NCBI GenBank assembly: GCA_000004985.1
Contig: GG738877.1
Direction: 5' to 3' (one strand)
Length of the DNA stretch: 64,000 nucleotides
From: Naegleria gruberi
Taxonomy: Eukaryota
Shown: positions 1-64,000 of the stretch, piece by piece
Position numbering within the stretch: position 1 is the first letter of the stretch
Layout: every line of letters starts with the position of its first letter
Position numbers and translations under genes: made by a program
The notes under the pieces: model-generated
Seen by the model: the letters and a program-made list of their open reading frames with translations, nothing else
Database searches by the model: none
What the model was told of the DNA's origin: nothing

Positions 1-333
1 CAAACCCAAACCCAAAGGCAAACCCAAACCCAAACCCAAACCCAAACCCAAACCCAAACCCAAACCCAAACCCAAACCCAAACCCAAACCCAAACCCAAA
101 CCCAAACCCAAACCCAAACCCAAACCCAAATCCAAACCCAAACCCAAACCCAAACCCAAACCCAAACCCAAACCCAAACCCAAACCCAAACCCAAACCCA
201 AACCCAAACCCAAACCCAAACCCAAACCCAAACCCAAACCCAAACCCAAACCCAAACCCAAACCCAAACCCAAACCCAAACCCAAACCCAAACCCAAACC
301 CAAACCCAAACCCAAACCCAAACCCAAACCCAG
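1..333. repeat. Terminal telomeric repeat array (CCCAAA)n, G-strand TTTGGG, with a single variant at ~131
   Basis: Perfect 6-nt periodicity read directly from the sequence. The C-rich strand is on top at the left end, the orientation expected for a left chromosome terminus. Confidence 0.9.
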
Positions 334-699
334 AACTAAAAATAGAATTCTTCTAAACCCAACCTTCAAACCCTAGCCCAAAATTATAAACTTATTCAAA
401 TATCATTAAATTTTATATCATTCGATTGTAAATGATGAGTAGAACAACATGGTATATTTAGTTTTTCAATTTATAAAATATTAACTTTGTAAATAATGTC
501 AGATTAAAATTTGTAAAATGAAACTATAGGAAGAATGATAATTTCAAAATCCTTTAATGAGATTATATAGTCTATATCATCGTTAACAACATTCATAATC
601 ACTTTCATATAAAATTTCAAAAGTTCATGTTGGTAGGTATAAAAGTATCAAGTGAAAAGGGAAGATGTGAGGTAAAAGAGGTCAACAATAACTTTTGAG

Positions 700-1060
700 T
701 TTCTCATCAAAACATATTGAATCCTGACATCAAAATGTTCCATTTGATGAGTAAACATCGAATATCAAATTTATTTTAACTTTAATATTTAAAGATTTCT
801 TCCCTCAATCACACATGGTCTACTTTGATGAAAAGGATGAAACCAACATGATGTAGATGATATATAATGATATAGAATTCAATTTCATATCATAAAAATC
901 AGAAATGGTACCATGGGAAGGTAAATGTTGATATTTTATGATTGACTTTAGAGAAAGACAAGTCACACCAACTCTATCAAATATATCACTTCAATCAACA
1001 AAATATATATGAAAATGCTCCACTCGATGAGTAGAGATAGAATATTAAGTTTATTTTCAC
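700..1060. repeat. Subtelomeric ~50-bp element present in at least two copies (~712-762 and ~997-1060, ~80% identical) with a recurring GATGAGTA core (also near 434, 2517, 3250)
   Basis: Direct comparison: caaaatgttccatttgatgagtaaacatcgaatatcaaatttattttaac versus gaaaatgctccactcgatgagtagagatagaatattaagtttattttcac. Confidence 0.5.
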
Positions 1061-1801
1061 NNNNNNNNNNNNNNNNNNNNNNNNNNNNNNNNNNNNNNNN
1101 NNNNNNNNNNNNNNNNNNNNNNNNNNNNNNNNNNNNNNNNNNNNNNNNNNNNNNNNNNNNNNNNNNNNNNNNNNNNNNNNNNNNNNNNNNNNNNNNNNNN
1201 NNNNNNNNNNNNNNNNNNNNNNNNNNNNNNNNNNNNNNNNNNNNNNNNNNNNNNNNNNNNNNNNNNNNNNNNNNNNNNNNNNNNNNNNNNNNNNNNNNNN
1301 NNNNNNNNNNNNNNNNNNNNNNNNNNNNNNNNNNNNNNNNNNNNNNNNNNNNNNNNNNNNNNNNNNNNNNNNNNNNNNNNNNNNNNNNNNNNNNNNNNNN
1401 NNNNNNNNNNNNNNNNNNNNNNNNNNNNNNNNNNNNNNNNNNNNNNNNNNNNNNNNNNNNNNNNNNNNNNNNNNNNNNNNNNNNNNNNNNNNNNNNNNNN
1501 NNNNNNNNNNNNNNNNNNNNNNNNNNNNNNNNNNNNNNNNNNNNNNNNNNNNNNNNNNNNNNNNNNNNNNNNNNNNNNNNNNNNNNNNNNNNNNNNNNNN
1601 NNNNNNNNNNNNNNNNNNNNNNNNNNNNNNNNNNNNNNNNNNNNNNNNNNNNNNNNNNNNNNNNNNNNNNNNNNNNNNNNNNNNNNNNNNNNNNNNNNNN
1701 NNNNNNNNNNNNNNNNNNNNNNNNNNNNNNNNNNNNNNNNNNNNNNNNNNNNNNNNNNNNNNNNNNNNNNNNNNNNNNNNNNNNNNNNNNNNNNNNNNNN
1801 N
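1061..1801. other. Assembly gap (run of N, 741 nt)
   Basis: Continuous N characters. The ORFs reported across 963-2289 are artefacts of the N run and the hexamer repeat. Confidence 0.97.
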
Positions 1802-2236
1802 GCCCAAACCCAAACCCAAACCCAAACCCAAACCCAGGCCCAAACCCAAACCCAAACCCAAACCCAAACCCAAACCCAAACCCAAACCCAAACCCAAACC
1901 CAAACCCAAACCCAAACCCAAACCCAAACCCAAACCCAAACCCAAACCCAAACCCAAACCCAAACCCAAACCCAAACCCAAACCCAAACCCAAACCCAAA
2001 CCCAAACCCAAACCCAAACCCAAACCCAAACCCAAACCCAAACCCAAACCCAAACCCAAACCCAAACCAAAACCCAAACCCAAACCCAACCCAAACCCAA
2101 ACCCAAACCCAAACCCAAACCCAAACCCAAACCCAAACCCAACCCAAACCCAAACCCAAACCCAAACCCAAACCCAAACCCAAACCCAAACCCAACCCCC
2201 AAACCCAAACCCAAACCCAAACCCAAACCCAAACCC
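1802..2236. repeat. Second, internal (CCCAAA)n telomere-like array with degenerate variants (cccagg at ~1835, aaaacc at ~2066, cccaac at ~2086 and ~2140, ccccc at ~2196)
   Basis: Same hexamer in the same orientation as the terminal array. It lies immediately after the N gap and is followed by unique AT-rich sequence. Confidence 0.85.
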
Positions 2237-2966
2237 CTTGGTATTATGGCAATATTTCTATTGAGTATTGACATTGCAACATTTCCCAAATTGGTAATAT
2301 AGAAAATAAAATCATGATATCAATTATTTGTCGATAAAATGAATAGATATACGATATTATCAAATAAAATATATAGGTCCTTATTGAAAGTGTTTACCTG
2401 GTAAATAGTGAGCGTAACTTCCCCTACTTTCATCCTAATTGATTATCTCCCTATATATATGATAGATTTCAATTATTTCAATTACATATCATAATACATG
2501 ATAATTAGACATGTATCAATGAGTGGAATTAAGTCATGTAAGATATTCATCCTTCAATTACCAATATTGTCATTTTCACACAAGTTGACTTCCTACAGTC
2601 TGAATATGGATCCAGTCATGTCGATTTCAATTTTATATGATTATACTTGATATTTACTACAATATTTATGTGTTTGATTGAATGTTATAGTGTTTCCATA
2701 GTATGGCTCAATATCTTGGTCAATTAAGGTAGAATGAGTACAGTATACTAAGGATATCAAATATTATACTTCCAACAGTTCTACAAGGTAGATATCATCA
2801 TTATACATCATATATATGAGATTGATGATGATTGTAATAACATTCATATTATAGTACAATAAATGTTGAAAAGTTAATTTTTAGACAAGTTGTAATTTAT
2901 TACATATACCGATGCAACATGATTAATTCATAATATCATCTATTCATCTATATATCTACAATATGG

Positions 2967-3016
2967 NNNNNNNNNNNNNNNNNNNNNNNNNNNNNNNNNN
3001 NNNNNNNNNNNNNNNN
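2967..3016. other. Assembly gap (50 N)
   Basis: Run of N. Confidence 0.97.
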
Positions 3017-3587
3017 TTGAATATTGATCATTGAATTGGTGAATAATCACTCTCTTGATAATGTTACTTATTCATATTGCATGCAAATCAACCTGATTCA
3101 ATCTACAAAGGTTGGTAGTTGCACCACTTCGTGGCGAAACTACCCATCCACGATCAATCAACATTAGATTCACTTCCATTCAACTCAATTTGACCGTTAT
3201 AATCAATAAATCAATGAAATGTTCCTTTATTAGCAATACCAACACAATCCAATGAGTAGATTCACGTCCCAAACATTTGACTTCTCAAAGTCCATATTTC
3301 AAAAGTTGATACTGACCTGACCTTTATATATCTATCAATATAAGAAATGAAAACATCAAATTTACATCATTAATAGATTATAAGAAATATAATCAATGAT
3401 ATGAATCTTCACTAAGTAATCTCTTAAATAACCCAAATAAATCAACTCTGAATCCTAACCAAACCCAACCGCTTTTGATTACGATCAAAAAGAAGAACAA
3501 ACCCAAGAAATTAAACAAGGAGCAAGAAAGAAATACCAAAAAGAAATTGTTGTTATAGGAACACCAATTGTAAAGCTTTTAGAAGAG

Positions 3588-4469
3588 ATGAAGCGTAATG
3601 TAACCTGTTTAAATGATTGTTACCCAACTCAATCCTTTATCTATGTATTCCTTATTGGTAATGGAAGTATTTATTTGAAAGATTCTGATTTTGCAACTTC
3701 AAAAATGAATCTGTTGGTCTTTGGAAAGACTAAGAATATGATTGAGTTTGAACAAATAAGAGCAAGTATGAATGACAGATGGGAATGTGTACATTTATGG
3801 TTAATTGGTCCAGATAACAGCAGCAATAGTATTGAGCTTGTTAGGGAGATACTAATAGGAAAGTATTCAAGTAGATTTATTGATGAAACTGAGTTGAATT
3901 TCGCCGGTCTAAACAGAGTTCTTCCTGACCAGGAAAAGTTATTAGTCCCTTCAGATATGCTCGATGACTTTATCTATAAGAAGCAACATTTCATTGATTG
4001 GACAACCAAAACTCTATTCAAGTCTGCTTATGAAAGAGGAGAAAAAGTCTTGAGACCATCATTTTCTAGTGATGTTAACTTGGTTTTACATTCAATCTAC
4101 TCTGTCGTGTATGAATACTTAGATCTTTTAAGCGATGAAGATGATACTGTTTTATTTATACGTCCAGAAAATACTGAATTAGTATTGGAGGAAATGGATT
4201 TGCTAAACGGTTTTGAGTCTACCAGCAATAAGGATCACAGCACATTAGGGTACAACATTATTGTGAGAGAAAGATTTCCTGATGACGATATGATTGAAGT
4301 CAATGTAAACAGCCCAACAACAATCATGTATATTTTCAGATACGATGAAAAGGAAAGTAACGAAACCTTTGACATTGTTAAAAAAGTGGAAATATTTGGA
4401 GAGCCAACTTGGGCAATCGGCATTAGAAAAAAGGTTATCATGACAAATACTCTGATTTTTAAACAATAA
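3588..4469 (+). CDS. Hypothetical protein. The frame stays open upstream to ~3459 without an ATG, so the 5' end is probably an unseen upstream exon
   Basis: 293-aa ORF with coding-like composition. The upstream in-frame extension (...KEIVVIGTPIVKLLEEM...) reads like coding sequence. Confidence 0.4.
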   Translation: MKRNVTCLNDCYPTQSFIYVFLIGNGSIYLKDSDFATSKMNLLVFGKTKNMIEFEQIRASMNDRWECVHLWLIGPDNSSNSIELVREILIGKYSSRFIDETELNFAGLNRVLPDQEKLLVPSDMLDDFIYKKQHFIDWTTKTLFKSAYERGEKVLRPSFSSDVNLVLHSIYSVVYEYLDLLSDEDDTVLFIRPENTELVLEEMDLLNGFESTSNKDHSTLGYNIIVRERFPDDDMIEVNVNSPTTIMYIFRYDEKESNETFDIVKKVEIFGEPTWAIGIRKKVIMTNTLIFKQ

Positions 4470-5381
4470 TTCCATATTCAATAACGTGGGCAATAATGGT
4501 GGGTATTGAAATTAATGAATTAATGTATTCCTGTTATTAAACAGGAAAAATTGATACTCTTCAATAAAAATAGTTTTCTTAACACAATACAACAACACTA
4601 GCACAAATTCTTGCTTAGGTAATTGATTTGACGCAACAACACTCTGGAGTTTGACTTGTTTTTGAATCCATTCTGCAATTGTTCGTTGGTTGAATTGACA
4701 CCCTAAACATGGTGCAATCAATCCATAAACTAATCTTGTTAAGAAAGAGGGTTATATATTAGTTCGTTCTCAAGAATCAGTGAGGGATGAGAGGATGCAA
4801 AATCTTACTGTAATGTTCTATATTTCTATAAGGAGAATTAATCTTGCCACCATCAAGCATACAAATTAAAAAGCCATTGTAGAGAGAATAAAGTAAGCAA
4901 TTCACCATTTTCAGGTGAGGGACAAAGTATCAGCCTATGATCCAATCAAAAAAGTATCAAACAAACCATTCGTAGTTGCATCAAGTTCATACTAGCCAAG
5001 TACCAGCAACAATCACACAATCCGCAATCTCCCCAACTGTTATCCTGTGCTTACTTTCTGATATTCGATCATGAACTCCTGCGAGTTATCCACATCATCA
5101 GTACTGAGCTTTTGAAACAGCTATTGTTGTTGCGTAGTGAATCTACTGTAATACAATGAGTGCGTTAGAAAGAGGATAAGCTGATGAAAGGGCCATATTT
5201 TACTCCAACTCTAACACAAATAAGGTACAGTAAGTAACTGTAATTAGGAACAGTCCATTTTGAAAACTTTCAATGAAAAATTCATTCTGGCATAATGCCT
5301 TAAAAGAAACTAGCCCTTGTTTCACGGAATTATTCATAGTGGCATCCTCATCCACCACACAGTAACTTATCTTCTAGAAAA

Positions 5382-7985
5382 GTGTCTCACACAAGCAAAA
5401 AGAAAAAAATGGCCCAAGTGACACCTCTAGAAGTGGATGAAGTTTACGATGAAGAAGATAATTTTCTACAGGAACAAACTGTGAAGAGCTCGACCAATTG
5501 TTGTTGCTCCATCAACACAGTACTGGTAGCCATGACATCTTTAATAATCCTATTCTGTGTTTTGGTATTATCGGCTGTGTGGGTCTCAGCATTCAGTGTC
5601 CAAGTTGAGGAATTGAGTAATACGGTGAGACAAGAACACTTCGACAATATGTATTCAGCCACAACAGACTATTTGAAAACCATGTTGATAATGACAGAGT
5701 CTGTGAAATCGCAATTGTACACTGGATTTGATTTTAAGAATCAAACTCTCATAGCAGATCACACCTTTAGATTGTACAAGATGGAACGAAAGAATTTGGG
5801 AGATTGGGCACATGCCATGTTTGTTGGTTCTTCTATGGGTGATGCCTTTGGTATTTCCAGTTACAAAAACAATCCAATGTACATGAATATTACATATGGT
5901 CAAAATCAATTATATTGGTTATGTTTAAATTGGCAAAAGTTGGATTATTGCAAGAAAAACTCAACAACTCCAACAATGACTTTAGCTCCATTCAAGAATA
6001 TTCAAATTCTATACAATGCAGCAGCTTCAAATCCAGGTGGTTTTGCGTTTAGTCCTTCATTTATTGATTCAACCCATCCTTCATTGGTTTTGTTTGGTTG
6101 TGTGTCATCTTTTACACAAGGTTACATACCTCCAGGTAAAACCTTTAGTAATTATGTTTCTGTCTTGTTTGGTTCTGCAGAAATTACCAGTTTTCTAGTG
6201 GAAGCTTCATCCTCAATTCCAGGAAGTGTCACTTTTATCATTGAAAGAAACACAACGTACCTGCTCTCAACAGATAATCCTGCAAAGGCAACTGTGAAAT
6301 TCACCAATGGTACGAGTATCAGATATACAGTTAACAATTATGGTGGAAAGGTGTCAGAGATTGGAACTGAAGTAGCTAATCAACTGGGTTCTAAATTTGA
6401 TTCATTACCGTGTAACAATTACACTACACTTATTGTAAAGGGTACATACACCAGTGTCAAGAGACTTTGTACAAGTGAAGGAATTGATTGGTAAGTAGTT
6501 GAATTGAAATATTTCTCAATATTATTTAACACTAAACTTTCAGGGTATTCGTATTGAGTGTACCACAATGGAATTACATTGGATCTATGCTTATTGCCAT
6601 TATCGGTGCAATCGTTGCGTCTGTAATTATCATCTTTTTGGGAATAATCATTGCAGTCTTCTTCTCCTTCAAAATTGTAAAACCATTTAAAAACTTGATA
6701 GCTGCTTTCCAAAATGTATCGAATATGGAATTGGATGATTTGAAATTATACAAGACTTTGTTCTCTGAGGTCAAAACTCTGCAAACTCATTTCGTTGGAA
6801 TGGTTGACAAGATTAAACTTTACAGACAATTCATTCCACCTCATTTGTTAAGTAAATTGGATGATAATGAAGATATAGTACAAGAATCAGCTTCTCAAAT
6901 ATCTGTCAAGAAGGAAGAACCAAAGAGTTTCGCCCACTCCAATAGTGAAACTAAGGTTGACATGTCCAGTAGATCAATAACAACTCCAACAACAAATTCG
7001 AAACTCGATGTCAAGAAACAATTATCTGCCAAGAATATGTTCTCGTTGCACCTTGAGAAGAAACCCATTTCAGTCATTGGTGTCTGTATGCAAGGCATTA
7101 ATAGATGGTTCGTTGATCTAGCTCCTGAAGTGAGTGTTGATTTACTCGGTGGTTTATATGATCAGATTATGCAAATTTCCAAACCAAGTAATGGACAAGC
7201 ATGGAAATTTGAAAATGAAACTTTACTGATAACATTCAATGCATCTACCAATCAAAATGCTCACGAACTCAAATCCATTCAAACTGCATACACTCTATCG
7301 ACAAAACTAAAGGATTATACAAAGGTGAAACTCTTGAAGAATAATGCCTTTGCAGATCAACAAGAATTAACAGTTGACTTTTCTACAAAGATTGCAATTG
7401 CAACACAAGAGTGTCTATGTGGTAATATTGGTACTAAACAAGCAATGAGCTTTTCAATTCAAGGATCCATTCAGCAAAACATTGAAATGTTATTAGAAAC
7501 TGCTATTAGACTTGATATTTCAATTTTATTTGCATCTGAATTGAAATCAAAGGTCGATACCAAATATCAATTTAGATACATTGAAACTAAACAATTACTA
7601 GCCGACAATGTATTTACAGTTCCAGACAGATACAAACAATCGAATATTTTCAAAGAAGATTCATTGTACGAATTGGGTCTTTGTAATCAAGTGAACATGG
7701 ATGGTAAGTATTACAAAATACGTGTGAATAATATTTTAACACCTCTCTCTCAAAACTTTAGAATGGATGTATGAATTGGAAGAAAAGGAAAAGAAAGACA
7801 AGTGGAAGTTTTACAATCAAGCATGTGAATACTATTTCGATAAGGAGTATGATACAGCACTTGAAAGAATTGATGAATATTTGAAAAACTCTGCTAATAG
7901 CACTGATTTGGCAGCTCACAATTTGAGATCAGTGATAATGGATTTACAAGGGAATGCAAATTTCAAACTCAAATCTGTCAAATAA
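5382..7985 (+). CDS. Receptor-type (single-pass, HAMP/signalling-helix) adenylate/guanylate cyclase-like protein with a degenerate cyclase-homology domain. Exons 5382..6490, 6544..7703, 7762..7985
   Basis: N-terminal TM, ~300-aa extracellular region and a second TM (MLIAIIGAIVASVIIIFLGIIIAVFF). The pre-cyclase signalling helix is LKLYKTLFSEVKTLQTHFVGMVDKIKLYRQFIPPHLL, and the CHD-like region is ISVIGVCMQG...ETLLITFNAS...KIAIATQECLCGNIGTK. The metal-binding Asp positions are substituted. Introns gtaagtag..tttcag (6491-6543) and gtaagtatt..ctttag (7704-7761) join the three ORFs in frame. Confidence 0.6.
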
Positions 7986-8095
7986 TTGATTCACATTCAA
8001 ACTCCTAAATGTACATTACCAATTTTTCAACATGATTAAAATCAATAAACTTGTATATATTTCAATCTTTCTTTATTAATTTGCTAAATCAATTC

Positions 8096-10144
8096 TTATA
8101 GAGTTATTTTGAAAACTTCAATTTCCTCAACTCTGAACTGGTGACTTCCAGCCAAATAACTTTCAGTTTGTTCATTTCTTTCTTGGAATCCTTTTGGCAA
8201 TTCAAAAGCTATACCAAAATTGGATTTTGAATTGTAGTTTAAATTGCAATCACTTGAAATTGTAAAATCATGACCTGGTTTGAGTAACATAACACCAAAG
8301 GTTGGTAATAAACCTTCTTGTAAAACGGTAGCATTCCGCAATGTAAAGGAACTTCTCTTGAATTTATGAAATTGTGCTCCTGATTCCTTTACAAATTTGA
8401 AAATAAATGCTGAACTATCTTCCACAACTTCTCTTTGTTTAGGAGATTTCCATGATTTTGAAGTAAAACCACCGAATATTTGATTGTGCTCTGCCGATTT
8501 GATAATTGTCAAAGTTGCACCTTGGTTATCACACTTTGAATGAAAGTCAATTGCTTTAAAACCATCCCTTGATCCTCTGTATAATAATTGTGGAACTAAT
8601 TGAGTGCCAGTATTCGAATACAATTCTTTTGAAATGGTGTCTGAATTCGTATCATCATAATAAATTTCATTAATAATATTAGATATCAAAGTGAAAGGAA
8701 TGAAACCCTTAATATTTGTGAAAACATTACTTGTTCCTTTTAAGGAAGTTAAAAGTTGAAATTCAACTTGTTCAAAACTACTTCCTTTAAAAGAAGATAA
8801 ATCTGTCACTTCTCTCAAATCTGCATTCTTGATAGTACAATTATTGAATACATTACCATTCATCAAATTTACATTTTCCAAGTTGCAATCTCTAATATTT
8901 GAACCAGTGAAATCACAAGATTTCATAAAACTGTTTGAAAAATTACAACCACTCAATTCACAATTTTGAAAATTGGTGTTTGATAAAGTGCAATGATTGA
9001 AATCACACCCTTTCAGATTACTTCCTTGAAATTGTGTCAAATTCAAATCCATTCCACTGAAATCATATCCACAAAATTCAGTCCCACGTAGATTGGAATA
9101 TTGAAGTAAATTCTTTCGAAGGTGTTGAATGCCAAATTGTTGACATGAACCAGCAAGCAATAGTTTAAATTTAACATCAATGCTCTTTTCCACAATTCCA
9201 AACTTTAGCCAATTAAGGATTGAATAAAATACAGTTAAATCACAATCAATGAAATAAATTGGGGCATCGAATTTTGAATTAAAAGATGTTTGATAACATG
9301 GATATTCACCTGTGAACATTTTCTTGAATACATTGTCAGATTCTCTGTCATTATGAATGAAATCTCCCAATGCAACTGTAATGACAGTTCCTCTGACATT
9401 TAAGTGAATTGGTTTGTTGCAATTTTCCAATTTCTCTCTAGTATAAACTTGGTTCGCAAAGTTTTTCTCTTTCAATTCCAATTGTTGAGTCAATATTTCA
9501 TTTCTTTGATTCCATTCTTGAAGCAACGTTTCTTTCTTTTCATTGAAACCACTTGTAATTTCCTCAACAAGTTTTTTGGTATCATTAGTCAACTTTTGAT
9601 TCAATTCTTCATATTTCCTTTCCAACTCATCTGATTTTTCTTGATAATCTTGTTGTAAACTCTTGAGTTTTTCTTGATAATCACCCTCAAGTTTCCTCTT
9701 TAATTCATCTGCCTCAAAATACGCCTCCAGAAAGGAGCAATACTTTTCCTGGTGGATTTTCAATTCTCCCCTCAAGACTACATTCTTACACATTCGACAT
9801 TGAACTTCCAATTTGTCCAACATGTTTTTAATACTCTTCACACTTGAACAATTCTTCTTGAAATCTTCACCTCTACAAATTGGACAATCATGAACATTTT
9901 CAACACAGGTGGAACAGAAGGTGCTGCCACAAGATCCGTGTGAGGTTGGATCGATAAAGGGAAGAAAACAAATGGGACAAATTAATTCTTCATCAATGTT
10001 CTTGTCGATGTATATGTATTGTGGATCTAGAGAAGAGGAGGAATCAGTATTCTCTGCACTTAAAGTGCTTTCATTATGCACTTGAGAATTGACTTTCATG
10101 TATTGCAACGAGATTGTTTTTTTTCCATAATTATTTGTTTCCAA
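8096..10144 (-). CDS. Multidomain RING finger - TRAF-type zinc finger/coiled coil - BTB/POZ (KCTD/T1-type) - pentapeptide-repeat - TLDc protein (KCTD9-like core)
   Basis: CPICFLPF...CPICR RING motif. The BTB region NVRGTVITVALGDF...YFIDCDLTVFYSILNWLKFG is present. Pentapeptide repeats (CDFNHCTLSNTNFQNCELSGCNFSNS...) follow. The C-terminal TLDc signature is LLYRGSRDGFKAIDFHSKCDNQGATLTIIKSAEHNQIFGGFTSKSW. Confidence 0.75.
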   Translation of the reverse strand: METNNYGKKTISLQYMKVNSQVHNESTLSAENTDSSSSLDPQYIYIDKNIDEELICPICFLPFIDPTSHGSCGSTFCSTCVENVHDCPICRGEDFKKNCSSVKSIKNMLDKLEVQCRMCKNVVLRGELKIHQEKYCSFLEAYFEADELKRKLEGDYQEKLKSLQQDYQEKSDELERKYEELNQKLTNDTKKLVEEITSGFNEKKETLLQEWNQRNEILTQQLELKEKNFANQVYTREKLENCNKPIHLNVRGTVITVALGDFIHNDRESDNVFKKMFTGEYPCYQTSFNSKFDAPIYFIDCDLTVFYSILNWLKFGIVEKSIDVKFKLLLAGSCQQFGIQHLRKNLLQYSNLRGTEFCGYDFSGMDLNLTQFQGSNLKGCDFNHCTLSNTNFQNCELSGCNFSNSFMKSCDFTGSNIRDCNLENVNLMNGNVFNNCTIKNADLREVTDLSSFKGSSFEQVEFQLLTSLKGTSNVFTNIKGFIPFTLISNIINEIYYDDTNSDTISKELYSNTGTQLVPQLLYRGSRDGFKAIDFHSKCDNQGATLTIIKSAEHNQIFGGFTSKSWKSPKQREVVEDSSAFIFKFVKESGAQFHKFKRSSFTLRNATVLQEGLLPTFGVMLLKPGHDFTISSDCNLNYNSKSNFGIAFELPKGFQERNEQTESYLAGSHQFRVEEIEVFKITL

Positions 10145-10291
10145 ACTTGGGAGATTCCTTCTTTAGAAAGTAGTTACATACAATCAGTTGTTTAAGATTT
10201 TAATTTAGACTAAATTCCAGTATTTCTTTTTGGGAAAGGGTTAATAAACCTTAAATTACTGCTCCAAATTCAAAGAGAGAGAAATAACAAT

Positions 10292-11837
10292 TTATTTCCG
10301 TACATTATTAAAATCATAAAGGGAAGAGGGTGGTGTTTGCTGATTATCAGCTCTACGAGGCATTAACCTCTTTCGGGACAAACCACTTCCTCCTCTAGAA
10401 GACCCCCGAGGAGCTTCCTTAGAATTGACAGTGGACTTGTCCACACTAGAGTTTACTCCTGGTTTATACCTTGAGTAAGAGAACAGCTTTGCTCCATTGG
10501 CTGTACCAGCAGGAGGAGGATTACCAGGAGATCGTGTTGAAGCATTATTATATACTGGTTGTTGAGGTTGTTGAATAGGGTAGGGAGGATAGGATTTTAC
10601 GCCCTGATATTGTACATTCAAGGTAGGGCCTTTGTTTCCTGTTAGAGGTGATGAATCTTCAGTATTACTATTATTATTACTATTTGTTTGTTCTATTGAA
10701 AATAAGGAAAACAAGATTAAAATCAATACTTACTCTTTCCAGATTGAACTCTACTATTAATGTTATACTTGAGAGGTATTGGAGCTGAAATTCCAACTTG
10801 GAAGAAGGGATATTGAAGAGCTTGACTAGCTGTTGGCCTTTTCATTGGATCATAACTCAACAAATCAGTCATTAGCTGAATGGCTTCTTGACTTGCATTT
10901 TGAATGATGGATTCCAAAGGTGTAGGAACGAATTGAGGGAATTTCATTCCCATACTAGCAGCTAATTTAAGTCCTTCTTCCCATGTATCCCTAGTGGGTG
11001 TGCCTAGAACTGAGCAAATTTTGAAAATTTCATCAGGTTCACTTCTACCAGGGAAGAGTGGCCTAAATGTGTACAACTCTGCCATAATAACACCTACTGC
11101 CCACATGTCTATTGGTGAGTTGTAGTTTTGTGATTTCATAAGAACCTCAGGTGCTCTGTACCATCTAGTAGAAACATACTCGGTAAATGGTGGTCTGGAT
11201 CGTGTTTCCTTAGCAAGACCAAAGTCAGCAATCTTTACAGTATCTCTATGAACAAGAAGATTTTCAGGTTTCATATCACGATGAAAGTATCCAGTTTTGT
11301 GCATGTAAGCCAAGCCCTGCAGGACTTGATAAATAATATTTCTAATCTTGGATTCTGAAAACAATTTGTCTCTGTCTTTCATCACTTGATAGAGGTTGGC
11401 CTCCATATATTCAAAGACAAAATACAATTCCTGATTTTCTCTAATGACTTCTTTCAATTTAATAATATTCGGATGGTTAAGTTTTCTCAATGTCTAAAAA
11501 GATCAAATTTAAAATCTTCCAAAGAGTTGAAACAAACCTGTACTTCTTTTAATTTGATACATTCTTCCCAACTGGAGTATGTTCGCTTAATCTTCTTAAT
11601 GGCAACCTATTATTTTGTTATTATTATTGTTGTTGTTGAATATTAAATATTGTGATGATGAAAGAGAAGGGAAAATATTGAGGTGAAGCGGAGGATGTAT
11701 TCAATATTATCAAATAATTAATTGATGATGGAAATAAATATTGTACATACCACTTCTCCAGTCTCTTTATTAACTGCCCTAACAACGCTTCCGTAGGCAC
11801 CTGCTCCAATCAACTGGTTCAACTTGAATCTATTCAT
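10292..11837 (-). CDS. CMGC serine/threonine kinase of the MOK/MAK/ICK (RCK) type with a TEY activation-loop motif. Exons on the minus strand are 11751..11837, 11538..11606, 10734..11493 and 10292..10692
   Basis: Exon 1 is [29 protein letters not shown] (Gly loop) with a GTATGT donor. Exon 2 is [23 protein letters not shown]. Exon 3 carries [15 protein letters not shown] and [14 protein letters not shown]. Exon 4 is an N/P-rich tail. All junctions keep the frame and have GT..AG boundaries. Confidence 0.75.
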
Positions 11838-12112
11838 TGTAGGCAGGAGGAAACAAGCGATGTAGTTGCGTAATTTTTTTTATTGTAGTTTTAGAAAATA
11901 TAAGGTGTAACCGAATAAGCGGGAAAATGACCCTTCTAAACGTTAAGAAGTTCAACAAAATTCGTCTAATAACAGGTACTTTTGGGAGATATTAATAAAA
12001 GAAATGAAAACATATTGGAAAACATCAATGAACAATATCACTTCAACTACTTTTTCCTTATCTATTTCACCACAGTAAAAATAGCAAACAAAATAAATTA
12101 CAAAATTGAATT

Positions 12113-14326
12113 TTACTTCTTGCTACTTTGCTTTGGAGATGGGGAGGAGGTGGCAGGTTTTGGAACTCTGTTCAACTTGCTTTCAAGCTTTTTATAGTAT
12201 GGAGCATTCTTAATGATTGGAAGGTATGGTTTAACATTATTGTTAAATCTTGCGAATTGATTGGCATCTGAGATGGAAATTGCTGTTTGAACAACATAGT
12301 TACCGAATGAGTCTTGTAAGAGGGCTGAGAGATTTCTATCTTCAAGAACTTCCTCAATCATGGTATTCTTGACATTTTCATTACCAATTCTGAGACACTT
12401 TTCAATAACGTTGGAACTGAACTTGTTGATAGACAATGAAGCAATACTACCATAAAATCTAGCAATAATCTTTTCATTAATGGAATCATCACCAAGATCA
12501 AGTACATATTGAACAACATAGTTACCAAATGGGTTTTGAATAAGTGTATGAGCATTGGCAATAACCTCCTTAATAAGCATCATTCTTTGTGATTCAGCGG
12601 CATGATCAATACATCTTTGCAAGACACAACATCCGTGTTTGTGAGTAGCAACTTCAACACATCTACCAGCAACAGCATTGTAAATAAATTGCTTATTTTC
12701 TGGAATTAATTGTTGAAGGCAACGTTGAATAACGTGGTTGCCATTCAAATCCTTAATAAGAGGAACAACAGAATCCTTGAGAGCTTCAATAATTTCTCCA
12801 ATTTGGTCTTGAGTGGTGAGACATTCAATCAACTTTTGAACAGCTCTGGTACCATGCATATTCATGGAAATATTGATGAGATCCTTAGAGACTGCTCTAA
12901 TAATGAGAGTCTTATGTTCATTGGTACAATGTTCTACCAATTTTTGACACAAATAATTTCCGAATGGATCTGTCATTAATTCAACAATATGATCATAAAT
13001 TTCATCAAATACCATTTGCAATCCTTGTTCACCATCAGTAATCTTCTTTTGGAGGAATCTACATCCATATTGATCCTTTGCTAATTTATAAACCTTTCCG
13101 ACAGCATCAGTCATTGAGCTTAATTTACCAAAAGCAGACTTCTTTGAACTCTTTTCGTCATCATCAGAGGTATCAACCTTTTCCTTCTTTTTCTTTCCTT
13201 CCTTCTTCTTGTTGGAAATTGTTGGAGTGGAGGCACCTGATGAAGAGTCAGAAGTTGGAGAACTTGAACCACTATTAGCTTGTTCCACAACATTATTTGA
13301 AGCAACAATGGTTTTAGCACTAGTGTTATTAACTGGAACTCCCATATTACTAGCAACAATGGTGTTGAAAGCAATAGGAGGAGAAGCAACCTCTTGCTTT
13401 TGTGGACTGACTGGTAAATGATTTGGAGGTATAACTTGATTGAAATTTCCTCCTGTTGGCATTGGTGTTGGTTTTTGAATAAAACCAGTAGTAGGATTAT
13501 GTTGTTGAATCAATTGTTGTTGTTGTTGCATAATTTGTTGTCCGTAGAATTCTAATTGTTGTTGTTGTCTGGATAGAGCTTCTTCCAATTGCTTATTTTG
13601 AAGATATAAACGTTGTTGTTCTAGAGTAGGAAGTTGTTGTTGTGCTTGTGGTGGGTAATGTTGCTGCATATGTTGTTGCATCATGTTTTGATTGTCCATT
13701 CCTGGAGGAAAACCTTGTTGTTGTTGCATTGCCCAAGCATTCTCCATACCATAAGCATTTTGATAATTATTTGGCATCATTTGTTGATAAGGATACATGT
13801 TTGGAGCTGTTGATGAAGAAACACCCATATTCATACCATTAGGAGGACCATACATATTTCCTTTTGGTTTTCCGAACATTTCATATGGTGAGAGAAATAA
13901 TGGATTAGCTTCAATTGGAGTAGGTAAGCTATCCTTGTTTGAATAGGAATTATAAAAGTTAGCATAATCAGATTCACAACGAATATCTCCAAACAAGTGT
14001 GAATAACGTGATTGGGTAGCAAATATATTGTTAGTGTCCAATTCCATAGCAGGAGGAGCACTAATAGCTCTCTGAATAGATAAACCAAAATATTCATTAT
14101 TATTTGGTGTGGTATTACGTTTAATTTCACTTCCAATTGGTGCCTGGTTTCTAGATGGAGATGATTGTACATTGGATGAACCCCATCCTACAGCTTGTTC
14201 ATTATTGTTGTACAAGTTATTGCTTGGTGTGGAATGAAATGGGTCATTGTTGGTGTTATTGGAAATGATGGATTGAAGAGTTCTGACTGTGTTATTCAGT
14301 CCGTTATTGTTGGTAGTAGATGACAT
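12113..14326 (-). CDS. Pumilio-family (PUF) RNA-binding protein with a long N/Q-rich N-terminal region and eight C-terminal PUF repeats
   Basis: Repeated FGNYVVQ / HGCRFLQKKI / NHVIQRCL / HGCCVLQRCI motifs. The likely start is MSSTTNNN at 14326. Confidence 0.85.
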   Translation of the reverse strand: MSSTTNNNGLNNTVRTLQSIISNNTNNDPFHSTPSNNLYNNNEQAVGWGSSNVQSSPSRNQAPIGSEIKRNTTPNNNEYFGLSIQRAISAPPAMELDTNNIFATQSRYSHLFGDIRCESDYANFYNSYSNKDSLPTPIEANPLFLSPYEMFGKPKGNMYGPPNGMNMGVSSSTAPNMYPYQQMMPNNYQNAYGMENAWAMQQQQGFPPGMDNQNMMQQHMQQHYPPQAQQQLPTLEQQRLYLQNKQLEEALSRQQQQLEFYGQQIMQQQQQLIQQHNPTTGFIQKPTPMPTGGNFNQVIPPNHLPVSPQKQEVASPPIAFNTIVASNMGVPVNNTSAKTIVASNNVVEQANSGSSSPTSDSSSGASTPTISNKKKEGKKKKEKVDTSDDDEKSSKKSAFGKLSSMTDAVGKVYKLAKDQYGCRFLQKKITDGEQGLQMVFDEIYDHIVELMTDPFGNYLCQKLVEHCTNEHKTLIIRAVSKDLINISMNMHGTRAVQKLIECLTTQDQIGEIIEALKDSVVPLIKDLNGNHVIQRCLQQLIPENKQFIYNAVAGRCVEVATHKHGCCVLQRCIDHAAESQRMMLIKEVIANAHTLIQNPFGNYVVQYVLDLGDDSINEKIIARFYGSIASLSINKFSSNVIEKCLRIGNENVKNTMIEEVLEDRNLSALLQDSFGNYVVQTAISISDANQFARFNNNVKPYLPIIKNAPYYKKLESKLNRVPKPATSSPSPKQSSKK

Positions 14327-15343
14327 TTTACAGAAATTATCTTCGTTTGATGATGATGATAATAATACTAAAAGCACAGAATATTAACAAATAATAATAA
14401 TACTACTAATAGTACAAGAGTTTTGAAATTAATAATATAATAATAATAATAATAACAGTGAGAGATAATCTAGAAGGCTTTCGGGCAATAGAATTTGAAA
14501 AATTACTACAATCTATTGGTACTACTAGTTATGAAACAAAATTTTCTATATAATCTACAATTCTTGTACAAAGGAATTAATTCCTCTATTGTTATTATTA
14601 TGAAATAATAGATAACAATACACAAAGATGATGACAACAAGATAACAACTATTTCTCCTAAAATATACTATGAAGAAATATATAGCTATATAGTATTCAA
14701 TAACAATAACTTTTCCGTTCTTCTATCAGATATATACGGAGTAAAGTTAGTTTTTCTCAAATGAATTCTACCTTGTCGTCGCCGAGCAACAATAATAAAG
14801 TTGCGAGATAAAGAATTTGGTGGTGGTAGTGGTGGTGAAAAGAGAGAGACAAACACACAAATCGTCGTCAGTCAACAAACGCAATCGCCAGCAGCAGTAA
14901 TTTCTCAACTCGTGTTTTTTTTATCAACAAACTATGAAGTCAACAAGCAACCAACACACACAAATCTTCATCAAATGAATACCGATGGAGAGAAGCAGTG
15001 ATTGTCATACCGATATGATAGGAATATTTACTGTTGCATTGGTAGTGTTCAAGAGACAACAAGCCACATTTTACAAAGACAATATAGCATTTTGGCCGAC
15101 CATTGAGAATGAGAGGAAATGGTGGTCATACATGATTTTGCATGATTTTTGGATGTAATTTGGTGGATACTTAGTTACAATGACAATTTGAATTGGGTAT
15201 TGGGTGTTAATAGTGCGATTTAGGGAAGAACCATTCGTGGGGAATCTATAAAAAAAATCTACAATGTTTCTCAATTCTTCTTATATCAAATTCAATGTTG
15301 CATTACACACCATTAATTTTTATTGTAAACACAAATCAAAAAA

Positions 15344-17200
15344 ATGTTGCAACAACAACTCAATCAGACGAACCATTGCACTGTAGTGTTGCATCTAGAT
15401 TTGTACTTTTCATCCAATTTACTCTCCACTAAAATACAATCCATTCCTCTCCGATATAAATATGACTTGATCATGAAACCAATTTTGAAATATTACAATT
15501 CCGATAATGATGATTATGATTATGATGATGATTTCGATATTAACGATCCAATTTGCCTCCTTCAAGGACTTTTATTAAAAATTGATGTTATTCGAGATAA
15601 AAGGTATATTTACGATCAAATAATAGAGTACAAATGGGTTGCTTGTAGTTTTAGAGAGGATTTTGGGTTATTGAACGATAGAGATTTGGCCATGAAACAT
15701 GCAAGTATTGGCATTATTGTTGAGGAATTTAACAATGACAGAGAAATTGTAATGAATGCTGTGAAAGAAACAGGAAATGGACTTTCGTATGCTTCAGAAG
15801 AATTGAGGAATGATTTTGAATTTGTGAGTGAATTGTTGGAACATGTTAATGTTTTGAATGAGGCATCAGAGGAATTGAGAGATAATAAGGAACTTGTAAT
15901 GTCACTTGTAAAACATTGTGGAGAGGCTCTTGAATATGCTTCTGATCGATTGAGAAATGATTTTGATGTTGTGTTGGCAGCTGTCAAACAAAATGGACGA
16001 GCTCTCGCATTCACAACAATAGAACTACGGAGCAATAAGGAAATTATATTGGCAGCTTTGCAATCATTTTCGCATGCATGTAAAATTGCAATATTGGACT
16101 CATTTACAAATGATAGAGATTTTATGTTTAAAGTATCTTTAGAGGATGTGTATATACTAAGGAAAGCATCTCAAGAAATTAGAAACGATAGAGAAATATT
16201 CCTCAATGCAGTTAAAATTTCTCCATACATATTCAGGGATACTTCAGATGAATTGAGGAATGATAGAGAACTAGCCATCTTGGCAATACAATCGGAGCCA
16301 TCAATGTTAGAATATGCATCAGATAATTTGAAAGATGATGAGGAAATTGTTGCATTGGCACTTTCTTCTGATGGACGTGCAATTAGACATGTATCAGACA
16401 GATTAAGAAATGATGTTGAATTTCTTCAGAAAATATTCCATAGTAGTAAGAGTGGGACAATATTGAAATATATTCCAGAAATACTCAAAAGTGATAGAGA
16501 TATCGTATTGGAATCTGTTAAACGTGATGGATACAATTTGGAACATGCCTCAAATGAACTGAAACTTGATAGAGAAATAGTATGGGAAGCAGTGAAATCA
16601 GCAACCACAGCTATACAATTTGTACCTCAAGAATTATTAAGAGAAGCCTTTATTCATGCACTTCAATTCCGTGGTGAACATTGGGACTATGATTTTTTCG
16701 AATTTGCACCTCCTGAATTCAAGAACGACAGAGAAATAGCATTAACATATGTCAAATATCATCAACGAGCACTATCCCATTTAAGCAATCAGTTTAGAGC
16801 TGATAGAGAAATAGTGTTGGAAGCTGTAAAACATTTTGGACCAAACGTACTTGAATTGGTAGATGCTCAATTCAAAAACGATATTGAAATAGTCAACTTG
16901 GCAAGAAGTAAAGGAGCTCTTACAAAATTATCAATTGAAGACCATTCAAACAGAGAAAAAGTTCTTCAAGCTTTCAAAGATGAAATAGACATTGAATATC
17001 TTACAACCTCTTTGAAGAATGACAGAGAGATTGCCATTGGATGTGTAAAGCAAAATGGATTTTGGTTACAGTATTTACCTTACAAATTTAGAAGTGATAG
17101 AGAAATAGTATTACTTTCATTTAGAGATACTAAAAGTTTAAATCACATGTCTTTGAAGTTGAGAAATGATAAGGAAATTTTAGAAAAATCGAAAAGGTGA
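15344..17200 (+). CDS. DUF4116-type tandem-repeat protein (~24-aa repeats, xELRNDREIVLxAVKQNGxALxYAS). The alternative start MKPILKYY is at 15473
   Basis: More than 15 consecutive repeats with an invariant (L/F)RNDRE(I/L) core are read directly in the ORF. Confidence 0.7.
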   Translation: MLQQQLNQTNHCTVVLHLDLYFSSNLLSTKIQSIPLRYKYDLIMKPILKYYNSDNDDYDYDDDFDINDPICLLQGLLLKIDVIRDKRYIYDQIIEYKWVACSFREDFGLLNDRDLAMKHASIGIIVEEFNNDREIVMNAVKETGNGLSYASEELRNDFEFVSELLEHVNVLNEASEELRDNKELVMSLVKHCGEALEYASDRLRNDFDVVLAAVKQNGRALAFTTIELRSNKEIILAALQSFSHACKIAILDSFTNDRDFMFKVSLEDVYILRKASQEIRNDREIFLNAVKISPYIFRDTSDELRNDRELAILAIQSEPSMLEYASDNLKDDEEIVALALSSDGRAIRHVSDRLRNDVEFLQKIFHSSKSGTILKYIPEILKSDRDIVLESVKRDGYNLEHASNELKLDREIVWEAVKSATTAIQFVPQELLREAFIHALQFRGEHWDYDFFEFAPPEFKNDREIALTYVKYHQRALSHLSNQFRADREIVLEAVKHFGPNVLELVDAQFKNDIEIVNLARSKGALTKLSIEDHSNREKVLQAFKDEIDIEYLTTSLKNDREIAIGCVKQNGFWLQYLPYKFRSDREIVLLSFRDTKSLNHMSLKLRNDKEILEKSKR

Positions 17201-17584
17201 ACTATCTGATCTCAATGGGCATGAAATGTCAACGAGATTTAAATCATCGTTAAAAACGAGGAAGAAATCTTGTCCGGTTTGTTGGAAATTATTGGTGTTG
17301 ATTAAATGGTTTCATTAGATTGAAGTCATTTATTGAAAAGAGGTCTATAATAATCCATCTAGTTATCTTTTGATGGTAAATTTGACAGAATTCATGCAGA
17401 TTTGGTTTCCACTTTTGTAAATCCTTTCTTTGAATGGTGCAAAAGTGAGGAATAAAAGATTGAATGATGAACACTCTCGTGAACGTAAATCACCTCACGT
17501 ACTGTGGTGATGTGACACCGACAAGTTCCTTCTACAATTTCATTCTCATCTGAAGATTTGAAATTGCAAAATGTATTAAACAGC

Positions 17585-19132
17585 TCAAGTATAAGAGGAT
17601 AATAGAGGCAATCTATAAACCTTTGAAACAGAGATCAAATAAAATGGATCCATTCCTACCTTTGCCAAAAGTGGTTTGAGAGCATTAAGCTTTACTCTAT
17701 CAATAACTTCACCAACTTGTTTTCTTCCAAACATGCTTGCCTTATTATCCAAAAATACCACCAACTTGTTATATGATGCCAGTAATTCTCCTTTAACTGA
17801 GAGATACTCAGGTGAGGCAAGAGCAGCTGCCCTGTTGCCTTTGTAAATCTTCTTTTCAATAGCTCTGAACTTGACCTTCTTGTAATGGAATCTACGAGTA
17901 ACTGTATCCATGAGTAGATCCACCAATTGCTCATCAAAGCCCTCTTCATCATTCTTTGAAGAACTTGATTTAATAACCGAAGCTCTGCTAGCATATCTGA
18001 GAGTGGAGAGGGTCTCACTTGCATTCTTCTCAACTGGACTGCAAGTAGCTACCATAATAGTTTTGGCTCGACCACCAAGAGTTGATTGAAGCATATTAGT
18101 CAGTACTGAATCTCTGAAAGGAACGTGAGCTTTTTTGATCCTTTCTTTAGCTTCATTCTTGTCCTTAAGTTTGGAAACTTGTTCAGAGAGTTCGGCCAAT
18201 TTGTTAATTACTCGTCCTAAATGAAGTAAACTGGTATTAATTGCAGTTCCTTCATCTCGTTCATCTTTACATTTGGCAATTTGACCTGTCTTTTCACTAC
18301 CAGCCAAGTCAACAAGATTGATTTGAGATTTGATAATTGTAGCATGATTTTCATCTGGTTGAAACTCTAAAGAAATTGTAAAGACTGCATGAGATCTTGA
18401 AGAGACATCATTCATGGCTGTTGCTCGAGTACTTCTATTGGAAAATCCACTGGTAATCAGTTTTCTAGCATCCTTCCAATTTTTAACATGTTTGTAACCA
18501 ATATTAGAGTGATAGTCGTAATATTGTCGATTCTTGGATCTGACCAACAAGTCACAAACCTTCTCATTATAAATCTCTACAAATCTACAAGAAACATGAA
18601 AATAGGAATACCTCCTCACAGATGTAAATATTTCCTTAACAACTCTTGGAATGATACCATGTTGTGAAAAGTCAGAATCTATAAATTCATGAATCGTATA
18701 AATTAAATCGTATGGCAAGATAAAGAAGAGTGGTTTCAGTGCCTCAAATAGCATTCCCTTAATTGCAGAAGGTTTATCAGAAGCTTCTTCCAATGCAGCA
18801 TAGAGATCTTCACCAAGCATTGTGTGAGTTTTACCACTCGATGTTTGTCCATATGCAAATAAACAACAATTGATACCACTCACTGCATTCTCCACAATGA
18901 TCTTTCCCAAATCATGATAAATTACCGATTGTGGAGTGTTTCCACCATAGACATGATCAAATTTAAATTCATCAACCACATGTTTGGTTCTATTATCAAT
19001 TGTTTTGGTAGCTCTCTTCACTTGGAGAGTATGTTCATCCTTTCTGATGGTGACAACCTTTTGTTTCTTCAATCCGACCATTTCCTCATATTTAGGTGGT
19101 CGAATTCTCACAGCAACTGTGATTGGTTCCAT
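17585..19132 (-). CDS. Kinesin-like motor protein (N-terminal motor domain). The C-terminal end is uncertain
   Basis: P-loop GQTSSGKTHTM, switch motifs SSRSHAVF and LVDLAGSE, and HVPFRDSVLT. Confidence 0.85.
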   Translation of the reverse strand: MEPITVAVRIRPPKYEEMVGLKKQKVVTIRKDEHTLQVKRATKTIDNRTKHVVDEFKFDHVYGGNTPQSVIYHDLGKIIVENAVSGINCCLFAYGQTSSGKTHTMLGEDLYAALEEASDKPSAIKGMLFEALKPLFFILPYDLIYTIHEFIDSDFSQHGIIPRVVKEIFTSVRRYSYFHVSCRFVEIYNEKVCDLLVRSKNRQYYDYHSNIGYKHVKNWKDARKLITSGFSNRSTRATAMNDVSSRSHAVFTISLEFQPDENHATIIKSQINLVDLAGSEKTGQIAKCKDERDEGTAINTSLLHLGRVINKLAELSEQVSKLKDKNEAKERIKKAHVPFRDSVLTNMLQSTLGGRAKTIMVATCSPVEKNASETLSTLRYASRASVIKSSSSKNDEEGFDEQLVDLLMDTVTRRFHYKKVKFRAIEKKIYKGNRAAALASPEYLSVKGELLASYNKLVVFLDNKASMFGRKQVGEVIDRVKLNALKPLLAKVGMDPFYLISVSKVYRLPLLSSYT

Positions 19133-19993
19133 GTTAATTATTTCGCTTCTAGTACTTTTTCAATATGTTCTTATTAATATTTGTGAATGATGATGAATAA
19201 ATTCACCTTAGTCAGATAATAATATTATATGATACTTTTAAAAGTGTATTACAAGCAAGTACTATTGTAGGTACTTTCTTTTTGATATGATTTTGATAAT
19301 ATTATATTATTAGCGTGATTATTGCATCATCACAGATTATTTAATATGTTACACAATTTGAGTGTGTTAGAAGACGGAACATTTTTCGTTATGGCGGTTG
19401 GAAAGGGTTTGTTGTTATACAGCTACTGGTTGTTCCTCTCTGATACAAAGTTTCATCTCTTTTTGAATGTTACTTCAGCATTGAATATTGAATGTATTCA
19501 ATGGCTAAGACATAATATTGTATTATTTAAATATTTTTTTAAAATAATATTTAAAGATTTTTTAAAATAGCAAAAAAATTAGCCGCTCAACTGCTGGTGA
19601 TCACTTCATTGTCCATAATCATCATGATTTAACAATTATTAAATAATTAAATAATTAATTCGAATAACAATCAATTCATCATAATATCAACATGTAAAAT
19701 CTCTGCTCATTACCACCTCCGACTCCGATCCTTTTAAATGCTTCAAACATGATGATTGAAGACACATTCATTGAATTAATAATTTCTTGGTGTTTCTTGT
19801 TCTCCAATAACAACAAATCATCAACAACAACAACAACACTTGTGTTGGGTATAACAATTAATTGATCCTTTGCAAAAAGGTACCCCAACCGTAAACAACT
19901 TCAACAACAACACTTCAGGAGAATTTACTGGTAATACAAAACAACAAGGAAGCAAAGAGAGAGGAAGAATCACTTTGAAAAAAAACAAACAAA

Positions 19994-21256
19994 ATGTCCG
20001 ACGAAATTGAAGAAATTCCAAACTCATCAGCTCAAGCTATTACTACTGCTATTACCAGCAATGAGGGAAATTCTGGTAGTTGTGCTGGCTCAAGAGTTAG
20101 GGTTTGTGTTACGGGTGCGACTGGATTTATTGCCTCTCATCTTGTTTATCAATTGTTGTTGAAGGGATATATTGTTCATGGTACTGTACGTTCAATGCCA
20201 AAGGGAAGAGATGAATTGTACAAGGCCTTGTTAGCCTATGATCAATCACAAGAAGGGAAGAAACAATTATCGGAGGAAATTTTGCAGGAAAATTTAATTT
20301 GCTTTGAATCTGACTTGTTGAAGGAAGGAAGTTTTGCTGAGGCCATCAAGGGATGCCAATTCGTTCAACATACTGCCTCTCCTTTCAAGATTACTGTCAA
20401 GGATCCTCAATTGGATTTAGTTGATCCTGCTGTTAAGGGAACAAGAAATGTCTTGGGAGAATGTATCAAGTTGAGAGAATCTCAATCCAATGAAGATCCA
20501 AATAGATTACAGAGAATTATTCTCACTTCTTCAATTGCATCTATTGTTGATACACCACTTCCAGATAAGATTTACAATGAAGGTGATTGGAATGAAGTAT
20601 CTAATTTGAACAAGAATCCATACTTTTTCTCTAAGGTTATGGCTGAAAAGGCTGCTTGGAGTTTAATGAAGGAAGCTGAAGAAAAACATGGAAAGGGATT
20701 TTTAGAGTTGGTCACAATTTGTCCAGCTGCTGTTATTGGAAAGCCAATATTTGAAAAGCAAGTTAATACTAGTCACGAATCAATTATTATGCTTGCTAAT
20801 GGTGGGTTCCCTGCATTATTTGCTATTGGATTTGTTTTTGTGGATGTAAAGGATGTTGGTCTAGCTCATCTCTTGGCCATGGAATATCAAAAGGATGATA
20901 GAACTAGATTTACTCCATCCAACATGGAACGATACATTGTATGTTGTGATGAATCGACAACAATGAAACAATTAGTCGATATTCTCAGAGAACAATTCCC
21001 TAATCCTCCACACAAATGGGTCAAGAATTTACCATCTCGTTCAATGGAAGGTAAATTTGGGTGTGCCATTGCCAAGATGGGTTCAATCTTTCAACCTAAG
21101 GGTGTTCGTGACTATATGCAAAGTAATCTAGGAAAACCATTATATTTCAGCAATAAGAAAATTAAGGATGCTTTCGGAATGACATTTGTGGATACCAAAA
21201 CTCAAGTTAAGGAATCTACAGAATATTTACTCACCATTGGTCAAATCAAACAATAA
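19994..21256 (+). CDS. NAD(P)-dependent epimerase/dehydratase-family reductase (cinnamoyl-CoA/dihydroflavonol reductase-like)
   Basis: Rossmann motif VTGATGFIASHLVYQLLLKGYIVHGTVRS and extended SDR-like layout. Confidence 0.8.
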   Translation: MSDEIEEIPNSSAQAITTAITSNEGNSGSCAGSRVRVCVTGATGFIASHLVYQLLLKGYIVHGTVRSMPKGRDELYKALLAYDQSQEGKKQLSEEILQENLICFESDLLKEGSFAEAIKGCQFVQHTASPFKITVKDPQLDLVDPAVKGTRNVLGECIKLRESQSNEDPNRLQRIILTSSIASIVDTPLPDKIYNEGDWNEVSNLNKNPYFFSKVMAEKAAWSLMKEAEEKHGKGFLELVTICPAAVIGKPIFEKQVNTSHESIIMLANGGFPALFAIGFVFVDVKDVGLAHLLAMEYQKDDRTRFTPSNMERYIVCCDESTTMKQLVDILREQFPNPPHKWVKNLPSRSMEGKFGCAIAKMGSIFQPKGVRDYMQSNLGKPLYFSNKKIKDAFGMTFVDTKTQVKESTEYLLTIGQIKQ

Positions 21257-21764
21257 AACTACTTGATGGAAGTAACTTGATATTTCATCACATTACAATT
21301 ATTGGTGTGAATGTGTGATTTGCATCACTGATGAAATCAAGTCATCTCTAACAGTATGTTGGATGCAATTTAATGTTCACAAGATTCAACAACTTGGTAA
21401 TTACTGAAAGACCTTTCCAAATGCAACAATTAAATTCTCTTGTCAACTCGATAGCTCCTCTTAAATATTGTAATCATGTTGAATTATGCCAAACATCCAC
21501 GCAATAAATGCTCAAATTAGTTCACCTCCTTATTTATGCGACAATAACGTTGGTTGACTGAAAATCTATTCAGCAGCTGTCATCTTTTGGTGAGGTTCGG
21601 TATGTCTAACAAATCAGTAACTCATCTAAACTCTGGGGTTTTAATCGGTCTTTCTAGCCAAAAATCACCAAGATCCAAAATACATTCCTGGCAAGACTTG
21701 CGAATTCGGGAGAAATCAACCTAAACCAACCTACACCTTCCACCTGTAAAACACTCCATAACCT

Positions 21765-23321
21765 TTGCACAAAACATTTAAAAAACCCTCGAGAAGAATC
21801 ACCAAACCACAACATCAAAAAATGACTCAAGATAATTCCACACAACAACCAACTCAGATTCGTATAGTTTCTCCAACCACGATGACGAGTCCAACCACAC
21901 TCACTTCTCAAACTTCTCAAGACCCATTCTTCGAGTCATCTGGTAGTCCAACCCTTCCAAAGAAGAATTCCATGTCTGGTAAACGATCTGTAGTTTCCAA
22001 GTCCAACCCATCCTCAACAAAAACTCCACTTTCGTCCTCAATCACAAAATTCTACAATCGTGCATGTAAAATTCACACCTGTTGTGGTATTATGGAATTT
22101 AACTGTCTCAAGTTGACAAGCATGTTAGCATTAGCCGTCAGCTTGACTGCCTTTACATTTCTCATAGTTATCATTGCACTTAACTATTCAGTTGTTACTG
22201 ACATTAGTTCGAGAATTGGCGTGCTTCAAACTGATGCAACTTACTATAGAGAAATGATGAAAATGGCAAGTAGAATTGCAGCTGACAGTGAATACAACAG
22301 AACTATTGCTTTAGAATATGTTGATATCTATCAAAATTGTTTTGATAATTATTACAAATCTATTAATTCACTTTATATAGTTGTGCCATCAGAAGTTATT
22401 CCATACATTAGAATGAATATCAGTAGAGAGGAGACCATGTCGAGAAGAGCTGTAAAGTCAGAGCTTGCTGCTCTTGAGCTTGTCAAAACTTTCAATTATT
22501 CTGGCGCAAAGTTTATTCTAGATTCGGATAATTACAATTATTTACTGACAGGTTATTCTAGTGAAGTTCAACCAGTTTTGGACTATGCACAGGCTGTGAG
22601 TGATGGATATGCTAATGCTGACCTTGCTGTCACTACTACTTCTCTAGTTGTCATTGCAGTTTCAATGGCAATTGTCATTCCTATCATGATTGTTTTCGTT
22701 TGTCTTTCAGTGACAAAAGACACCTCAAAGGAAAAGCAATTACGACAAGTAAGAAAATATCTCTTAATAGATACCATCAATGATTCAGTTCTCTGTGAAA
22801 AATTCAAAGAATTTTGTAAACTCGAAAGAAGCGAAGAAAATTTTGCAGTTTTGGAAAAAATTAACGATTACAAAAAATTATGTCAGAGAAGTTTTGATAT
22901 TCAAGTAGTTCTGTATGATAATGATGAGTTGAGTGGTTCAGATATGGTTTCTGATACGACTACCTCCAGTAACGAAACAACAGATTCGAAAAAGAAAAAG
23001 AATAAGAAAGGTTTCACCGAAAAGGATTTATTCGAAATTGAAAAGAAAAAGTTTGAGTTGGCATTCGAAGTGTTTACTGATTATTTAGATGTCAGAGGTG
23101 ATCATTCGATTAATATTAATAAGAATTTGGCAGATAAGGTGAAACAGTTTTTGGATTTCTTTGCAAAGGGAGAAAACGAAAGTTTACCTGAAAGTTTATT
23201 CGATGCTATTGAAACTGATGTTAGTATTCTAATGATGGATACTCATCATAGATTCAAAGCCATGATTGAAATTCAAATTAAAGAAAAGAAGAAGGTACTT
23301 TCGAATAGAAAAAGAAAATAA
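21765..23321 (+). CDS. Two-TM membrane protein with a C-terminal RGS (regulator of G-protein signalling) domain. The start may be the MTQDN Met at ~21822
   Basis: Hydrophobic segments MLALAVSLTAFTFLIVIIAL and LVVIAVSMAIVIPIMIVFVCL. The RGS signature is FKEFCKLERSEENFAVLEKINDYKKL ... KKFELAFEVFTDYL. Confidence 0.6.
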   Translation: MHKTFKKPSRRITKPQHQKMTQDNSTQQPTQIRIVSPTTMTSPTTLTSQTSQDPFFESSGSPTLPKKNSMSGKRSVVSKSNPSSTKTPLSSSITKFYNRACKIHTCCGIMEFNCLKLTSMLALAVSLTAFTFLIVIIALNYSVVTDISSRIGVLQTDATYYREMMKMASRIAADSEYNRTIALEYVDIYQNCFDNYYKSINSLYIVVPSEVIPYIRMNISREETMSRRAVKSELAALELVKTFNYSGAKFILDSDNYNYLLTGYSSEVQPVLDYAQAVSDGYANADLAVTTTSLVVIAVSMAIVIPIMIVFVCLSVTKDTSKEKQLRQVRKYLLIDTINDSVLCEKFKEFCKLERSEENFAVLEKINDYKKLCQRSFDIQVVLYDNDELSGSDMVSDTTTSSNETTDSKKKKNKKGFTEKDLFEIEKKKFELAFEVFTDYLDVRGDHSININKNLADKVKQFLDFFAKGENESLPESLFDAIETDVSILMMDTHHRFKAMIEIQIKEKKKVLSNRKRK

Positions 23322-24146
23322 ATAGTTTCTTCCTCGAGTAAAGTTTAGTATCGTTATCATTTGTAACAGTTATTGGAAATAGTTGTTTGACATAGCTAAT
23401 TTCAACAAGAACTTTCCCAAGAACAACAATTGGAATCCAATCACTATCCAAACCATCAAAAATCCCAAATTTGACATTCAATCTCATTTTCTAACAGGTT
23501 TGTCCTTCACCTTCTTTCCTATATCAAAATCCCAGTGTACTCGATATCCCAACACGAGAACTTTTTATCTTCTGCATGTGGATGAGATTATTGGGAGTGA
23601 AGGCAATTAAGATTTTCGTTTATATTGAGTGAGTGGTATAGAATGGATTGAAAAAGTTTTCATGTTTAATCCTAAATGGTTGGAGGATTGGAATAGGCAA
23701 GGAAATGGATTGATTCTCAAGCACTGAATAGCTTTCGTATTTACCATTTCACATATTGTAAACATTCAAATATTAAACTTCTAACTGTAGTTCATCTTCC
23801 ACAACAAGTAACATTGCATTAAAAGTAAACTGTCCATCACTTTATTTCCGTTATGCATTTCTCTCATCAATCAACCTTCAACACATCAAAAATAAATCAA
23901 AAGCCAAAAAAAAAAAGAAAGACAAAGCAAACCTTGTCTCTCAGCATTCTGCCACATTCGTTTTTACAAAAAGGAAAAACACGTCACTGAAAAACAAAAG
24001 ATTTTTCATTCTGCTACTACTACAGTTCTAAACGTCTATATATAGTTCCTAGTTCAATCCCACATTACAGTTTACCTTATTTAATCTTCAAATTGAAACT
24101 CTAAAATCTCCTTCAATCTGATTAATTAACAACAATTTAAAAAAAA

Positions 24147-26161
24147 ATGACTTCAAAACTCTTAGAAGAAAGATATCGTGAAGCACTCAGAGAATTGTCC
24201 GTCTCCTCCCGAGACAATATGATGTGTGTTGATTGTATGAGCAAGAAGAAGACCTCCTTCATTGTTCTCCAATTTCAAAGTTATATTTGTGAGATGTGTG
24301 CCGATGTACATCGAACATATGGTCATCGTGGAGTAAAACAAATTGGATTATCCAATGTTACTAAAGAAGAGGTTGAAGAGATGAGACAAGGTGGTAATCA
24401 AAAGGTTAAAGCCGCTTGGTATGGTGGAAATTATGATCAAATTGTTCGTCCAAATCCTGAAACATGTGCCTCCGATAAGGAATTTAAAGAAAAGGCTAAA
24501 GAACACATCAAGAAGGTTTATATTCAAAGACTTTATAAGACTGGTGGTGGTTCTACTCCTGGAAATGTTGGTAATTCCAATACAACCACTACTACTAATA
24601 CAAATCAACAATCTTCGACTCCTATCGGATCAAATAATAATAATCAACAAATGCCATACAATAACGTTCAATACAATAATGGAGGCATTGATACTAGAAC
24701 AAGAGGTGCTAGTTTGAATACTACACAATATGCTAATTTGAAGACAACCAATTCAGCTTCAATTATTCAATCATCAAATATTAGTGGTTGGTTGGTAATG
24801 GTAATGGTGGTGGTAACAAGAATAATGATTTGATTTCATTTGGTGGAAGTGATTCTCAACCTGTACAATCTGTGATGAGTAGTTTTAATCAACCACCAAA
24901 GCAACAACCACAACAACAACAACCAATGATGAATCAACAACCACCACAACAACAATATGGTCAACCACAAATGATGAATCAACCACAATATGGTAATAAC
25001 AATAATTATCCACCAAATAATAATTATAATAATAATTACAATAATAACTTTAATCAAGGAATGTCATATGGAAACAATCAAATGATGAATAATAATGGTG
25101 GTTATGGTGGTTATAACAATAATAACATGATGAATCAACAACAACCAATGATGAACAATGGTTATAACAATAATTATGGATACAACAATAATGGCATGAT
25201 GAATCAACAACAACCAATGATGAACAACAATAATGGTATGATGAATCAAAATTATGGTTATGGTCAACAACCACAACAATATAACAACATGAACAATAAC
25301 TATAATAACAATATGGGTTATGGTCAACCACAAGGAATGCAATACGGAAACAACAATCAACAACCAATGATGAATAACAGTAGACCACAAATTTCCTCTC
25401 CACCACAAACTCCACCTGTTAATAATAATAATAACAACAACTATGGAATGACACCAACCAATGTAAATATTAGTCCAAGACAACCATCCCAACCATCCAT
25501 GCCTATCAATCCTATGGGATACAATAATCAATATGGTACTCCAATGACTCCAAGTCAACCACCTCAATCTACTATTACTCCTGTCAATCCATACGTTGGC
25601 ACTTCACCAAGAAGTAATAACATTCCAACTCCACCTCCAACCAATCTTAATGTTGTTTCTCCATCAAGAAGTGCAAGCATGCCTCCAAAGTCAACTCCTC
25701 CATCATTTGGTTCAACAAGTACCATTAATCAACCTCCTACTTCTGTTCCACCAAGACAACCATCCCAACCAGTTAGAACTCCATCAATGGCTTCATCAAC
25801 AATATCAGTTCCAAGAAAAGAGGGTAATAATGATAGTTTGTCAAACCAATTCAACAACATGTCTCTTTCATCATCAACCAAGCCAGTCACCACTTCAACA
25901 GTTCCAAAGAGTACTCCACCATCTACTGCTACCACTTCCACTTCCACAACAGGTCAAAAGCCACCTGTAGGAGTTACTAGTGGTGCTGGTCTTCTTGTTG
26001 GTTCAACTAAAAAGATTGATTCTTCAGAATTTGAAAAGGCAACCACAACTGGTGTACATATGGACGATCTTCGTGGTAATGCCAGTAAGGACAATACTAA
26101 ATTCAAGGAAATCAATCCAAACAGAGTCATTCCATTGAAGCAAACTACTGAATGGCAATAA
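24147..26161 (+). CDS. ArfGAP-domain protein of the AGFG/HRB type with a very long N/Q/M/P-rich (prion-like, FG-nucleoporin-like) tail. It is encoded by two overlapping ORFs (24147..24833 and 24788..26161) offset by -1
   Basis: The ArfGAP zinc finger is CVDCMSKKKTSFIVLQFQSYICEMCADVHRTYGHRGVKQIGLSNVTKEEVEEMRQGGNQKVKAAW. The second ORF continues the N/Q-rich composition. No GT..AG intron fits the junction. Confidence 0.6.
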
Positions 26162-26206
26162 TTGAGATGTGTAAATAATTAAACCACCCAACAATTGTTT
26201 TATTTA

Positions 26207-28171
26207 TTAATCCAAATCAGTAATATATGTTTGTTTAGGAATCACACAAATGCCATTCTTTTCCAACAATACTTCCTCATCTTGCTTGTAATACTCAACA
26301 AACATTTCCACAATATTCTGAGCTCGCAAAGTATTGAAGGTATCACTAGTGATGTGAACTTGATTTGGTTTTCCAGTTGCCTCAATCAATTGAGTAGTGG
26401 CCACTTCAGGACCAAACAAATCATAAGTTCTCTTTGTCTTTCCAACCACTGCTGCAAAAACTTGATTATTATTTGATGTGTGAATTCCAATTCTGACCTG
26501 AATGCTTCCACACTCAATGTCCTTCTTCTTTTCCATCACTGATTTCAATTCCTTGATCATTAATATACCTGCCTTAACACAGTGATCAGCATGTGTCAAA
26601 CCATTCGAACTGTCAATGATGGTTGGCACTTGAGGTCCCCTCTTCTTTTCCTTATATAATCCACTACCAACAAAGTAACAATCTCCAATGGTTTTAATCT
26701 TTTCCAATCCTTCAACTTGTTTTCCATAGACAATATCATCGAATGCAGAGAAGATTTCATGCAAGAGTTTCACAATTTCTGATGGAGGTTTTCCATTAGA
26801 AAGTGCAGTAAATCCAACGATATCACAATACATGAGTGAACATGTTGGAATGGTATCGAATACAGTTTGACCCATTGTTAAACGTTGTACAACATTTTTT
26901 GGAAAGATCTTTTCAGTAATCTTGTTCATTTGTTCTTCTTTTGTGACCATTTGTTTGGCATCACGAATGAAAGCAACAAAGGACGAAACTGAGGTTAATG
27001 GATCGATTATTTCAGAAACTCTGAGCTCAATTCGAACAGATTTACCACTCTTATTGACTGCTTTGAGTGCACGTACTTGATCTACGACTCGTTTCAGATA
27101 GCCATCATGAAGATTTCTAATTTTGGAAGGTACCAACATTTTGATATTCTTACCAACAATTTCTTTTCTCTGATATTGAAATGTTGTGGTAGATGCCTTA
27201 TTGAATATCAAAACAGTTCCCTTATCATTAATTCCAATAATTGGAACAACCGAAAGGTCAGTAATTGTTTCGGCAAATTGAATCGAAGCAAGTTTTTGAG
27301 CATCTTCTTGGGATTGCTTCATTGGTTGCATATACATGGCAAAGTGAATTTGATTTAGCTTATTAAGGACTACCAAATTCGTCTTCATTTGAAAAATTCG
27401 TTTTTCTGTCACTGATTTTCCTGTCAATTGTCGAGATTTCTTTAATTCATCACGTCTCTTTTGTTTTTCTTCCGGAGTGATCAGAGAAATTGGTAGAATC
27501 ACATTCGCCACATTATTCAGTGCTTGAATTTGTGGATTATTTTCAAAAGTTTCTTCATCCATTCCAATATAATTTTCAATTAAACTTCGAACATCCATTG
27601 TCGATTCTGCTGACAGCACCTCACTCAAATATTCACCCATAATTGAGAAGGTAAATAATCCAAATAAATCTTCAGCTTCTCTATTTAAATATTCGATTGT
27701 CAAATTCGAATCGAATATTAATATTGGAAATCCACATGTATAAAGTTGATTCACTAGCACATTCAATTCCAAATAATCTTCTACTCTTGTACTTGGATAC
27801 AAATCTTCAAAATCCTGACCTTCCATCCCAGAAGAAGCTGACGAAGTTGACTGAGTGAAAGATGACATTGAGCTACGCATTGATTGTTCACTTGCTAAAG
27901 ATTCTTTAGTTCTGGATCTTTGAAGATTTCCAACAAATCGTGAACTAATACCTCTATTTAATTGATTTCTGGATTTTCTATGTAAATTTGACATTGAGGA
28001 ACGATTAGAATCACTGATTACTGACATGTTGTCATCACTTGATTTCTTTTCGTATGACATTCGAAGTTGAGCAAGTGGAGGATTAGGAGTTAGAAGAGTG
28101 GGGGATGATAGTTTGCTGGCATCTTCCTCTGGTTCTGGTAGATCTTTATGTTTGAGAAAACGTTTAATCAT
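26207..28171 (-). CDS. Class III nucleotidyl (adenylate/guanylate) cyclase with a PAS-like domain
   Basis: The cyclase catalytic core has both metal-binding Asp residues: YCDIVGFTALS, KTIGDCYFVGSGL, RIGIHTSNNNQVFAAVVG, YDLFGPEV. An upstream PAS-like segment is VPIIGINDKGTVLIFNKASTTTFQYQRKEIVGKNIKMLVPSKIRNLHDGYLKRV. Confidence 0.8.
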   Translation of the reverse strand: MIKRFLKHKDLPEPEEDASKLSSPTLLTPNPPLAQLRMSYEKKSSDDNMSVISDSNRSSMSNLHRKSRNQLNRGISSRFVGNLQRSRTKESLASEQSMRSSMSSFTQSTSSASSGMEGQDFEDLYPSTRVEDYLELNVLVNQLYTCGFPILIFDSNLTIEYLNREAEDLFGLFTFSIMGEYLSEVLSAESTMDVRSLIENYIGMDEETFENNPQIQALNNVANVILPISLITPEEKQKRRDELKKSRQLTGKSVTEKRIFQMKTNLVVLNKLNQIHFAMYMQPMKQSQEDAQKLASIQFAETITDLSVVPIIGINDKGTVLIFNKASTTTFQYQRKEIVGKNIKMLVPSKIRNLHDGYLKRVVDQVRALKAVNKSGKSVRIELRVSEIIDPLTSVSSFVAFIRDAKQMVTKEEQMNKITEKIFPKNVVQRLTMGQTVFDTIPTCSLMYCDIVGFTALSNGKPPSEIVKLLHEIFSAFDDIVYGKQVEGLEKIKTIGDCYFVGSGLYKEKKRGPQVPTIIDSSNGLTHADHCVKAGILMIKELKSVMEKKKDIECGSIQVRIGIHTSNNNQVFAAVVGKTKRTYDLFGPEVATTQLIEATGKPNQVHITSDTFNTLRAQNIVEMFVEYYKQDEEVLLEKNGICVIPKQTYITDLD

Positions 28172-28889
28172 TTTGCTGTCAAAAGTCTAAATTGTTTGAT
28201 GGTTTTTTATTTAATTATTAAAACAGAATCAAAACGATCTACCGATTAAGCAGAGAGGTACCCTCTTCAGAATAAAATTCTACTGTAATGTACATTTTGA
28301 CATTCGGTGATGTACTTTTGACAGGAATTAACTTTGAGAAACTGAGATAAAAACAGGACTAGATAGAATCTTTATCAAATCTGCTTTTGAAGAGATAATC
28401 AAGTCAAATCTTTGGATATTGGTATTTATTATGATTTTTGGTTCTCAGAATAGAAAGTTAAGTTTCTAAAAGTTTCGAATAAATCTCCCTAATTTTTTTC
28501 AAAGAGTTTAATTTCAATACCAAGATCTTAAAAACCACTTCTTTGGTCTAATTCAACATGGTCGTAGGTGCATCTTGTCTCTTATTTCAACAACATTATA
28601 AATTACCGAAAATAGTAAATATGCAATCATCTCTAACTGGATCAAGTAAAAAACCCTTTTAGTAATCGAACATTTCAAACCTATTACAATGTTTCGATTC
28701 CTGTCAAAAGTATTCAATTAACATCAAAATAATCCTCAAGCAACAAACTTCCTTATAAACACATTAATTGACAAATATGCAAAAAGAAAAGATAATAAGG
28801 AAGTTTTTCCTTAATAACCGTTTTTGAACTTAGCGAACTGAAAAAAAACGAACCGCCAAAATAATTTACGGTAATTTTTAAAATAAAAA

Positions 28890-31275
28890 ATGTTAGAACA
28901 TTCCACCATCACGGCCTTGTCAGTGCTTTCAGGTATTTTGAGTGAGGAGGGTTCTGCTGATGATGGAACGCTTAAAAAGCAGAGGGTTGATGTTTTGTTT
29001 TTTGGTCACTTGGATGGAATTATTACTGCTATTTTTCATAATAATACAGTGATGAATGAGGCTTATTTGTATGAGGAGAGGAGTTATGATGTTTGGTGTG
29101 GAAGGATGCATTCGGAGGAGATTTGTGGAATTGTTGGAGTGCCTGGAGAGAATACGTTTGTTTCGTGGAGTAAGCATGAGATTAAAAGTGGACTATTCAA
29201 TGATTCAAGGGAAGGTGAAGTTTGTTTAAAGTTGGACATGTCGCACCATGTAAAGGGATTTTCAATAGCAACAGTTCTGGTTGTTGAGAGGAATATTCAT
29301 ATATTTACAAAGAATGGAAGAGTGTTGGAGATTGGTTTGGACACAGGGGATTTAGTGAAACAGTACGAATTGGTAGTGAATACTGCCTTATGTGTGGAGC
29401 AAGTATTGATCATGGGAGGAAGTATTGATGAGTATTACATTCTTTGGGAAGGAAATAGAATTTCCAAGCACAATAACCATGGAGGAGGGAAATTCTCTCA
29501 GGTAAAATTTGAGGGAGGAGGCAAAATTTCAGAAATAGATATTAGTTCGGATCAACAGACAATGATTGCTACTGTCTGTAAGGGAGATGAACGTAAAGTT
29601 TGTGTGTTTGATATTTCCAAATTGATTTCATCAAACATTATTGACAATATCAAAATGTATTCCACTGTCAATACTAAAACTGATACAGGAGTTGAAGTGA
29701 ATGGTACGTTGTTTCTTAAAACTTGCCTTTATCATTTCAACATTCTCAGACATTGTAGGAATACATTGTTGTGAAAATCAAAATTACTGTTTTGCTTACT
29801 CGAGTGGCATTTCATGGTTCTCTACTCATCAAAACAGTTACTCCAAACTCTTATTATTAGTAATGAAGAGAGTTTTCAAAATTAATGATCAAAAATTATT
29901 AAGGATGAAGTGGAGTACGGACGGAACTTGTTGCTTTATTGTTGGAGATCATGGCTCTATTATTGCCTTCTACACAGATCCGCATCAGCCAGAATTCACT
30001 CTTGCTTCTGCTGATTGCATTCAGTTCCCAATACACAAAAAGTTCCAAGAACAAAAATTGCAATTATCGGCCTTTTGTGATTCTGAAGAATTTTCAGATA
30101 TTGATATCATTACACAGAACTATGCAGATAACAACTCAGAACTAAATGTGAAAGACAGTCTCCTAACTACATCTAGTTTTGATATCTTTCAATTAGGCAA
30201 GAATGACAAATCAGTTGCCAGGTATATCTTTGGCCACGAAGATGGAACATTTTCTTTATTCTCAAAGGAAACTCCTAGTGGCCCTTGTAAACCATTGTGT
30301 ACATTCCAACCAATACACAGCTCTAAGATACAAGGATTTTTGAAAGTTTCAGAAAATAGATACCTTTCATGGACAAAAAAGGAGATTTTCATCTCTGACC
30401 AATTGTTCAAAGTGGTAAAGGATTTGTCCATTCACATTAAGGGTGAGACAGTTGTTGCCTTAGAATTTTATGGAACGAATGTTTACATTGTAACCCACAT
30501 GTCAAAATTGAAAATTGTAGAATTGAGATCAGATTTCAAATTTGTCAAGTGTAAGGAGATTTCTCTGGTCACAGAGGGGCTATCAGGATTAACTGTGAAA
30601 ACATGCCAAATTTTAGTGAACTCAACCAAAATAGAATTGTTGATTTTGTGGAATAGTGAAAAGGATTACTCTTTCAGAACTTTCCAAAACACACCAAACA
30701 GAATTCAAAACCTCGATGCTCCAATTAATGTGAGTCTTTCAAACAAAATTACCGAGCTTGGAAAATTGGACAAGTTCCTCTATGTAAAATATTCAGGAGA
30801 AATTGATTATACATTTTTATCAATTTCTTCCATTCCTGATTCGTTGGTGAAAGGGCCAGAATTTCCAAAGGTACCAGACGCTTCCTATCAGTATACACTC
30901 TATCATCATGTACAATCTGGAAAGAACTATGGATTGACCAGTGATAAGTTCTACTCTCTATTTGATGCTATTCGTCTTGAGATTACCATTCACGATGTGA
31001 GGCGAACCTTTAAAGGATTTAATGAAAGATTTGTATCCCTTAGGTGGTGCCAGAATGTTGAAAGTCCAGCAGTGTACATTCTATGTAGTGGTGGAACAGT
31101 TCTTGTTTTTGATCTATCAAAAGATGAACTGCATGCTCCAAACTTACAGCACTGCAAACCTCTCAGAATCAGATGTGATGAAATCACTAAGAAAATACCT
31201 CTTAACAAATCAATACGAGTTCCAAAAACTAATTCTGTACCAAGAATCAACTTGTCCTCACCAATTAAAAAGTAA
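28890..31275 (+). CDS. Large uncharacterised protein (~790 aa, probably beta-propeller-rich). Exons 28890..29703 and 29750..31275
   Basis: Two long ORFs are joined in frame by a 46-nt intron (gtacgtt..tctcag). I recognised no diagnostic motif. Confidence 0.5.
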
Positions 31276-31352
31276 TTAGAAATATTTATTGTAAACATAA
31301 TGGATGATGAACTTGTGAACACAAGAAGAACTGTTCCAATAAACCAAAAAAA

Positions 31353-32682
31353 ATGTCTCAACAACCATCCTCTTCCACAACCTCCAACAAAAAACCAGAA
31401 ATTCCTCTCGTCTCCCAAGTCATTGAAATTGGAGATGTTGATCAAGATATTACTCCCCTCTCTTCCATGATCATCTCTGATCAGTTATTTGGTGATGATG
31501 AAAACATTGATTCCGAAACGAGTGATGATCATCAGCCTACAACAAAGCCCTCAATATTTGCCTTTACAAATGTTCCTGAATATGAAATTGATTTGGATAA
31601 ACCAGCATCGGAGAGATGGAAGGCTATTATTGAAGATTATAAAGATAAATTTCCTGCATTGATTGCCTTTTTGGAGGAGGAAATGGATGGAGTGCTGGGA
31701 GGTGGATGGAAAGCTACGTTTGCCAAAACTTTTCTGAATATGTTGTTTAATGTTTTTACAAATTCTGGAGCTGTTTATTATTCACAAGAATTGAAAGCTG
31801 TGGCTGAACAGGCTAATTTGCCACTTGGATTATTTGCTTTTATGCAATTGAGTTATGAATTGTTTGCTTGTTGTACTAGTATTGTAAAGGAGAATAGTGA
31901 TGGATTTCCGTAAGTATTAGTTTTTTTTACAAGGTGAAATTAACAATATCAGAATTCATGTGAGAACTATGGATTGGTCAATGGATTTTCTCAAATCTTA
32001 TACAGTTCAATTGAATTTCAAAAAGAATGGAACTACTCTTTTCAAGGCATCAAGTTGGGCTGGATATTTGGGAGTTTTGACAGGATGTAGACCTGGAGCA
32101 TTTTCAGTCTCTATTAATTTTAGAAGTACTGATGATGGACATTTTGGAAAGAATATTCTCAAGAGTATTACCAGAGGATGGCCAATTTCATTCTTAGTTA
32201 GAGAAACACTGACAGATTGTGCAACATTTTCACATGCTGTACAAATTTTGAAGAATAGCAAATTGATTGCTCCAGTTTATATTACTATAGCTGGTGCTAA
32301 TAAGGGAGAAGGTGCTATCATTACTAGAAATAGAGAAACATTCAGCTCTGATGCCTACCTCCTCAAATTGAGTGATTTGGATCAAGATAATGAAACTTCC
32401 AAAATGTACTATTTAAAGGAATCAAAAGCATTGATACAGACCAATGCAGAATGGTGGAAGAGTTTGGAGGAAATTAAGAAAAATTGTAACATATTGTTCA
32501 GTAGTCAGAGATTGAAAAAGGCCAATAGTTTACTGAAACGAATGCCAAAAGATCAGACAACCATTGAAAAGATGACTGGACTTTTCACGCCACAGAATCA
32601 TCCATTATTGAATGAGACTACTATTTATATTTGTGCTATGAATCCCTCTAATGGTGATTATGCCACCATTCTTGTAAATTAA
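31353..32682 (+). CDS. Acid ceramidase / N-acylethanolamine acid amidase family (Ntn hydrolase). Exons 31353..31909 and 31953..32682
   Basis: Strong similarity to ASAH1 around the autoproteolytic site: LSYELFACCTSIVKENSDGFP | IHVRTMDWSMDF, then YTVQLNFKKNGTTLFKASSWAGYLGVLTGCRPGAFSVSINFR. The intron gtaagtattag..atatcag sits at phase 2. Confidence 0.8.
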
Positions 32683-32720
32683 TAACAGCATGCAATACGT
32701 ATTGTATGATTATAATCTGA

Positions 32721-33758
32721 TTAGAAATACTTATGCCGAGTTAGAATTTTTACTTCTCTCAGTCGTGGTAAACTCTTTAAACAATCAATATCTTCAATAT
32801 TCAGTGAATTTTCACTTAAATCCAATAACTCTAAGTTAACTAATTTGGTCAGATAGTGAACTGCATCATCACTAATATGCATATAACTATTTACCAAATT
32901 CAATATTCTCAAATTCTGCATTTCAGAAATTACCTTCACGCCTTCATTGTCAATTAAATTTCCACTCAGCTCTAATTCAATCAATTTGTTCAAGTTTGTT
33001 AAATTTGAAACAGATCCAATCAAACAACAAGATGCATGCAAATGCGTCAAGTTAGACAATTTGCAAATATTACTGAATCCATCATCATGAATATGATTTC
33101 GACTAATATTCAGTTTCGTTAGAGTTTCAATTCGAGAAAGAGATTCACAACCATTCTCACCAATGTCATTATTCTCAACTAGCAAAATTTTCAAATTCTT
33201 CAATTCGGAGAGGTAGACACAAGCATCATCTTGTAAATCATTATTGGAAAGATTCAATTCCATTATTGATTGACAGTTTCGAATATTTTCACATCCAGAT
33301 CTTCCAACAAAATTACCATTCAAATTCAAATAGGTCAATTGAGTGAAATTTCCAATCCAAAGTGCATTTTCAAAGTCAGATTGAGTAATAGATAGCATTT
33401 CTAAATTAGTGAACTTGGAAATGTGCTCAAAACATTCTTTCAGGCAAAAAAACAAATTCAAACTCTTCAATCTTTGAAAATCTGTACAATATTTTACAAA
33501 AATTCCCAAAGATGAATTATCAGTCGAGCTAAATCCAACAATATTCAATAATCGTTGACTCTGACAATATTTTGCAAAACTTTGACAGTTCTTTTTCACA
33601 TCAATAATTAATTTACAATCGGCTGAAATTTGCAACCAATTTTTGCAAACGAGTGAACATTTGGTGATTATAAAATTACATTCCAAATATTTAGCAAATA
33701 TTTCATCACGTAATAATTCAACGGGTAGCTGTAAAATAGTACCGCACCTATCAGACAT
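32721..33758 (-). CDS. F-box/LRR-repeat protein (RNI-like leucine-rich repeats)
   Basis: N-terminal F-box-like LQLPVELLRDEIFAKYLECNFIITKCSLVCKNWLQI. It is followed by more than 8 LRRs (LNLSNNDLQDD..., LDLSENSLNIEDI...). Confidence 0.7.
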   Translation of the reverse strand: MSDRCGTILQLPVELLRDEIFAKYLECNFIITKCSLVCKNWLQISADCKLIIDVKKNCQSFAKYCQSQRLLNIVGFSSTDNSSLGIFVKYCTDFQRLKSLNLFFCLKECFEHISKFTNLEMLSITQSDFENALWIGNFTQLTYLNLNGNFVGRSGCENIRNCQSIMELNLSNNDLQDDACVYLSELKNLKILLVENNDIGENGCESLSRIETLTKLNISRNHIHDDGFSNICKLSNLTHLHASCCLIGSVSNLTNLNKLIELELSGNLIDNEGVKVISEMQNLRILNLVNSYMHISDDAVHYLTKLVNLELLDLSENSLNIEDIDCLKSLPRLREVKILTRHKYF

Positions 33759-34091
33759 TTTTTTCGGAATAATATTGAAAGTAAAACCTCTAGATTTGGT
33801 TAAATTGCCTTAGTTTAATTTTCGAATTTAAATCAATGAATAGTGAAACAGGAAAATGTGTGATCCATTTTATTCAATTCCTGCTTCAAACAGCTCTGTA
33901 TGTTAAGGAACTAGTCATGCATTTCTTTTATTGGAAAAAAATGAAGTCAAAACTGTGGAATCTTTCTCCATCAATATGATAGATAAAAGAGAGATATTTT
34001 AGAAAAAGATGCCCTTACATGTCTAGTTTATGCTGTTAAATAATAAAAGTTTAACTATACGTGGTTTAAGCAAAAATGTATTTCTATCAGA

Positions 34092-34162
34092 TGCGTCGAC
34101 CGGGAATTGAACCCGGGTCACGGCGATGGCAACGCCGTATTCTACCACTAAACCATCGACGC
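34092..34162 (-). tRNA. tRNA-Gly (anticodon GCC)
   Basis: The reverse complement GCGTCGATGGTTTAGTGGTAGAATACGGCGTTGCCATCGCCGTGACCCGGGTTCAATTCCCGGTCGACGCA folds as a cloverleaf. The anticodon loop is TTGCCAT and the T-loop is GGTTCAATTCC. Confidence 0.9.
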
Positions 34163-34360
34163 TTCTGGTTTAACAGAATGTAACCTTAATTCGTAACTAA
34201 AATAACAGAAAATTGTAAGAATAATGGTGAAAGATATTGATCCACATAGAGAATCATGAAAGAAGATTTGATGGAGCAAAACTGTAATTTTTAAAAAAGC
34301 AGATGTTAAATATTGGAGTTTGTTCTAATTCCATCCATTTTGTGTTAATACAATAAAAAA

Positions 34361-35260
34361 ATGGCAGCACAACAACAATTTTCTTATGGAGTGTGGTCCC
34401 TGATATTTTCCATGTTGGAACCTTTTGATAAGAGATCTAATGAAGAGAATTTAATAATGGAAAATATTAAGAGTTGGACTTGTTGTAGGAGCCGATCAAG
34501 ATCAATTCATGATGGTTTGAAATATGGAATAACAAGATTGGATTTGTCGGGATGTGTTTCTTTGCCGAGGAAAAAGATGGTTGCTCGTGCAATTAATCAA
34601 ATTGTGAATGCTAATTCCGTTACTAGTAATGGAGTAATGATAAAGACTTATGAGAGATGCTCATGGAATGATGAAGCCTTGATCAATAGTAGTGATTTGC
34701 TTAGGATGGAATTAGAGAGACAGGACAAGATTTGTGAATTATTGGTAAAATATTTAATTGAAAACTTTGCTTGTTTGACAGAATTGAACTTGAATGGTTT
34801 GCATCGATTAAGACAAGATCAATTGGAGAGTATTAGTTTTAATGAACTAAAAAGTCTATCAATTAGCCATTGTAGAAATGTGAAACAATTAAATCTAGAC
34901 AAATTTGGAAAATTGGAAAGGATTTCAATTCATGTATCACAAATTGAGTTGAGAATTAACTTGTTGGAGCAGATTGCAAACAAAGAGAATGAAAACTCTG
35001 AGAGAATTCCAGAGCTTGTTGTTGATGATGAAGGAGGATATGAGGTGATTATTAGAAATTGGTTGAGTCAAGCAACAATTCCCATCCATATATATATTGA
35101 TTATTCTTACAGGACAATTGATTTGGAACGAGTGTGCGAACGTTCAAGGGATGTTAGTATGATTAAACTTATATTCGCAGGAAAGGCATTGGAAAACGAA
35201 AGGTACTTGGTGGATTACAGCATTACCAAGGGCACAACCTTGCATTATGTTAAACCTTGA
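34361..35260 (+). CDS. Leucine-rich-repeat protein with a C-terminal ubiquitin-like domain (possible F-box-like N-terminus)
   Basis: LRR segments (LTELNLNGLHRLRQDQLESISFNELKSLSISHCRNVKQLNLDKFGKLERISIH). The C-terminal UBL IKLIFAGKALENERYLVDYSITKGTTLHYV resembles ubiquitin [29 protein letters not shown]. Confidence 0.55.
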   Translation: MAAQQQFSYGVWSLIFSMLEPFDKRSNEENLIMENIKSWTCCRSRSRSIHDGLKYGITRLDLSGCVSLPRKKMVARAINQIVNANSVTSNGVMIKTYERCSWNDEALINSSDLLRMELERQDKICELLVKYLIENFACLTELNLNGLHRLRQDQLESISFNELKSLSISHCRNVKQLNLDKFGKLERISIHVSQIELRINLLEQIANKENENSERIPELVVDDEGGYEVIIRNWLSQATIPIHIYIDYSYRTIDLERVCERSRDVSMIKLIFAGKALENERYLVDYSITKGTTLHYVKP

Positions 35261-35456
35261 ATACTTTAAATATCTTTAAAAGAATTCCAAATTAAATTTG
35301 AAATATTAAAATTATTATTAAATTCATCAAATAAAGATTTCCAAATTGAACCTTCCACACTTGATTTTATCATGACTTTTCACAGATAATATTATTAGTA
35401 TTACTAATTATAATTTAATATCATTTCTTCATTGTTATTTAATTGATTCATTCATT

Positions 35457-35672
35457 CTAATTTTCATTTGAATCTTCTACTTCTTCAGCACCTTCGGAAT
35501 TATCATCATCAAATTCCTCTTCAGAATCATCATATTCCGAAGTTAAATATTTTTCTTCCCACTTTTTGAAAAGTTCTTGATTGGTGGCTAGCAATTCCAA
35601 CATTTCTTCAATAGAGAGTGCTGGTTGGCTCATCACATATTCCTCCGTGAGTGGTTGTTTGGAATTTTGCAT
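35457..35672 (-). CDS. Small acidic hypothetical protein (71 aa). It may be an exon of a larger gene
   Basis: ORF only, with an E/D-rich tail. Confidence 0.25.
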   Translation of the reverse strand: MQNSKQPLTEEYVMSQPALSIEEMLELLATNQELFKKWEEKYLTSEYDDSEEEFDDDNSEGAEEVEDSNEN

Positions 35673-35888
35673 TTTTTTTTGAATTTTAAAGTTTCAATTA
35701 ATTGTTGAAGAATTTCTAATGCGGAATCTCAATAAGAAAGTTCTTCTTTAGAAACTATTTATTGTATTAATGTGTCATCATGAGTAAGATTTCGATAACT
35801 TAACATTGTAACAGTGAACTTTCTAAAAATAAAGGTCAAAAAAAATACTCAACTTAATTGTATTTGCAGAGATTGAACAGTTTACAAA

Positions 35889-36350
35889 ATGATGCAAATT
35901 TTTATTAAAACTCTCACAGGCAAGACAATTACTTTGCAAGTAGAGTCAATCAACCAAACAATAGAAAATATCAAATCCAAAGTTCAAGACAAGGAAGGAA
36001 TTTTAACAGATTACAAACTCTTCTTTGCAGGTCAACCAGTACATGATGGAATGCTAACAGATTACAATATTCAGAATGATTCAACTCTGCATTTAGTGTC
36101 AGGATTGAGAGGTGGTGTTCAAATACTTGTCAAGACATTGACTGGTAAAATTCTCACTTTGGAGGTTGAATCGAATGACACTATTGGAAATGTTAAATTA
36201 AAGATTCAAGATAAGGAAAATATTCCACCAGATCAACAACGAATTATATTTGCTGGTAAGGAATTGCAGGATGGAATCACCTTGTTGGATTCTAATGTTA
36301 TTCAAAAAGATTCCAATCTTCATTTGATTGTTAAGGCTAAAGGTGGCTAA
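35889..36350 (+). CDS. Tandem di-ubiquitin-like protein: two divergent ubiquitin folds (each ~76 aa). The first ends LRGG and the second ends KGG immediately before the stop
   Basis: Unit 1 is [48 protein letters not shown]...[12 protein letters not shown]. Unit 2 is [77 protein letters not shown]. Confidence 0.8.
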
Positions 36351-36465
36351 CAGTGTTCTAATTAAATTAATCATTGAATGAAAATGCAATTTATATCCAT
36401 GTTGCTGAAACTGGCTTTTTTTCGGTATAGTTTTTATTTAAATATCAGAAATTAAGGATTTCAAC

Positions 36466-36585
36466 GGCTACGGCCATATCACGATGAATGCACCTCATCC
36501 CGTCCGATTTGAGAAGTTAAGCATCGTAGAGCCACATCAGTACTGAGGTTGGAGACAACTTGGGAACCTGTGGTGCTGTAGTCTT
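36466..36585 (+). rRNA. 5S ribosomal RNA gene (copy 1)
   Basis: GGCTACGGCCATATCACG...CCCGTCCGATTTGAGAAGTTAAGC...GTACTGAGGTTGGAGAC...CTTGGGAA...GTGCTGTAGTC followed by TTTT. The 5'/3' ends pair to form helix I. Confidence 0.9.
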
Positions 36586-36699
36586 TTATTTCTTTTTATA
36601 TTTTTGCAGATTTTACACTTGTTTGATATCAACAATATTGGAAGCTTGTTTTTATTGGTTTTTCAATATTGATTCATTAAGTACTGCCATTTTACAAAA

Positions 36700-37232
36700 T
36701 TAGAAAGCATTAATCAACTTTTTAGCTTCAGAATCAGCAGATGGACTTTGTCTTTCATTAGCAACCTTCATAATAAGAGTCAAATTGCAATCCAAAGTGA
36801 CAACCAAATCAGTACCATTAACCTTGTAAGAATATCCAAGGAAACCAGAAGATTCCTTACTATCAGCATTGTGGACAACTCTGAAAATCAATTTTTCCAA
36901 TCCCATGAAAGCGTCCTTACAATCAGGATCCTTGATGAAAACCTTGGCAATTTCACTCATCTCAATCTTGGACTTTCAGTTAAGAATTTGATGCAATTAT
37001 TCAACAAGGTATCTTCAGCAAATCTATCACCATACTTGTATTTGGTTTCAGTTGGCAATGCAGCAAGAGAAGCCCAATCCAACAAGATGATCATCTTTGA
37101 ATTGACTTGTTGAAGATTCTTAGTAGCAGGAACAATACGATTGTTGAATAATTCACGAACCACCTTCTTGAATGCCAAACCACTTCCACACATGTTTTCA
37201 TTGAATAATTCTTCGTGAGTTTGTTGAGTCAT
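36700..37232 (-). CDS. Hypothetical small protein encoded by two abutting ORFs (36957..37232 and 36700..36960) offset by -1. Function unknown
   Basis: Both ORFs have coding-like composition. The junction is AGATGAGTG (stop overlapping ATG). The short A3 run upstream could hide a 1-nt deletion. Confidence 0.35.
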
Positions 37233-38695
37233 TTTGATATAAAGCTTGTTGAGGAGTTTTCAGATACAATTCAATATTGAATATTGTTTTTTTGTTTTGT
37301 CTTTATCATAAAGAATGGTCAATTTGAATTTATAGTAATTTTTACTGAGTAAGATTACAATATTTACAATGGAGTTTAATAGAGTTCAATGGTTTTCTGA
37401 GAATTGAATTGGTTTAACATTTGTGGAACAACCTTATTGAGAAGTCAGTAAGAGGAATGGTAACACCTCAGTATCATCTAACTATCGAATAGAACTCAAC
37501 AACAACAATTGGATATGGAAAAGGGAGGATATTAGTTTCCAATGTTCTCATTTAACCCTCTTGATCGTGTTGCTTAAAATAATTAGTTGGAAACTCATTG
37601 TAACTTTTGGAACTACAAAAACGAAAAAAACAACATGGACATGTTAACATGCTTTCATGCAACATGCAAGAATGCAAGTTGTGCTATCAAAGCTAATAGG
37701 AACCCAAAATATTCATTTCAAATAGGATTTTATTTCATTATAGAACAAATTACAACTATTGCTTATATGAGGATGAACAACTTGCACATTATTACAAAAC
37801 CTGAATACAGTGTTACGGAGGAATGTTATCGAAAGGGAACGATTCTGTTGAATATGACAATTTATTTGATTCGGAGGTATTCCATTAGATCAACAGAATT
37901 AAATATATTTACAGTGAATGTCTAGGTTGTACAAAATTTGGAGTTGATTGATTTATCTAAAAGATTACCATTATTTGATATTGATACATCTAATATTATA
38001 AATGGAACTAGACATTGATTATCATCTTGCAAATTTAAATGGTAAAGAAATTTCAGTGAAAAGATCTTCGAAAAATTCAATTGAAAAGAGCTAAACAACA
38101 ATCAGCCACCACTAAGAAGATTACCAAATCGAAAAAGATGTAAATTAACTTGTAACTAATTACGTAGTAAATTGTAAATGTTTTGAAATAGATGAAGTTT
38201 CAATTTAGAATTGATCAGAATATGAGAAACCAAAATTTGCATCAAACAATTCAACATGGCAAAAGTTCAATAAATACTAGGTTGATCAACCATATCTATT
38301 TCTTCAAACAAAACCTGAACCAACAAGATTCTGTCTTCGTTGCCTTCACTGTTCATACAGTCAAAGACTGTAGCGGGACAGTCGCCATATTCCTGGCAGG
38401 CTTCCTGTCGTATCTAATTAATTGAATTTCTATTGACATTGCTTCCAAGTAGCGATCTAGTAGAATTCGACTCTACATTACACAACTTAAAGGCAGTTAT
38501 AAATATGGTTACTAAAGTTCAAAGTGTTAGATCATTAAGTAATCATCTTGGATGGTTGGAAATAATGCCCCAAGTGTTAAAGTTATTGATAACAATAAGG
38601 ATGAACAAAATGGTTCTTTCATCCACCCTCGCTTCTATGTTCGAGAAAGCTCACTCATCTTAATAGATTAAATATCGTAAATTAAGGTGATGAAT

Positions 38696-38815
38696 GGCTA
38701 CGGCCATATCACGATGAATGCACCTCATCCCGTCCGATTTGAGAAGTTAAGCATCGTCGAGCCACATCAGTACTGAGGTTGGAGACAACTTGGGAACCTG
38801 TGGTGCTGTAGTCTT
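38696..38815 (+). rRNA. 5S ribosomal RNA gene (copy 2)
   Basis: Identical to copy 1 except for one position (A/C). It shares the upstream AAATTAAGG motif and the downstream T-run. Confidence 0.9.
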
Positions 38816-38963
38816 TTTATTTAGCTTTTTATAAGGATAATTCATTTGCTACCTGTTCAATTTTTGATCTTTTCAAACTTTTATTCAAGTACCACAACAC
38901 CATGCATCCAAGGTAATACAGAATCGCTCCACATATACAACCTCTTATCCAATTCTCTCGAAA

Positions 38964-39160
38964 ACATCTTTCTCGGCCAATTGGCTTTGATCGAGTGTAG
39001 TATCTGTTCTTTTCAGTTTAATAGCTGAAAGCAGCCCACGGGTTGCAATTACTATTAACTCAATTTTTTGTAGGGTCCAGAGTTGTGCTTGATTGCACAC
39101 TTTGGTTGGTTTCAATCAGACATTGCACTGTCCGTCAGAATTGGAGCTATCCCACTCTAT
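38964..39160 (+). ncRNA. U2 spliceosomal snRNA
   Basis: ATCTTTCTCGGCCAATTGGCTTTGATCGAGTGTAGTATCTGTTCTTTTCAGTTTAATAGCTGAAAG matches the conserved U2 5' end. It contains the GUGUAGUA branch-point-binding sequence, stem IIa and the Sm site AATTTTTTG (~39063), followed by two 3' stem-loops. The 3' end is approximate. Confidence 0.75.
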
Positions 39161-39862
39161 TGAAAAGTGAAAAATTACAAGAGTATTTATTGACTTTACA
39201 TAGTAAGACGACCATTAGTTTAATTGGACGAAAACCGTTGTCTTGTTGGAAATATTGATGAGAGCAAAGACATGTTTTTTCTCTTCCAGGAGAGAGAAAA
39301 TATATAGAATTGATATCTGGTCAAGCCAGCAATTACTTTCTTTCCGTTGTTTGTTTCGAGTAAAAGGTTGAGATACAGTAGTACTTGTTGTTGTAAGAGC
39401 ACCTTGTTGTTGATGAGATGATAGGAATAATGAAACAGAAATGAACAAAGGTTGGAACCAAAGCCTTCCTAGGAAGGTATCGATAGCGTTGCCATTTTTT
39501 ATTAAATTTAAATTAAATTAAAAACCATTTTAAATATCTAACGGTTTGCTTCTTCCCTTCATCACAATAAGAAAATGACTTGAACACAAATGTTATATTA
39601 TTCACTTTTAATACCACTGTATAGTGATACCAAACACAATAGTCTTAACGGAGAGATGACATCAACACCTCGCTGCTGAATTTTTCGATCCACTCTTGAA
39701 AATTTCCTCTTATCCGTGGAAAATCCTCTTCCATCTTTCTCTGGAAACAACAACCTATCATCAATACTATTAAACTATTATTACGTTTGACAATTAACTA
39801 AAAAACAACACATCATAATAACATATAATTATTATTATTTTACATCTAAATCTAGGAACATT

Positions 39863-42544
39863 ATGCTGCTAACAAACTCTACATCAACAACAATGAATTC
39901 ATCATCAATAACAACTTCATCAATTAGAGCCAATGATAAGGATGGCTTACTTTCTCGTGTTCTGGTCTTTCAAACTTCCACAAACATGAGTGGAAAGAAC
40001 AAGTATTGGCAATTTTGCATCATTTCCCAACACGATCACGACGATGATAATTCTTCTTCATCTTCTGATGAATCAACATCAAGTAATACAACAACAGCAT
40101 CAACAGACACTAACAATAATTTATTCTCCTCCTCCACTACCACAACAGCAACTATATACTATCTTCAATCTAGGCACGGTATTACTACCAAAGACTCACA
40201 CTCTGGTAAAATTCATACAAGTGGAGGAGCTTGTTATCAGAAAGCCTTTTCAAGTGAATTACAAGCACAGAAGGAACTCTTGTTAAGAATTCACTCTAAA
40301 CTCACTGATGGTTATGTGTGGATTTCAAATAGAAAGAAGAGAAAGTTTCCAATAGAAGAATTAACTCAACAAGTGAATGATAAACTTCAAGAACAATACG
40401 ACAAGTTTAAGAATATGTTTTCCAATAAGAAGAAGAATTCAAATAGTTTACCTAGGGTGGCTTCTCCACAAAGATTTACTAACATGGTCATTAGAAGAAT
40501 GGGATTGAGTCCTAGTAGAAACATTCCTTCTCTCAAGACAAGAATTGATAAGAAAAAGAGAAAGCAAATGGATAAATCCTTCAATAGAGAACAATTACTC
40601 AAGTTGGCTGAATTGTCTTCTTCATCATCATCGGAAGAGGAAGAAGAAGATAAAAGACCAAGAACTGTTGCCAATAAGAGAAAAAGAAACAAACAACAAA
40701 AGAGAAAGTACAAATCTGCTTCATCTTCATCAGAAGAAAATCTTTTGTCTGAAGATGAAATTACTCCAAGAATTAGAACATCCAAACAAGTTAAAAAGAA
40801 GAGGAAACCAACAGTATCTAGTCCTGCTTCTAATAATTCTACAAGTGTTGCTCCAACTAGATTATCATTTGGTAATATGAATGAAAATGATTCAGATTCA
40901 GATTCTGAACATGGTGATAATGATGATGGTTTATCTGGATTTGAAAGAATTTCTACACCTGAAAGGTTTAGATCTTTTGATAGAGTTCACTCACCTGGAA
41001 TGGTTTCTGAAATGGACTCTGATTATGAGAATAGATCATTTAGTGCTTCTCCAATGATTAATAATCATCGTAATAACGATCAAGATGATGATAGTTTCTT
41101 GTTGGGTGGAGGTGGAGCTGATTTTATGGATTCATCACCATTTGATTATTCAAGTATTCCAACAGTTGAGTCATCTAGTACAATTTCCAAATTGGAAGAA
41201 AAGATTAAAAAGTTGAATGAGAATCTTTCAAAGGAAAGTGAAAGAGCTAACATGCTTTCTCTTGAGAAGAATTATTTAGAAAATCAATTGAAGGAACAAC
41301 AAGAATTAGCTTGTCAACAAAAACTCTCACATGACAAGTTGGTTGAAGAACTCTCACAACAATTACAACAAATTTCTAATGATCAATTAGAAGATACCAA
41401 GAAATTCCTTGCCAGAGAAGAGGAATTTAAAATAAGAGAGGAAGTATTGTATAATAGAGAACAACAAGTCTCATCTAGGGAATATTTATTGAACGAGATG
41501 GAAATCAAATTACAACAAGAACAAGAAAAGTTGACAAGACAATTAGAAGAATTGTCTTTCCAAAAAACTAATATCGAAACTATGGAAAAGGAATTGAATG
41601 AAAGAAGTCAACAAGTATTGCAATCTGAAAAGGATCTCCAAAATAGAATTGAGCAACACAACTTGACAAAAGACGAGGAAACCAACAAGTTGAATCAAAT
41701 GGAGCAAGATTTTTACGAAACCATGCAAAGATTAGAACAGGAAGTTCAAAATAAGTGGTCAGAATTTGAAACTTTGAGAAATAATTTTGAACTCGATATG
41801 GAAAGAAGAAATCAAGAAATTTCTCAACTTGATCTCGAATTGGAACAAAAGAGGGTAAGAGTAGAAGCTGATTTAGAAAGTGTCAAACAATCATTTGAAC
41901 AAGAAAAGAAACACCACCTCTATAATATTGAAACAAGACAATTACAATTGAATTCTCTCGATGAATCTATCAATGAAAAACTTGCTGATTTGGAACTGAG
42001 ACAAGCTTCTTTCACAACAGAAAAGGAGTCCTTCCAAGCTTTGATCAAACAACGTGAACAAGAATTGAATGAAAAGCAAGGTCAACAAGAACTTCAAGCT
42101 CAACATTTGAAATTTTTAAAGTACCAATTAGATACAAGAGAAAAATCATTTGAAGAAGCTTCTACACAGTTTAACGCAATCAGGTTAGAGACTGAAAATT
42201 CTCTCAAATTGAAATCAGACACTCTTCACAATCATTTACAAGAACTCTCAGAAAGAGAAAAGTCATTTGAAGTTTCTCTTGCCAAATTCGAAAAGGAAAA
42301 GTCACAATTCTATGAAATTATCAAGAAGAAAACAATCATGGAAAATCAATGTAAAATTTTGGCTCAACAATTGAATGAAAAACAAGTGGAATTCCAACAT
42401 GCTCTCTCTGAATGGATGGCATCAACCTCCTCTCAAGATGAATACTCAATCATGGCAACTGATGAGGAAACTTCTATAATTTCCTCTGCTCCAATTCCTT
42501 CCTATATGGCCAATGATGATACAGATAATAGCCAATATTTTTAA
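39863..42544 (+). CDS. WGR-like domain plus long coiled-coil protein, with a K/R/S-rich middle region
   Basis: The N-terminal KYWQFCIISQHD...IYYLQSRHGITTKDSHSGKIHTSGGACYQKAFSSELQAQKELLLRIHSKLTDGYVW fits the WGR pattern. The C-terminal ~450 aa are heptad-rich (EEKIKKLNENLSKESERANMLSLEKNYLENQLKEQQEL...). Confidence 0.55.
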   Translation: MLLTNSTSTTMNSSSITTSSIRANDKDGLLSRVLVFQTSTNMSGKNKYWQFCIISQHDHDDDNSSSSSDESTSSNTTTASTDTNNNLFSSSTTTTATIYYLQSRHGITTKDSHSGKIHTSGGACYQKAFSSELQAQKELLLRIHSKLTDGYVWISNRKKRKFPIEELTQQVNDKLQEQYDKFKNMFSNKKKNSNSLPRVASPQRFTNMVIRRMGLSPSRNIPSLKTRIDKKKRKQMDKSFNREQLLKLAELSSSSSSEEEEEDKRPRTVANKRKRNKQQKRKYKSASSSSEENLLSEDEITPRIRTSKQVKKKRKPTVSSPASNNSTSVAPTRLSFGNMNENDSDSDSEHGDNDDGLSGFERISTPERFRSFDRVHSPGMVSEMDSDYENRSFSASPMINNHRNNDQDDDSFLLGGGGADFMDSSPFDYSSIPTVESSSTISKLEEKIKKLNENLSKESERANMLSLEKNYLENQLKEQQELACQQKLSHDKLVEELSQQLQQISNDQLEDTKKFLAREEEFKIREEVLYNREQQVSSREYLLNEMEIKLQQEQEKLTRQLEELSFQKTNIETMEKELNERSQQVLQSEKDLQNRIEQHNLTKDEETNKLNQMEQDFYETMQRLEQEVQNKWSEFETLRNNFELDMERRNQEISQLDLELEQKRVRVEADLESVKQSFEQEKKHHLYNIETRQLQLNSLDESINEKLADLELRQASFTTEKESFQALIKQREQELNEKQGQQELQAQHLKFLKYQLDTREKSFEEASTQFNAIRLETENSLKLKSDTLHNHLQELSEREKSFEVSLAKFEKEKSQFYEIIKKKTIMENQCKILAQQLNEKQVEFQHALSEWMASTSSQDEYSIMATDEETSIISSAPIPSYMANDDTDNSQYF

Positions 42545-42590
42545 ATAAAATCATAAATTCACAAAGATCTGTATCCTTTTCTATTAAGGA

Positions 42591-43868
42591 ATGAACTCTT
42601 CTTGGTCTGGAAAGAGTTTTAAAAAAAAAGCAAAAATGAGGAACAATCTTAATCCATCCGTAACGACAATCTTAATGTTGCTCATGGTCATGATGATAAA
42701 GTTAGCCGAGGCAACAACCCCTATTTTTGAACCATCCATTGACACAACACCTCGAAATCTTGCTCCGAATACACCAATATTGTACAATTTTGAGGGTTGG
42801 AATTTTAATATTCAATTTTCAACACTCCCTGATTCGATAGTGAGTGGCAGTCTCAAGATGAGTGCTGCCGATGTGCCAATCACACATACCATCCCATCTT
42901 TTAATAAGAAAATGGAAGAGGTGTTCTTCTTTACTTTGGATTTAACTCAGACAACCCTTAACTATCCACCAAACACTCCCGAAGAGGAAAAGGCAAGAAT
43001 GAGAGCAACCAGAACTGCAATGGAGGTTGTTTTTACTACTTCTGTTCCTTCTCCATTCATGTATGATCCCTACTCTTATAAAATGTTGAGATATGATGAG
43101 GCAACAAATGCATTTTCAGAACCTGTTGATGCTTTAAAGATTGATTTGGATTATTCCTTCTCTATTAATGAAGCTTTTGGAAAGAAGATTATCTTTGGAT
43201 TGTTTGTTTTTAAATCACCACTAGATGTTCAGTTTGGAAAGAAGATTGCCATATACTATCCAAGCTATTTGCAGTTTTCGTATGATGATTACTTGATGGG
43301 ATACCTTTTTCCAAAGGCAAATTATTTCACACCATCAAATCCTTCAATGCTTACAGTCAATCAAGTGAAGCAAAAGTATGAAAAATTGGGAACATCTAGA
43401 GTTTTACTTTCTCGTATCTCAGTCACAATTACAAAGAATCCATTACAATTTGAGGAAGCAACTTTTCAAGCTTTGTCTTTCAAGAATGAAAATGTAAAGA
43501 ATGTTGTTGGAGACAGTTACAGAATCGATCTCAATTCATTGACATGTATCTTCCTATCAGGTAATCAAGAATTAATGGCAAGAAAAGTATCCTTTGAAAA
43601 CAATGTTTTGACTTGTGATGTGAATCCATTATTAGCAGGAGATCATGAAGTTTTAATTGTTGCCAATAATGCAAATCCACCAGAACCGATGAACAGAGGT
43701 GTAGGAAGTGTGGTTCTTGGTTTGTTTATTTCTGTGGTTGCAATTGTTTCACTCGTTGTTTTGGGTATTGGTGTTTTCATGTTCATTAAAAGAAGTAAAA
43801 TGTCAAGAGGATTACTGTCAAGCTCACAAGCTGCTCCAACCTCAGCTTATTATTCAACTGATATTTAA
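42591..43868 (+). CDS. Type I membrane glycoprotein-like protein with an N-terminal signal peptide and a C-terminal TM. Function unknown
   Basis: The N-terminal hydrophobic segment TILMLLMVMMIKLAEA follows a Met at ~42636. The C-terminal TM is VVLGLFISVVAIVSLVVLGIGVFMFI, followed by a short cytoplasmic tail. Confidence 0.5.
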   Translation: MNSSWSGKSFKKKAKMRNNLNPSVTTILMLLMVMMIKLAEATTPIFEPSIDTTPRNLAPNTPILYNFEGWNFNIQFSTLPDSIVSGSLKMSAADVPITHTIPSFNKKMEEVFFFTLDLTQTTLNYPPNTPEEEKARMRATRTAMEVVFTTSVPSPFMYDPYSYKMLRYDEATNAFSEPVDALKIDLDYSFSINEAFGKKIIFGLFVFKSPLDVQFGKKIAIYYPSYLQFSYDDYLMGYLFPKANYFTPSNPSMLTVNQVKQKYEKLGTSRVLLSRISVTITKNPLQFEEATFQALSFKNENVKNVVGDSYRIDLNSLTCIFLSGNQELMARKVSFENNVLTCDVNPLLAGDHEVLIVANNANPPEPMNRGVGSVVLGLFISVVAIVSLVVLGIGVFMFIKRSKMSRGLLSSSQAAPTSAYYSTDI

Positions 43869-43978
43869 CAATATTGCATTAGGACCAAGCAAAATCAAAC
43901 TTTCTAATAACCAAAACTAAACACAACAAAATTGAAATGAAATTAAATTTACAAAAAATCATTTAAAATTAAAAAAAA

Positions 43979-45617
43979 ATGTCACAACACTCACTCACCG
44001 ATCAACACGGATTGACCAACCCACCAGCTAATATTCCGCAATCAACCAATTCACTTCCATCCTCATCATCAAATGTTATTAGAAATTTCATCGGTGGTCA
44101 ATTCATCAATGAAGAATATATTAATGAATGGATTGTTAATAAAAATCCAGCAACTAACGAAGTAATTTCGTACGTTCCTTGTTCGAAAGAAGAAACCATT
44201 CAAAAGGCTGTGGATGCATCTGTTCAATGTTGGAAATCAAAATCATGGAGAGGATTATCGGAGGAAGACCGTGCTAAATATTTGGATTTAATTGCTGATC
44301 AAATTGAAAAGAGAATTGATGAATTTGCATTGGCAGAAAGTAGGGATACTGGTAAACCAATTACATTGGCAAAGAATATGGATGTTGCTAGAGCAGTTTC
44401 GAATTTTAGATTCTTTGCTCAAGCTGTTCGTCAACAGTCAACCAAAGCCCATTTAATGTCAAACAAGACAATTAATTATACAACTAGAAGACCTGCTGGT
44501 ATTGTTGGTATTATTGTTCCTTGGAATTTGCCAATTTACTTGTTGAGTTGGAAAGTAGCTCCTGCTTTGGCTTGTGGTAATTGTGTTATTGCAAAGAGTT
44601 CAGAATTGACACCAATGACAGCTCATTTGCTGGCTGAAGTTATTGAACAAGTTAAATTGCCAAGTGGTGCATTCAATTTAGTTCATGGTTATGGAAAGGA
44701 TTGTGGTAGTGCCATTGTTGCTCATCCAAAGATTAATGTCATTACTTTCACTGGTGGTACTGCCACTGGAAGAGTTGTTTCTCAAATGGCAGCCAAACAT
44801 TTCAAGAAGGTTAGTTTGGAATTGGGAGGAAAGAATCCAATGGTTGTTTTTGGAGGTATGTTCATTCCCTTTCTCAATATTTATTCTATTATTATTATTG
44901 ATGTGGAATTATATGAATTTGAAAATTATTTTGAATTATTGAAAAGATTATGACGTTACAAAGGCAGCAGAACTTGCAGCAAGATCAGGTTTCTTAAATC
45001 AAGGACAGATTTGCTTGTGTACCTCTCGTATCATTGTTCACGAATCTATTCATGATGAATTTGTTGAAAAGTTAAAACAACTCCTTGAAAAGAATACCAA
45101 GATTGGAAATCCACTCGAGAATACTACCACTTTTGGAACTCAAATCTCAGAAGAACATTTAATCAAAATTGATTATTATGCTCAATTGGCAAAACTTGAG
45201 GGAGGAACCATTGTTACTGGAGGTAAGAGGGCTGAATTACAAGATGAATCAGTCAAGAATGGCGCCTTCTATACACCAACAATTATTACTGGACTCGATT
45301 TTAAGAGTAGAACTGCCACTGAAGAAATCTTTGGACCTGTTGTAACTGTACACAAATTCTCAACTGAGGAACAAGCTTTGGAAATGGCCAATCATGTAGA
45401 ATATGGGTTGTGTGCTGTTGTTCTCACAAATAATTTATCAATTGGCCATCGTTTTAGTGATGAATTGGAATCAGGAATTGTTTGGGTCAATACATGGCTT
45501 TTAAGAGATTTGAGAACTCCATTTGGTGGTATGAAACAATCAGGAGTTGGACGTGAAGGAGGTGACTATAGTTTGGAATTTTACAGTGAGGATAAGAATA
45601 TCTGTATCAATTTGTAA
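43979..45617 (+). CDS. Aldehyde dehydrogenase, ALDH8A1-like (2-aminomuconate semialdehyde / retinal dehydrogenase subfamily). Exons 43979..44856 and 44947..45617
   Basis: Near-colinear match to ALDH8A1: FRFFAQAV, VGIIVPWNLPIYLLSWKVAPALACGNCVIAKSSELTPMTA, LELGGKNP, NQGQICLCTSRIIVHES, EEIFGPV, GIVWVNTWLLRDLRTPFGGMKQSGVGREGG. An intron (gtatgttc..ttgaaaag) sits at phase 1. Confidence 0.85.
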
Positions 45618-46387
45618 TACAGTCAAGCCATCTCATTAAAAAATCAATTCACATTATTTACTTGCATTTGCTTTTTGTAAAACAAGATTATCTGACCTTC
45701 CTATCAAGTGATAACGCTACAATAAAAATATCATTATTCTAAATCCCCAATCAGCCAGTAAAGGTATTATTTGGTTAGTGCTCACATTTTCTTAACCCAA
45801 TAGTTTTTATCCTCCTGGGGGATTTTCTCTCTTCACACTCAATTTCTAATCCATCTCAACTAGAGATGAAGAAAAGAGACTTTCACATTCACTCAACTCT
45901 TATCGTGTAACCCTCAAAATTTTCCGCCTCAACTTTCTATTGTGGTTCCAAAAAACTAAAAAATCAAAAAAAATTCTCAAACTCTATCGGAAGAATAACA
46001 TCTTATTGTTTCGGGTTTTTGAAGAATTGTGTGTTGGTTGATTGATAATTTATTGTGTTTATTGGGATGAGACCAATTGAGCAGCTGCATAGATCTTGGT
46101 TTATGCTTCTTCGGAGGCTTTATTTGACGTACAATGTTGGATTGTGTGCCTTTTTGGTGTTGTTGGAGGGTTTGTCGTTTGGAGTGCAATTGTACTATGT
46201 ATTCCACTTTGTAGATACAATGGTAGGTTGCTAGAATCTTTCTATTATAATCATCACAATAACTTTATATTAATTGAAAAAATTAATGATCACGATCAAA
46301 AACATGATTAATATATGAACAATTTATTGAAATTAGAAAGCTTATCCATATGTGGAGAGAATTTGTATACAGTTTGCAGTGATTGGC

Positions 46388-49148
46388 ATGTTGGGAGTTT
46401 CATGTTTCGTCTTTTCTCTGATTATTGCCAAGTGTTTGCAGTTCATTAGAATGTACGTACACACTAATTTTAATATCAAAGTGTCTAATCCTTTCATACA
46501 GAGTGTGGTCGAAAGAGCAATATTTGCACATTACAAAGAAATTTAGAACATTTATTCAATCTTTACCATATTTAGGACATGGTTCAACACCTCGTTGGAT
46601 TGATATTGTTTTTCAAGCATTACTGATTTTAGTTTTGGAAATTGTGCCACTATTGGTTGGATTAATGACATTCTTTTTCAATCCTAGAGAGGGATCTGGA
46701 TTTTTATCAAATATGAGTGAATCATTCCAAACTTTTATCACTTCTGGATTTGTAATTAGTTTCTTCTTCATATTGATGTGGTGGATTGGAAGTTTGATTG
46801 AAAATTGGAAGAGATTAATCATGTTTTTAGGAGGAAAAAAGGCATTCTTTGAACGTCTCAGAACTATGGAATACAAGAGAAAGAAATTGAGCGATTCATC
46901 GAATGGAACAACTAGCAATTATGGAACTGTTAATCCAACAGAGAGTGAAAAATTGATTGCCAAATCTAGAGATAGAGCAACAAGTTCTGCCTCGATTGTT
47001 GACATTGAAGATGATAACATGGCCATCGTTTCAACAATAGGAGAAGAGGAAACTGTAAATCCACCAATTTATCAAGAGCTTCCAAATTCTGTTCCAGAGA
47101 GTGAGGATTTTGTTGATTTGGCTGGACATCAAGTAGATGAGAAGGTCTATGAAATTGAAAAGGAGAGAAATGTTTGGGTTCTTGTAACTTGGTACTGTTG
47201 CTTGGCAGGCATTAGTTTCCCAACATTGACAGCCCTCTACTACAAAATCAGAAAGTGCTTTAAACCTAAATTAGAAGATCCTGAAAACAAACACAAGAGA
47301 AAGAAGAATATCAAAATGTCCTTTGTGTGGTTTCTTATAGTTTTGGGTTTAATGATAGCTATTGTTGCCCTCTTGGGACTGTTCCATGTTGGAGATGTTC
47401 TCTTGATTGTCTCTGTTATTGTTGTTTGTATGATTGTGAATACTATTGTTGAGAGATACTTTTTCATTCCTCCACATCAACCTTCAAAAGAAAGATTACT
47501 CTGTAGTTGGAACTATAACGAAGATAGAAAGAAGAATGGTATACTCAGTTGGATCTTGTCAAGAATTGACAAGTATATCACATTTGTTGAAGAGGTTTTC
47601 TATCACAGTCCATATGTTATTTTTAAGGCTGCCAAGACTCTCCTCTTCTTGTTTACCATTGTGATTGCCATCTGTATCACCTTCAAATTTACAGAGACTT
47701 ATCTGACATTCTTCCTTCCTTGGACTTTTTGTTTGATTTTATTCATTTTACAAATTTTGAGATTCAACTTGAACAAGTGGTGGGATAAGGTTTTATCTTT
47801 GGTCAGAAGATCAGCAATTACAAGTGAACAATCTTCAGAAAATGAGGGAGCTACTCTATTTGATATTGAGGAAGTTGAAATCAAGACACCAACAATTCCA
47901 AATAGCAATTCTAGTAAGAGATTATCGACATTCACTGAGAGTACTCTAAAAAACAGATCCAAATATTATAGAAAGAACTTACCTCCTCACTATCACTGTG
48001 AACACGAGCATACCTTCTTTAGATATTTCACAGTAATTTATTTCCAACTTTCCATATTGATTACACTCTTTTTATTGATTGGTTTTACATTCTATTTCAT
48101 TGGGTGGATTTCTGGAGTTTGCTTAATTGTTCTACTCATTATGATTTCTTTCGTATTGTTCATGAGAGTTGATATTGATGCTGCAGATGCATTATTTGCC
48201 TGTTTGATGACTTTTATGTTCTTGTTGGGAGCTATTTTCATCTTGGGTAGTTTGAATGCTCAAGCCAATGACGAGTTGTATTGGAGTAGAATTGGTGAAC
48301 AGTACAATGTCACTACTCCTAGATTTGATATTTGTGATAATCGTTGGCATGGATACAGCCCTGTTGATTATGCCTTGTTCAGTGCTTTGGCTTATGAGGT
48401 AGACCCTTACTTTTCACATGATTTGGAAACTTGGTTCCCTGAATGCAAAGGTGGAAATTGTCAAGTTTTGAGAAGAGAAAATACTACCATTAACTTTTTC
48501 GATTTGTACATTCCATCTAAGAATTTATCAATCATTTCAGTTCGAGGAACTATAATTCCAAAGGATATTGTTCAAGATTTCGATGTATGGAAGGAGGCAG
48601 GTTTGCTTCAAATTGCATCTGTTATTGGACCATTTGCTGTTTGGCCAAAATCTCTCTTGACAAGCTTGGTCTGGTACATTTCACAAATTGAAAAGTTGAC
48701 CATGGTTCCTCGTTCTAATGTTACAAGTCTTGACGATTCCAGATATTATTATCAAATATTGGATGATTACGTAGCCCAATCAAAACTGAAGAGGCAAGTA
48801 ATTCTTACTGGACACAGCTTGGGTGGTGGGTTGGCCAAGATTGTAGGTTCAAGAAACATGGTGCAAGCTGTGACTTTCTCTGGACCTGGAGTTTTATTGA
48901 GCAGACAAAAATTCTCAATCACTGAGGAAAATATTGACAGATATTGTGTCAGTGTGAAACCAGCCAATGATATGGTACCACAAATCGATATGGATGGTGG
49001 TTTAGTTCAACACATTGAATGCAATGGTAACATTGTAACATGTCACAGTATAGTCCACACAACAAGAAAATTAATATCCAGTTGTGGTGACTATCCTCTC
49101 AATAGATGGATTGATTCTTACGCGAACATTACAACAACACCACAATAA
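46388..49148 (+). CDS. Multi-pass membrane protein with a C-terminal class-3 (fungal/DAGL-type) lipase domain. Exons 46388..46452 and 46502..49148
   Basis: At least 8 hydrophobic helices are followed by the lipase_3 motif VILTGHSLGGGLAKIVGS. A short first exon (MLGVSCFVFSLIIAKCLQFIR) is joined through intron gtacgtacac..catacag into the long ORF frame. Confidence 0.65.
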
Positions 49149-49358
49149 CATTTATTAAAAATCGAGTTTCTTAATATAAATTCAATCAATTATAGTTACT
49201 GACCTCATGATAAATTATTAGATGTCTGAAAAAGGTTCTATATAATACAACTTCAATTTCCAAATGTTCTCCCTGAAAGAAACTGTTCGAACATACAATA
49301 ATAAATGTTAGGAAAATAATACAAAAATAAAATATGCAATTTGGGAAGTAAATCTCTG

Positions 49359-50414
49359 TTATTGTTTCTTAAATACAGTAATAATTGAATCCAGAGCATT
49401 CTTGAATGTATTACTAGTAATGGATGTAGCTCCTTCAATTTCTTGTTCTCCAATTTGAAGACTTGTCACTTTCTGATCAGTACTGGTGGAAATAAAATAG
49501 AATAAACAAGCAGCTGCAACTGTTGATGGACTTTTTCCAGAGAGCAGATCAGATTGAATGGCCTTGTCAACCAAATCCTTAATCTTTGAAATGGCACTAG
49601 GTGGAAGATGTAATTTCTTACAGAAATCCTCAACAAATGCTTGAGGCGAATTGTAATCCTTAGTCTTGATGAGCTCCTTAGTTTTTGGATTCTTCTGAAT
49701 GATTGAAACCCATTTTGATATTTCCTCCTTTGAAACATGTAAAATCACACAAAACTCCTTCAATGTCTTACCAATCCCCTCAGATTTGAGTCCACAGAAT
49801 AAGCAAGCTGCTAAACATTGATTCCTCGTCTTGTTATTGAACGTTCTCCTATTTTCAGAATAAATTTCTTTGAGTAATTCCTTAATTTTAAATGTATATC
49901 TACTCTCCAATTTGAATTGATCCACAACAATTGATGTAACCTGTTTGAAAATTTCAGAGAGGAATTCATTTTCAATATTCATCTTTCCTAGTTTAATCAA
50001 TTTAGAAGAATCTGGTTTAATTCTAGTTCCTAGCACTCTAGATTCATTAATTATCAATACATCCTCATTCTCTTCTAAGGTTGAATTTCCTACACGAGAA
50101 TTACTTGGTTTATCCTCATCAAAATCTCTCCAATCATTATTTTCAAAGTCTATCAATCGACTAATCACGCAGCCACACTTGGTACATACGAAATTACCTT
50201 CCGATCTATCCTCCAGAATATGTTCATTAGTGGAGCATGTTTTGCAATACATTGGATTGAACATGATATGATTGGCGAACATTAAATTGATTTTTGTTTG
50301 ATAATTTGCATTTTCGAGTGGTTTGGGAAGCCGAACACCTGATGCTCGGGTTGGTGATTGTTTTCGTGGTGGTGGTGGCAATGATGAGGAAGTGGACGTT
50401 GTTGGTTGAGACAT
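49359..50414 (-). CDS. Transcription initiation factor IIB
   Basis: Zn ribbon CKTCSTNEHILEDRSEGNFVCTKCGCV. The linker NDWRDFDEDKPSNSRVG resembles human SEWRTFSNDKATKDPSRVG. Two cyclin-fold repeats (NQCLAACLFCGLKSEGIGKTLKEFC... and GKSPSTVAAACLFYFIS) follow. Confidence 0.85.
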   Translation of the reverse strand: MSQPTTSTSSSLPPPPRKQSPTRASGVRLPKPLENANYQTKINLMFANHIMFNPMYCKTCSTNEHILEDRSEGNFVCTKCGCVISRLIDFENNDWRDFDEDKPSNSRVGNSTLEENEDVLIINESRVLGTRIKPDSSKLIKLGKMNIENEFLSEIFKQVTSIVVDQFKLESRYTFKIKELLKEIYSENRRTFNNKTRNQCLAACLFCGLKSEGIGKTLKEFCVILHVSKEEISKWVSIIQKNPKTKELIKTKDYNSPQAFVEDFCKKLHLPPSAISKIKDLVDKAIQSDLLSGKSPSTVAAACLFYFISTSTDQKVTSLQIGEQEIEGATSITSNTFKNALDSIITVFKKQ

Positions 50415-50643
50415 TTTTTTGATTGATTTTTCTTTTAAAACTTATTTTATTGTAAACTCGGTAAACTTCATTAATTTCATTCATTTCACCAACCAATAGA
50501 ATAGTTTGGCGGTTGGTAAAATTATGAATGAGATTTTGTGTAGAATCTCAATATTATTTTGATATCATTGGATATATTTTGATTTGTGAGTTTTTGTAAA
50601 CTCGAATAAATTAATTTCTATGTACAATTTTACAGCTGTAAAA

Positions 50644-51555
50644 TCAGAATCTGAAAACAGTTCTCCTCTTATTATTGATTGGAACCTTTTCATAAACAAC
50701 TCGGGTAGTTCTACTTCCATCTGGATTGATTTGAGTGATAATCTTTTTCACAGTTTGATATTCCTGCTGCTCTGAATCATCTTCATTATTCGAAGTAATG
50801 GCATTATAAAAATCACCAATTGTACTGAAAAGATTGGAAAAGAATCCACCCTCTGAGTCCTTTTGTTTGGCTGGTTCTTGTGTTTTCCTTGAAGATGCTC
50901 TTCTCTTTTGATTTTTCCTTCTACTATTCGATTCAAAATGAAAACCAAAAGGTGGAGCATCATCCTCATCATCATCTCCAAAGAATGAAAAGAATGGATT
51001 GTGGCCCTGTCCTTGAGATCGGAAATGATGTTTAAAGAATTGTGGAAAATCTTCAAAAGGATCATTATCATCACCTCCTCCTCCAAATGAAAAGTGGAAT
51101 GATCCACTCTCTTGATCATGTCCATGATGTTGATGATGTTCGAATGGATCAAATCCTCCTCTATCATACTGTCTTCGTTTATCCTCATTAGAAAGTGTTT
51201 CATAGGCTTCCAATATTTTCATATATTGCTGTTGAAGAGTTTTTTGCTCTGTCTGTGGTTTGTTTCTTGCTTTATCTGGATGATATGCCATTGATAATCT
51301 ATTTAATAATAATAAATAGCACACATGATGATGATGATGAATTGATAAAGAACATTAATCTACTTACTTTCTATATGCCTTTTTAATTTCCTGTTGAGAG
51401 GCCTTCTCGGAAACTCCCAAAGTCTTGTAATATCCCTTCGGATCTCTTGCTTCCACCATCAAAATAAGTGCCATGCTTGTTGTCATCATCAACAACAAGA
51501 GCAAGAACACTGTAAAGTTGTTCTTGTTGTGACTTCCTTTCCGAATCATCATCAA
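50644..51555 (-). CDS. DnaJ/Hsp40 with an N-terminal signal peptide (ER-lumenal, ERdj4/DNAJB9-like). Exons 51368..51555 and 50644..51298
   Basis: Exon 1 is a signal peptide plus DPKGYYKTLGVSEKASQQEIKKAYRK. A gtaagtag intron follows. Exon 2 is LSMAYHPDKARNKPQ...ILEAYETLSNEDKRRQYD plus a G/F/D-rich tail. Confidence 0.8.
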
Positions 51556-51768
51556 AATTTAAATAAAATTGCGTGATGAAAATTGAGTTGCAATTTTTTT
51601 TTAATTTGTAAACACGTGTTTTGCTTTGCCGCTTAAATTCGGAATCAACTCTAGAATAAAGTGATTGCAAGAGCTATTAAGGCTAGATGCAACTTCCTCG
51701 TTCAAGAGTTTCGAAAATAGAATGAAATTTTTGCTTCATATTGCTAATATTTTCAAAATGGATAAGAT

Positions 51769-51840
51769 TCCCGTGTAGTCCAATGGCTAGGATACCTGGC
51801 TTTCACCCAGGAGGTCCGGGTTCAATTCCCGGCATGGGAG
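51769..51840 (+). tRNA. tRNA-Glu (anticodon TTC)
   Basis: TCCCGTGTAGTCCAATGGCTAGGATACCTGGCTTTCACCCAGGAGGTCCGGGTTCAATTCCCGGCATGGGAG. The anticodon loop is CTTTCAC and the arms are canonical. Confidence 0.9.
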
Positions 51841-52170
51841 AATTGTTTTTATGTTTGCCCAAACCAATATTGACAAGACCAAAGTCATCTCTCTTTCATA
51901 TTTGGCTTTTTTAATCAATTTTTCTATTCAATAGAAAAAAAAATCAAAGAACCTTTTATTTACGAAGTTCCTTCTTGTTCGTGCATTTTACTTTTTCTTT
52001 AGGCTGTTGTAGTTTCATCATAAAATCCTCATCATCATCGCCTCGGCAAAGAAAACTATTAGAATAGATTCGGAATGATATCGTTTACTCCTACAGGTAT
52101 TTTGGGTAGGTTCTTCTACTAGTATTATCATCATCATCATTGTTTTCATCATCAATAATTATTATTATTT

Positions 52171-54249
52171 TTGCATACTATTCGAAATATGATATTAATT
52201 TATAATAATACTATAATGATGATCATAATAATAATAATAATAATAGGATTGAAGGATCTGGGTGCCCGAATAGAGAAAGATGCCAAATCACCTGGATTTC
52301 TATCACCTCGAGGAATGGCAAGTCCAGCCACTGATGTTTCGCCCAAAACGCCAAGACGAGGTACCATTCTACAACAAAATGAAAATGGAGAACCTATTCG
52401 AATGTTTGAAGTGGATGATTATGAATTACAATTTGTGGAAATGATGGAAGTTCCAGAGAGTAGAGATTTATTTCTCACCCATTTACAATCTTTTTCAATT
52501 CCTGAAGTTATTTCATTCCTAAAGGATATGTGGAAATATAAAGAAAAGAGGAAGAATATTTACAATGGAACAACTATGAAAATTGAACATTCAACAAGTG
52601 TAGAAAATTTACAAAGTAGTTTTGCATCAACGTTTTCATTACAGAGAAAAACAGTTACTGAATTACACAAATTAGCTCAAGATATGATTGGATTGTATAT
52701 TGAAAATGATGCTCGTCTTCAACTTAATATTTCATCAGAGGTGTCATCCTTGTTATTGAAAAGATGGGGAGCTATCAATCATATTAAGAATACAGTGGAA
52801 GTTAAACAGTCATCATTTGCCAAGAGTGCAAAATCGTTTTTTAATAGTGAAAGCAATGAAAGTGACATGTTTTCAATTGATCTGGATACCATTAAACTTC
52901 CTAGTACAACAACTACTACAATGGCAAGTTCGGTTGGAACTTCATACACATCAAGTAATAACAATCCACTTACAAACACCATCGTTGCCGGTTCACTTGA
53001 TATGGATACGATTTTGGACGAAACAGTGACAGATAAAATGGAGAGATCCTCCTCTGTACACAGTATGAGCACGCCCAATTTAGATGAAGATTCTGGGTTT
53101 TTTGTCAAGTGTTTGGCACATGCACTCCCGAATCAAATTCAAGAAACTGTATTGAAATTATGTCAATTGTTTGACAGTGTAGAATTTTATGTATATAATG
53201 ATCTAGCTTTGGAGCACTTTCCAAAGTTTAAAAAGAGTAAGGAAGTGAAAAATTTTCTTCTTCAGAAAGGAGAAGAATTCACAAAGAAAATCTCAATCAA
53301 CATGAAACTAGGTTATGAACTAGATATCAGATATAAGGCAAAGGATTTCGTAAATCCATTGATTACCGATAAGGATATTTACTTTACAATCATGCTCTGC
53401 ACAGATGCCTATAAGAGTGAATGGCAATTATTAGGTGAAAAGGTAATTGAAGAAAAATATCTGAAAACTTCCTATCAGGCATACATTTCCAATCAAAAGT
53501 TTTTACTTGGTGAGGAAAATTCAAATTCCAATATGAAATTGGCCAAGATTGACATTCAATTACCATTTCCTGTCGATGAAGCATACAAAGTGGCACTGGA
53601 TAGAAAGTAAGTTTTCCCTGAAATTATTTCATTAATCCCCAATAGAGCTAAATTGAAATGTGACCCAATCACTCTTGGTGATTTTGATACATACAAGGTT
53701 GATGATTTGGATGTGAAACGACCACTATCTATTGCCTTCTCTAGTGAAAGTTATAACATTGGAAAATTGTACAAGACAAGAGAGGCAACCTTTGTTCAGA
53801 CTCTTGTTTTTGATAGAAAAACCAATTGCTATATCAATATTGCCAAGACGGCTGAATTTGAGGAAAAGAAAAAGTCCAAAGATAAGATACCAGTTGACTT
53901 ACTCTATGCCTACATGTTTAAGCATAGTGGACCAAACAAGTGCACTCTGACCTATATTTATTTTGGAGATTTAAAACTCTCACTGGATACAGATATGTTT
54001 TTCAAACGATTTATCAAGGATAGAGCCAAAGCATTGAGCAAGGGATTCTCCAAGATACTAGCCGAAAGAACCAGTTACGGAAATCACTCATGGAATGAGA
54101 GTGTTGATGATGTTTTCTGTCTGCAGGAATGCTTAGAAAAGAATATGAAAGCCTATCCACAAAGATCATGGTTCGACGAGTATAATGCCTACCTGGAAAG
54201 AAGCAAGACAATGGAAAGAGCCAATTCCAAACAAAATTTGAATAATTAA
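52171..54249 (+). CDS. RGS-domain protein (one clear RGS domain plus a second RGS-like region). Exons 52171..53606 and 53646..54249. The true start is uncertain (possible micro-exon ATG at ~52076 or an internal Met at ~52315)
   Basis: RGS signature SRDLFLTHLQSFSIPEVISFLKDMWKYKEK ... LAQDMIGLYIENDARLQLNISSEV. The intron gtaagttttcc..ccccaatag joins the ORFs in frame. The region upstream of 52250 is AT-rich and intron-like. Confidence 0.55.
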
Positions 54250-54435
54250 TTGGAAAATAAGAATTCTTTGAAAGAAAATCTAACTTGGACTAACTGAAGA
54301 ATAATTGCTCTCACTTTGTTAATTACCAAATGTATATTTGGCACACAAACACACCACAAGCACATTCAATAAACAAACAATACGTCATCAATCAAAAACT
54401 GAATTCCAATCACAAAAGAAGAATTAAAAAAAAAA

Positions 54436-55308
54436 ATGACTGAATCATCACTGCAACACCAACTTTACCAACATTGCATTAAAAATCTTGATCGGGAATG
54501 TGCACCACTAATAACCATCGAATCATGTGGAGAGTATTTAAAATTTTTCCAAAACAATTGTGATACTGCCTATCTATTCCTAGTGACTTATCCTTCCGAA
54601 ATTGCCACAAAAACAGGAATGAAATTTTATTTGGCAAAGAGAATTCTTGAGGATGCCTCGTTGAACTTGATTGTTTGTCAAGGGAGAGTGGATTTATTGT
54701 TAAAATTAATGCATGAAACTGGATTGAATTATGAATTTTCCTATCAGTGTCTATTGGAATTTAAATGGAATTTTCCTGAAGCAAAAGCCAAAGTTGTGAA
54801 AATGAAGAATAATGGTGAGATACCACCTCGAGGTTTTCTCAATTATCAACCACCACAACAGGCAATCAATGTTTCAGTACCAAATAGTTCAGTACAAGTG
54901 CCAACAATGATCAGTCAACAACCTAATATTCCACACCAACAAGCCATTAATCCACAATCCCCTCCTCAGTTTGTGCAAATAATTCAATCCAATACCTCAC
55001 CTTTTCAAAGTGTAAAGCAAGAAACAAATGAAAGAACTTTCACTTCAAATACAAGCTTACACACTTTGGATGTTAAAAGTGAAGCTGAGAGTTCTACACA
55101 ATCCACAACTTCAAAGCAATGCCAATATCCTGGCTGTACAAATGAAATTGAAAAGAGTAGAAAGAAATACTGTGCTGAACATGGTGCTAAACCATTAAAA
55201 AAGGAAAGTATGAGTGTGGACTTTGTAAAATGTCAACACGCTGGTTGCACCAATCCAATAGCCAAGTATAGAAAAAAATATTGTGAACTACATGGAAATA
55301 AAAAATAA
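54436..55308 (+). CDS. Protein with TAP-C/UBA-like domain(s) and two C-terminal CxYPGCTNxIxKxRKKYCxxHG zinc-knuckle-like motifs
   Basis: KLMHETGLNYEFSYQCLLEFKWNFPEAKAKVVKMKNNGEIPPRGF resembles the NXF1 TAP-C region (...[37 protein letters not shown]). The duplicated motifs are CQYPGCTNEIEKSRKKYCAEHG and CQHAGCTNPIAKYRKKYCELHG. Confidence 0.5.
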   Translation: MTESSLQHQLYQHCIKNLDRECAPLITIESCGEYLKFFQNNCDTAYLFLVTYPSEIATKTGMKFYLAKRILEDASLNLIVCQGRVDLLLKLMHETGLNYEFSYQCLLEFKWNFPEAKAKVVKMKNNGEIPPRGFLNYQPPQQAINVSVPNSSVQVPTMISQQPNIPHQQAINPQSPPQFVQIIQSNTSPFQSVKQETNERTFTSNTSLHTLDVKSEAESSTQSTTSKQCQYPGCTNEIEKSRKKYCAEHGAKPLKKESMSVDFVKCQHAGCTNPIAKYRKKYCELHGNKK

Positions 55309-55348
55309 TTTTATTATCCTTACATCTAAATAATATATAGAAACAAAC

Positions 55349-57619
55349 CTATCTTCTAATATCGTCCATTTCTCCGCTACTGTTAGAAATATTGTCAGAA
55401 TGTCTATAAGCACCTGCTTCTCTTGGCATATACGGATCTCTTCCATTGAGCATTCCTTGATGGTGGTGGTGATGCATCATCATGTAAGGTTGATCATAAT
55501 AGGGAGGTATTGGAGGTGGATAGAAAGATGATGTTGATGGCATTGGTTGACCAGGTAATGGTTGCATATATCTTTCATCAATATGTGGTTGGTGATGGTG
55601 ATGTAAAGGATGACCAGTAGGATACATAGAAATGTGTGAAGAAGGAACATCAACAGGACCAAAGAAACCATTAGGTTGCATTGGTCCATTAGTTGGAGAA
55701 TGATCATAGTATGGTTGCATTCCTCTTCTTGATGTTCCTGATTTATCATACGGAGTATATCTGTAACTTGGTGGCGTATGACCAGACTTTCTAGAACCGT
55801 TGTTGGATGGAACTATTGGTTGGCTATTAGGAATTGGTGCTTGTCTGGTTGATGTTTCTGTTGGAGGCATACCTCTATGAGGAGGAACTCTTCTTGTCAT
55901 GTCCATTTCACGTTCTCTTTGTTTTGTGAAACTGAAACTTCCTTTTGGCATGGCTCTTCTAACATCATGAGCAGCAAATTCCTTACATAAAACTCCAGAA
56001 TGGAAATCATCCAAAACTTTGGTGGCACTATCTTCACTTGTATAGGTAATAAAAGCAAATGGTGTTCTTCTATTGAGAATTAATTGCAAGTCCTCAATAG
56101 TACCATGTTTGGAGAAGTAGTCATGAACAGCCTGTTTAGTAACTTGAGGTTGTAAACCACCAACAAAAATTCTGCGCTTCTTATCAAAAGAAGAAATGGT
56201 ATCCTTCTTAATAGTTGGTGAATTGTTGGAAGAGGCTGATGAGCTATTACCAGACCTTGATAAGTCTGTGGAGCTGGCTCCATAAATCATGTCAGATTGT
56301 GTATCTGAGTTGTGAATATTGTTAGTGAATAATCTTTCATCATCAACCATTCTTGAGGAAGAAGAAATGGTTGAGGCGTGTGTTGGTATATCAACACTAT
56401 CAATTTTACATCCTTGAGATTGGGCAACTTGGCAATCAATTCTGTGGTTTCCAATCATGAATGGATGTTCTTTATGGTATGATAGAACCTTCTTGGCAAT
56501 ACTTTCATCAGAGAAGGTAACAAAGCCAAATCCTCTCGATCTGCCATCCCACTTTTTCATAATGACACAGTGTGAAATTGGTCCATAGTTATTTGGTGAA
56601 CGAGAGAAGAAATCAATGAGCTCTTGTTCTGATGTAGTTTCCTTCAGCCCTCCAACGAAAATTCTTCTGTTAATAAACGAAGGATTATCTGGAGCATCAC
56701 GAGACAAAAGATTACAACCACTACTTGGGCTGTCAGCAAAGTCTTGCATCATATTGGAGGAGGATGAGGAAGAATTAGAAAGGGAGGATGGTGTCATTAG
56801 ATTGGTTGGTGTGTTACTATTGCTACCACCACCATTGCTTGAGGTGTTGCTTGGTATGCGAATTCTTGGAAGACGAGGCAAAACAGTGTTGGAGGTAATT
56901 TGCTTAACAGAGTCAGTTGAAAGTTCTGTTGGGGAAGAGCTACCCTTCTTTCCATTGGAAGTATTGACCTCGCCATGATGTTTACTGTTATTTACTGTTT
57001 GGTGGTGCGATGGTGTGGAAGAAGAAGAGGAACGGGTAGATTGTTGGACATTGGAAACAGATGAGCTATTACCAGAAGACAAAGGCTGTGCAGTAGAAGA
57101 TGTATTGGCAACAATAGTGGACGAACGAATATTGGACGTTGAAGTAGTTACAACAGAGAGAATATTTCTGAAAGAGTCTGTTGCACCTGGTGGTGGTGTT
57201 TGTTGATCGTCCTTCTTGAAAGCTACTTGTTGTTGGGAAGAAGTAGCACAAGAGGTGGTAGTTGCTGCACTCAAGTGGGTTGGAGAAATATCATTTGAAT
57301 GTTTAGCGTTCATCCTCTTGAATTGATGGTAAAAGTGAAGAGGGTCGTTCACAAGTATTGACTTGTCGATAACTGTTGGTGAGTTATCATTGTTGGAGGA
57401 GGAAACAGAGGTGGAGTTTGTAGTAGTAGCGACTGTTGAGAGCGCAGAACTAGTTGGTGAGTGGAGAGAGGAGGAAGAATTGGAATGTGTGAATGTAGCA
57501 GCATCATGAGCAACAACAGTTGATGGTTGGGAATGGCCTAGAGGAGGTGTATTGGTAGTGGTATTATTTGGTTTTGTACAATTGTGAATGAGAGAATAGT
57601 GGGAGGAGAGTTTTTTCAT
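55349..57619 (-). CDS. Two-RRM RNA-binding protein (hnRNP/Musashi/DAZAP1-like) with S/T-rich N-terminal and P/Y/H/M-rich C-terminal low-complexity regions. The likely start is MKKLSSHY at 57619
   Basis: RRM1 is RRIFVGGLKETTSEQELIDFFS...RGFGFVTFSDESIAKKV. RRM2 is RRIFVGGLQPQVTKQAVHDYFSKHGTIEDL...FAFITYTSEDSATKVL. Confidence 0.8.
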   Translation of the reverse strand: MKKLSSHYSLIHNCTKPNNTTTNTPPLGHSQPSTVVAHDAATFTHSNSSSSLHSPTSSALSTVATTTNSTSVSSSNNDNSPTVIDKSILVNDPLHFYHQFKRMNAKHSNDISPTHLSAATTTSCATSSQQQVAFKKDDQQTPPPGATDSFRNILSVVTTSTSNIRSSTIVANTSSTAQPLSSGNSSSVSNVQQSTRSSSSSTPSHHQTVNNSKHHGEVNTSNGKKGSSSPTELSTDSVKQITSNTVLPRLPRIRIPSNTSSNGGGSNSNTPTNLMTPSSLSNSSSSSSNMMQDFADSPSSGCNLLSRDAPDNPSFINRRIFVGGLKETTSEQELIDFFSRSPNNYGPISHCVIMKKWDGRSRGFGFVTFSDESIAKKVLSYHKEHPFMIGNHRIDCQVAQSQGCKIDSVDIPTHASTISSSSRMVDDERLFTNNIHNSDTQSDMIYGASSTDLSRSGNSSSASSNNSPTIKKDTISSFDKKRRIFVGGLQPQVTKQAVHDYFSKHGTIEDLQLILNRRTPFAFITYTSEDSATKVLDDFHSGVLCKEFAAHDVRRAMPKGSFSFTKQREREMDMTRRVPPHRGMPPTETSTRQAPIPNSQPIVPSNNGSRKSGHTPPSYRYTPYDKSGTSRRGMQPYYDHSPTNGPMQPNGFFGPVDVPSSHISMYPTGHPLHHHHQPHIDERYMQPLPGQPMPSTSSFYPPPIPPYYDQPYMMMHHHHHQGMLNGRDPYMPREAGAYRHSDNISNSSGEMDDIRR

Positions 57620-58520
57620 TGTGGTGGTGGTAAATGTGTTAAAAGGAAAGTGTTGAGAGCAATATAAAAATCTATCAATGTGAAATTTCACAGTAGTGGA
57701 GGTTGGATTATAGTAGTGCAAATATATAATTTAGCAGCTATCTAGCAAGAGGTGAATGGTGAGTGGAAAGAGGCGTATCTAATCAATAGAAAGAGAAAAT
57801 GGAGGAAAATAACGTTGTTTACACAAGTCAAGATTCAATATATGATTTTACAAAAATTACTATTAAGCTGATGATGAATAGTCCTTTGATGATTATTCAA
57901 TAATCTACACTACAAGTAGGTTATTACAGATGATTAATTCGCACTTGTTACTATTACTACTCTACTAGTATTATGAGTGATAAACAATGACGAACAAACG
58001 ACAACCAACAACAACAACAATATGAAACAAAAACAGCAGCAACAATCTAGAAGCGCGTTTCTACGAACAACAAAAATGTTTCAGCAGCAAGCAGCGGCGG
58101 TGATGATGATGATGGTGTTGTACAGCAGGACCAAGAGTGTCGTCGTACACGCGAATGTTGGTGATGGTTGGTGGTTTGTTGATATTTTTTTGTGTGATGA
58201 TGAAATGAATTTATTCGGGCTTGGGTTTTTTGTGAGGGTGTTGTTGGAGAGTTGTTTGTTGAGGCGGTCGTTGTCGTTGTACACAACCACAAGAACTGGA
58301 AGGGTAAATGTGTGGTGTTCTTTCTTTTGAGTTGTTGTGGTTTTGGACTTATTGGGGTGTTGAGGAAAATGTAGTGGTAAGTGGTTCAAATATAAATTGT
58401 TTTTTATTGATAATTATATGTAATTTCCAATGGGTTGTTCAGGAAAAAAAAGAGGTTCCTTAGGCATGTAAAGAGGTAAAGAGCCTTAATATGAAAAGAA
58501 TAACAAAGAATTAAAAGAAG

Positions 58521-58591
58521 GGGACCAGTGGGAATCGAACCCACGGCCTCTCGCACCCAAAGCGAGAATCATACCACTAGACCATGGTCCC
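58521..58591 (-). tRNA. tRNA-Pro (anticodon TGG)
   Basis: The reverse complement is GGGACCATGGTCTAGTGGTATGATTCTCGCTTTGGGTGCGAGAGGCCGTGGGTTCGATTCCCACTGGTCCC. The anticodon loop is TTTGGGT. Confidence 0.9.
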
Positions 58592-58804
58592 TTACATGAA
58601 AATCAATCATATTGAAAATTGTTGCCTGTAGTTTGGTTGTGTAATCTGTTTCCATTTAAGGGATATGTTTCTACCACTTGCTGTAGAGACCCTTATATAT
58701 ATTCAATTTCTGTAACTTTGAAATTTTGTCATCTTTGAACTTTGAACATTAACATCTACCAATCATCCAAGTCAACCACTAGATTTGATTCAAATTAAAA
58801 AAAA

Positions 58805-59071
58805 ATGATCATTCCTCCACCTCCTTTCCAAGTGCCACCTCCACCAATTAACATTTCACCCAGCACTACTTCTTCCTCAACCACCACAACACCTCTTCCG
58901 CCACCACCTCCTCCTCAACTTCCTTCTTCATCCATTGCTGATCAACGAAAGAAAAAGAAGAGATTTAAATTAGTTCCACCTAGTGATAATCAGGTGCCAC
59001 TTTCTAATCCTTCCATTCCTAAACCTCCATTGCATAGTTGTGCCAATAATGTTTTACTAGTCCAACTTTAG
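58805..59071 (+). CDS. Proline-rich ORF (88 aa). It is possibly the 5' exon of the downstream kelch-like gene or a separate small gene
   Basis: PPPP tracts. ORF only. Confidence 0.25.
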   Translation: MIIPPPPFQVPPPPINISPSTTSSSTTTTPLPPPPPPQLPSSSIADQRKKKKRFKLVPPSDNQVPLSNPSIPKPPLHSCANNVLLVQL

Positions 59072-60035
59072 TTTCGTTTGGTGGATCAAGTTTCGAATTG
59101 GGATATCAAAAGACTTTGTTAATGCTTGATTTGGATCCTGCCACAAAGTATTCACAAGATGGAGGATTAGACACTAGTTTTGAATTTGATTGGAAACCAA
59201 TTCAAACAGAGAATAATCAAGTGTTTGATGAAAGTAATTTTACTTGCATGTTTGGGAATATAATCTATTCGAAACGTAATCAAGCAATTTATGTATTTGG
59301 GAGAGGATGGTCTAAACCATGGATCGCTGAATTGAGCTTGAAAACACTCAAATGGAAAAAGAAAGATGTCTCAATTAATCATGTCTTTCCATCTGTGAAA
59401 TATGCAGTTTCCCAAGACAGTGAAAACTTTTTATTATGTATGGAAGGTGATTATTACAATAATCCACCAAAATTATCCATGTTCAAGTTTAGTGAGCTGG
59501 AAAGGATTTTCTCAAAGCAGGAGAAGGAGGAATTACTATTAGGAGATAGATCCTGTTTCACTTTGAATGGCAATTTTCAAGCAAGAATGACAGCTCCATT
59601 GTCAAATGAAAACAAGACAGTTATTTTTGGTTGATTTTGGATTTTAACTCGGAGAAAATTATATCTAACTGCCCTTATATTGGTGAACCAGTATATCCAT
59701 GTGCTACTGAGTTGATGAATGATTCAAACTCAAAGTGTGTTCTCATTTCGAGTGGAGATAAGTATTTCAACTTTAATGTGGATAAGAGAACACCAAAATC
59801 ATTGAGATATTCCAAATCAGCTATTGAAATGAATTACCACAAGTTGTTTGTTCCATATTTGGCATATTTCAAAACAAGAAGAGGTGAAAATCAAGTAGTT
59901 CACATTATTAATAATGATATTCTCTTAATTTTGAAATTGGATAACATTGTTCCGACCTATGCATTCAATAACAAGTTGACAGAAGCTCATTTTAGTGATG
60001 TCATTGTCGAATGTAATGCCACCACCAATCACTAA
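59050..60035 (+). pseudogene. Kelch/beta-propeller-like gene split into two ORFs (59098..59634 and 59631..60035) by a -1 frame offset at a T5 run. It is either a pseudogene or a 1-nt assembly error
   Basis: Both halves have kelch-like blades (IYVFGRGW..., VVHIINNDILLIL). Frames switch at gttatttttggttga, and adding one T restores ...TVIFWLILDFNSEK.... Confidence 0.45.
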
Positions 60036-60094
60036 TCAAAACAATTACCTTAACTCTTTTTAAAAGAAAATGAATTTCAGTAAATCTTTTATTT

Positions 60095-61336
60095 CTAGAA
60101 ATACATTCCTGATTTGCAATTATTCTGATGAATAGTCTTCATCACGGTAATCGATTGATCTGAGCTATTTTCACACTTGGTGCACAAATTGACCATTCTG
60201 CAAAATTTACATTTAGCACAATTTTCAACAATTTCATTACACAAGAGACATTCATCATGAGCTTGATTCTTTCTATCATCAGTAAAGAAACTGTCATATT
60301 CACTCCTTTTTTCAATGACAACTTTCAATAATTCTTGAATGTCTGAATTGACAACAATTTCTCTTGCTTTTGGAAAAACTTGAAGTCCTTGAAAATAACC
60401 TTCAGCATTAGGATGACGGAAATAGAATAAATTCTGTCTCCAATACTCTCCCATTCTATATTTGAAATTATAGAATGGATCCTTCTTAATACTTTCAAAT
60501 TTTGTAAAGTATTGAGTGAGTTTTCCCTTCATCTCACCAGAACTGCAGACCTCATGAGGTTTCCTACCTGAGAATGATGAAGCATGAGTTGGGTCGGCTC
60601 TCATTTCCATCAAATATTCAACAATCTCAGGAAATCCTGAATAGGCAGCATAGTACAATGGAGAGGCACTTCTGTAATTTTGCATATCAATGAAAATCTT
60701 CTTTTCTTCCAATAGATACTTGACCATTTCAAAATTTCCACTTCTGGATGCATAATGTAAGAAGGATTCTCCATGATGATCACAAACTAAACTGATATCC
60801 TCATTGAATGTATCGAGAATTTCCCTCACTTGGGCATTATCCTTTTCTTCCAGTAATTGAAAAACTTTCATAAATTTCTCATGATTTTCTTTACCAATTT
60901 GTGCTTTTTCTTTAAATTCTCTAAATATTTCAACATTCTTTGTAAGAATTGAAGAATCTGTCGAGTTGCCCATTAACAACAATTCTGCCTTTTCACAATT
61001 TTCAATCACTTTTGAGTACTCGTTAACTCTGATAGCTGCTCTAACTAATCTCAATAGTGACTTGACATTTTCTTTATCAATTTCCAATGAATTTTGTGCA
61101 TCTGGAACAGCATTATAAAAACTACCCATCAAATAATAAACATGTGATCGATTATTATACAGATCAACTAGAATCTTATTCTTTTGATCTGAATCAACTT
61201 GTGTTGCTTTCTTGAGTGTTTTTAAACCTTTGGTGTAGAGGGAAATGACTTGTGGGAGATTGGTGCCGATTTTCAAGAGTTGATTTCCTTCTTCTTTGAA
61301 TTCGAGAGCTGTTTGAAGCGCATTTGATGTTGACAT
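60095..61336 (-). CDS. TPR - ankyrin-repeat - MYND zinc finger protein (ANKMY2-like)
   Basis: Ankyrin repeats GESFLHYASRSGNFEMVKYLLE and ASPLYYAAYSGFPEIVEYLME. The C-terminal Cys-rich motif is CLLCNEIVENCAKCKFCRMVNLCTKCEN...HQNNC. Confidence 0.75.
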   Translation of the reverse strand: MSTSNALQTALEFKEEGNQLLKIGTNLPQVISLYTKGLKTLKKATQVDSDQKNKILVDLYNNRSHVYYLMGSFYNAVPDAQNSLEIDKENVKSLLRLVRAAIRVNEYSKVIENCEKAELLLMGNSTDSSILTKNVEIFREFKEKAQIGKENHEKFMKVFQLLEEKDNAQVREILDTFNEDISLVCDHHGESFLHYASRSGNFEMVKYLLEEKKIFIDMQNYRSASPLYYAAYSGFPEIVEYLMEMRADPTHASSFSGRKPHEVCSSGEMKGKLTQYFTKFESIKKDPFYNFKYRMGEYWRQNLFYFRHPNAEGYFQGLQVFPKAREIVVNSDIQELLKVVIEKRSEYDSFFTDDRKNQAHDECLLCNEIVENCAKCKFCRMVNLCTKCENSSDQSITVMKTIHQNNCKSGMYF

Positions 61337-61488
61337 TTTTTTTTAATTGTAAGATATTTAAAATTTTGTAATATTATTATGATTCCGATGTTGTAATAAA
61401 TGGAGTCTGTCTTACAAATAGAAATTGCAATGGTAGACTGCAATTCTGAACTTTAAGTAGACAAGAGTCAAATTTGATAAAAAATGAG

Positions 61489-61558
61489 TGGAGATGCGGG
61501 GTATCGATCCCCGTACCTCTTCCATGCTAAAGAAGCGCTCTATGTGAGCTACATCCCC
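61489..61558 (-). tRNA. tRNA-Ala (anticodon AGC)
   Basis: The reverse complement is GGGGATGTAGCTCACATAGAGCGCTTCTTTAGCATGGAAGAGGTACGGGGATCGATACCCCGCATCTCCA. It carries the G3:U70 identity pair and the anticodon loop TTAGCAT. Confidence 0.9.
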
Positions 61559-61679
61559 TTACATTCATAGTGAAACCTAATTATGTTTTATTAGTTTCCA
61601 ACAATGTTAGGGAACTATGCAAAGACTAAAACTCCATTGTTCCAGTTTAGTCAAACCATAAAAAAATATTCACACAACA

Positions 61680-63452
61680 ATGGAAGACGATTTTGCTGTT
61701 GTGATTGTTCATCTTGATCAAACACCAAAAAGCTCGCTTCTTCTCTCTCGATATCGAGAAAGATTTTTGGATGTGAAATACATGTCAATTCTTGCAAAAG
61801 CTATTCGAAACTCACAATCAGAACGCAATATTTATATGTCAATGGATAAGAAATGGAAATTTGATTTATTCATGATGAGAAAATTCTTGGAATGTAAACC
61901 ATCAAATTTGGAGAAACCAAACGATTTTCAATACGAAAAGAAACAAATTATTGAAAATTGTGATTATTTGAAACAAGTTGGTTGGTTGCGCAGTGTTGAT
62001 AAAGAAACAATGCTTGAATGTTCTAAGAAAATGGAAATTCATGATGTACTTTCGTGTTGTCGTCAAGATTTTTTAAGAGATAGAGAGTTTCTAATAGCTA
62101 TTCTAAAGAATGCGAAACTCTCTTCGAATAGATATCAGTGTTTCTATTCATTATTTAAAGATTCTAATTGGTGTATGGACAGAGAAATTCTTGAGTTACT
62201 GGCTAGTAAATATGGATATGTGCCACATGTCAATAATTTGGAAAAGGATTTTGAATTAGGTGTGATGGCTGCAAAAAGTGGACAACGAATCCATTCAAAT
62301 TTTTCATATTTACCAGATAATTGGAAAGAAACAAGAGAATCAATATTAATGGCTTTTGAAATTGATCCAGAATGTCTTGAGCTAATTTCAAAATCTTTTA
62401 GAAAAGATAAAGAACTCATGATGCAAATAATTCAAAGTGAAAAAGGAATTCCACAAAAAATTGCAAAACATTTGGATGAATCATTGCTAAAAGTGAGAGA
62501 ATTTGCAATTTATGCCTTGACCCATGATTCATCGATTGAATATCTTGTGAAAATTCTGAAATTGGATAAGGAAATGTTGAAAATTATTGCAAAGAGGGAT
62601 GCATATCATTTTCCAACGAATCATTCTTATAGAAATGATAGAGAATTAATGATTGAAATGCTCAAATGTGGAGTTTCATATGAAAAGTTTGACGAATCTC
62701 TTCAAGATATGCAAATTGTAAAAGAATCATTGATTTATATGAGATTTCCAGTTTCCTTTTCATTTATCAAATTGGAATTGAGAAAAGATAGAGAATTAAC
62801 CAAGATGGCTCTAGAAATTAATCCACACATATTCAGATACATTTATTTTGAATTCAAATCTGATTTAGAAATAGCTCTATTGGCCATCAGAAAACTGCCA
62901 AACAATCTTCAATTTATGACTACAGCTTTCAAAAAGAATCCTGAAATTATATTACCAGTACTTGAGCTAGATCCTCTCACTCTACAATATGTCGATCCTT
63001 CCATTGAAAATTATCACGAACTTGTAATGAATTGTGCGAAAAGAGATCCCGCAACATTTCGATTTGTCAAGGAACAAGATCCATTCCTTCCTCAAATTCT
63101 TTCAATTGTACCCCAGTGTTTTCACTGTATTCATGCAGATGTTCATGGAAGAGAGAGATTTAAATATTTGGAATTTACTTTACAGTATGATGTTTCAGTG
63201 AGTAGATTTTATTCATCTTATGAAGTTGCACCCTTTTTTTCAAAGTATCCTGAGATTCTTCTCTACTTGTCCTATGTTCCAATAGAACATTATGACGATT
63301 ATATTGGGGAAGATCAACTCGAATTCATTTTCAAAAGAGGAGATTTGAGAATTACACACACTAAAAAATTGATGAATAGAGAGCTCATGTTGAAAATATT
63401 CCATGATTATTCAATTGGTGATTTACAGATACGTCCGACTATTAAAAGATAA
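61680..63452 (+). CDS. DUF4116-type tandem-repeat protein (paralogue of 15344..17200)
   Basis: Repeats with an (F/L)R(K/N)D(K/R)EL core, e.g. FRKDKELMMQIIQ, LRKDRELTKMALEINPHIF, YRNDRELMIEMLK. Confidence 0.7.
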   Translation: MEDDFAVVIVHLDQTPKSSLLLSRYRERFLDVKYMSILAKAIRNSQSERNIYMSMDKKWKFDLFMMRKFLECKPSNLEKPNDFQYEKKQIIENCDYLKQVGWLRSVDKETMLECSKKMEIHDVLSCCRQDFLRDREFLIAILKNAKLSSNRYQCFYSLFKDSNWCMDREILELLASKYGYVPHVNNLEKDFELGVMAAKSGQRIHSNFSYLPDNWKETRESILMAFEIDPECLELISKSFRKDKELMMQIIQSEKGIPQKIAKHLDESLLKVREFAIYALTHDSSIEYLVKILKLDKEMLKIIAKRDAYHFPTNHSYRNDRELMIEMLKCGVSYEKFDESLQDMQIVKESLIYMRFPVSFSFIKLELRKDRELTKMALEINPHIFRYIYFEFKSDLEIALLAIRKLPNNLQFMTTAFKKNPEIILPVLELDPLTLQYVDPSIENYHELVMNCAKRDPATFRFVKEQDPFLPQILSIVPQCFHCIHADVHGRERFKYLEFTLQYDVSVSRFYSSYEVAPFFSKYPEILLYLSYVPIEHYDDYIGEDQLEFIFKRGDLRITHTKKLMNRELMLKIFHDYSIGDLQIRPTIKR

Positions 63453-63689
63453 TTGTCTTGTACATTATCATCCCCTTACATTCATGATGAAAATATTCCT
63501 TATATCACTCAAGGAAAACAAATTGATAGTGAGTTTTAATTTCTGAATCCTTAAAAGAAAGAATTGGAATTTACATAATATGATTGGGGACTTAGTACTC
63601 TCTCAATATTTCAACTTTAGCCACTGTAACTGATGTGGTTCCTGCCAAATCAATATTGAGATTGTAACTTTGATATCCTCTGTTCAAAT

Positions 63690-64000
63690 TTATTCATAAA
63701 TGAATAATTGTTCAGAGTATTGATCAGTAACATATAATTCTCCAGTTTCATAATTGATACAAACATCTGAAACACATCTAAATGAACTATTAGTAATTGA
63801 ATCCATAAAATTTCCACTTTCCAAATCGAGAATAGAAATTGTGCATTCTCCACTATCAGCAATCAATAATCTATTCCCCAGTTTGTCATAGAAAATTCCC
63901 AGTGGATTATACATGATCATTGAATCACCTAAACATTGATCCACTACCATTTGTCCAACTTGATTTTCCAATCTCTTAACACAATGTCCTGCAAATTGAC
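63690..64000 (-). CDS. NHL-repeat (six-bladed beta-propeller) protein, C-terminal part only. The ORF stays open to the window edge
   Basis: Blade-like segments PLGIFYDKLGNRLLIADSG and TGELYVTDQYSEQLFIYE. The reading frame continues upstream beyond 64000. Confidence 0.5.
   Translation of the reverse strand, partial: QFAGHCVKRLENQVGQMVVDQCLGDSMIMYNPLGIFYDKLGNRLLIADSGECTISILDLESGNFMDSITNSSFRCVSDVCINYETGELYVTDQYSEQLFIYE

Follow-up and report, generated by a model that had tools for sequence, protein, structure and literature searches.

Two telomere tracts in tandem at a scaffold end of Naegleria gruberi, possibly alternative chromosome termini set in line by the assembly

The end of a Naegleria gruberi scaffold carries two telomere tracts in the same orientation, one at the scaffold edge and the other at the edge of the next contig inward. 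The reading that we favour, with a confidence somewhat better than even, takes the two tracts to be alternative termini carried by separate DNA molecules, which stand in tandem either through a mis-scaffold or because a heterozygous end was truncated and healed. The tandem arrangement itself is a statement of the scaffolder and is not read in the sequence.

Layout of the scaffold end and anatomy of the two tracts

The window, that is, the whole stretch of DNA that was analysed, is one strand of the start of the scaffold and is 64 kb long. Its terminal ~3 kb consist of contig 1 (1-1060) and contig 2 (1802-2966), after which contig 3 continues to 64000. The features of this region are as follows.

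1-333, + strand: outer telomere tract (CCCAAA)n of about 55 units, whose open end is at the edge of the scaffold and of contig 1 (Tandem Repeats Finder)
334-385, + strand: junction zone of about 50 nt that follows the outer array, with degenerate telomere-like islands CTAAACCCAACC and CAAACCCTAGCCCAAAA
334-1060, no strand: non-coding subtelomeric module Y with a degenerate direct repeat of about 280 bp; contig 1 ends within the last copy
1061-1801, no strand: scaffold gap of 741 N, the sole link between contig 1 and the inner array
1802-2236, + strand: inner telomere tract (CCCAAA)n of about 72 units, whose open end is the left edge of contig 2 (Tandem Repeats Finder)
2237-2966, no strand: non-coding module Z, the unique part of contig 2, with a degenerate 149-bp direct repeat
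2967-3016, no strand: another scaffold gap (50 N), so that scaffolding alone ties contig 2 to the main contig of 61 kb
3430-3506, + strand: degenerate telomere-like cluster in contiguous sequence, AACCCAAA (3430), CCAAACCCAA (3459) and CAAACCCAA (3498)
3588-4469, + strand: first gene of the scaffold, encoding an orphan protein of 293 aa with a match in N. gruberi

Both N runs of the window fall within its first 3 kb and the next 61 kb are free of gaps, so that the assembly is fragmentary exactly at the terminal 3 kb. Contigs 1 and 2 are each about 1.1 kb long, and each has its array at its open left edge. Contig 1 stops in ordinary AT-rich, non-telomeric DNA, and contig 2 begins within the inner array. 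A comparison of the ends of contig 2 and the main contig across the 50-N gap revealed no overlap.

As the original prediction had it, (CCCAAA)n occupies 1-333 and 1802-2236 in the same orientation; we count 55 and 72 units, and such arrays occur nowhere else in the 64 kb. With Tandem Repeats Finder, the outer array (1-332) was resolved into 55.3 copies of a 6-nt unit at 98% matches, and the inner array (1803-2236) into 72.5 copies of a 6-nt unit at 96% matches and 1% indels. All 110 occurrences of the dimer CCCAAACCCAAA on either strand of the 64 kb lie within these two blocks, and TTTGGGTTTGGG and CCCCAA variants are absent from the whole 64-kb window. On the + strand both arrays read as the C-strand 5' to 3', as they should at a left chromosome end. 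They are also placed and composed as telomere tracts should be: the outer array runs from base 1 of the scaffold, contig 2 opens directly with the inner array, and both are strand-asymmetric repeats of the candidate telomere hexamer of N. gruberi.

The repeat had been called informative for the lineage, which holds for this N. gruberi window, although it is not new: the TTTGGG motif is already known for N. gruberi as an in-silico candidate. It was put forward as such from searches of scaffold ends by Fulneckova et al. 2013 (PMC3622300), and the available text of that paper stresses that experimental confirmation of the terminal position is still needed. As far as that text goes, the organism, the hexamer and the criterion (scaffold-terminal, with the C-strand reading inward) are all the same as here; it holds no account of the doubled arrays at this scaffold end, the motif itself being identical. 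Neither the N. fowleri nanopore paper nor the pangenome paper (PMC9928731) was found to comment on Naegleria telomeres.

Variant units are unevenly distributed in both arrays. In the outer array they occur only at 11-22 and 125-136, i.e., toward the open edge, and the 32 proximal units are perfect. The inner array contains CCCAGG at 1833, CCAAAA at 2067, CCCAA at 2085, 2138 and 2191, and CCCCCAAA at 2196. Its first 44 units carry a single variant (1833), located 32 nt from the open contig edge, and the other five of the six are found in the last 28 units, within the proximal 170 bp (2067-2203, the proximal 39%; binomial P ~0.04). The earlier description of the inner block as carrying degenerate variants like the proximal part of a telomere holds. 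The three CCCAA units recur at intervals of exactly 53 nt, the length of one CCCAA plus eight perfect units; this regularity points to a small higher-order duplication and not to random errors in the reads.

A telomere under telomerase turnover is clean in its distal part and has its variants near the base. On the grounds of its clean distal part, the proximal clustering of its variants and its abrupt junction, the inner array looks like a working terminal telomere and not like an old internal tract. Two properties of an interstitial telomeric sequence, decay spread over the whole tract (to be expected where telomerase turnover is lacking) and contiguous non-telomeric DNA on either side, were looked for in it and not found. 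Degeneration is limited to the proximal 170 bp apart from the one variant at the contig edge, and the distal border of 1802-2236 consists only of the Ns at 1061-1801; nowhere in the sequence of the window does contiguous non-telomeric DNA run into the inner array from its distal side.

The junctions of the two arrays are of different kinds. The inner one, at 2236/2237, is abrupt (...CCCAAACCCC followed directly by TTGGTATT), with one extra C/G at the joint (CCCC/TTGG); the 60 nt after 2237 hold one CCCAAA (2285) and no telomere-like islands. This has the appearance of a de novo added or simple terminal telomere. The abruptness of a healed break is thus found at the inner junction and not at the outer one, where islands lie at 352-383. 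The outer junction reads CCCAG followed by AACTAAAAATAG, with neither poly(A) nor poly(T). The exact 24-mer of the inner junction flank, 2237-2260, was not found in metagenome contigs.

The flanking modules, a relative of the spacer and a third telomere-like cluster

The segment 334-1060 had been described as unique sequence that ends in an assembly gap. The gap stands, and the uniqueness does not: module Y carries the ~280-bp direct repeat, which matches between 729-780 and 1009-1060 at 81% (E 1e-7) with a weaker copy near 428-470, and it has a relative outside the window. Module Z has its own direct repeat, 2475-2713 against 2624-2861, at 61%. The two modules are alike in being non-coding, AT-rich, similar in size and internally repetitive. 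Their sequences are unrelated, the best cross-match between 334-1060 and 2237-2966 (E 0.007) being no better than that of random window parts. Therefore, the contigs carry two different telomere-adjacent sequences, not alleles, and the idea that they are allelic copies of a single end was rejected on this background level of similarity. A coding role of the spacer was also rejected, the longest stop-free stretch of 334-1060 in six frames being 56 codons with no open reading frames, and so was an RNA function, since the best Rfam match in 1-5000 or in the relative described below has an E of only 0.05-0.06, far below gathering scores.

The relative, which we call L004, was found by scanning metagenome contigs with the core of the module Y repeat, a scan that returned this one contig. 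L004 is the environmental contig VFQN01031297.1 (2627 bp, assembly GCA_006365155.1). Its positions 1218-1906 match 402-1060 of the window at 88.8% over 690 columns, and in a MAFFT alignment the match extends back to about 364 of the window. Where the window carries the outer telomere, L004 has only C-strand telomere-like islands in a zone of ~110 nt, preceded by 1.1 kb of unrelated non-telomeric DNA. All of its CCCAAA matches and three of its four AAACCC matches fall in 1110-1213, and the zone includes a 13-mer seed of the CCCAAACCCAAAC type, CCAAACCCAAACC, at 1147, amounting to about two units. The island TTCAAACCCTAGCCCAA of the 334-385 zone is common to the window and L004. The alignment of the 32 nt adjoining the outer junction with L004 is not significant alone; from the sequence comparison, the islands appear to occupy nearly the same place as the outer array, by which we do not claim base-for-base homology. 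On its other side L004 continues for 720 bp beyond the end of contig 1, and these 720 bp contain no telomere repeat and no similarity to the sequence from 2237 onward.

Judged from this alignment, the spacer is a member of a sequence family that is also present in a different setting; L004 may stem from another strain or from another locus. With the family present in the different context of L004, it is plausible that a repeated subtelomeric contig was misplaced or collapsed. Other searches for relatives added little. A protein search with an open reading frame of L004 returned only L004 itself, and scans of bacterial genomes gave either nothing or 18 matches, where 17 are expected by chance, and these did not extend into any broader similarity.

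The cluster at 3430-3506 is a third, much smaller telomere-like sequence. The 150 nt of 3384-3533 contain 12 matches to rotations of the hexamer; elsewhere in 2300-64000, on either strand, no segment of this length holds more than 4, the mean being 0.21. It has non-telomeric DNA on both sides in contiguous sequence, as an interstitial telomeric sequence should. The cluster lies in the same orientation as the two arrays, 1.2 kb inward of the inner array. It also sits 80-160 nt upstream of the ATG of the first gene; it may be a relic of an older telomere position, or it may be a promoter element. The idea that 3420-3520 and L004 1095-1225 have a conserved junction element in common was rejected as not significant: 33 of 3000 shuffles reach its score, other tiles of the window equal it, and 3420-3520 shows no significant similarity to the island zone of L004 beyond the islands themselves. 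The tracts proven to be internal, namely those at 3430-3506 and in L004, are islands of only 8-13 nt. Taken together, the cluster and the L004 islands make it seem that internalised telomere tracts occur at module boundaries in this lineage, and a real nested structure at this scaffold end is plausible on that account.

The genes that follow place the window in N. gruberi. The product of the first gene is identical over its full length (100% identity, 100% coverage) to a 'predicted protein [Naegleria gruberi]' encoded on a contig of 394,700 bp, its sole match; no Pfam domain was found in the 293 aa, and exact-protein look-ups of this gene found no contig. Further along, the window encodes a kinesin of 515 aa within a stretch of 524 codons with no in-frame TAA or TAG. 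The best named homologs of this kinesin are from Naegleria lovaniensis (57%) and N. fowleri (54%), and a 99% identical kinesin is found only on a 2.2-kb metagenome contig. The orthologs in N. lovaniensis and N. fowleri are located more than 170 kb from the contig ends, and the scaffold end is therefore not syntenic with ends in these two species. The telomere of Paramecium is made of TTTGGG mixed with TTGGGG. The possibility of a ciliate macronuclear chromosome with alternative telomere addition sites, suggested by TTTGGG and by the many long open reading frames that the window shows under genetic code table 6, was rejected on the basis of the kinesin reading frame free of TAA and TAG, the Naegleria homologs and the N. 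gruberi identity of the first gene.

Alternative termini, nested ends and other explanations

The original prediction had offered two alternatives, mis-scaffolding of the outer piece or a genuine interstitial telomeric sequence, and had chosen neither. These are the right two, and the evidence leans to a juxtaposition made by scaffolding or assembly, since the inner array has only Ns on its distal side, each array lies at the edge of its own contig, and the anatomy of the inner array is that of a working telomere. The further proposal of an ancient end-healing or fusion event is an ill fit for a 72-unit array that is 96% perfect; if this array is internal at all, it was internalised recently.

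The model that we favour is the following. Both blocks would be genuine N. gruberi telomere tracts, synthesised by telomerase and seen here as the C-strand of (TTTGGG)n. Each tract would cap its own short, Sanger-era contig, and the scaffolder would have set the two in tandem across the 741 N. The inner tract would cap the chromosome at 2237 in all or some of its copies, and contig 1 would be a telomere-capped copy of a subtelomeric repeat family. Contig 1 could have one of two origins: (a) it may come from a longer homologue of the same end, in which case de novo telomere addition would have healed the truncated homologue at 2237; or (b) it may come from another chromosome end and have been attached via mate pairs. 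The fragmentary assembly, the unrelated flanks, the spacer family, and the anatomy of the inner array with its clean junction fit both origins. We also infer that a telomere-bearing contig that is mislinked, or alternatively linked, by paired reads can land only distal to a telomere of the same orientation, as is seen here. Scaffolders usually require consistent mate pairs, which counts against alternative termini. If mates of the reads of 334-1060 are present in contig 3, the linkage within a few kb would be real, and this would exclude origin (b), not (a). Origin (a) draws support from the report that Naegleria strains, N. gruberi included, are heterozygous, vary in ploidy and show loss of heterozygosity (PMC9928731). 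Nanopore reads and a Flye assembly of N. gruberi exist (PMC12695648).

A second reading, which we regard as possible and distinctly less probable, takes the scaffold at its word: a real nested subtelomere on one molecule, running from a telomere through module Y of ~1.5 kb, an internal tract of at least 435 bp, module Z of ~1.2 kb and the relic at 3430-3506 to the genes. Under this reading, for which our confidence is equally tentative, the series of former termini would record a stepwise outward growth of the end by the capture of terminal modules, the 435-bp tract having become internal recently. In each step the old telomere would gain a module and a new telomere on its distal side; break-induced replication, or recombination between a telomere and a telomere-like tract at another end, would be possible routes. 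Several observations are in its favor. Contig 1 was scaffolded distal and in the same orientation with a non-round gap of 741, which would imply paired-read support; the third cluster of the same orientation, with its dozen hexamer matches, lies in contiguous sequence; the module Y relative in L004 is bounded distally by the island zone and then by non-telomeric DNA; and modules Y and Z resemble one another in character and size. However, no sequence has non-telomeric DNA joining the inner array on its distal side, and an array of 72 units, 96% perfect with its variants proximal, is unlike the decayed tracts that are proven to be internal. The lack of a telomere repeat in L004 over the 720 bp past the stop of contig 1 also speaks against nesting, if weakly in view of the 89% identity and the uncertain estimate of the gap. 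Moreover, the likeness of 3420-3520 to the L004 zone does not go significantly beyond the islands, and the cluster could be a promoter element.

It would be quite surprising, in our estimate, if contig 1 were a chimeric clone or contaminating DNA from another organism with TTTGGG telomeres. In favor of this, contig 1 is no longer than 1060 bp, roughly the length of one or two Sanger reads, and was left unextended though L004 continues with ordinary sequence; against it, the composition and style of contig 1 (AT-rich, non-coding, with degenerate repeats) match those of the neighbouring N. gruberi subtelomere, its telomere motif is that of N. gruberi, and the window is otherwise free of signs of contamination. 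The order telomere, element, telomere in one orientation is the footprint of telomere-targeted mobile elements, such as MoTeR in Magnaporthe and SART/TRAS in Bombyx. The spacer 334-1801 shows this order and has a relative elsewhere (L004), but we consider an element that split the array the least probable of all explanations: the visible 727 bp contain no ORF longer than 56 codons (about half of the putative element being within the gap), the telomere junction lacks a poly(A) or a fixed terminus, an autonomous element would need more than the implied ~1.5 kb, the L004 relative is not embedded in telomere repeats, and Rfam gave nothing better than E 0.06 in 1-5000, below the gathering cut-off.

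Likeness to known chromosome ends and significance

The scaffold end has much in common with misjoined or alternative-haplotype contigs of draft assemblies: an array that starts exactly at a gap and a contig edge, and a tiny telomere-capped neighbour, the misjoin being putative in this case. It is also reminiscent of chromosome healing by de novo telomere addition, which is known from the macronuclear fragmentation of ciliates and from terminal deletions in yeast and humans. The junction at 2237 has the same abrupt change from perfect repeat to unique sequence. For the outer array the comparison is different, since L004 has just the 13-nt seed near the corresponding position, and other DNA lies farther out; a seed that gave rise to a telomere and a telomere that decayed to a relic are both possible.

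The other group of comparisons is with modular ends. In yeast, X-(TG1-3)-Y' ends contain internal TG1-3 tracts, and in humans the boundaries of subtelomeric duplicons carry (TTAGGG)n islands. The modules of ~1-1.5 kb bounded by telomere or telomere-like tracts of the same orientation, together with the 3430-3506 cluster and the L004 islands, are similar to these. However, Y' encodes a helicase and module Y is non-coding, and the large inner tract of N. gruberi is only putatively internal. Y' elements recur across chromosome ends; for module Y one relative is known, at 88.8% identity and from an environmental assembly.

It is worth pointing out to users of the N. gruberi reference that the last 3 kb at this end of the scaffold do not amount to a proven interstitial telomere. 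The true chromosome end may lie at either 2237 or 334, or the homologues may differ, with one ending at each position. The well-defined junctions at 334 and 2237 are ready probes for the motif. To our knowledge, the telomeres and subtelomeres of heteroloboseans are almost undescribed. The nested reading, if true, would be the first description of the architecture and dynamics of a heterolobosean subtelomere, and in L004 one would then be looking at module Y after the decay of its telomere to an island of 13 nt. If the end is heterozygous or nested, it would document terminal truncation and healing, or the modular growth of a subtelomere, in this lineage, an outcome that would be useful yet unsurprising given what is seen in yeast, humans and ciliates.

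Variant units and repeats beside the telomere arrays

Within the inner telomere array, the (CCCAAA)n block at 1802-2236, the stretch 2085-2203 carries CCCAA variants at 2085, 2138 and 2191, a spacing of exactly 53 nt, so that the higher-order unit can be written as CCCAA + (CCCAAA)8. Such an exact recurrence suggests that the proximal telomere underwent duplication or unequal exchange; read errors are the less likely source. Non-coding DNA immediately inside this array is also repetitive:

2475-2861, degenerate direct repeat with a period of 149 bp (2475-2713 vs 2624-2861; 61%, E 7e-6)

Internal repeats are found in both telomere-adjacent modules, and the modules themselves are unrelated to each other. 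Positions 364-1060 of the outer one, the spacer module, have a close relative (89%) in the environmental contig VFQN01031297.1 (assembly GCA_006365155.1), which contains a degenerate direct repeat of ~310 bp (1543-1731 vs 1853-2039, 77%).

Telomere-like islands away from the arrays

In the same environmental contig, the spacer relative is preceded by a ~110-nt zone (1107-1219) of C-strand telomere-like islands, CCAAACCCAAACC among them, with 1.1 kb of unrelated DNA on the far side. Lying between unrelated DNA and the spacer relative, the zone is a short interstitial telomere-like tract of a Naegleria-like genome. The window has a cluster of its own, in contiguous sequence:

3430-3506, three C-strand telomere-like islands, AACCCAAA, CCAAACCCAA and CAAACCCAA

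Hexamer matches reach 12 per 150 nt here, against at most four anywhere else in the 61 kb compared. The cluster may represent what is left of an earlier chromosome end, or else a telo-box-like promoter element; the ATG of the first gene lies 80-160 nt farther downstream.

Genes near the chromosome end

3588-4469 (+), first end-proximal ORF
5382-6494, second end-proximal ORF
6554-7774, third end-proximal ORF
17588-19159 (-), kinesin gene, 18 kb from the scaffold end

No Pfam domain was found in any of the three ORFs, and a search of 5.8 billion proteins returned no homolog of the first except itself, making it an orphan gene at the subtelomere. Further inward, 24887-25271 holds long coding repeats rich in CAA/AAT that resemble poly-Q/N tracts (periods of 45, 69 and 21 in Tandem Repeats Finder); they give the window a look like that of Dictyostelium and at first sight suggest a social amoeba.

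A protein 99% identical to the kinesin is encoded in an ENA metagenome contig (ERZ929261). The kinesin orthologs of N. lovaniensis and N. fowleri lie >170 kb inside their contigs and have different gene neighbours, so synteny does not hold at this chromosome end across the three species.

What the first reader, a model, noticed from the sequence alone, without database searches (positions are those of the whole stretch)
5382..7985. A receptor-like membrane protein has a cyclase-homology domain lacking the canonical catalytic residues
The architecture is that of sensor cyclases: TM, a large extracellular domain, TM, and a HAMP/signalling helix (LKLYKTLFSEVKTLQ...YRQFIPPHLL, the motif that precedes the catalytic domain in receptor guanylyl/adenylyl cyclases). 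A cyclase-homology-like domain follows. However, the two metal-binding Asp positions read ...IGVCMQG... and ...LLITFNAS..., and the Arg of the N..R transition-state pair appears replaced (QQNIEMLLE). This looks like a pseudo-cyclase that may act only as a regulatory or heterodimerising partner. The extracellular domain (~300 aa, Cys-containing, N-glycosylation sites) is unassigned and could be a Cache/CHASE-type ligand sensor.
Basis: partly seen in the sequence, partly recalled or inferred. Interest (0 to 1): 0.6.

Follow-up and report, generated by a model that had tools for sequence, protein, structure and literature searches.

The report
Naegleria sensor receptor with dead cyclase domain
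This Naegleria gruberi gene encodes a membrane receptor built like a bacterial-type sensor adenylate cyclase, but its cyclase domain has lost the residues needed to make cAMP or cGMP, and it belongs to a large, undescribed protist family that shares this loss.

Summary
The three-exon gene (5409..7985, +) encodes an 821-aa protein identical to an NCBI "predicted protein" of Naegleria gruberi. Its layout is TM1, a roughly 300-aa ectodomain, TM2, HAMP, a cyclase-transducing element (CTE), a disordered linker of about 55 aa, a cyclase-homology domain (CHD) and a three-helix tail.

Pfam detects none of these domains. Profile and fold comparisons do:
- The ectodomain is a double-Cache (dCache_1) sensor. 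Foldseek returns almost only dCache ligand-binding domains.
- The C-terminal domain is a class III CHD. hhalign gives 99.8%, E 5e-29, and the TM-score to CyaB is 0.80.

The catalytic centre is degenerate:
- Metal Asp 1 is Cys542.
- Metal Asp 2 is Glu586.
- The transition-state Asn is kept (N673).
- The transition-state Arg is Leu677.

The protein is not an isolated case. An exhaustive profile search finds 507 cluster representatives at E<=1e-10, from Naegleria, Willaertia and uncultured protists. Of 105 aligned members, 2 have Asp at the first metal site. None has Arg in the favoured register. All have a 30-90-aa insertion between CTE and CHD.

The most likely reading is a ligand-gated pseudo-cyclase that signals through protein contacts. 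A partnership with the PAS-cyclase 18 kb away is unsupported.

The parts
5409..6490 (+). Exon 1 (aa 1-360 plus two bases of codon 361): N-terminal cytosolic stub with a CCC motif, TM1 and most of the ectodomain
   Evidence: the spliced product is 100% identical to the NCBI N. gruberi protein.
6491..6543 (+). Intron 1 (53 nt, GTAAGT...CAG)
   Evidence: The junction restores the conserved EGIDW-V.VLSVPQWNY motif.
6544..7703 (+). Exon 2 (aa 361-748, partial codons at both ends): TM2, HAMP, CTE, linker and CHD
7704..7761 (+). Intron 2 (58 nt, GTAAGT...TAG)
   Evidence: The junction restores the family motif DEWMYEL.
7762..7985 (+). Exon 3 (aa 748-821 plus TAA stop): helical C-terminal tail
5517..5594 (+). 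TM1 (aa 37-62)
   Evidence: Kyte-Doolittle peak 2.8; part of helix 35-104 in the model.
5595..6556 (+). Ectodomain, a divergent dCache_1 double-Cache sensor (aa 63-365; the span includes intron 1)
   Evidence: The family profile hits dCache_1-HAMP proteins. The ectodomain model has pLDDT 91.4. Foldseek against PDB lists almost only dCache ligand-binding domains such as PctD, Tlp3, TlpQ, TlpA and PctA-C, at probability 1.0.
6566..6661 (+). TM2 (aa 369-400)
   Evidence: Kyte-Doolittle peak 3.2.
6662..6817 (+). HAMP domain (aa 401-452), with hallmark Pro408 and Glu436
   Evidence: hhalign of 109 family HAMP regions against Pfam-positive HAMPs: 95.7%, E 9e-9. P408 occurs in 108/111 members and E436 in 111/114.
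6818..6865 (+). CTE-like motif LYRQFIPPHLLSKLDD (aa 453-468); the most conserved stretch of the family
   Evidence: Information content 2.53 bits, the highest of all segments. P459 occurs in 117/117 members. CTE definition from PMC9552081.
6866..7030 (+). Disordered Ser/Lys/Thr/Glu-rich linker (aa 469-523), inserted between the CTE and the CHD
   Evidence: pLDDT is below 50 for residues 467-522. Conservation is the lowest of all segments. The distance from the CTE Pro to the Asp1 position is 83 aa here, 57-121 in 110 relatives, and 27-29 in canonical relatives.
7031..7696 (+). Degenerate class III cyclase-homology domain (aa 524-745)
7085..7087 (+). Codon for Cys542, at the position of metal-binding Asp 1
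7217..7219 (+). Codon for Glu586, at the position of metal-binding Asp 2
7478..7492 (+). Codons for N673 to L677 (NIEML): transition-state Asn retained, Arg replaced by Leu
7697..7982 (+). C-terminal tail (aa 746-821; the span includes intron 2): DEWMYEL motif plus three helices, TPR-like
   Evidence: Helices 750-773, 777-790 and 797-820. The DEWxYEL motif is conserved in the family. The tail aligns to the tail of the canonical dCache-HAMP-cyclase P0005.

Best explanation
The gene encodes a two-pass plasma-membrane receptor. It descends from bacterial-type dCache_1-HAMP-class IIIb adenylate cyclases, and its cyclase domain has become a pseudo-enzyme.

Shown:
- The domain order is dCache_1 ectodomain, TM2, HAMP, CTE, a disordered linker of about 55 aa, a CHD fold and a three-helix tail.
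- The CHD lacks the first metal-binding Asp (Cys542) and the transition-state Arg (Leu677). The second metal Asp is Glu586.
- The same losses run through a family of hundreds of protist proteins.
- In that family the CHD, HAMP and CTE remain conserved.

Inferred:
- The protein does not make cAMP or cGMP on its own.
- A small-molecule ligand binds the membrane-distal Cache module. The signal passes through TM2 and HAMP to the highly conserved CTE helix.
- The output is a change in protein-protein contacts made by the tethered CHD dimer and the DEWxYEL/helical tail. These may act as a scaffold or as an allosteric regulator of other signalling proteins, rather than through nucleotide cyclisation.
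For: Identity and gene model.

CHD homology: hhalign 99.8%, E 5e-29, with no canonical sequence on the query side; TM 0.80 to CyaB, also Cya2, CyaC and Rv1625c.

Catalytic degeneracy, for this protein and for 105 aligned relatives:
- Asp at the Asp1 site in 2/105 and Glu in 6/105.
- Arg at position 677 in 0/105, which is always L/M/I/V, and at the alternative register 676 in 10/105.
- The substrate Lys is kept in only 5/105.
- The canonical controls P0005 and P0155 show D, K, D, T, N, R in the same alignment.

The phosphate-binding Lys of the canonical 'KGK' hairpin aligns to Leu-Ala-Asp, with a 14-residue insertion there.

Evidence against decay:
- The search returns 507 representatives at E<=1e-10 and 110 at E<=1e-30.
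- There are at least six intact N. gruberi paralogues, plus members in N. lovaniensis, N. fowleri and Willaertia.
- CHD information content (1.51 bits) exceeds that of the ectodomain (1.25), and HAMP/CTE is highest (1.89 and 2.53).

Sensor: dCache_1 by profile and by fold. HAMP.

Every family member has the insertion that separates the CTE from the CHD. This fits an output no longer based on direct mechanical control of a catalytic dimer.
Against: - No activity, binding or expression data exist for any member.
- Glu586 and Asn673 are retained. Many relatives carry Asp at the Asp2 site (34/105) and an acidic residue two positions after the Asp1 site (38/105), so an unconventional metal site cannot be excluded.
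- The Asn/Arg register has a one-residue ambiguity.
- No downstream partner has been identified, so the output mechanism is inference only.
- Homodimerisation was not modelled.
Confidence: 0.55

Rival explanations
1. It is a heterodimerising subunit. The dead CHD pairs with the CHD of a catalytically competent cyclase, possibly the PAS-cyclase in this window. It either completes one asymmetric active site or tunes it allosterically, as in mammalian C1/C2 and chytrid NeoR/RGC.
For: - Class III cyclases commonly work as asymmetric heterodimers with one degenerate regulatory site. NeoR-cat and RGC2-cat are each inactive alone but active together (PMC12264004).
- This protein keeps Lys582, Ser665 and Asn673, three of the four residues of the 'C2-like' half.
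- The PAS-cyclase at 26207..28171 keeps both metal Asp but lacks Asn and Arg, so it might need a partner.
- The long flexible linker would let the CHD reach other partners.
Against: - It lacks the Arg of the C2-like half and the Asp1 of the C1-like half, so neither composite site would be canonical.
- Lys582 is not conserved in the family (5/105), and no relative shows a complementary residue pattern.
- dCache-HAMP receptors signal as homodimers (established knowledge).
- The PAS-cyclase is 18 kb away with unrelated genes between, and gene proximity has little meaning in a eukaryote.
- The PAS-cyclase also lacks Arg, so the pair would have none.
Confidence: 0.22
2. It is a nucleotide-binding but non-catalytic sensor. 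The degenerate pocket binds ATP, GTP or a cyclic nucleotide as an allosteric input, by analogy with degenerate GGDEF domains, and so integrates an intracellular cue with the extracellular ligand.
For: - The pocket-forming fold, the GNxGT hairpin and a basic residue at position 662 (K/R in 107/111 relatives) are conserved.
- The degenerate site of heterodimeric RGC appears to bind nucleotide and regulate activity.
Against: - In this protein and its closest paralogue position 662 is Met.
- The base-specifying Lys and the phosphate Lys are not conserved.
- No binding data exist.
Confidence: 0.1
3. It is still an active adenylate or guanylate cyclase that uses a non-canonical catalytic set, for example Glu586 plus another acidic residue for metal binding.
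For: - Glu586 and Asn673 are retained.
- Relatives often have Asp at the Asp2 site and Asp or Glu two residues after the Asp1 site.
- One paralogue (P0018) is annotated 'adenylate/guanylate cyclase', and N. lovaniensis members are named 'Guanylate cyclase domain-containing protein'.
Against: - No active class III cyclase lacking the first metal Asp is known to me (own knowledge).
- This protein has Gln, not an acid, at the +2 position.
- Arg, the phosphate Lys and, in most relatives, the substrate Lys are all missing.
- The database names are automatic domain labels, not tests.
Confidence: 0.07
4. It is a decaying relic, a pseudogene-like remnant of a former cyclase with no function.
For: - It lies in a subtelomeric position.
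- The family is fast-evolving, and the best non-self match is only 38% identical.
Against: - The spliced ORF is intact at 821 codons.
- HAMP, CTE, CHD core and tail motifs are conserved across hundreds of proteins in several genera.
- The models are high-confidence folded domains.
Confidence: 0.03

Closest known systems
Bacterial dCache_1-HAMP-class IIIb adenylate cyclases (for example metagenomic P0005; M. tuberculosis Rv2435c is cited as a dCache-containing cyclase in PMC4822843)
   Same: The domain order is the same: TM, dCache_1, TM, HAMP, CTE, CHD and a helical tail. hhalign from TM2 to the tail gives 97.6%, E 4.8e-12. The closest solved CHDs are the bacterial cyclases CyaB, Cya2 and CyaC.
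   Different: P0005 has the full D/K/D/T/N/R set and 27 residues between the CTE Pro and Asp1. The Naegleria protein has C/K/E/S/N/L and 83 residues. It also has eukaryotic features: introns, N-glycosylation sequons and conserved ectodomain Cys pairs.
Pan-eukaryotic Cache1-HAMP-nucleotidyl cyclase III subfamily, noted in Euglena and N. gruberi (Ebenezer et al. [quoted passage not shown] 2016, PMC4822843)
   Same: The same architecture is described at the level of domain composition, in the same organism.
   Different: Those papers describe Pfam-detectable cyclases and do not mention catalytic degeneracy. This protein and 9 of 10 relatives tested have no Pfam cyclase or Cache hit above threshold. 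It therefore probably escaped both surveys. Naegleria has several Cache-type receptors of this kind, not one.
Asymmetric class III cyclase dimers with a degenerate site: mammalian tmAC C1/C2, soluble guanylate cyclase, and chytrid NeoR/RGC1-2 heterodimers (PMC12264004)
   Same: A CHD has lost catalytic residues yet stays conserved, because it is needed as a dimer partner or regulatory site.
   Different: In those systems each subunit keeps one complete half-site, either the Asp pair or Lys/Asp + Asn/Arg. Here both halves are damaged in the same chain, and in all relatives, so no canonical site can be assembled.
Degenerate GGDEF/EAL domains and receptor pseudokinases (own knowledge)
   Same: The concept is the same: a signalling enzyme fold is kept as a non-catalytic receptor or scaffold module downstream of a sensor.
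   Different: The folds and families differ. The resemblance is functional analogy only.

Membership tests
Class III nucleotidyl cyclase catalytic domain (CHD, PF00211) | Homology and fold of the cyclase-homology domain | tested here: met
   hhalign 99.8%, E 5e-29 against 15 Pfam-positive CHDs. Foldseek TM 0.80 to CyaB 3r5g.
Class III nucleotidyl cyclase catalytic domain (CHD, PF00211) | Scores above Pfam's gathering threshold (21.9 bits) | tested here: not met
   No PF00211 hit at E<=10. Relatives score 16.5 and 21.3 bits at best.
Class III nucleotidyl cyclase catalytic domain (CHD, PF00211) | Two metal-binding Asp residues | tested here: not met
   Cys542 and Glu586. In the family, Asp at site 1 occurs in 2/105.
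Class III nucleotidyl cyclase catalytic domain (CHD, PF00211) | Transition-state Asn...Arg pair | tested here: not met
   Asn673 is present and Arg is Leu677. In the alternative register the pair is Gln672/Met676. There is no Arg in either register.
Class III nucleotidyl cyclase catalytic domain (CHD, PF00211) | Substrate-specifying pair (Lys + Asp/Thr for ATP; Glu + Cys for GTP) | tested here: inconclusive
   Lys582 and Ser665 look like class IIIb. Lys is kept in only 5/105 relatives.
Class III nucleotidyl cyclase catalytic domain (CHD, PF00211) | Cyclase activity | not testable with these tools
   Needs an enzyme assay.
dCache_1 (PF02743) extracellular sensor | Double PDC/Cache fold with a long N-terminal stalk helix, located between two TM helices | tested here: met
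   Model pLDDT 91.4. The top 50 Foldseek hits are almost all dCache ligand-binding domains. TM segments flank the domain.
dCache_1 (PF02743) extracellular sensor | Sequence homology to Pfam-positive dCache_1 proteins | tested here: met
   The family profile retrieves dCache_1-HAMP proteins at E 1e-5 to 6e-5 database-wide, aligned over the ectodomain, TM2 and HAMP. The Pfam model itself does not reach threshold.
dCache_1AA amino-acid sensors | Ligand motif R-x-W-Y ... Y ... D in the distal module | tested here: not met
   In the alignment to Mlp24/Mlp37, 'RPWY' corresponds to 'ILYN', Tyr is Phe, and only the Asp (D220) is kept. The motif residues are quoted from my own knowledge of Gumerov et al. 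2022.
HAMP (PF00672) | Two-helix unit of about 50 aa directly after TM2, with conserved Pro in AS1 and Glu at the start of AS2 | tested here: met
   hhalign 95.7%, E 9e-9. P408 and E436 are nearly invariant. The Pfam threshold is not reached.
Cyclase-transducing element (CTE) | Conserved helix of about 19 aa with a central x-h-P motif | tested here: met
   LYRQFIPPHLL. P459 occurs in 117/117 members, and this is the most conserved segment. Definition from PMC9552081. The motif was compared by eye only.
Cyclase-transducing element (CTE) | Fixed position immediately before the catalytic domain | tested here: not met
   There are 83 residues from the CTE Pro to the Asp1 position, 57-121 in 110 relatives and 27-29 in canonical relatives. 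The intervening stretch is disordered.

The most novel reading that the evidence does not exclude
The protein represents a Pfam-invisible family, widespread in protists (hundreds of 50%-identity clusters). In this family Cache or NIT sensors and a HAMP-CTE transmitter are coupled to a catalytically dead cyclase fold plus a conserved DEWxYEL/helical tail. This would be a transmembrane signalling output that does not work through cyclic-nucleotide synthesis. The former catalytic dimer would be re-used as a ligand-controlled docking or allosteric module, and published counts of 'cyclases' in Naegleria and related protists would mix real enzymes with such pseudo-enzymes.
Probability: 0.35. Interest if true: 0.65.

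Novelty: new variant of a known kind. Interest (0 to 1): 0.45.

Why it matters
- Naegleria is noted for an unusually large cyclase repertoire. If a sizeable set of receptor-type 'cyclases' cannot make cyclic nucleotides, models of cAMP/cGMP signalling in heteroloboseans need revision. This includes the pathogen N. fowleri, which has members of the family.
- The family would be a natural example of a class III cyclase fold kept purely as a signalling module, a counterpart to pseudokinases and degenerate GGDEF domains. It combines a recognisable extracellular ligand sensor, an intact HAMP/CTE transmitter and a flexible uncoupling linker, which makes it a tractable system for asking what the CTE and CHD do besides catalysis.
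- Practically, Pfam misses both the Cache and the cyclase domains of these proteins.

Tried and rejected
- Pfam scan of the protein: no domain, only a spurious EI24 hit at E 0.063. Nine of ten relatives also have no cyclase or Cache hit above threshold.
- Word-index homology search with the single protein found only 4 proteins. With the 4-sequence profile it added four distant bacterial-type proteins. A third search with a 51-sequence alignment did not return the family members. Because two canonical cyclases were in that query, its cyclase hits are not independent evidence.
- The afdb50 fold library was unavailable, so there is no structure-based taxonomic survey.
- Amino-acid-sensor motif in the Cache pocket: absent. 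The ligand class is unknown. An amine ligand is only a guess, based on the retained Asp220 and on top structural hits that bind choline, histamine or GABA.
- Tandem paralogues in the window: none.
- PAS-cyclase as a neighbour or partner: it is 18 kb away and itself lacks Asn and Arg. There is no evidence of a link.
- Literature searches for a described pseudo-cyclase receptor family, or for this Naegleria family, found only architecture-level mentions.
- Pseudogene idea: rejected on conservation.
Full report
**Organism and gene model.** The window is AT-rich (about 34% G+C) and eukaryotic. The finding lies in a + strand gene with two short GT..AG introns. Joining 5409..6490, 6544..7703 and 7762..7985 gives an 821-codon ORF. 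Its product is 100% identical over its full length to a 'predicted protein' of Naegleria gruberi in NCBI/UniProt. Both splice junctions restore motifs conserved in paralogues. tblastn finds no second copy in the window.

**Topology.** Two strongly hydrophobic segments (aa 37-62 and 369-400) flank about 300 residues. This stretch carries six N-X-S/T sequons and two Cys pairs (172/181, 335/354) that are invariant among the closest relatives. That fits an extracellular domain. A CCC motif (31-33) precedes TM1.

**What standard annotation sees.** Pfam sees nothing. No domain reaches even E<=10, apart from a spurious EI24 hit. The same holds for nearly all relatives tested.

**The C-terminal domain is a class III cyclase-homology domain.**
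- phmmer against PDB sequences gives P. aeruginosa CyaB at E 6.7e-4. A profile of the four closest relatives gives CyaB at 3.7e-5, Cya2 at 4.8e-5 and a phytochrome-cyclase fusion at 3e-4.
- hhalign of that profile against P0005 gives 97.6%, E 4.8e-12. P0005 is a 725-aa metagenomic protein with Pfam dCache_1, HAMP and Guanylate_cyc. The alignment runs from TM2 through the CHD into the C-terminal tail.
- As an independent test I aligned the CHD regions of 81 family members, with no canonical sequence included. I compared them with 15 Pfam-positive CHDs. The result was probability 99.8%, E 5e-29, over 189 columns.
- An AlphaFold2 model of the whole protein, built from 51 sequences, has mean pLDDT 84.6 and values above 90 in the folded domains. 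Foldseek matches its C-terminal half to CyaB (TM 0.80-0.81), Cya2, CyaC, Rv1625c, bPAC/OaPAC and soluble guanylate cyclase at probability 1.0.

**Catalytic residues.** All alignments agree on most positions.

| Canonical role | This protein | Sequence context | Among 105 relatives aligned in both CHD halves |
|---|---|---|---|
| Metal Asp 1 | Cys542 | VIGVCMQGIN vs canonical FSDIxGFT | Asp in 2, Glu in 6; otherwise K/Y/R/H/L/F |
| Substrate Lys | Lys582 | KFENE | Kept in 5 |
| Metal Asp 2 | Glu586 | KFENE vs canonical KxxGD | Asp in 34, Glu in 10 |
| Substrate Asp/Thr | Ser665 | class IIIb-like | not counted in the 105-member set |
| Transition-state Asn | Asn673 | see register note below | Kept in 45 |
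| Transition-state Arg | Leu677 | QQNIEMLLE | Position 677 always L/M/I/V; Arg at the other register (676) in 10 |

- The family has one extra residue between the conserved Gly668 and the helix. HMMER aligns N673 to the canonical Asn. The ungapped hhalign register gives Q672/M676. The hydrophobic pattern favours the first register. Neither contains Arg.
- The phosphate-binding Lys of the canonical 'KGK' hairpin aligns to Leu-Ala-Asp, next to a 14-residue insertion.
The second Asp was mislocated by three residues and is in fact a conservative Glu.
- The two canonical controls in the same alignment show the full residue set.

**The ectodomain is a double-Cache sensor.**
- The family profile retrieves bacterial dCache_1-HAMP histidine kinases and a GGDEF-EAL protein at E 1e-5 to 6e-5 database-wide. 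The alignments span the ectodomain, the 'G.DW..V..VP' junction, TM2 and HAMP.
- A separate model of aa 62-368 has pLDDT 91.4 and pTM 0.87. Foldseek against PDB returns almost only dCache ligand-binding domains: PctD, Tlp3, TlpQ, TlpA, PctA/B/C, PscC, Mlp24/37 and mmHK1S.
- The top match of the full-length model is the B. subtilis McpB/McpC dCache-TM-HAMP model.
- A 20-sequence ectodomain profile aligns weakly (E about 0.03) to Mlp24/Mlp37. The amino-acid-binding 'RPWY' motif is not conserved and only the Asp (D220) remains. The ligand class is unknown.

**HAMP and CTE.**
- Residues 401-452 align to Pfam-positive HAMP domains at 95.7%, E 9e-9. The hallmark Pro408 and Glu436 are nearly invariant.
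- The following 'LYRQFIPPHLLSKL' resembles the cyclase-transducing element, a 19-aa helix with a central x-h-P motif that normally sits at a fixed distance before the catalytic domain (PMC9552081). It is the most conserved segment of the family (2.53 bits per position, Pro459 in 117/117).
- It is separated from the CHD by a polar, poorly conserved stretch that AlphaFold leaves disordered (467-522, pLDDT below 50). The distance from the CTE Pro to the Asp1 position is 83 residues here and 57-121 (median 77) in 110 relatives. It is 27-29 in the canonical relatives P0005 and P0155.

**Tail.** After the CHD comes a family-specific DEWxYEL motif and three helices (750-820). A comparable tail exists in the canonical P0005.

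**Family.**
- The word-index search suggested only four relatives. The exhaustive profile search of 1.84 billion cluster representatives gave 3191 hits at E<=1e-3, 507 at <=1e-10 and 110 at <=1e-30. Many are full length.
- Named members are N. gruberi paralogues (at least P0002, P0013, P0016, P0018 and P0031), N. lovaniensis, N. fowleri and Willaertia magna.
- One N. lovaniensis member has a NIT sensor in place of Cache, with the same degenerate CHD.
- More distant members, some with N-terminal ankyrin repeats, sit on gene-dense metagenomic contigs. The neighbouring genes there are plainly eukaryotic: Borealin, Zuotin-type DnaJ-Myb, a PH-kinase and EGF/REJ.
- Some relatives carry automatic names such as 'Guanylate cyclase domain-containing protein' or 'adenylate/guanylate cyclase'. 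The protein studied here is unnamed.

**Literature.** Upadhyay et al. [quoted passage not shown] Ebenezer et al. 2019 describe a pan-eukaryotic cyclase subfamily with HAMP and Cache1 domains related to N. gruberi genes (PMC6366073). Neither mentions catalytic degeneracy. My searches found no paper describing this family as pseudo-cyclases. Those searches cover open-access text only.

**Interpretation.**
- What is shown: the architecture; the homology of each domain; the absence of Asp1, Arg and the phosphate Lys; the family-wide nature of these losses; and continued conservation of the CHD core, HAMP and CTE. CHD information content (1.51 bits) exceeds that of the ectodomain (1.25).
- What I infer: the protein cannot cyclise ATP or GTP on its own (confidence about 0.8). 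It acts as a ligand-gated pseudo-enzyme whose output is protein-protein contact through the tethered CHD dimer and tail.
- The heterodimer idea has good precedents in mammalian C1/C2 and in NeoR/RGC, where two individually inactive domains form an active pair and the degenerate site is regulatory (PMC12264004).
- Here, however, both half-sites are damaged in one chain and no relative is complementary. At best the protein could modulate a competent cyclase, not complete one.
It keeps both Asp, the Lys and the Asp but has Ala and Leu in place of Asn and Arg. The two proteins together would still lack the Arg.

**Verdict.** This is a new variant of a known kind: a receptor-type class III cyclase turned pseudo-enzyme, representing a large family that Pfam does not detect. 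Interest is moderate (0.45). Loss of catalysis in signalling folds is a familiar theme. A whole sensor-coupled pseudo-cyclase family with an uncoupling linker is undescribed as far as my searches reach, and it is experimentally testable.

Noticed in passing
window 1-332 and 1803-2236: There are two telomere-like hexamer arrays: (CAAACC)x55 at the very start of the window and (CCCAAA)x72 about 1.5 kb further in. They are the same unit, equal to TTTGGG on the other strand. The receptor gene therefore lies about 5 kb from a scaffold or chromosome end. The overlapping long 'ORFs' at 963-2289 coincide with this low-complexity stretch and may be artefacts of it (not checked).
   Followed up: partly
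window 26207-28171 (- strand): A PAS-PAS-cyclase ORF of 654 aa scores PF00211 at 2.6e-34. It keeps both metal Asp, the Lys and the Asp, but reads VATTQLIE where canonical CHDs read VNLAARLE. The transition-state Asn is Ala and the Arg is Leu. A Pfam-positive Naegleria 'cyclase' may therefore also be catalytically impaired, or may need a partner.
   Followed up: partly
window 8096-10144 (- strand): The convergent downstream neighbour is a single-ORF 682-aa protein. It has a weak RING-finger match (below the Pfam cut-off), pentapeptide repeats and a C-terminal TLDc domain, an unusual combination.
   Followed up: no
window 5499-5507 (aa 31-33): A Cys-Cys-Cys motif lies immediately before TM1 on the predicted cytosolic side and is a possible palmitoylation site. 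Cys also occurs here in some paralogues.
   Followed up: no
P0055 (N. lovaniensis, XP_044546964.1): The same HAMP plus degenerate-CHD plus tail cassette is coupled to a NIT (nitrate/nitrite-sensing) ectodomain instead of dCache. The dead-cyclase module is therefore re-used with different sensors.
   Followed up: partly
L002 929-5662 and 10001-12574: On an uncultured-protist contig, a distant family member (P0063) lies 4 kb from a 1577-aa Peripla_BP/ANF_receptor cyclase with a Pfam-positive catalytic domain.
   Followed up: no
window 15344-17200 (+) and 61680-63452 (+): Two proteins are made largely of DUF4116 repeats, 12 and 6 copies.
   Followed up: no
window 39863-42544 (+) and 3588-4469 (+): Long uninterrupted ORFs of 893 aa and 293 aa have no Pfam match at E<=1e-3.
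   Followed up: no

What the first reader, a model, noticed from the sequence alone, without database searches (positions are those of the whole stretch)
8096..10144. An unusual domain fusion: RING + TRAF-type Zn finger/coiled coil + KCTD-type BTB + pentapeptide repeats + TLDc
The BTB-pentapeptide core is KCTD9-like. In this protein it is preceded by a RING finger and TRAF-like zinc finger and followed by a TLDc domain (LLYRGSRDGFKAIDFHSKCDNQGATLTIIKSAEHNQIFGGFTS...). The product would combine E3 ligase, Cullin-3 adaptor and TLDc functions in one 682-aa polypeptide. I am not aware of this exact architecture being described. It may be a lineage-specific signalling E3.
Basis: partly seen in the sequence, partly recalled or inferred. 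Interest (0 to 1): 0.6.

Follow-up and report, generated by a model that had tools for sequence, protein, structure and literature searches.

The report
Naegleria RING–BTB–pentapeptide–TLDc ligase-like protein
The ORF is a real, single-exon Naegleria gruberi gene that is already in the databases as an unnamed "predicted protein"; its six-part domain fusion is genuine and belongs to a mix-and-match gene family found only in Naegleria-like amoebae, so it is a modest curiosity rather than a new kind of system.

Summary
Window 8096-10144 (-) is one uninterrupted ORF, about 1e-23 to 1e-26 by chance. From its first ATG (10099) it encodes 667 aa, 100% identical to N. gruberi XP_002675575.1 / NAEGRDRAFT_69162 / D2VJU3, "predicted protein".

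All claimed domains hold:
- **TLDc and pentapeptide repeats:** both pass Pfam thresholds directly.
- **RING plus C2HC (TRAF/LNX-type) zinc finger:** sub-threshold or absent in Pfam. The family profile hits LNX2 at 6.8e-15, and an AF2 model (pLDDT 90) superposes on LNX1/2 (TM 0.79) and TRAF6 (0.68).
- **KCTD-type BTB:** supported by the family profile (KCTD15/1/9, about 1e-10) and by fold (KCTD1, TM 0.77).
- **Coiled coil:** a roughly 100-residue helix links the zinc finger to the BTB.

The same collinear architecture occurs in N. gruberi paralogs, N. fowleri, N. lovaniensis and environmental contigs. Shuffled versions also exist (no pentapeptide, no BTB, no TLDc, RGS instead of TLDc), including in Willaertia. 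This rules out a fusion artefact.

No paper describing the architecture was found. The most likely function is a self-assembling RING E3 ligase whose pentapeptide and TLDc modules pick targets. Cul3 recruitment and V-ATPase binding are untested inferences.

One oddity: the canonical RING histidine is replaced in all 16 members, with an invariant histidine just upstream. Interest is modest.

The parts
8096..10099 (-). Complete single-exon CDS (667 aa plus TAA stop at 8096-8098). Identical to N. gruberi XP_002675575.1 / NAEGRDRAFT_69162.
10163..10165 (-). In-frame TAA that bounds the reading frame upstream. The TTG at 10144 is only the mechanical ORF start.
9704..10021 (-). RING plus zinc-finger module (aa 27-132), LNX/TRAF6-like fold.
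   Evidence: Family profile against PDB: LNX2 5din 6.8e-15, LNX1, TRAF5/6. AF2 pLDDT 89.8. Foldseek: LNX1 5h7r TMq 0.79 at rmsd 1.9, TRAF6 about 0.68.
9869..9988 (-). RING finger (aa 38-77), pattern C-x2-C-x9-H-x2-C-x4-C-x2-C-x6-C-x2-C. The canonical ligand-4 His is replaced by Ser, and an invariant His54 sits upstream. Ile43, Pro73 and Arg76 occupy the usual E2-contact and linchpin positions.
9737..9799 (-). C2HC zinc finger (aa 101-121), C-x2-C-x11-H-x4-C, of TRAF/LNX type.
   Evidence: All four ligands are invariant in the 15-sequence alignment A5; one further relative, P0074, has Tyr at the first Cys. It aligns to the LNX and TRAF6 zinc finger. Pfam zf-TRAF is not hit.
9422..9730 (-). Long E/K/L/Q-rich helix (aa 124-226), a probable coiled coil.
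   Evidence: A single continuous helix in the AF2 model, with block pLDDT 62 (aa 121-130), then 74-87, falling to 77 (aa 211-220) and 73 (aa 221-230). Hydrophobic residues fill 0.5-0.75 of heptad a/d positions over aa 124-170 and are weaker beyond.
9107..9418 (-). KCTD/T1-type BTB domain (aa 228-331).
   Evidence: Family profile against PDB: KCTD15 6.7e-11, KCTD1 1.4e-10, KCTD9 3.3e-10. Foldseek: KCTD1 5bxb TMt 0.77 at rmsd 2.4. Pfam BTB_2 in 10/12 relatives but not in this protein itself.
8765..9094 (-). Pentapeptide-repeat beta-helix (aa 336-445, 22 pentapeptide units in register, about 5.5 coils).
   Evidence: Pfam PF00805 3.7e-18, with PF13599 and PF13576 also above cut-off. Five-residue register. 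Foldseek: MfpA, Qnr, AlbG.
8597..8758 (-). Low-confidence linker (aa 448-501).
   Evidence: AF2 pLDDT below 50.
8099..8605 (-). TLDc domain (aa 499-667).
   Evidence: Pfam PF07534 3.7e-20, 73 bits against a cut-off of 24.5. Family profile against PDB: Skywalker, mEAK7, OXR2, NCOA7. Foldseek: Skywalker, NCOA7, Oxr1 and mEAK7 TLDc, TMt 0.62-0.72.

Best explanation
This is the Naegleria gruberi gene NAEGRDRAFT_69162. It is one intron-less gene encoding a 667-aa multidomain protein, and it belongs to a modular, expanded gene family found only in heteroloboseans. The most likely function is a self-assembling RING-type E3 ubiquitin ligase. The N-terminal RING plus C2HC zinc finger (LNX/TRAF6-like) would recruit an E2~ubiquitin. 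The roughly 100-residue coiled coil and the KCTD-type BTB would oligomerise the protein and so cluster the RINGs. The C-terminal pentapeptide beta-helix and TLDc domain would be the target-recognition end. Shown here: the gene, its identity, each domain's family and fold, collinear conservation, and the family's modularity. Inferred: E3 activity, oligomerisation, and that the pentapeptide and TLDc modules select substrates. One candidate target is the V-ATPase, by analogy with the mammalian and yeast TLDc proteins studied so far.
For: **Gene reality and identity.** A 682-codon open frame bounded by an upstream TAA; the 667-aa product from the first ATG is 100% identical to XP_002675575.1.

**One gene, not two.** The same order RING-ZnF-helix-BTB-pentapeptide-TLDc is found in N. 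gruberi P0001 and P0002, N. fowleri P0003 (a single 3300-bp exon), N. lovaniensis P0004 and the environmental protein P0006.

**RING-ZnF.** Profile hits to LNX2/LNX1/TRIM21/TRAF5/TRAF6. A confident model (pLDDT 89.8) superposes on LNX1/2 (TM 0.79) and on TRAF6-Ubc13 complex chains (about 0.68). Ile43 (CPIC), Pro73 and Arg76 sit at the positions RING E3s use for E2 contact and the linchpin (sequence; their role is established knowledge).

**BTB.** KCTD15/1/9 at about 1e-10 and fold TM 0.77 to pentameric KCTD1.

**Pentapeptide and TLDc.** Both are above Pfam cut-offs and are matched by fold. Equivalents of NCOA7 G815 and G845 are invariant in the family (PMC8608904).

**Modularity points to a constant engine with interchangeable ends.** The RING-ZnF module occurs with BTB-TLDc, with TLDc alone, with BTB-pentapeptide alone, and with BTB-pentapeptide-RGS.

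**BTB-TLDc pairing recurs elsewhere.** BTB-BACK-TLDc in Bombyx Bmmp and Drosophila CG7102; BTB-TLDc in Rhizophagus.
Against: There is no biochemical or expression evidence of any kind.

The RING lacks the canonical ligand-4 histidine in all 16 family members (N/S/M/Y instead). Zinc site 2 therefore depends on an unverified substitute, the invariant upstream His54, and the RING could be inactive.

Pfam RING models are all below their cut-offs, and zf-TRAF and BTB_2 do not hit this protein directly.

The full-length model has pTM 0.36, so nothing is known about inter-domain geometry or oligomeric state.

The TLDc-V-ATPase link is extrapolated from opisthokont proteins with about 15-20% identity. 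The conserved glycines are mainly structural (PMC8608904), and the S817 equivalent is not conserved.
Confidence: 0.55

Rival explanations
1. The protein is mainly a Cullin-3 substrate adaptor of the KCTD9 kind. The BTB recruits Cul3-Rbx1, the pentapeptide and TLDc domains bind the substrate, and the protein's own RING is accessory (auto-regulation or a second E2) or vestigial.
For: The BTB is KCTD-type and KCTD9 is among the best matches (3.3e-10). The BTB-pentapeptide core is collinear with a genuine KHA-BTB_2-pentapeptide (KCTD9-type) protein. The non-canonical RING would fit a reduced catalytic role. Family members without a RING (BTB-TLDc, BTB-pentapeptide-TLDc) exist.
Against: The best BTB matches, KCTD15 and KCTD1, are from my own knowledge reported not to bind Cul3, so KCTD-type alone does not predict Cul3 binding. 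The RING-ZnF module is the most conserved part of the family (14 invariant columns across Naegleria and Willaertia) and keeps E2-contact-type residues. That argues against a vestigial domain. Family members also exist with RING-ZnF-TLDc and no BTB (P0074 cluster).
Confidence: 0.2
2. The protein is a non-enzymatic oligomeric scaffold or regulator. For example, it could be a TLDc-type V-ATPase regulator whose RING-like and BTB modules serve only for assembly.
For: The canonical RING His is missing in every member. All characterised TLDc proteins act by binding rather than catalysis, for example on the V-ATPase (PMC8608904, PMC8804929, PMC9263379). Pentapeptide proteins are typically binding or mimicry modules (Foldseek matches to MfpA and Qnr).
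Against: Eight potential zinc ligands are strictly conserved. The fold is predicted confidently and matches active E3s (LNX1/2, TRAF6-Ubc13). The hydrophobic E2-contact Ile, the Pro and the linchpin Arg are retained in this protein.
Confidence: 0.12
3. The architecture is an artefact: two or more neighbouring genes read through as one ORF, or a mis-assembly near the scaffold end.
For: The gene lies about 6 kb from telomere-type repeats and from an assembly gap at 1061-1801. Some paralogue gene models are clearly truncated (P0005 starts inside the BTB, P0010 ends inside the pentapeptide repeats).
Against: There is no stop codon in 2 kb of AT-rich DNA (p about 1e-23 to 1e-26) and no gap inside the gene. 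The reference annotation has the identical single model. The same collinear architecture, linkers included, is seen in three other species or contigs, with single-exon structure in N. fowleri.
Confidence: 0.02

Closest known systems
KCTD9 (KHA-BTB-pentapeptide repeat Cul3 adaptor)
   Same: A T1/KCTD-type BTB is followed directly by a pentapeptide-repeat beta-helix. The KCTD9 BTB structure 5bxh matches the family profile at 3.3e-10. The alignment with a KHA-BTB_2-pentapeptide protein is collinear.
   Different: There is no KHA domain. The N-terminus is instead RING-ZnF-coiled coil, and a TLDc domain is appended. Identity is only about 21%. Cul3 binding is untested.
LNX1/LNX2 Zn-RING-Zn module and TRAF6/TRAF5 RING-ZnF1
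   Same: These are the best sequence-profile hits (LNX2 6.8e-15; TRAF5 2e-8; TRAF6 6.5e-6) and the best fold hits (LNX1 TM 0.79, rmsd 1.9 A over 108 columns; TRAF6 about 0.68). They cover both the RING and the following C2HC finger. As in TRAFs, a coiled coil follows.
   Different: There are no PDZ domains (LNX) and no MATH/TRAF-C domain (TRAF). The canonical 'CGH' histidine is replaced, and an invariant His lies upstream of ligand 3. Only one TRAF-type finger is present. Pfam zf-TRAF is not hit.
TLDc proteins (OXR1, NCOA7, TBC1D24/Skywalker, mEAK7/TLDC1, yeast Oxr1p/Rtc5p)
   Same: The C-terminal TLDc domain is well above the Pfam cut-off. The fold matches Skywalker, NCOA7, Oxr1 and mEAK7. 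Equivalents of NCOA7 G815 and G845 are conserved.
   Different: None of those proteins carries a RING, BTB or pentapeptide module. Identity is 15-20%. The S817 equivalent is not conserved. V-ATPase binding is unknown here.
BTB-BACK-TLDc proteins (Bombyx Bmmp, Drosophila CG7102) and fungal BTB-TLDc proteins (Rhizophagus)
   Same: A BTB domain and a TLDc domain sit in one polypeptide.
   Different: Those proteins use the classical PF00651 BTB, with BACK, rather than the KCTD/T1 type. They have no RING, zinc finger, coiled coil or pentapeptide repeats.
N. gruberi paralogues and heterolobosean relatives (e.g. N. gruberi P0001 and P0002, N. fowleri FDP41_001763, N. lovaniensis C9374_011707)
   Same: Identical six-part architecture at about 34-42% local BLASTP identity, or 39-52% over aligned columns of the family alignment.
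   Different: The number of pentapeptide coils varies widely (proteins of 631 to 1099 aa). All are likewise uncharacterised.

Membership tests
RING-type E3 ligase (RING-HC) | Eight cross-brace zinc ligands C-x2-C...C-x-H-x2-C-x2-C...C-x2-C | tested here: inconclusive
   Seven canonical ligand positions are invariant. The ligand-4 His is N/S/M/Y in 16/16 members, and an invariant His lies 1-6 residues before ligand 3, so eight potential ligands remain.
RING-type E3 ligase (RING-HC) | RING fold | tested here: met
   AF2 pLDDT 89.8. Foldseek: LNX1/2 TM 0.79, TRAF6 0.68, TRIM21 rmsd 1.4 over 62 columns. Profile against PDB down to 6.8e-15. Pfam RING models are sub-threshold (best 20.4 against 27.9 bits).
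RING-type E3 ligase (RING-HC) | E2-dependent ubiquitin transfer | not testable with these tools
   Only indirect evidence: Ile43, Pro73 and Arg76 occupy the E2-contact and linchpin positions.
TRAF family | RING followed by TRAF-type C2HC zinc finger(s) and a coiled coil | tested here: met
   C-x2-C-x11-H-x4-C is invariant in the 15-sequence alignment A5. The module aligns to TRAF5/6 RING-ZnF1. Helix 124-226 follows. Pfam zf-TRAF itself gives no hit.
TRAF family | C-terminal MATH/TRAF-C domain | tested here: not met
   No MATH hit at E<=1. The C-terminal half is BTB-pentapeptide-TLDc.
LNX family | PDZ domains after the Zn-RING-Zn module | tested here: not met
   No PDZ hit. Only the N-terminal module resembles LNX.
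KCTD family / KCTD9 | T1/KCTD-type BTB domain | tested here: met
   Family profile: KCTD15/1/9/16/17/5 at 7e-11 to 1e-6. Fold: KCTD1 TMt 0.77. Pfam BTB_2 in 10/12 relatives, though not in this protein alone.
KCTD family / KCTD9 | Pentapeptide repeats C-terminal to the BTB (KCTD9-specific) | tested here: met
   PF00805 3.7e-18 at aa 336-445, immediately after the BTB.
KCTD family / KCTD9 | N-terminal KHA domain (KCTD9-specific) | tested here: not met
   No PF11834 hit. The KCTD9-type comparator P0050 has it.
KCTD family / KCTD9 | Cul3 binding | not testable with these tools
   No discriminating sequence signature is available, and the best matches include KCTD1 and KCTD15.
Pentapeptide repeat proteins | Tandem A(D/N)LXX pentapeptides forming a right-handed quadrilateral beta-helix | tested here: met
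   Three Pfam pentapeptide models are above cut-off. The register is regular. AF2 pLDDT is 84-90 over aa 331-400. Foldseek: MfpA, Qnr, AlbG.
TLDc domain proteins | TLDc domain (PF07534) sequence and fold | tested here: met
   73 bits against a cut-off of 24.5. Profile hits to Skywalker, mEAK7, OXR2 and NCOA7. Foldseek TMt 0.62-0.72.
TLDc domain proteins | Conserved residues needed for the NCOA7 TLDc-V-ATPase interaction (G815, S817, G845; PMC8608904) | tested here: inconclusive
   The G815 and G845 equivalents are invariant (DG, FGG). The S817 equivalent is K/N/T. G896, L926 and E938 were not covered by the printed alignments. These residues are largely structural.
TLDc domain proteins | Binding to the V-ATPase | not testable with these tools
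   Inference from PMC8608904, PMC8804929 and PMC9263379 only.

The most novel reading that the evidence does not exclude
The family is a TRIM/TRAF-like, rapidly diversifying E3 system of heterolobosean amoebae. A conserved RING-ZnF 'engine' with a relocated zinc-ligand histidine is combined by domain shuffling with variable sensor ends (pentapeptide helices of 5 to more than 40 coils, TLDc, RGS). Its role would be to ubiquitinate organelle or pathogen-associated targets, possibly the V-ATPase of the contractile vacuole or the phagolysosome. That would be the first link between TLDc recognition and ubiquitination. The evidence does not exclude this. Copies cluster locally in N. fowleri and Willaertia, this copy is subtelomeric in N. 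gruberi, and paralogues group by species on the TLDc tree.
Probability: 0.15. Interest if true: 0.6.

Novelty: new variant of a known kind. Interest (0 to 1): 0.3.

Why it matters
If the inferred mechanism holds, this family would show TLDc and pentapeptide domains serving as target-recognition modules of a RING E3. TLDc proteins are otherwise known only as non-enzymatic V-ATPase binders. The family would then be a natural experiment linking ubiquitination to TLDc targets. It would also give an example of a RING in which the ligand-4 histidine has moved in the sequence.

As it stands, this is an uncharacterised but already catalogued Naegleria gene built from well-known domains. It is useful for annotating the "predicted proteins" of Naegleria and Willaertia, including the pathogen N. 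fowleri, but it does not open a long-standing question.

Tried and rejected
- **Direct Pfam scan for BTB and zf-TRAF.** No hit at E<=1 on the window protein. BTB was recovered only through family profiles and fold. zf-TRAF was never hit, in any relative.
- **Single-sequence TLDc against PDB.** Only a weak Skywalker hit (E 0.13). The family profile was needed.
- **Exact look-up of the window protein and of P0002 in the contig index.** Neither is on record. The identity was found instead through a 96%-identical 81-aa fragment whose cluster contains XP_002675575.1.
- **Search for a second copy in the window.** None found.
- **Profile search with the RING-ZnF module, to see what else it is fused to.** Only two extra short proteins, one from Willaertia and one environmental.
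- **Literature searches.** TLDc+pentapeptide+BTB, TLDc+Naegleria, TLDc+BTB+domain architecture, and the gene's accession numbers all returned zero papers. Naegleria+pentapeptide repeat and Naegleria+BTB+RING returned nothing relevant.
- **Gene-fusion or assembly artefact.** Rejected on the grounds given under the rival explanations.
- **Membership of TRAF, LNX or KCTD9 proper.** Rejected because MATH, PDZ and KHA domains respectively are absent.
- **Zinc-site geometry around His54.** Could not be examined because model coordinates are not exposed.
Full report
**1. The observation**

The ORF listing returns one ORF at 8096..10144 on the minus strand, 682 codons counted from a TTG. Reading the DNA shows an in-frame TAA seven codons upstream (10163-10165). 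The first in-frame ATG is codon 16 at 10099, which gives a 667-aa product. With the local or window base composition, the probability of 682 stop-free codons is about 2e-26 or 4e-23. There are no Ns or gaps in the gene and no second copy in the window.

**2. Identity and source**

The first homology search gave only about 42% identical Naegleria proteins, and the exact protein was not in the contig index. The exhaustive representative search turned up an 81-aa fragment that is 96% identical to the C-terminus (P0084). Its 90% cluster contains a 667-aa N. gruberi protein: EFC42831.1 / XP_002675575.1 / NAEGRDRAFT_69162 / UniProt D2VJU3, "predicted protein". That protein is 667/667 identical to the window protein.

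The window is therefore N. gruberi NEG-M DNA. The reference annotation carries exactly the single-exon model derived here.

The window begins with telomere-type (CCCAAA)n arrays at 1-332 and 1803-2236, separated by an N gap, so the gene is subtelomeric. Neighbours are an unannotated convergent gene downstream (7767-7985 +) and a protein kinase upstream (10292-11490 -). Further out lie PUF, DUF4116 and kinesin genes.

**3. Domain by domain** (667-aa numbering)

- **TLDc.** Pfam PF07534 scores 3.7e-20, 73 bits against a cut-off of 24.5. The family profile hits the solved TLDc domains of Skywalker/TBC1D24, mEAK7, zebrafish OXR2 and NCOA7 (8e-7 to 5e-4). The full-length AF2 model matches Skywalker, NCOA7, Oxr1 and mEAK7 TLDc structures (TMt 0.62-0.72).
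- **Pentapeptide repeats.** PF00805 scores 3.7e-18, and two further pentapeptide models are above cut-off. The 22 units at aa 336-445 are in a clean five-residue register. They are modelled as a beta-helix with pLDDT 84-90 over aa 331-400, which matches MfpA, Qnr and AlbG.
- **BTB.** There is no Pfam hit on this protein. A 12-sequence family profile hits KCTD15, KCTD1, KCTD9, KCTD16, KCTD17 and KCTD5 BTB structures (6.7e-11 to 1e-6). The model matches pentameric KCTD1 (TMt 0.77, rmsd 2.4). Pfam BTB_2 is found in 10 of 12 relatives.
- **RING plus zinc finger.** Pfam RING models are all below their cut-offs (best zf-RING_5, 5e-4, 20.4 against 27.9 bits). zf-TRAF is not hit in any relative. The family profile nevertheless hits LNX2 (6.8e-15) and LNX1 (8.7e-12) across both the RING and the following finger. 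It also hits TRIM21, TRAF5 (2e-8), TRAF6 (6.5e-6), RNF125 and SIAH1. A separate AF2 model of aa 25-134, built with a 15-sequence alignment, has pLDDT 89.8 and pTM 0.73. It superposes on LNX1 5h7r (TMq 0.79, rmsd 1.9 A, 108 columns), LNX2 5din and TRAF6/TRAF5 RING-ZnF1 (about 0.68).
- **Coiled coil.** Residues 124-226 form one continuous helix. Block pLDDT is 74-87 over most of its length and 62-77 at the two ends. The helix is E/L/K/Q-rich, with heptad-like hydrophobic spacing mainly over aa 124-170.
- **Linker.** Residues 448-501 are low-confidence.

**4. A non-canonical RING**

In all 16 full RING-ZnF modules collected (N. gruberi, N. fowleri, N. lovaniensis, Willaertia magna, environmental), the histidine of the canonical "C-G-H-x-F-C" motif is Asn, Ser, Met or Tyr. 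This is zinc ligand 4, and it is aligned column for column with LNX2 CGHTFC. An invariant His lies 1-6 residues upstream of ligand 3.

Eight potential ligands are thus retained: C-x2-C-x9-H-x2-C-x4-C-x2-C-x6-C-x2-C. I infer that the upstream His substitutes in zinc site 2.

In this protein Ile43 (CPIC), Pro73 and Arg76 occupy the positions that RING E3s use to contact the E2 and as the "linchpin" (sequence). Their roles are established knowledge, not tested here.

**5. One gene or a fusion?**

The same collinear architecture, helix and linkers included, is found in several relatives. These are N. gruberi P0001 (927 aa) and P0002 (710 aa), N. fowleri FDP41_001763 (1099 aa), N. lovaniensis C9374_011707 (929 aa) and environmental P0006 (631 aa). 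The N. fowleri gene is a single 3300-bp exon. Together with the identical reference model, this makes an artefactual fusion very unlikely. Transcript data were not available.

**6. The family**

HMMs built from the three domain alignments were run over all retrieved proteins and checked with Pfam. They show a modular family with these arrangements:

- RING-ZnF-BTB-pentapeptide-TLDc: this gene, P0001 to P0004, P0006, and the truncated P0063 and P0009.
- RING-ZnF-BTB-TLDc without pentapeptide repeats: N. gruberi P0065; Willaertia P0109 and P0185.
- RING-ZnF-TLDc: the N. fowleri and N. lovaniensis cluster of P0074.
- BTB-(pentapeptide)-TLDc: P0005, P0008, P0066, P0070, P0071, P0078, P0139, P0216.
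- RING-ZnF-BTB-pentapeptide without TLDc: P0007.
- RING-ZnF-BTB-pentapeptide with an RGS domain in place of TLDc: P0012.

At least 14 N. gruberi proteins carry family-type modules. Named relatives come only from Naegleria and Willaertia. More distant hits are generic pentapeptide proteins or multi-TLDc proteins of other protists.

N. fowleri members FDP41_001760, 001763, 001771, 001772, 001796, 001798 and 001807 lie on one contig. Willaertia ABK040_001416, 001430 and 001432 also lie on one contig. A crude NJ tree of the TLDc domains, without bootstrap, groups N. gruberi copies apart from N. fowleri and N. lovaniensis copies. That suggests lineage-specific expansion.

**7. Mechanism**

Shown: an LNX/TRAF6-like RING-ZnF, a long helix, a KCTD-type BTB, a pentapeptide beta-helix and a TLDc domain in one polypeptide. 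The N-terminal module is the most conserved part, and the C-terminal modules are interchangeable.

Inferred: the protein is a self-assembling RING E3. Coiled coil and BTB oligomerisation would cluster RINGs, as in TRAF6, TRIM and LNX, which work as RING dimers or oligomers (established knowledge). The pentapeptide and TLDc end would bind targets.

The five mammalian TLDc proteins tested bind the V-ATPase (PMC8608904), and yeast Oxr1p and mammalian mEAK7 do so as well (PMC8804929, PMC9263379). The V-ATPase is therefore a candidate target. The evidence here is limited to fold and to conservation of the G815 and G845 equivalents. The S817 equivalent is not conserved.

The rivals are a Cul3 adaptor with an accessory RING, a non-catalytic scaffold, and an artefact. 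They are set out separately with their tests.

**8. Comparison and novelty**

The BTB-pentapeptide core works like, and is collinear with, KCTD9, but it lacks the KHA domain. The N-terminus resembles LNX and TRAF, but it lacks PDZ and MATH domains. BTB-TLDc pairings are known in insects (BTB-BACK-TLDc; Bmmp and CG7102) and in fungi, but those use the classical BTB.

No paper in the searchable library combines TLDc with pentapeptide and BTB, or TLDc with Naegleria, or cites this gene's accessions. The sequence itself has been public as part of the N. gruberi NEG-M reference annotation (RefSeq, GenBank, UniProt).

I therefore rate it a new, undescribed variant built from known kinds of domains. 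It is real and lineage-restricted, but only moderately interesting without functional data.

Noticed in passing
window 1-332 and 1803-2236 (gap of N at 1061-1801): Two arrays of the hexamer CCCAAA (G-strand TTTGGG), 55 and 72 copies at 96-98% matches. They are separated by about 730 bp of unique AT-rich DNA and a scaffold gap. This looks like a chromosome end with either an interstitial telomeric array or a scaffolding join of two telomeric contigs. The gene of interest is about 6 kb inside.
   Followed up: partly
window 9869-9988 (-) and family alignment A5: The canonical RING ligand-4 histidine (CGH) is replaced by N/S/M/Y in all 16 family members, while an invariant His lies 1-6 residues before ligand 3. 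This may be a relocated zinc ligand; the geometry was not checked.
   Followed up: partly
L001 (N. fowleri VFQX01000027.1) 10001-13300 and 17259-18350: The N. fowleri full-length relative is a single exon. A RING-only family fragment (206 aa, FDP41_001760) followed by a 139-aa ORF lies 4 kb downstream. At least seven family members sit on this one contig, and three Willaertia members likewise share one contig. These are local clusters with apparent gene decay and shuffling.
   Followed up: partly
P0012 (environmental contig, 765 aa): A distant relative has RING-ZnF-coiled coil-BTB-pentapeptide followed by an RGS domain (sub-threshold: PF00615 3.4e-4, 21.4 bits against a cut-off of 23.9) instead of TLDc. 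The C-terminal module is therefore swappable.
   Followed up: partly
P0005 and P0010 (N. gruberi gene models): P0010 ends inside the pentapeptide repeats on a 7.5-kb contig, and P0005 starts inside the BTB. Their overlapping parts are nearly identical. They are probably truncated models or assembly duplicates of one further full-length family gene.
   Followed up: no
window 10292-11490 (-): The upstream neighbour is a protein kinase (Pkinase 4.3e-63) split over two adjacent reading frames (10723-11490 and 10292-10726). The N-terminal part of the kinase domain is missing from the ORF, which implies introns or a frame change.
   Followed up: no
window 15344-17200 (+): A 618-aa protein made of 12 DUF4116 repeats (Pfam 1.4e-130). 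It has no known function.
   Followed up: no
window 3588-4469, 5382-6494, 6554-7774, 7767-7985 (+): Four sizeable ORFs between the telomeric repeats and the gene of interest have no Pfam hit at E<=0.001.
   Followed up: no

What the first reader, a model, noticed from the sequence alone, without database searches (positions are those of the whole stretch)
24147..26161. Three genes in this window are each split into two ORFs by the same kind of -1 frame offset
Three genes are each two abutting or overlapping ORFs, and in every case the downstream frame is -1 relative to the upstream one. They are the AGFG-type ArfGAP (24147..24833 / 24788..26161), the small protein at 36700-37232, and the kelch-like gene (59098..59634 / 59631..60035). 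No plausible GT..AG intron explains any junction. The kelch case sits at a T5 homopolymer. A consistent one-base deficit is the signature of homopolymer undercalling in the assembly, but true pseudogenes or programmed -1 frameshifting cannot be excluded from sequence alone.
Basis: seen in the sequence. Interest (0 to 1): 0.5.

Follow-up and report, generated by a model that had tools for sequence, protein, structure and literature searches.

The report
Three indel-broken genes in Naegleria
Three genes in this stretch of the public Naegleria gruberi genome are each broken by small deletions or insertions that shift the reading frame; these look like ordinary gene damage or draft-sequence flaws, not a special decoding mechanism.

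Summary
The window is the public Sanger assembly of Naegleria gruberi NEG-M.

- **Each ORF set is one gene.** Intact single-ORF relatives span every break: a 627-aa Willaertia magna ArfGAP, a 178-aa N. gruberi paralogue of the small protein, and a 417-aa metagenomic homologue of the third gene.
- **Not introns.** Eight introns mapped exactly in the window are 39-91 nt with GTAAGT-like donors. The four junctions have none, and coding signal changes frame with no gap.
- **Not programmed frameshifting.** There is no slippery heptamer or stable downstream RNA fold, and relatives are unsplit.
- **Not the proposed one-base homopolymer undercall.** The small-protein break is a 4-nt deletion (TAAT). 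The third gene's breaks coincide with about 79-nt and about 28-nt deficits. The ArfGAP break lies in GGTT/TGGTAA repeats. Only one break touches a T5 run.
- **The shared -1 direction fits chance (1/8).**

The public annotation hides two of the loci with pseudo-introns of 35, 35 and 50 nt. Real mutation versus consensus error cannot be settled without reads. Interest is low.

The parts
24147..24833 (+). ArfGAP gene, upstream ORF (228 aa). It holds the complete ArfGAP zinc-finger domain. The last ~15 codons are out-of-frame read-through.
   Evidence: Pfam PF01412 E=5.8e-17, residues 14-131. PDB hits to SMAP1 and AGFG1/RIP ArfGAP domains. Aligns to Willaertia magna P0012 residues 1-182, E=5e-53.
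24785..26161 (+). ArfGAP gene, downstream ORF in the -1 frame. It has an N/Q/P-rich linker and a conserved C-terminal motif (...INPNRVIPLKQTTEWQ).
   Evidence: Coding potential is positive from ~24800. The C-terminal 160 residues align to the C-terminus of the same Willaertia protein, E=2e-19. P0013 and P0014 show the same architecture.
24785..24833 (+). Zone in which the ArfGAP frame break must lie. It contains (GGTT)2GGT followed by imperfect (TGGTAA)4 and has no homopolymer longer than 3.
   Evidence: Three-frame translation. TRF finds period 6 at 24793-24816. Homopolymer list. Willaertia 'IINSGNIQGVNNNY' versus window 'IIQSSNISG[WL]VGNGNGG' is compatible with +2, -1 or -4 nt.
36957..37232 (-). 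Small-protein gene, upstream ORF (91 aa).
   Evidence: Identical to the N-terminal part of N. gruberi P0002 and P0003.
36700..36975 (-). Small-protein gene, downstream open frame (-1). The ATG at 36960 overlaps the upstream TGA.
   Evidence: Identical to the C-terminal part of P0002 and P0003.
36960..36961 (-). Site of a 4-nt deletion (TAAT, codons Ser-Asn). The window reads AGATTGAG|ATGAG where relatives read AGATTGAGTAATATGGG or AGATTGAGTAAGTTGGC.
   Evidence: DNA alignment A1 with metagenome contigs L001 and L002. Paralogues read ...PRLSNMSEIAK. Re-inserting TAAT gives an uninterrupted 178-aa protein.
58805..59071 (+). It is P-rich with a KKKKRF motif.
   Evidence: Aligns to the P0010 N-terminus.
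59050..59634 (+). Third gene, middle open frame (-1 relative to the first ORF).
   Evidence: 'SPTLVSFGGSSFELGYQKTLLMLDLDPATKYS' is nearly identical in P0010.
59610..60035 (+). Third gene, last open frame (-1 relative to the middle frame).
59059..59064 (+). A single AGTCCA sits where the homologue has two similar motifs 79 nt apart (ctaGTTCCA ... aagAGTCCT). The window lacks the 26 codons between them plus 1 nt.
   Evidence: Protein alignment A2. Codon-level comparison with L003.
59624..59633 (+). Break b: ...att ttt ggt | tg att ttg gat ttt. It includes the T5 run. The window has ~28 nt fewer than the homologue between the conserved Gly and I(L/M)DF.
   Evidence: The size is uncertain because this part of the protein also differs by in-frame indels between the lineages.
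59037..59071 (+). Annotated 35-nt pseudo-intron (GTTGTG..TTTAG) used by public model P0009 to hop break a.
   Evidence: Splicing it out, together with 59620-59654, reproduces P0009 exactly. It is shorter than the eight mapped introns and has a non-consensus donor. It contains residues conserved with P0010, SCANNVLLV ~ SLANDMLLV.
59620..59654 (+). Annotated 35-nt pseudo-intron (GTTATT..CGGAG) used by P0009 to hop break b.
   Evidence: It contains residues conserved with P0010, TVIFG ~ VALYG and ILDF ~ IMDF.
36956..37005 (-). Annotated 50-nt pseudo-intron (GTTGAA..GATGAG) used by public model P0003 to hop the 4-nt deletion.
   Evidence: Splicing it out reproduces P0003 exactly. It removes 'LLNNCIKFLTESPRL', which is conserved in all family members.

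Best explanation
The window is part of the public Naegleria gruberi NEG-M reference, on a scaffold of 394,700 nt. Three unrelated genes in it carry four independent frame-breaking indels relative to intact relatives.

1. **ArfGAP gene (24147-26161).** A small indel lies inside a GGTT/TGGTAA short-tandem-repeat tract. Its size is unresolved: -1, -4 or +2 nt.
2. **Small-protein gene.** This is one copy of a multi-copy 178-aa family and has lost 4 nt (TAAT).
3. **Lineage-specific gene of unknown function (58805-60035).** It has two lesions. One looks like a ~79-nt deletion between two AGTCCA-like motifs. The other is a ~28-nt deficit next to a T5 run.

Every net length change is congruent to -1 mod 3, so each downstream frame is -1. 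The lesions differ in size and sequence context, and the shared direction is coincidence.

The most likely origin is ordinary mutation: replication slippage or microhomology-mediated deletion. That would leave null alleles or young pseudogenes in a heterozygous laboratory strain. Young is inferred because no secondary stop codons have accumulated. The expected products are truncated. For the ArfGAP this means a 228-aa protein that keeps the GAP domain but lacks the linker and the conserved C-terminal motif.

**Shown:** the frames; the absence of introns; one gene per ORF set; the 4-nt size of lesion 2; identity with the public assembly.

**Inferred:** the sizes of lesions 1 and 3; that the lesions exist in the organism's DNA rather than only in the consensus sequence.
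For: **Source of the window.**
- Hits are named 'predicted protein [Naegleria gruberi]'.
- Splicing the window reproduces P0003 and P0009 exactly.
- The NEG-M assembly is Sanger-based (PMC9928731 Table 1).
- The window carries N gaps of 741 and 50 nt, typical of a scaffolded draft.

**One gene per ORF set.**
- Willaertia magna KAL9647010.1 (627 aa) covers query residues 25-672.
- P0001 (178 aa) is intact across the small-protein junction.
- P0010 (417 aa) is one uninterrupted ORF on contig L003.

**Lesion sizes and context.**
- The 4-nt gap in alignment A1, and the restoration test.
- Gaps of 26 and ~10 residues sit exactly at the two breaks of the third gene. The first has AGTCCA microhomology.
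- Tandem repeats lie at the ArfGAP break.

**Other copies of the small-protein family also look damaged.**
- P0006 ends in a frame-shifted reading of the same DNA.
- P0007 and P0008 are truncated.
- P0002 lacks 9 internal residues.

**Not introns.**
- The eight introns mapped exactly in the window are 39-91 nt and 67-80% A+T. Their donors are GTAAGT (five), GTATGT, GTACGT and GTTTGT.
- The best GT..AG candidates at the junctions have donors GTTGGT, GTTGTG, GTTATT or GTTGAA and contain conserved coding residues.
- Coding potential is continuous across each junction.

**Precedent.** RNA-seq reads show 8-bp-deletion and 1-T-insertion variants at a frameshifted Naegleria clarki locus (bioRxiv 10.64898/2026.08.18.745565).
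Against: - No reads, transcripts or second assembly of N. gruberi could be examined. Consensus errors cannot be ruled out, for example a mosaic of two haplotypes that differ by indels.
- All fragments remain open, with good codon usage and no further stops. That fits very recent lesions but equally fits artefacts.
- Apart from the 4 nt, the small-protein copy is identical in protein sequence to paralogue P0002. A mis-assembled or mis-called repeat copy would look the same.
- The ~79-nt and ~28-nt sizes rest on one homologue at 48% identity. An in-frame lineage difference plus a 1- or 4-nt lesion at the same place is less parsimonious but possible. This applies most to break b, next to the T5 run.
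- Four lesions in about 45 kb of coding sequence is many for genuine mutations, unless the strain carries many null alleles.
Confidence: 0.6

Rival explanations
1. Draft-assembly consensus artefacts. The organism's genes are intact. The reference carries spurious indels from low-quality Sanger reads, from collapsing near-identical paralogues, or from mosaic consensus across heterozygous indels.
For: - The sequence is a scaffolded draft with gaps.
- All ORF fragments are otherwise pristine.
- The small-protein copy equals paralogue P0002 except for 4 nt.
- The ArfGAP break lies in a repeat tract where alleles may differ in length.
- A Naegleria clarki locus shows a genome-versus-reads frameshift discrepancy.
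Against: - Deficits of 4, ~28 and ~79 nt are not typical base-calling errors.
- AGTCCA microhomology at break a looks mutational.
- Several other family copies on other scaffolds are also damaged. Real decay of this family is therefore plausible.
Confidence: 0.3
2. One reading: single-base undercalls in homopolymer runs.
For: - T5 at 59624-59628 lies in break b.
- T4 and T3 runs lie in the zone of break a.
- All four shifts are in the direction expected for a missing base.
Against: - The assembly is Sanger-based.
- The small-protein lesion is 4 nt and not in a homopolymer.
- The ArfGAP zone has no run longer than 3.
- The breaks in the third gene coincide with multi-codon gaps.
- Four of four in one direction has a chance probability of 1/8.
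Confidence: 0.05
3. Very short spliceosomal introns of 35-50 nt, as in the public gene models, restore the frame in the mRNA.
For: - Public models P0009 and P0003 use exactly such GT..AG segments.
- Real introns in this genome can be as short as 39 nt.
Against: - The donors GTTGTG, GTTATT and GTTGAA match none of the eight mapped donors. The lengths of 35 nt are below the observed minimum.
- The segments have positive coding potential.
- They encode residues conserved in homologues and paralogues.
- No comparable candidate exists for the ArfGAP gene.
Confidence: 0.03
4. Programmed -1 ribosomal frameshifting, or RNA-level correction, joins the ORFs.
For: Only the shared -1 direction and the overlapping ORFs, including the ATGA overlap in the small-protein gene.
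Against: - No X_XXY_YYZ heptamer lies in the zero frame in any zone.
- Downstream 121-nt folds are no more stable than shuffles: z = +1.0, +1.8, +0.5, -0.6.
- Relatives and paralogues encode one continuous ORF, so the arrangement is not conserved.
Confidence: 0.01

Closest known systems
Frameshift-disrupted genes: unprocessed pseudogenes or null alleles arising by slippage or microhomology-mediated deletion
   Same: - Intact relatives exist.
- The lesions are indels whose length is not a multiple of 3.
- The lesions sit in repeats or between short direct repeats.
- One case belongs to a multi-copy family with several decayed members.
   Different: - No secondary stops or obvious relaxed codon usage are seen yet.
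- The real-versus-artefact status is untested.
Annotation artefacts in which gene predictors insert implausibly short introns to bridge frameshifts
   Same: Public N. gruberi models P0009 and P0003 are reproduced exactly by removing 35-, 35- and 50-nt GT..AG segments that contain conserved coding sequence.
   Different: The ArfGAP locus has no protein model in the collections searched.
Naegleria clarki Ndc80 locus (bioRxiv 10.64898/2026.08.18.745565)
   Same: - A Naegleria genome sequence carries a frameshift.
- Mapped reads there show indel variants (8-bp deletion, 1-T insertion) that restore a contiguous ORF.
   Different: - It is a different species and a long-read assembly.
- No reads were available here for the equivalent test.
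Programmed -1 ribosomal frameshift sites (viral gag-pol type)
   Same: Overlapping ORFs with the downstream frame at -1.
   Different: - No slippery heptamer.
- No stimulatory structure.
- Not conserved in relatives.

Membership tests
Programmed -1 ribosomal frameshift site | Slippery heptamer X_XXY_YYZ in the zero frame within the ORF overlap | tested here: not met
   None in any of the four zones.
Programmed -1 ribosomal frameshift site | Stable stem-loop or pseudoknot a few nucleotides downstream | tested here: not met
   Minimum free energy versus 200 shuffles gives z = +1.0, +1.8, +0.5 and -0.6. Pseudoknots were not modelled.
Programmed -1 ribosomal frameshift site | The two-ORF arrangement is conserved in relatives | tested here: not met
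   Willaertia P0012, N. gruberi P0001, and metagenomic P0004, P0005 and P0010 are all single ORFs.
Spliceosomal intron of this genome | GTAAGT-like donor, YAG or AAG acceptor, length of at least 39 nt | tested here: not met
   The eight mapped introns are listed. The candidates at the junctions are: donors GTTGGT, GTTGTG, GTTATT and GTTGAA, with lengths 35-59 nt.
Spliceosomal intron of this genome | The removed segment is non-coding | tested here: not met
   Coding potential is continuous. The segments encode residues conserved in homologues.
Homopolymer undercall (sequencing artefact) | The deficit is exactly one base inside a homopolymer run | tested here: not met
   The small-protein lesion is 4 nt, TAAT. 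The ArfGAP zone has no run longer than 3. Break b at T5 remains inconclusive.
Homopolymer undercall (sequencing artefact) | A sequencing platform prone to this error | tested here: not met
   N. gruberi NEG-M is listed as Sanger (PMC9928731 Table 1). Window identity to that assembly is shown.
Pseudogene or null allele | Frame-disrupting lesion relative to intact homologues | tested here: met
Pseudogene or null allele | The lesion is present in the organism's DNA and transcripts, with loss of the full-length product | not testable with these tools
   No N. gruberi reads or transcripts were reachable. Exact-product look-ups found nothing.
ArfGAP domain proteins (Pfam PF01412) | Domain match above the gathering threshold, with a CX2C..CX2C zinc finger followed by HR | tested here: met
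   62.3 bits against a cut-off of 28.7. The sequence reads CVDC..CEMCADVHR. PDB ArfGAP domains of SMAP1 and AGFG1/RIP match at 5e-08 to 2e-06. The AGFG-versus-SMAP subtype is not resolved.
Kelch-repeat proteins | Kelch motif matches or a beta-propeller fold | tested here: not met
   No Pfam family at E<=0.1 for any of the three ORFs. No PDB relative. The structure model was unusable, pLDDT 29.7.

The most novel reading that the evidence does not exclude
The frame breaks are genuine, and the full-length proteins are still made. This would need an undescribed nuclear recoding or RNA-level repair process in Naegleria that compensates -1 frame lesions at non-canonical sites.
Probability: 0.02. Interest if true: 0.75.

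Novelty: new member of a known kind. Interest (0 to 1): 0.12.

Why it matters
The main value is practical.
- Two public N. gruberi protein models (386 aa and 160 aa) are artefacts built with pseudo-introns.
- One ArfGAP gene appears to have no protein model in the collections searched.
- The three loci should be flagged as frameshifted, either as pseudogenes or null alleles, or as assembly errors.

If read data show the lesions are real, they give a small sample of recent null alleles in a long-cultured axenic laboratory strain. Nothing here points to new biology.

Tried and rejected
- **ArfGAP word-index protein search.** It returned no hits. The exhaustive HMMER search was needed.
- **Exact-product look-ups.** Window ORFs and the N. 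gruberi proteins were not on record. No second N. gruberi assembly or read-based contig could be recovered.
- **Metagenome scan for close ArfGAP relatives.** It gave only a 30%-identical fragment, L004.
- **PDB searches.** Nothing was found for the small protein or the third gene.
- **AlphaFold2 on the intact homologue P0010 with a 5-row alignment.** The model had pLDDT 29.7 and was unusable, so no fold search was run.
- **GT..AG enumeration at all junctions.** It produced many mechanical candidates, none resembling real introns.
- **First all-pairs intron scan.** It was too noisy and was replaced by a coding-potential census.
- **Kinase pair 10723..11490 / 10292..10726.** I considered it a possible fifth -1 split and rejected it, because it has a clean 41-nt GTAAGT..AATAG intron.
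- **Pairs 28890..29774 / 29701..31275 and 52171..53610 / 53653..54249.** I rejected them as lesions because they have clean 46-nt and 39-nt introns.
- **Literature.** The original genome paper is not in the held library, so its statements on coverage and heterozygosity could not be cited directly.

Full report
**1. What the window is**

The sequence is eukaryotic nuclear DNA.
- It is 34% G+C.
- It carries a U2 snRNA, two 5S rRNA genes and three tRNA genes.
- It has N gaps of 741 and 50 nt.
- Its introns are short and begin with GTAAGT-like donors.

Protein searches identify it as Naegleria gruberi. Removing three specific GT..AG segments from the window reproduces two public N. gruberi proteins exactly. 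These are P0009 (386 aa) and P0003 (160 aa), both recorded on a scaffold of 394,700 nt. The window is therefore the public NEG-M reference, which is listed as a Sanger assembly of 40.9 Mb (PMC9928731 Table 1).

**2. The observation**

A codon-usage log-odds profile was trained on Pfam-supported ORFs of the window. It shows positive coding signal in the upstream frame up to each junction. The signal then continues in the -1 frame with no non-coding gap.

It lies in the third gene, between 58805..59071 and the frame that opens at 59050.

A census covered every pair of neighbouring coding ORFs in the window.
- All other junctions have canonical introns.
- The eight introns mapped exactly are 39-91 nt and 67-80% A+T. 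Their donors are GTAAGT (five), GTATGT, GTACGT and GTTTGT.
- One of them is the kinase pair 10723..11490 / 10292..10726. On ORF coordinates alone it looks like another -1 split, but it has a clean 41-nt intron.

Four breaks in three genes therefore stand out. All four shifting in the same direction has a chance probability of 1/8, which is not significant.

**3. Each ORF set is one gene**

*ArfGAP gene.*
- ORF1 holds a complete ArfGAP domain (Pfam E=5.8e-17). Its PDB matches are the SMAP1 and AGFG1/RIP domains.
- An exhaustive HMMER search found Willaertia magna KAL9647010.1 (627 aa). This single protein matches ORF1 at its N-terminus (E=5e-53) and the end of ORF2 at its C-terminus (E=2e-19), including the shared ...KQTTEWQ motif.
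- Two metagenomic proteins of 644 and 722 aa have the same layout.

*Small protein.*
- It belongs to a multi-copy N. gruberi family.
- P0001 (178 aa) is intact and reads ...FLTECPRLSNMSEIAKVF... across the junction.

*Third gene.*
- P0010 (417 aa) is one uninterrupted ORF on an ENA metagenome contig, L003. It aligns across both breaks.
- Pfam gives no Kelch or any other family for this gene, so the 'kelch-like' label is unsupported.

**4. What the lesions are**

*Small protein: a 4-nt deletion.*
- The DNA alignment with two independent related contigs shows AGATTGAG----ATGAG in the window. The relatives read AGATTGAGTAATATGGG and AGATTGAGTAAGTTGGC.
- Re-inserting TAAT gives a 178-aa ORF. It is identical to paralogue P0002, apart from nine residues that P0002 lacks, and 92% identical to P0001.
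- The deletion is not in a homopolymer.
- Other family members also look damaged. P0006 ends in a frame-shifted reading of the same DNA, and P0007 and P0008 are truncated.

*Third gene, break a: about 79 nt missing.*
- The upstream frame still encodes SCANNVLLV, matching SLANDMLLV in the homologue.
- The downstream frame still encodes TSPTLVSFGG, matching TKSPTLVSFGG.
- The two readings overlap on a single AGTCCA in the window. The homologue has ctaGTTCCA and aagAGTCCT 79 nt apart, with 26 codons in between.
- This is the pattern of a deletion between short direct repeats.

*Third gene, break b: about 28 nt missing.*
- The window has about 28 nt fewer than the homologue between a conserved Gly and I(L/M)DF.
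- This region also differs by in-frame indels between the lineages. A single-base event in the adjacent T5 run therefore cannot be excluded.

*ArfGAP: size unresolved.*
- The break must lie in 24785-24833. This is a tract of (GGTT)2GGT and imperfect (TGGTAA)4 with no run longer than 3.
- Comparison with Willaertia (IQGVNNNY versus ISG[WL]VGNGNGG) is compatible with a +2, -1 or -4 nt change and does not decide between them.

**5. Alternatives tested**

*Introns.*
- Enumerating every frame-restoring GT..AG pair gives only poor donors (GTTGGT, GTTGTG, GTTATT, GTTGAA).
- The segments have ordinary coding composition.
- The public models use 35-, 35- and 50-nt segments of this kind. These remove residues that are conserved in homologues, so they are annotation workarounds.

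*Programmed -1 frameshifting.*
- No zero-frame X_XXY_YYZ heptamer lies in any zone.
- Downstream RNA is no more stable than shuffled controls, with z from -0.6 to +1.8.
- Relatives are unsplit.

*Homopolymer undercalling.*
- The sequencing platform is wrong for this error.
- One lesion is demonstrably 4 nt.
- Two others coincide with multi-codon gaps.
- One zone has no homopolymer.

**6. Real mutation or consensus error?**

This cannot be settled here. No N. gruberi reads, transcripts or second assembly were reachable.

For real lesions:
- The multi-base sizes.
- The microhomology at break a.
- The decay of other copies of the small-protein family.

For artefacts:
- All fragments are otherwise pristine.
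- The sequence is a draft with gaps.
- The organism is heterozygous (Fritz-Laylin et al. 2010, as cited in PMC9928731), so mosaic consensus at indel polymorphisms is possible.

A comparable discrepancy between genome and reads has been reported for a Naegleria clarki locus (bioRxiv 10.64898/2026.08.18.745565).

My estimates are about 0.6 for genuine lesions, 0.3 for consensus artefacts in general, and 0.05 for single-base homopolymer undercalls specifically. The remainder goes to mini-introns and recoding.

**7. Verdict**

The favoured interpretation, one-base homopolymer undercalls, is not supported. The lesions are heterogeneous ordinary indels that share a frame direction by coincidence. 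This is a routine annotation and assembly quality issue and carries low interest.

Noticed in passing
window 59037-59071, 59620-59654 (+) and 37005-36956 (-): Public N. gruberi protein models P0009 and P0003 are built with pseudo-introns of 35, 35 and 50 nt. These have non-consensus donors and remove conserved coding sequence. The models hide frame breaks rather than describe real splicing.
   Followed up: yes
window 24147-26161: No N. gruberi protein model for this ArfGAP gene was found, either by the word-index search or by the exhaustive search of cluster representatives. The gene may be unannotated in the public proteome.
   Followed up: partly
N. gruberi paralogues P0002, P0006, P0007, P0008 (other scaffolds): Several other copies of the 178-aa family look damaged or oddly modelled. 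P0002 lacks 9 internal residues (27 nt). P0006 ends in a frame-shifted reading. P0007 and P0008 are truncated. Only P0001 looks intact. The function of the family is unknown.
   Followed up: partly
window 36438-36587 and 38668-38817; 38964-39154: There are two 5S rRNA genes (a 150-nt direct repeat, 95% identical, 2230 nt apart) with a U2 snRNA gene next to the second. The broken small-protein gene lies about 115 nt from the first 5S gene, on the opposite strand.
   Followed up: no
window 1061-1801 and 2967-3016: Runs of N (741 and 50 nt) mark assembly gaps. The extreme composition and skew reported for the first 2 kb is largely an effect of these gaps and of the ORF-like sequence around them.
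   Followed up: no
window 10693-10733 (-): The kinase gene has a 41-nt GTAAGT..AATAG intron that makes two abutting ORFs look like a -1 frameshift. It is a useful control, because ORF geometry alone does not separate introns from frame breaks in this genome.
   Followed up: yes
window 15344-17200 (+) and 61680-63452 (+): Two large proteins are made of DUF4116 repeats (12 and 6 matched stretches).
   Followed up: no
window 42544-42591 (+): Only 46 nt separate the stop of an 893-aa ORF from the ATG of the next 425-aa ORF on the same strand. No intron signal lies between them. This is either very tight gene spacing or one gene with an unrecognised junction.
   Followed up: no
L001 (ERZ12289978), L002 and L003 (ERZ929261): Environmental metagenome assemblies contain short contigs from Naegleria relatives, with proteins 48-88% identical to N. 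gruberi. These were the only outside DNA available for comparison.
   Followed up: partly

What the first reader, a model, noticed from the sequence alone, without database searches (positions are those of the whole stretch)
26207..28171. A PAS-cyclase has both metal-binding Asp residues but not the N/R pair, so it may pair with the degenerate receptor cyclase ~18 kb away
In this ORF the class III motifs YCDIVGFT and IGDCYFV (both Asp) are intact. By my manual alignment, however, the region corresponding to GDTVNxASRME reads GPEVATTQLIEATG (N to A, R to L). That is the C1-like half of a heterodimeric cyclase. The receptor-like protein at 5382-7985 keeps the Asn but lacks the Asp residues, which is C2-like. 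Two half-competent cyclase-homology proteins in one neighbourhood could form a single composite active site, as in mammalian AC C1/C2 or sGC alpha/beta. In that case a PAS sensor would be coupled to a membrane receptor.
Basis: inference. Interest (0 to 1): 0.55.

Follow-up and report, generated by a model that had tools for sequence, protein, structure and literature searches.

The report
Half-equipped PAS cyclase, unrelated degenerate neighbour

Summary
The window is Naegleria gruberi. ORF 26207-28171 (minus strand, 654 aa) has the order PAS-A, FixL-type PAS-B, transducer helix, class III cyclase domain (CHD).

- **Catalytic residues.** HMM alignments confirm D450 and D497 (metal) and K493 and D584 (base). 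The canonical Asn and Arg columns hold A591 and L595.
- **C1-like character.** The CHD scores higher against C1 than C2 in 108 of 108 animal adenylyl cyclases. All 11 Naegleria/Willaertia homologues lack Asn/Arg, so the state is old and conserved.
- **The receptor (5409-7985, three exons).** It is a real but Pfam-invisible CHD protein: a double-Cache ectodomain, two TM helices, then a degenerate CHD of bacterial IIIb type. It is not C2-like. Asp1 is Cys542, Asp2 is Glu586, and the canonical Asn and Arg columns hold Gln672 and Met676. A conserved Asn673 sits one residue out of register, and there is no Arg in either register. It belongs to a Naegleria family of more than 50 sequence clusters.
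- **Proximity.** Seven unrelated genes lie between the two, and Naegleria has 80 or more cyclase genes, so closeness carries no weight.

The C1-like reading stands. Pairing with this neighbour is unsupported. The real partner, if there is one, is unidentified.

The parts
26207..28171 (-). PAS-cyclase CDS. Single exon, 654 aa, identical to P0001 (N. gruberi predicted protein).
   Evidence: ORF listing. 100% identity and coverage to the NCBI protein.
27578..27730 (-). PAS-A (aa 148-198, partial PAS_4 match).
   Evidence: Pfam PF08448, E=7.4e-10.
26960..27268 (-). PAS-B (aa 302-404), FixL/DosP-type. The putative haem-ligating His355 is at 27107-27109. An 8-aa deletion follows 'HDGYL' relative to the paralogues.
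   Evidence: Pfam PAS, E=2.5e-16. phmmer against FixL 1d06 gives E=6.4e-10 with 'HDGYL' aligned to FixL 'HDGYL'. H355 is invariant in A1.
26852..26959 (-). Linker or transducer helix (aa 405-440, 'KEEQMNKITEKIFPKNVVQRL') leading into the CHD.
   Evidence: PDB alignments to sGC alpha/beta, NPR-A and Rv1625c begin at query residues 402-414, upstream of the CHD. Its function is inferred.
26315..26851 (-). Class III cyclase homology domain (aa 441-619), C1-like.

- D450: 26822-26824
- K493: 26693-26695
- D497: 26681-26683
- D584: 26420-26422
- A591 (Asn column): 26399-26401
- L595 (Arg column): 26387-26389
   Evidence: PF00211, E=2.6e-34. Residue alignments to AC5/8/9. Codon check. C1 scores above C2 in 108 of 108 tmACs.
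5409..7985 (+). Receptor gene. Three exons (5409-6490, 6544-7703, 7762-7985), 821 aa, identical to P0121.
   Evidence: Splice model built. It matches the NCBI protein at 100% identity and coverage.
5556..6490 (+). Extracellular double-Cache (dCache) ligand-binding domain, lying between TM1 (about aa 31-50) and TM2 (about aa 371-392, in exon 2).
   Evidence: AF2 model with pLDDT 88.9 and pTM 0.85. Foldseek top hits are the dCache domains of PctD, Tlp3, TlpQ and PctA, E down to 3.6e-9. TM positions come from a hydropathy scan.
7028..7702 (+). Degenerate class III CHD (aa 523-747).

- C542 at the Asp1 column
- K582 at the Lys column
- E586 at the Asp2 column
- S665 at the Asp/Thr column
- Q672 at the Asn column, with N673 one residue later
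- M676 at the Arg column, with L677 one residue later
   Evidence: Profile search of 1.84e9 proteins, where 56 of 60 distant hits carry PF00211. hhalign 99.9%. Foldseek hits class III cyclases. Column table. Codon check.

Best explanation
The ORF encodes a soluble signalling protein of a family specific to Naegleria and Willaertia. Its order is PAS-A, a FixL-type (probably haem-binding, gas- or redox-sensing) PAS-B, a transducer helix, and a class IIIa cyclase domain.

**What the domain keeps and lacks.** It keeps the residues that a C1 or sGC-alpha half-site contributes: both metal Asp and the DIVGFT phosphate loop. It has lost the Asn/Arg pair that the opposite subunit must contribute.

**Consequence for a homodimer.** Both symmetric sites of a homodimer would lack the ribose-orienting Asn and the transition-state Arg. 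That should make it poorly active.

**Most likely working mode (inferred, not shown).** The protein acts as the Asp-donating subunit of a heterodimer. The partner would be another of Naegleria's many CHD proteins, one that retains Asn/Arg. The signal would come from PAS-B through the helix.

**Partner identity.** The partner is not identified. It is not the dCache receptor at 5409-7985, which is a separate pseudo-cyclase receptor lacking the Arg.
For: - **Residue set.** D450, D497, K493 and D584 are present; the Asn and Arg columns hold A591 and L595.
- **Conservation.** The same pattern holds in all 11 heterolobosean homologues at about 40-48% identity. D497, K493 and D584 are invariant, D450 is nearly invariant, the Arg column is almost always hydrophobic, and the Asn column varies. 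The nearest outgroup, P0012, keeps 'DTVNLASRME'. The loss is therefore ancient and the Asp pair has stayed under constraint.
- **Overall C1 and alpha similarity.**
- **PAS-B.** It aligns to FixL, EcDOS and DosP with the F-alpha His conserved. That His is described as the primary determinant of haem binding (PMC10468136).
- **Against the neighbour as partner.**
Against: - No C2- or beta-like partner was found.
- Every PAS-PAS-CHD homologue recovered is C1-like. There is therefore no sGC-style paralogous partner with the same architecture among the hits. The searches were capped, however, and could not survey the N. gruberi proteome.
- PAS and helix modules usually drive homodimers.
- K493 and D584 are kept. 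That fits a homodimer still using them in trans, although mammalian C1 keeps the same two positions.
- In P0001 specifically, an 8-aa deletion next to the haem His and a 15-aa insertion in the CHD could indicate a diverging paralogue.
Confidence: 0.4

Rival explanations
1. The protein is a homodimeric pseudo-cyclase or a very weak cyclase. It dimerises with itself, binds metal-ATP through the retained Asp, Lys and Asp residues, and turns over slowly or not at all. It would then act as a nucleotide- or gas-dependent scaffold or switch.
For: - Both transition-state residues are absent in the whole family.
- No complementary partner was recovered.
- PAS plus helix architectures are typically homodimeric (general knowledge).
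- Naegleria already has another large family of degenerate CHDs, so pseudo-cyclases are tolerated.
Against: - The metal Asp pair and the DIVGFT loop remain invariant or nearly so at about 40% overall identity.
- In the clearly degenerate receptor family the first Asp is gone.
- Retention of the pair suggests that catalysis, not just binding, is under selection.
Confidence: 0.3
2. The protein is a fully functional homodimeric adenylyl cyclase. Other residues substitute for Asn/Arg, or they are dispensable in this lineage.
For: - All of the residues that bind metal and adenine are kept: D450, D497, K493 and D584.
- The outgroup P0012 shows that the ancestor was a complete homodimer-type enzyme.
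Against: - No conserved polar or basic residue replaces them in helix alpha4. The Asn column varies (A/L/E/T/S) and the Arg column is almost always hydrophobic.
- To my knowledge no natural class III cyclase is active without this Arg, and Asn/Arg mutants of tmAC and Rv1625c lose most of their activity. This rests on background knowledge and was not tested here.
Confidence: 0.2
3. The PAS-cyclase (C1-like) heterodimerises with the neighbouring dCache receptor (C2-like) to form one composite active site, coupling a cytosolic PAS sensor to a membrane receptor.
For: - The receptor domain is a genuine CHD.
- It has a Lys at the substrate position (K582) and a family-conserved Asn673 near the Asn column.
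- The CHD interface is known to be promiscuous (PMC3591389).
Against: - The receptor has no Arg in either register (M676 or L677). Asn673 is one residue off the canonical column, and Ser665 sits at the Asp/Thr position.
- The two CHDs belong to different subclasses, IIIb-like versus IIIa-like.
- The receptor has its own membrane-anchored module, HAMP-like by sequence inspection only, and a low-complexity insert of about 55 aa before the CHD.
- Seven unrelated genes lie between the two.
- The known paralogues of the two families sit on different scaffolds, judged from the contig lengths. A related PAS-cyclase locus has no receptor-like gene within about 5-7 kb.
- With roughly 100 or more CHD genes in an approximately 41 Mb genome, a second CHD gene within about 20 kb is expected by chance for more than 10% of them (my estimate).
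Confidence: 0.04

Closest known systems
Soluble guanylyl cyclase alpha subunit and the C1 domain of animal transmembrane adenylyl cyclases
   Same: - It is a class IIIa CHD that keeps both metal-binding Asp but lacks the Asn/Arg pair.
- It is preceded by PAS and helical transducer modules, as in sGC.
- It scores better against C1 and alpha than against C2 and beta.
   Different: - No beta- or C2-type partner is known.
- The sensor is a FixL-type PAS rather than an H-NOX domain.
- The base-recognition residues are adenine-type Lys/Asp, not Glu/Cys.
- It is a single-CHD protein from a heterolobosean amoeba.
FixL / EcDOS (DosP) haem-PAS oxygen sensors
   Same: PAS-B aligns at E=6e-10 to 1e-8. The 'HDGYL' F-alpha histidine motif and the 'F.GFIRD' strand are conserved.
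   Different: - The output is a cyclase domain rather than a histidine kinase or a c-di-GMP phosphodiesterase.
- P0001 lacks 8 residues of the FG loop that its paralogues and FixL keep.
- Haem binding is untested.
Rv1625c-type homodimeric class IIIa cyclases
   Same: It has a single CHD with a transducer helix. The spacing of the six catalytic columns is the same. From background knowledge, engineered Asp-minus and Arg-minus mutants of Rv1625c complement each other as heterodimers.
   Different: Rv1625c carries all six residues in one chain and is active as a homodimer. Here the Asn/Arg pair is naturally missing.
Bacterial dCache/CHASE2-HAMP class IIIb adenylyl cyclases, and the single 'bacterial-type Cache adenylate cyclase' reported for Naegleria (PMC4822843). 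This comparison is for the receptor gene.
   Same: - The architecture is two TM helices, an extracellular dCache domain, a membrane-proximal HAMP-like segment, then a CHD.
- The nearest recognisable relatives are bacterial HAMP/CHASE2/dCache cyclases.
   Different: - The CHD is catalytically degenerate: no Asp1 and no Arg.
- Neither domain is detected by Pfam.
- It belongs to a Naegleria expansion of more than 50 clusters, not a single gene.

Membership tests
Class III nucleotidyl cyclase catalytic domain (PF00211): PAS-cyclase | Significant match to the family profile, above the curated cut-off | tested here: met
   118.9 bits against a cut-off of 21.9, E=2.6e-34.
Class III nucleotidyl cyclase catalytic domain (PF00211): PAS-cyclase | Two metal-binding Asp | tested here: met
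   D450 and D497 align to the C1 Asp pair.
Class III nucleotidyl cyclase catalytic domain (PF00211): PAS-cyclase | Transition-state Asn and Arg, which make up the full homodimer complement | tested here: not met
   A591 and L595 occupy these columns.
Heterodimeric C1/C2 (sGC alpha/beta-type) cyclase, with the neighbouring receptor as partner | One half has the Asp pair and lacks Asn/Arg (C1-like) | tested here: met
Heterodimeric C1/C2 (sGC alpha/beta-type) cyclase, with the neighbouring receptor as partner | The partner half supplies Asn, Arg and the base-recognition residues (C2-like) | tested here: not met
   The receptor has Q672/M676 at the canonical columns. N673 is off by one residue. 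There is no Arg in either register, and S665 sits at the Asp/Thr position.
Heterodimeric C1/C2 (sGC alpha/beta-type) cyclase, with the neighbouring receptor as partner | The partners share dimerisation modules or lie on one polypeptide | tested here: not met
   One protein is soluble PAS-PAS-helix. The other is dCache-TM-HAMP-like with a low-complexity insert. The CHDs are of different subclasses.
Heterodimeric C1/C2 (sGC alpha/beta-type) cyclase, with the neighbouring receptor as partner | Physical heterodimer with activity that depends on both chains | not testable with these tools
   This needs co-expression and enzyme assays.
FixL/DosP-type haem-PAS domain (PAS-B) | Sequence homology with a conserved F-alpha proximal His | tested here: met
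   FixL 1d06 at E=6.4e-10, with HDGYL aligned. H355 is invariant in the family.
FixL/DosP-type haem-PAS domain (PAS-B) | Intact FG loop after the His, and actual haem binding | tested here: inconclusive
   P0001 has an 8-aa deletion at this point that is absent from its paralogues. Haem binding cannot be tested here.
Class III CHD: receptor C-terminal domain | Homology and fold | tested here: met
   - There is no Pfam hit.
- A profile search reaches PF00211 proteins at E of 1e-9 to 1e-13.
- hhalign gives 99.9%.
- Foldseek hits class III cyclases at E=1.5e-8.
Class III CHD: receptor C-terminal domain | Catalytic residue complement | tested here: not met
   The six columns read C542, E586, K582, S665, Q672 and M676. 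This makes it a pseudo-cyclase.
dCache_1 extracellular sensor: receptor ectodomain | Double PAS-like module on a long N-terminal helix, lying between two TM helices | tested here: met
   AF2 pLDDT 88.9. Foldseek hits PctD, Tlp3, TlpQ and PctA. The Pfam dCache model does not detect it.

The most novel reading that the evidence does not exclude
Naegleria may run a combinatorial receptor-cyclase system. In this reading the many dCache pseudo-cyclase receptors are ligand-gated, non-catalytic partners. They would heterodimerise through their CHDs with soluble CHDs that carry the Asp pair, such as this haem-PAS cyclase. An extracellular ligand and an intracellular gas or redox signal would then be integrated at one composite, possibly non-canonical, active site.
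Probability: 0.05. Interest if true: 0.75.

Novelty: new variant of a known kind. Interest (0 to 1): 0.33.

Why it matters
If the PAS-cyclases really are obligate Asp-donor subunits, Naegleria would have evolved an sGC-like, gas-sensing heterodimeric cyclase independently of animals. Its input domain would be a FixL-type haem-PAS.

That would help explain how a facultatively anaerobic amoeba with 80-100 cyclase genes wires oxygen or redox sensing to cAMP.

Separately, the neighbour reveals a large eukaryotic family of dCache receptors with dead cyclase domains. Pfam does not detect the family. The searchable literature credits Naegleria with a single Cache protein.

Both points can be tested with simple recombinant assays. 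As it stands, the specific pairing in the finding is not supported, and the proteins are ordinary members of Naegleria's expanded cyclase repertoire.

Tried and rejected
- **Shallow comparisons of the receptor domain.** A direct HMM or hhalign comparison against a PAS-CHD/tmAC profile, using only 4 receptor sequences, was inconclusive: hmmsearch E=0.22 and hhalign probability 15%. The full profile search and the 52-sequence family were needed.\n- **Synteny and co-occurrence.** The look-up of encoding contigs had no record for the N. gruberi paralogues P0002 and P0122. The P0005 contig (14 kb) has no receptor-like gene. The P0124 contig is too short. Flanks are capped at 10 kb, so an 18 kb linkage could not be tested properly.\n- **Search for a PAS-sharing C2-like partner.** A search with only the PAS region returned 3 proteins and did not recover even the known family. 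I treat it as uninformative.\n- **Other CHDs in the window.** Six-frame scans with three CHD profiles found only the two genes.\n- **Literature.** Searches found nothing on these proteins or on Naegleria cyclases lacking Asn/Arg.\n- **Rejected: the missing Asn/Arg is an intron or gene-model artefact.** The region is one continuous ORF with matching motifs on both sides, and the same state occurs in 11 homologues.\n- **Rejected: the receptor 'CHD' is a chance resemblance.**
Full report
**Source and gene models**

Both proteins named in the finding are 100% identical over their full length to NCBI 'predicted protein [Naegleria gruberi]' entries on a 394,700-bp scaffold. The window is therefore nuclear DNA of a heterolobosean amoeba. 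It has about 34% GC, short introns and no operons.

The PAS-cyclase is a single exon on the minus strand at 26207-28171 (654 aa). The receptor is a three-exon gene on the plus strand: 5409-6490, 6544-7703 and 7762-7985. I derived the model from GT..AG introns, and it reproduces the 821-aa database protein exactly.

**Checking the observation**

Pfam finds PF00211 at aa 441-619 (E=2.6e-34) and PAS domains at aa 148-198 and 302-404.

phmmer alignments to solved adenylyl cyclases put 'MYCDIVGFT' on the first metal-Asp motif and 'KIKTIGDCYF' on the second. They put 'YDLFGPEVATTQLIEATG' on AC5 C2 'YDIWGNTVNVASRMDSTG'. This gives:

- D450 and D497 as the metal ligands
- K493 and D584 as the base-recognition residues
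- A591 in the Asn column
- L595 in the Arg column

The codons were verified. The spacings (K to D = 4, D to Asn column = 7, Asn column to Arg column = 4) are the canonical class III spacings, from background knowledge of Rv1625c numbering.

**The Asn/Arg loss is a family trait**

The state is not a private defect of this gene. Eleven PAS-PAS-CHD homologues all lack Asn/Arg. They comprise five from N. gruberi, three from N. fowleri, one each from N. lovaniensis and Willaertia magna, and one environmental sequence, at 39-48% identity.

D497, K493 and D584 are invariant and D450 is nearly so. The Asn column is variable (A/L/E/T/S), and the Arg column is almost always hydrophobic, L, I or M. The next relative, P0012 (33% identity, unknown organism), keeps 'DTVNLASRME'.

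The CHD is also C1-like overall. In 108 of 108 animal tmACs it scores higher against C1 (mean 71 bits) than against C2 (45 bits). In the PDB search, C1 of AC5/8/9 and sGC alpha1 outscore C2 and beta1.

**The sensor**

PAS-B aligns to RmFixL (E=6.4e-10), EcDOS and DosP. 'RNLHDGYL' sits on FixL 'RHEHDGYL', which places it on the F-alpha proximal histidine. H355 is invariant in the family. That histidine is described as the primary determinant of haem binding in this PAS cluster (PMC10468136).

P0001 alone lacks 8 residues immediately after this motif. Its paralogues and FixL keep them. Haem binding is an inference.

**The receptor**

Pfam sees nothing in it, even at E<=1, and a shallow hhalign was inconclusive. 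Four deeper tests were decisive:

- A profile of its C-terminal domain, searched against 1.84 billion representatives, found 1798 hits. There are 43 at E<=1e-30, which form its own family. Distant hits lie at 1e-9 to 1e-13, and 56 of 60 of these carry PF00211, mostly with CHASE2, HAMP or dCache domains.
- Family-versus-canonical hhalign gives probability 99.9%, E=5.7e-36.
- An AF2 model of the domain has a core pLDDT of 75-89. Its 50 best PDB matches are all class III cyclases, led by OaPAC, CyaB, Cya2 and CyaC.
- The ectodomain model (pLDDT 88.9) matches dCache chemoreceptor sensor domains such as PctD, Tlp3, TlpQ and PctA.

The protein is therefore dCache, TM, a HAMP-like segment, then a CHD. 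The HAMP-like label comes from sequence inspection only.

Named family members are all from N. gruberi, N. fowleri or N. lovaniensis. The usual layout is two TM helices about 330 aa apart. [quoted passage not shown] The family found here is much larger but is not detected by current models.

**Can the receptor complement the PAS-cyclase?**

| Canonical column | Residue in the window's receptor | Family pattern (52 sequences) |
|---|---|---|
| Asp1 | C542 | Y/H/L/K |
| Lys | K582 | mostly S/N |
| Asp2 | E586 | D or E in 33 of 52 |
| Asp/Thr | S665 | T in 27, S in 13 |
| Asn | Q672 | variable |
| Arg | M676 | R or K in 15 of 52 |

The strongly conserved N673 (46 of 52) lies one residue after the Asn column. 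If a one-residue shift is allowed so that N673 plays the Asn role, the Arg column becomes L677, which is L or M in 46 of 52.

In neither register does this protein have the Arg. A composite site would still lack the transition-state Arg.

The receptor CHD is of the bacterial IIIb-like type, while the PAS-cyclase CHD is IIIa-like. [quoted passage not shown] These two proteins share no such modules.

**Neighbourhood**

Seven genes lie between the two (for the first six, for the last):

- a TLDc/pentapeptide/RING protein
- a PUF protein
- a DUF4116-repeat protein
- a kinesin
- a 3-beta-HSD-like dehydrogenase
- an RGS-domain protein
- an N/Q-rich ORF

Six-frame scans find no other CHD in the window. 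Naegleria species have 80 or more cyclase genes (PMC9283941; PMC9928731), plus the degenerate family described here. My rough estimate for a genome of about 41 Mb is that more than one CHD gene in ten has another within about 20 kb by chance. Proper synteny tests were not possible.

**Interpretation**

The Asp pair has been retained while Asn/Arg were lost, across a family that diverged to about 40% identity. That is the signature of an Asp-donating half-site such as C1 or sGC alpha.

By analogy with the inactive sGC alpha2 and beta2 homodimers, I think the most likely mode is heterodimerisation with an Asn/Arg-bearing CHD protein that has not been identified (confidence 0.4). The rivals are:

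- a weak or dead homodimer (0.3)
- a homodimer that is active despite the loss (0.2)
- pairing with the neighbouring receptor (about 0.04)

No partner was found. All recovered homologues with the same architecture are C1-like, which weakens an sGC-style paralogue-pair model. The tools could not survey the Naegleria proteome.

**Verdict**

The C1-like reading is reasonable and turns out to be a family-wide trait. The proposed coupling to the receptor 18 kb away is not supported.

Two by-products are worth noting: a likely haem-PAS input domain, and a large Naegleria family of dCache pseudo-cyclase receptors that Pfam does not detect. Interest is moderate to low. This is a new variant of known kinds and not a new kind of system.

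Noticed in passing
window 26960-27268 (-), His355 codon at 27107-27109: PAS-B of the cyclase is FixL/DosP-type, with the proximal-His motif 'HDGYL' conserved. The family is probably a haem-based gas or redox sensor. This paralogue alone has an 8-aa deletion directly after the motif.
   Followed up: partly
window 5556-6490 (+); related proteins P0122-P0176: The receptor ectodomain is a high-confidence dCache fold. With its degenerate CHD it defines a Naegleria multigene family of more than 50 clusters at 50% identity. Pfam detects neither domain. A 2016 survey reported only one Cache protein in Naegleria.
   Followed up: partly
related proteins P0129, P0136, P0154-P0156, P0161, P0162, P0173: A subset of the receptor family carries an 'N-L-x-R' motif. 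This places an Arg in the canonical Arg column, three residues after the conserved Asn rather than four. These members might retain partial transition-state chemistry. The window's copy has Met at that position.
   Followed up: no
window about 6870-7030 (+): A low-complexity, Ser/Thr/Lys-rich insert of about 55 aa separates the conserved 'LYRQFIPPHLLSKL' helix from the first strand of the receptor CHD. In ordinary cyclases this helix runs straight into the CHD.
   Followed up: no
window 7762-7985 (+): The third exon of the receptor encodes a 74-aa helical tail ('EWMYELEEKEKKDKWKFYNQACEYYF...') that is conserved in paralogue P0122. It looks TPR-like by eye but has no Pfam hit.
   Followed up: no
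window 24788-26161 (+): A 457-aa ORF extremely rich in Asn, Gln and Pro ends 46 bp from the 3' end of the PAS-cyclase gene, in convergent orientation. No function was assigned.
   Followed up: no
window 1-2300: This stretch has very low GC (0.23) with strong strand asymmetry (GC skew -0.57, AT skew +0.40). Long ORFs overlap in several frames on both strands, which is typical of a simple-sequence or repeat tract rather than genes.
   Followed up: no
window 8096-10144 (-), 15344-17200 (+), 21765-23321 (+): Three neighbouring genes have unusual domain content: a RING plus pentapeptide-repeat plus TLDc protein, a protein made of 12 DUF4116 repeats, and an RGS-domain protein. None is linked to the cyclases by any evidence here.
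   Followed up: no
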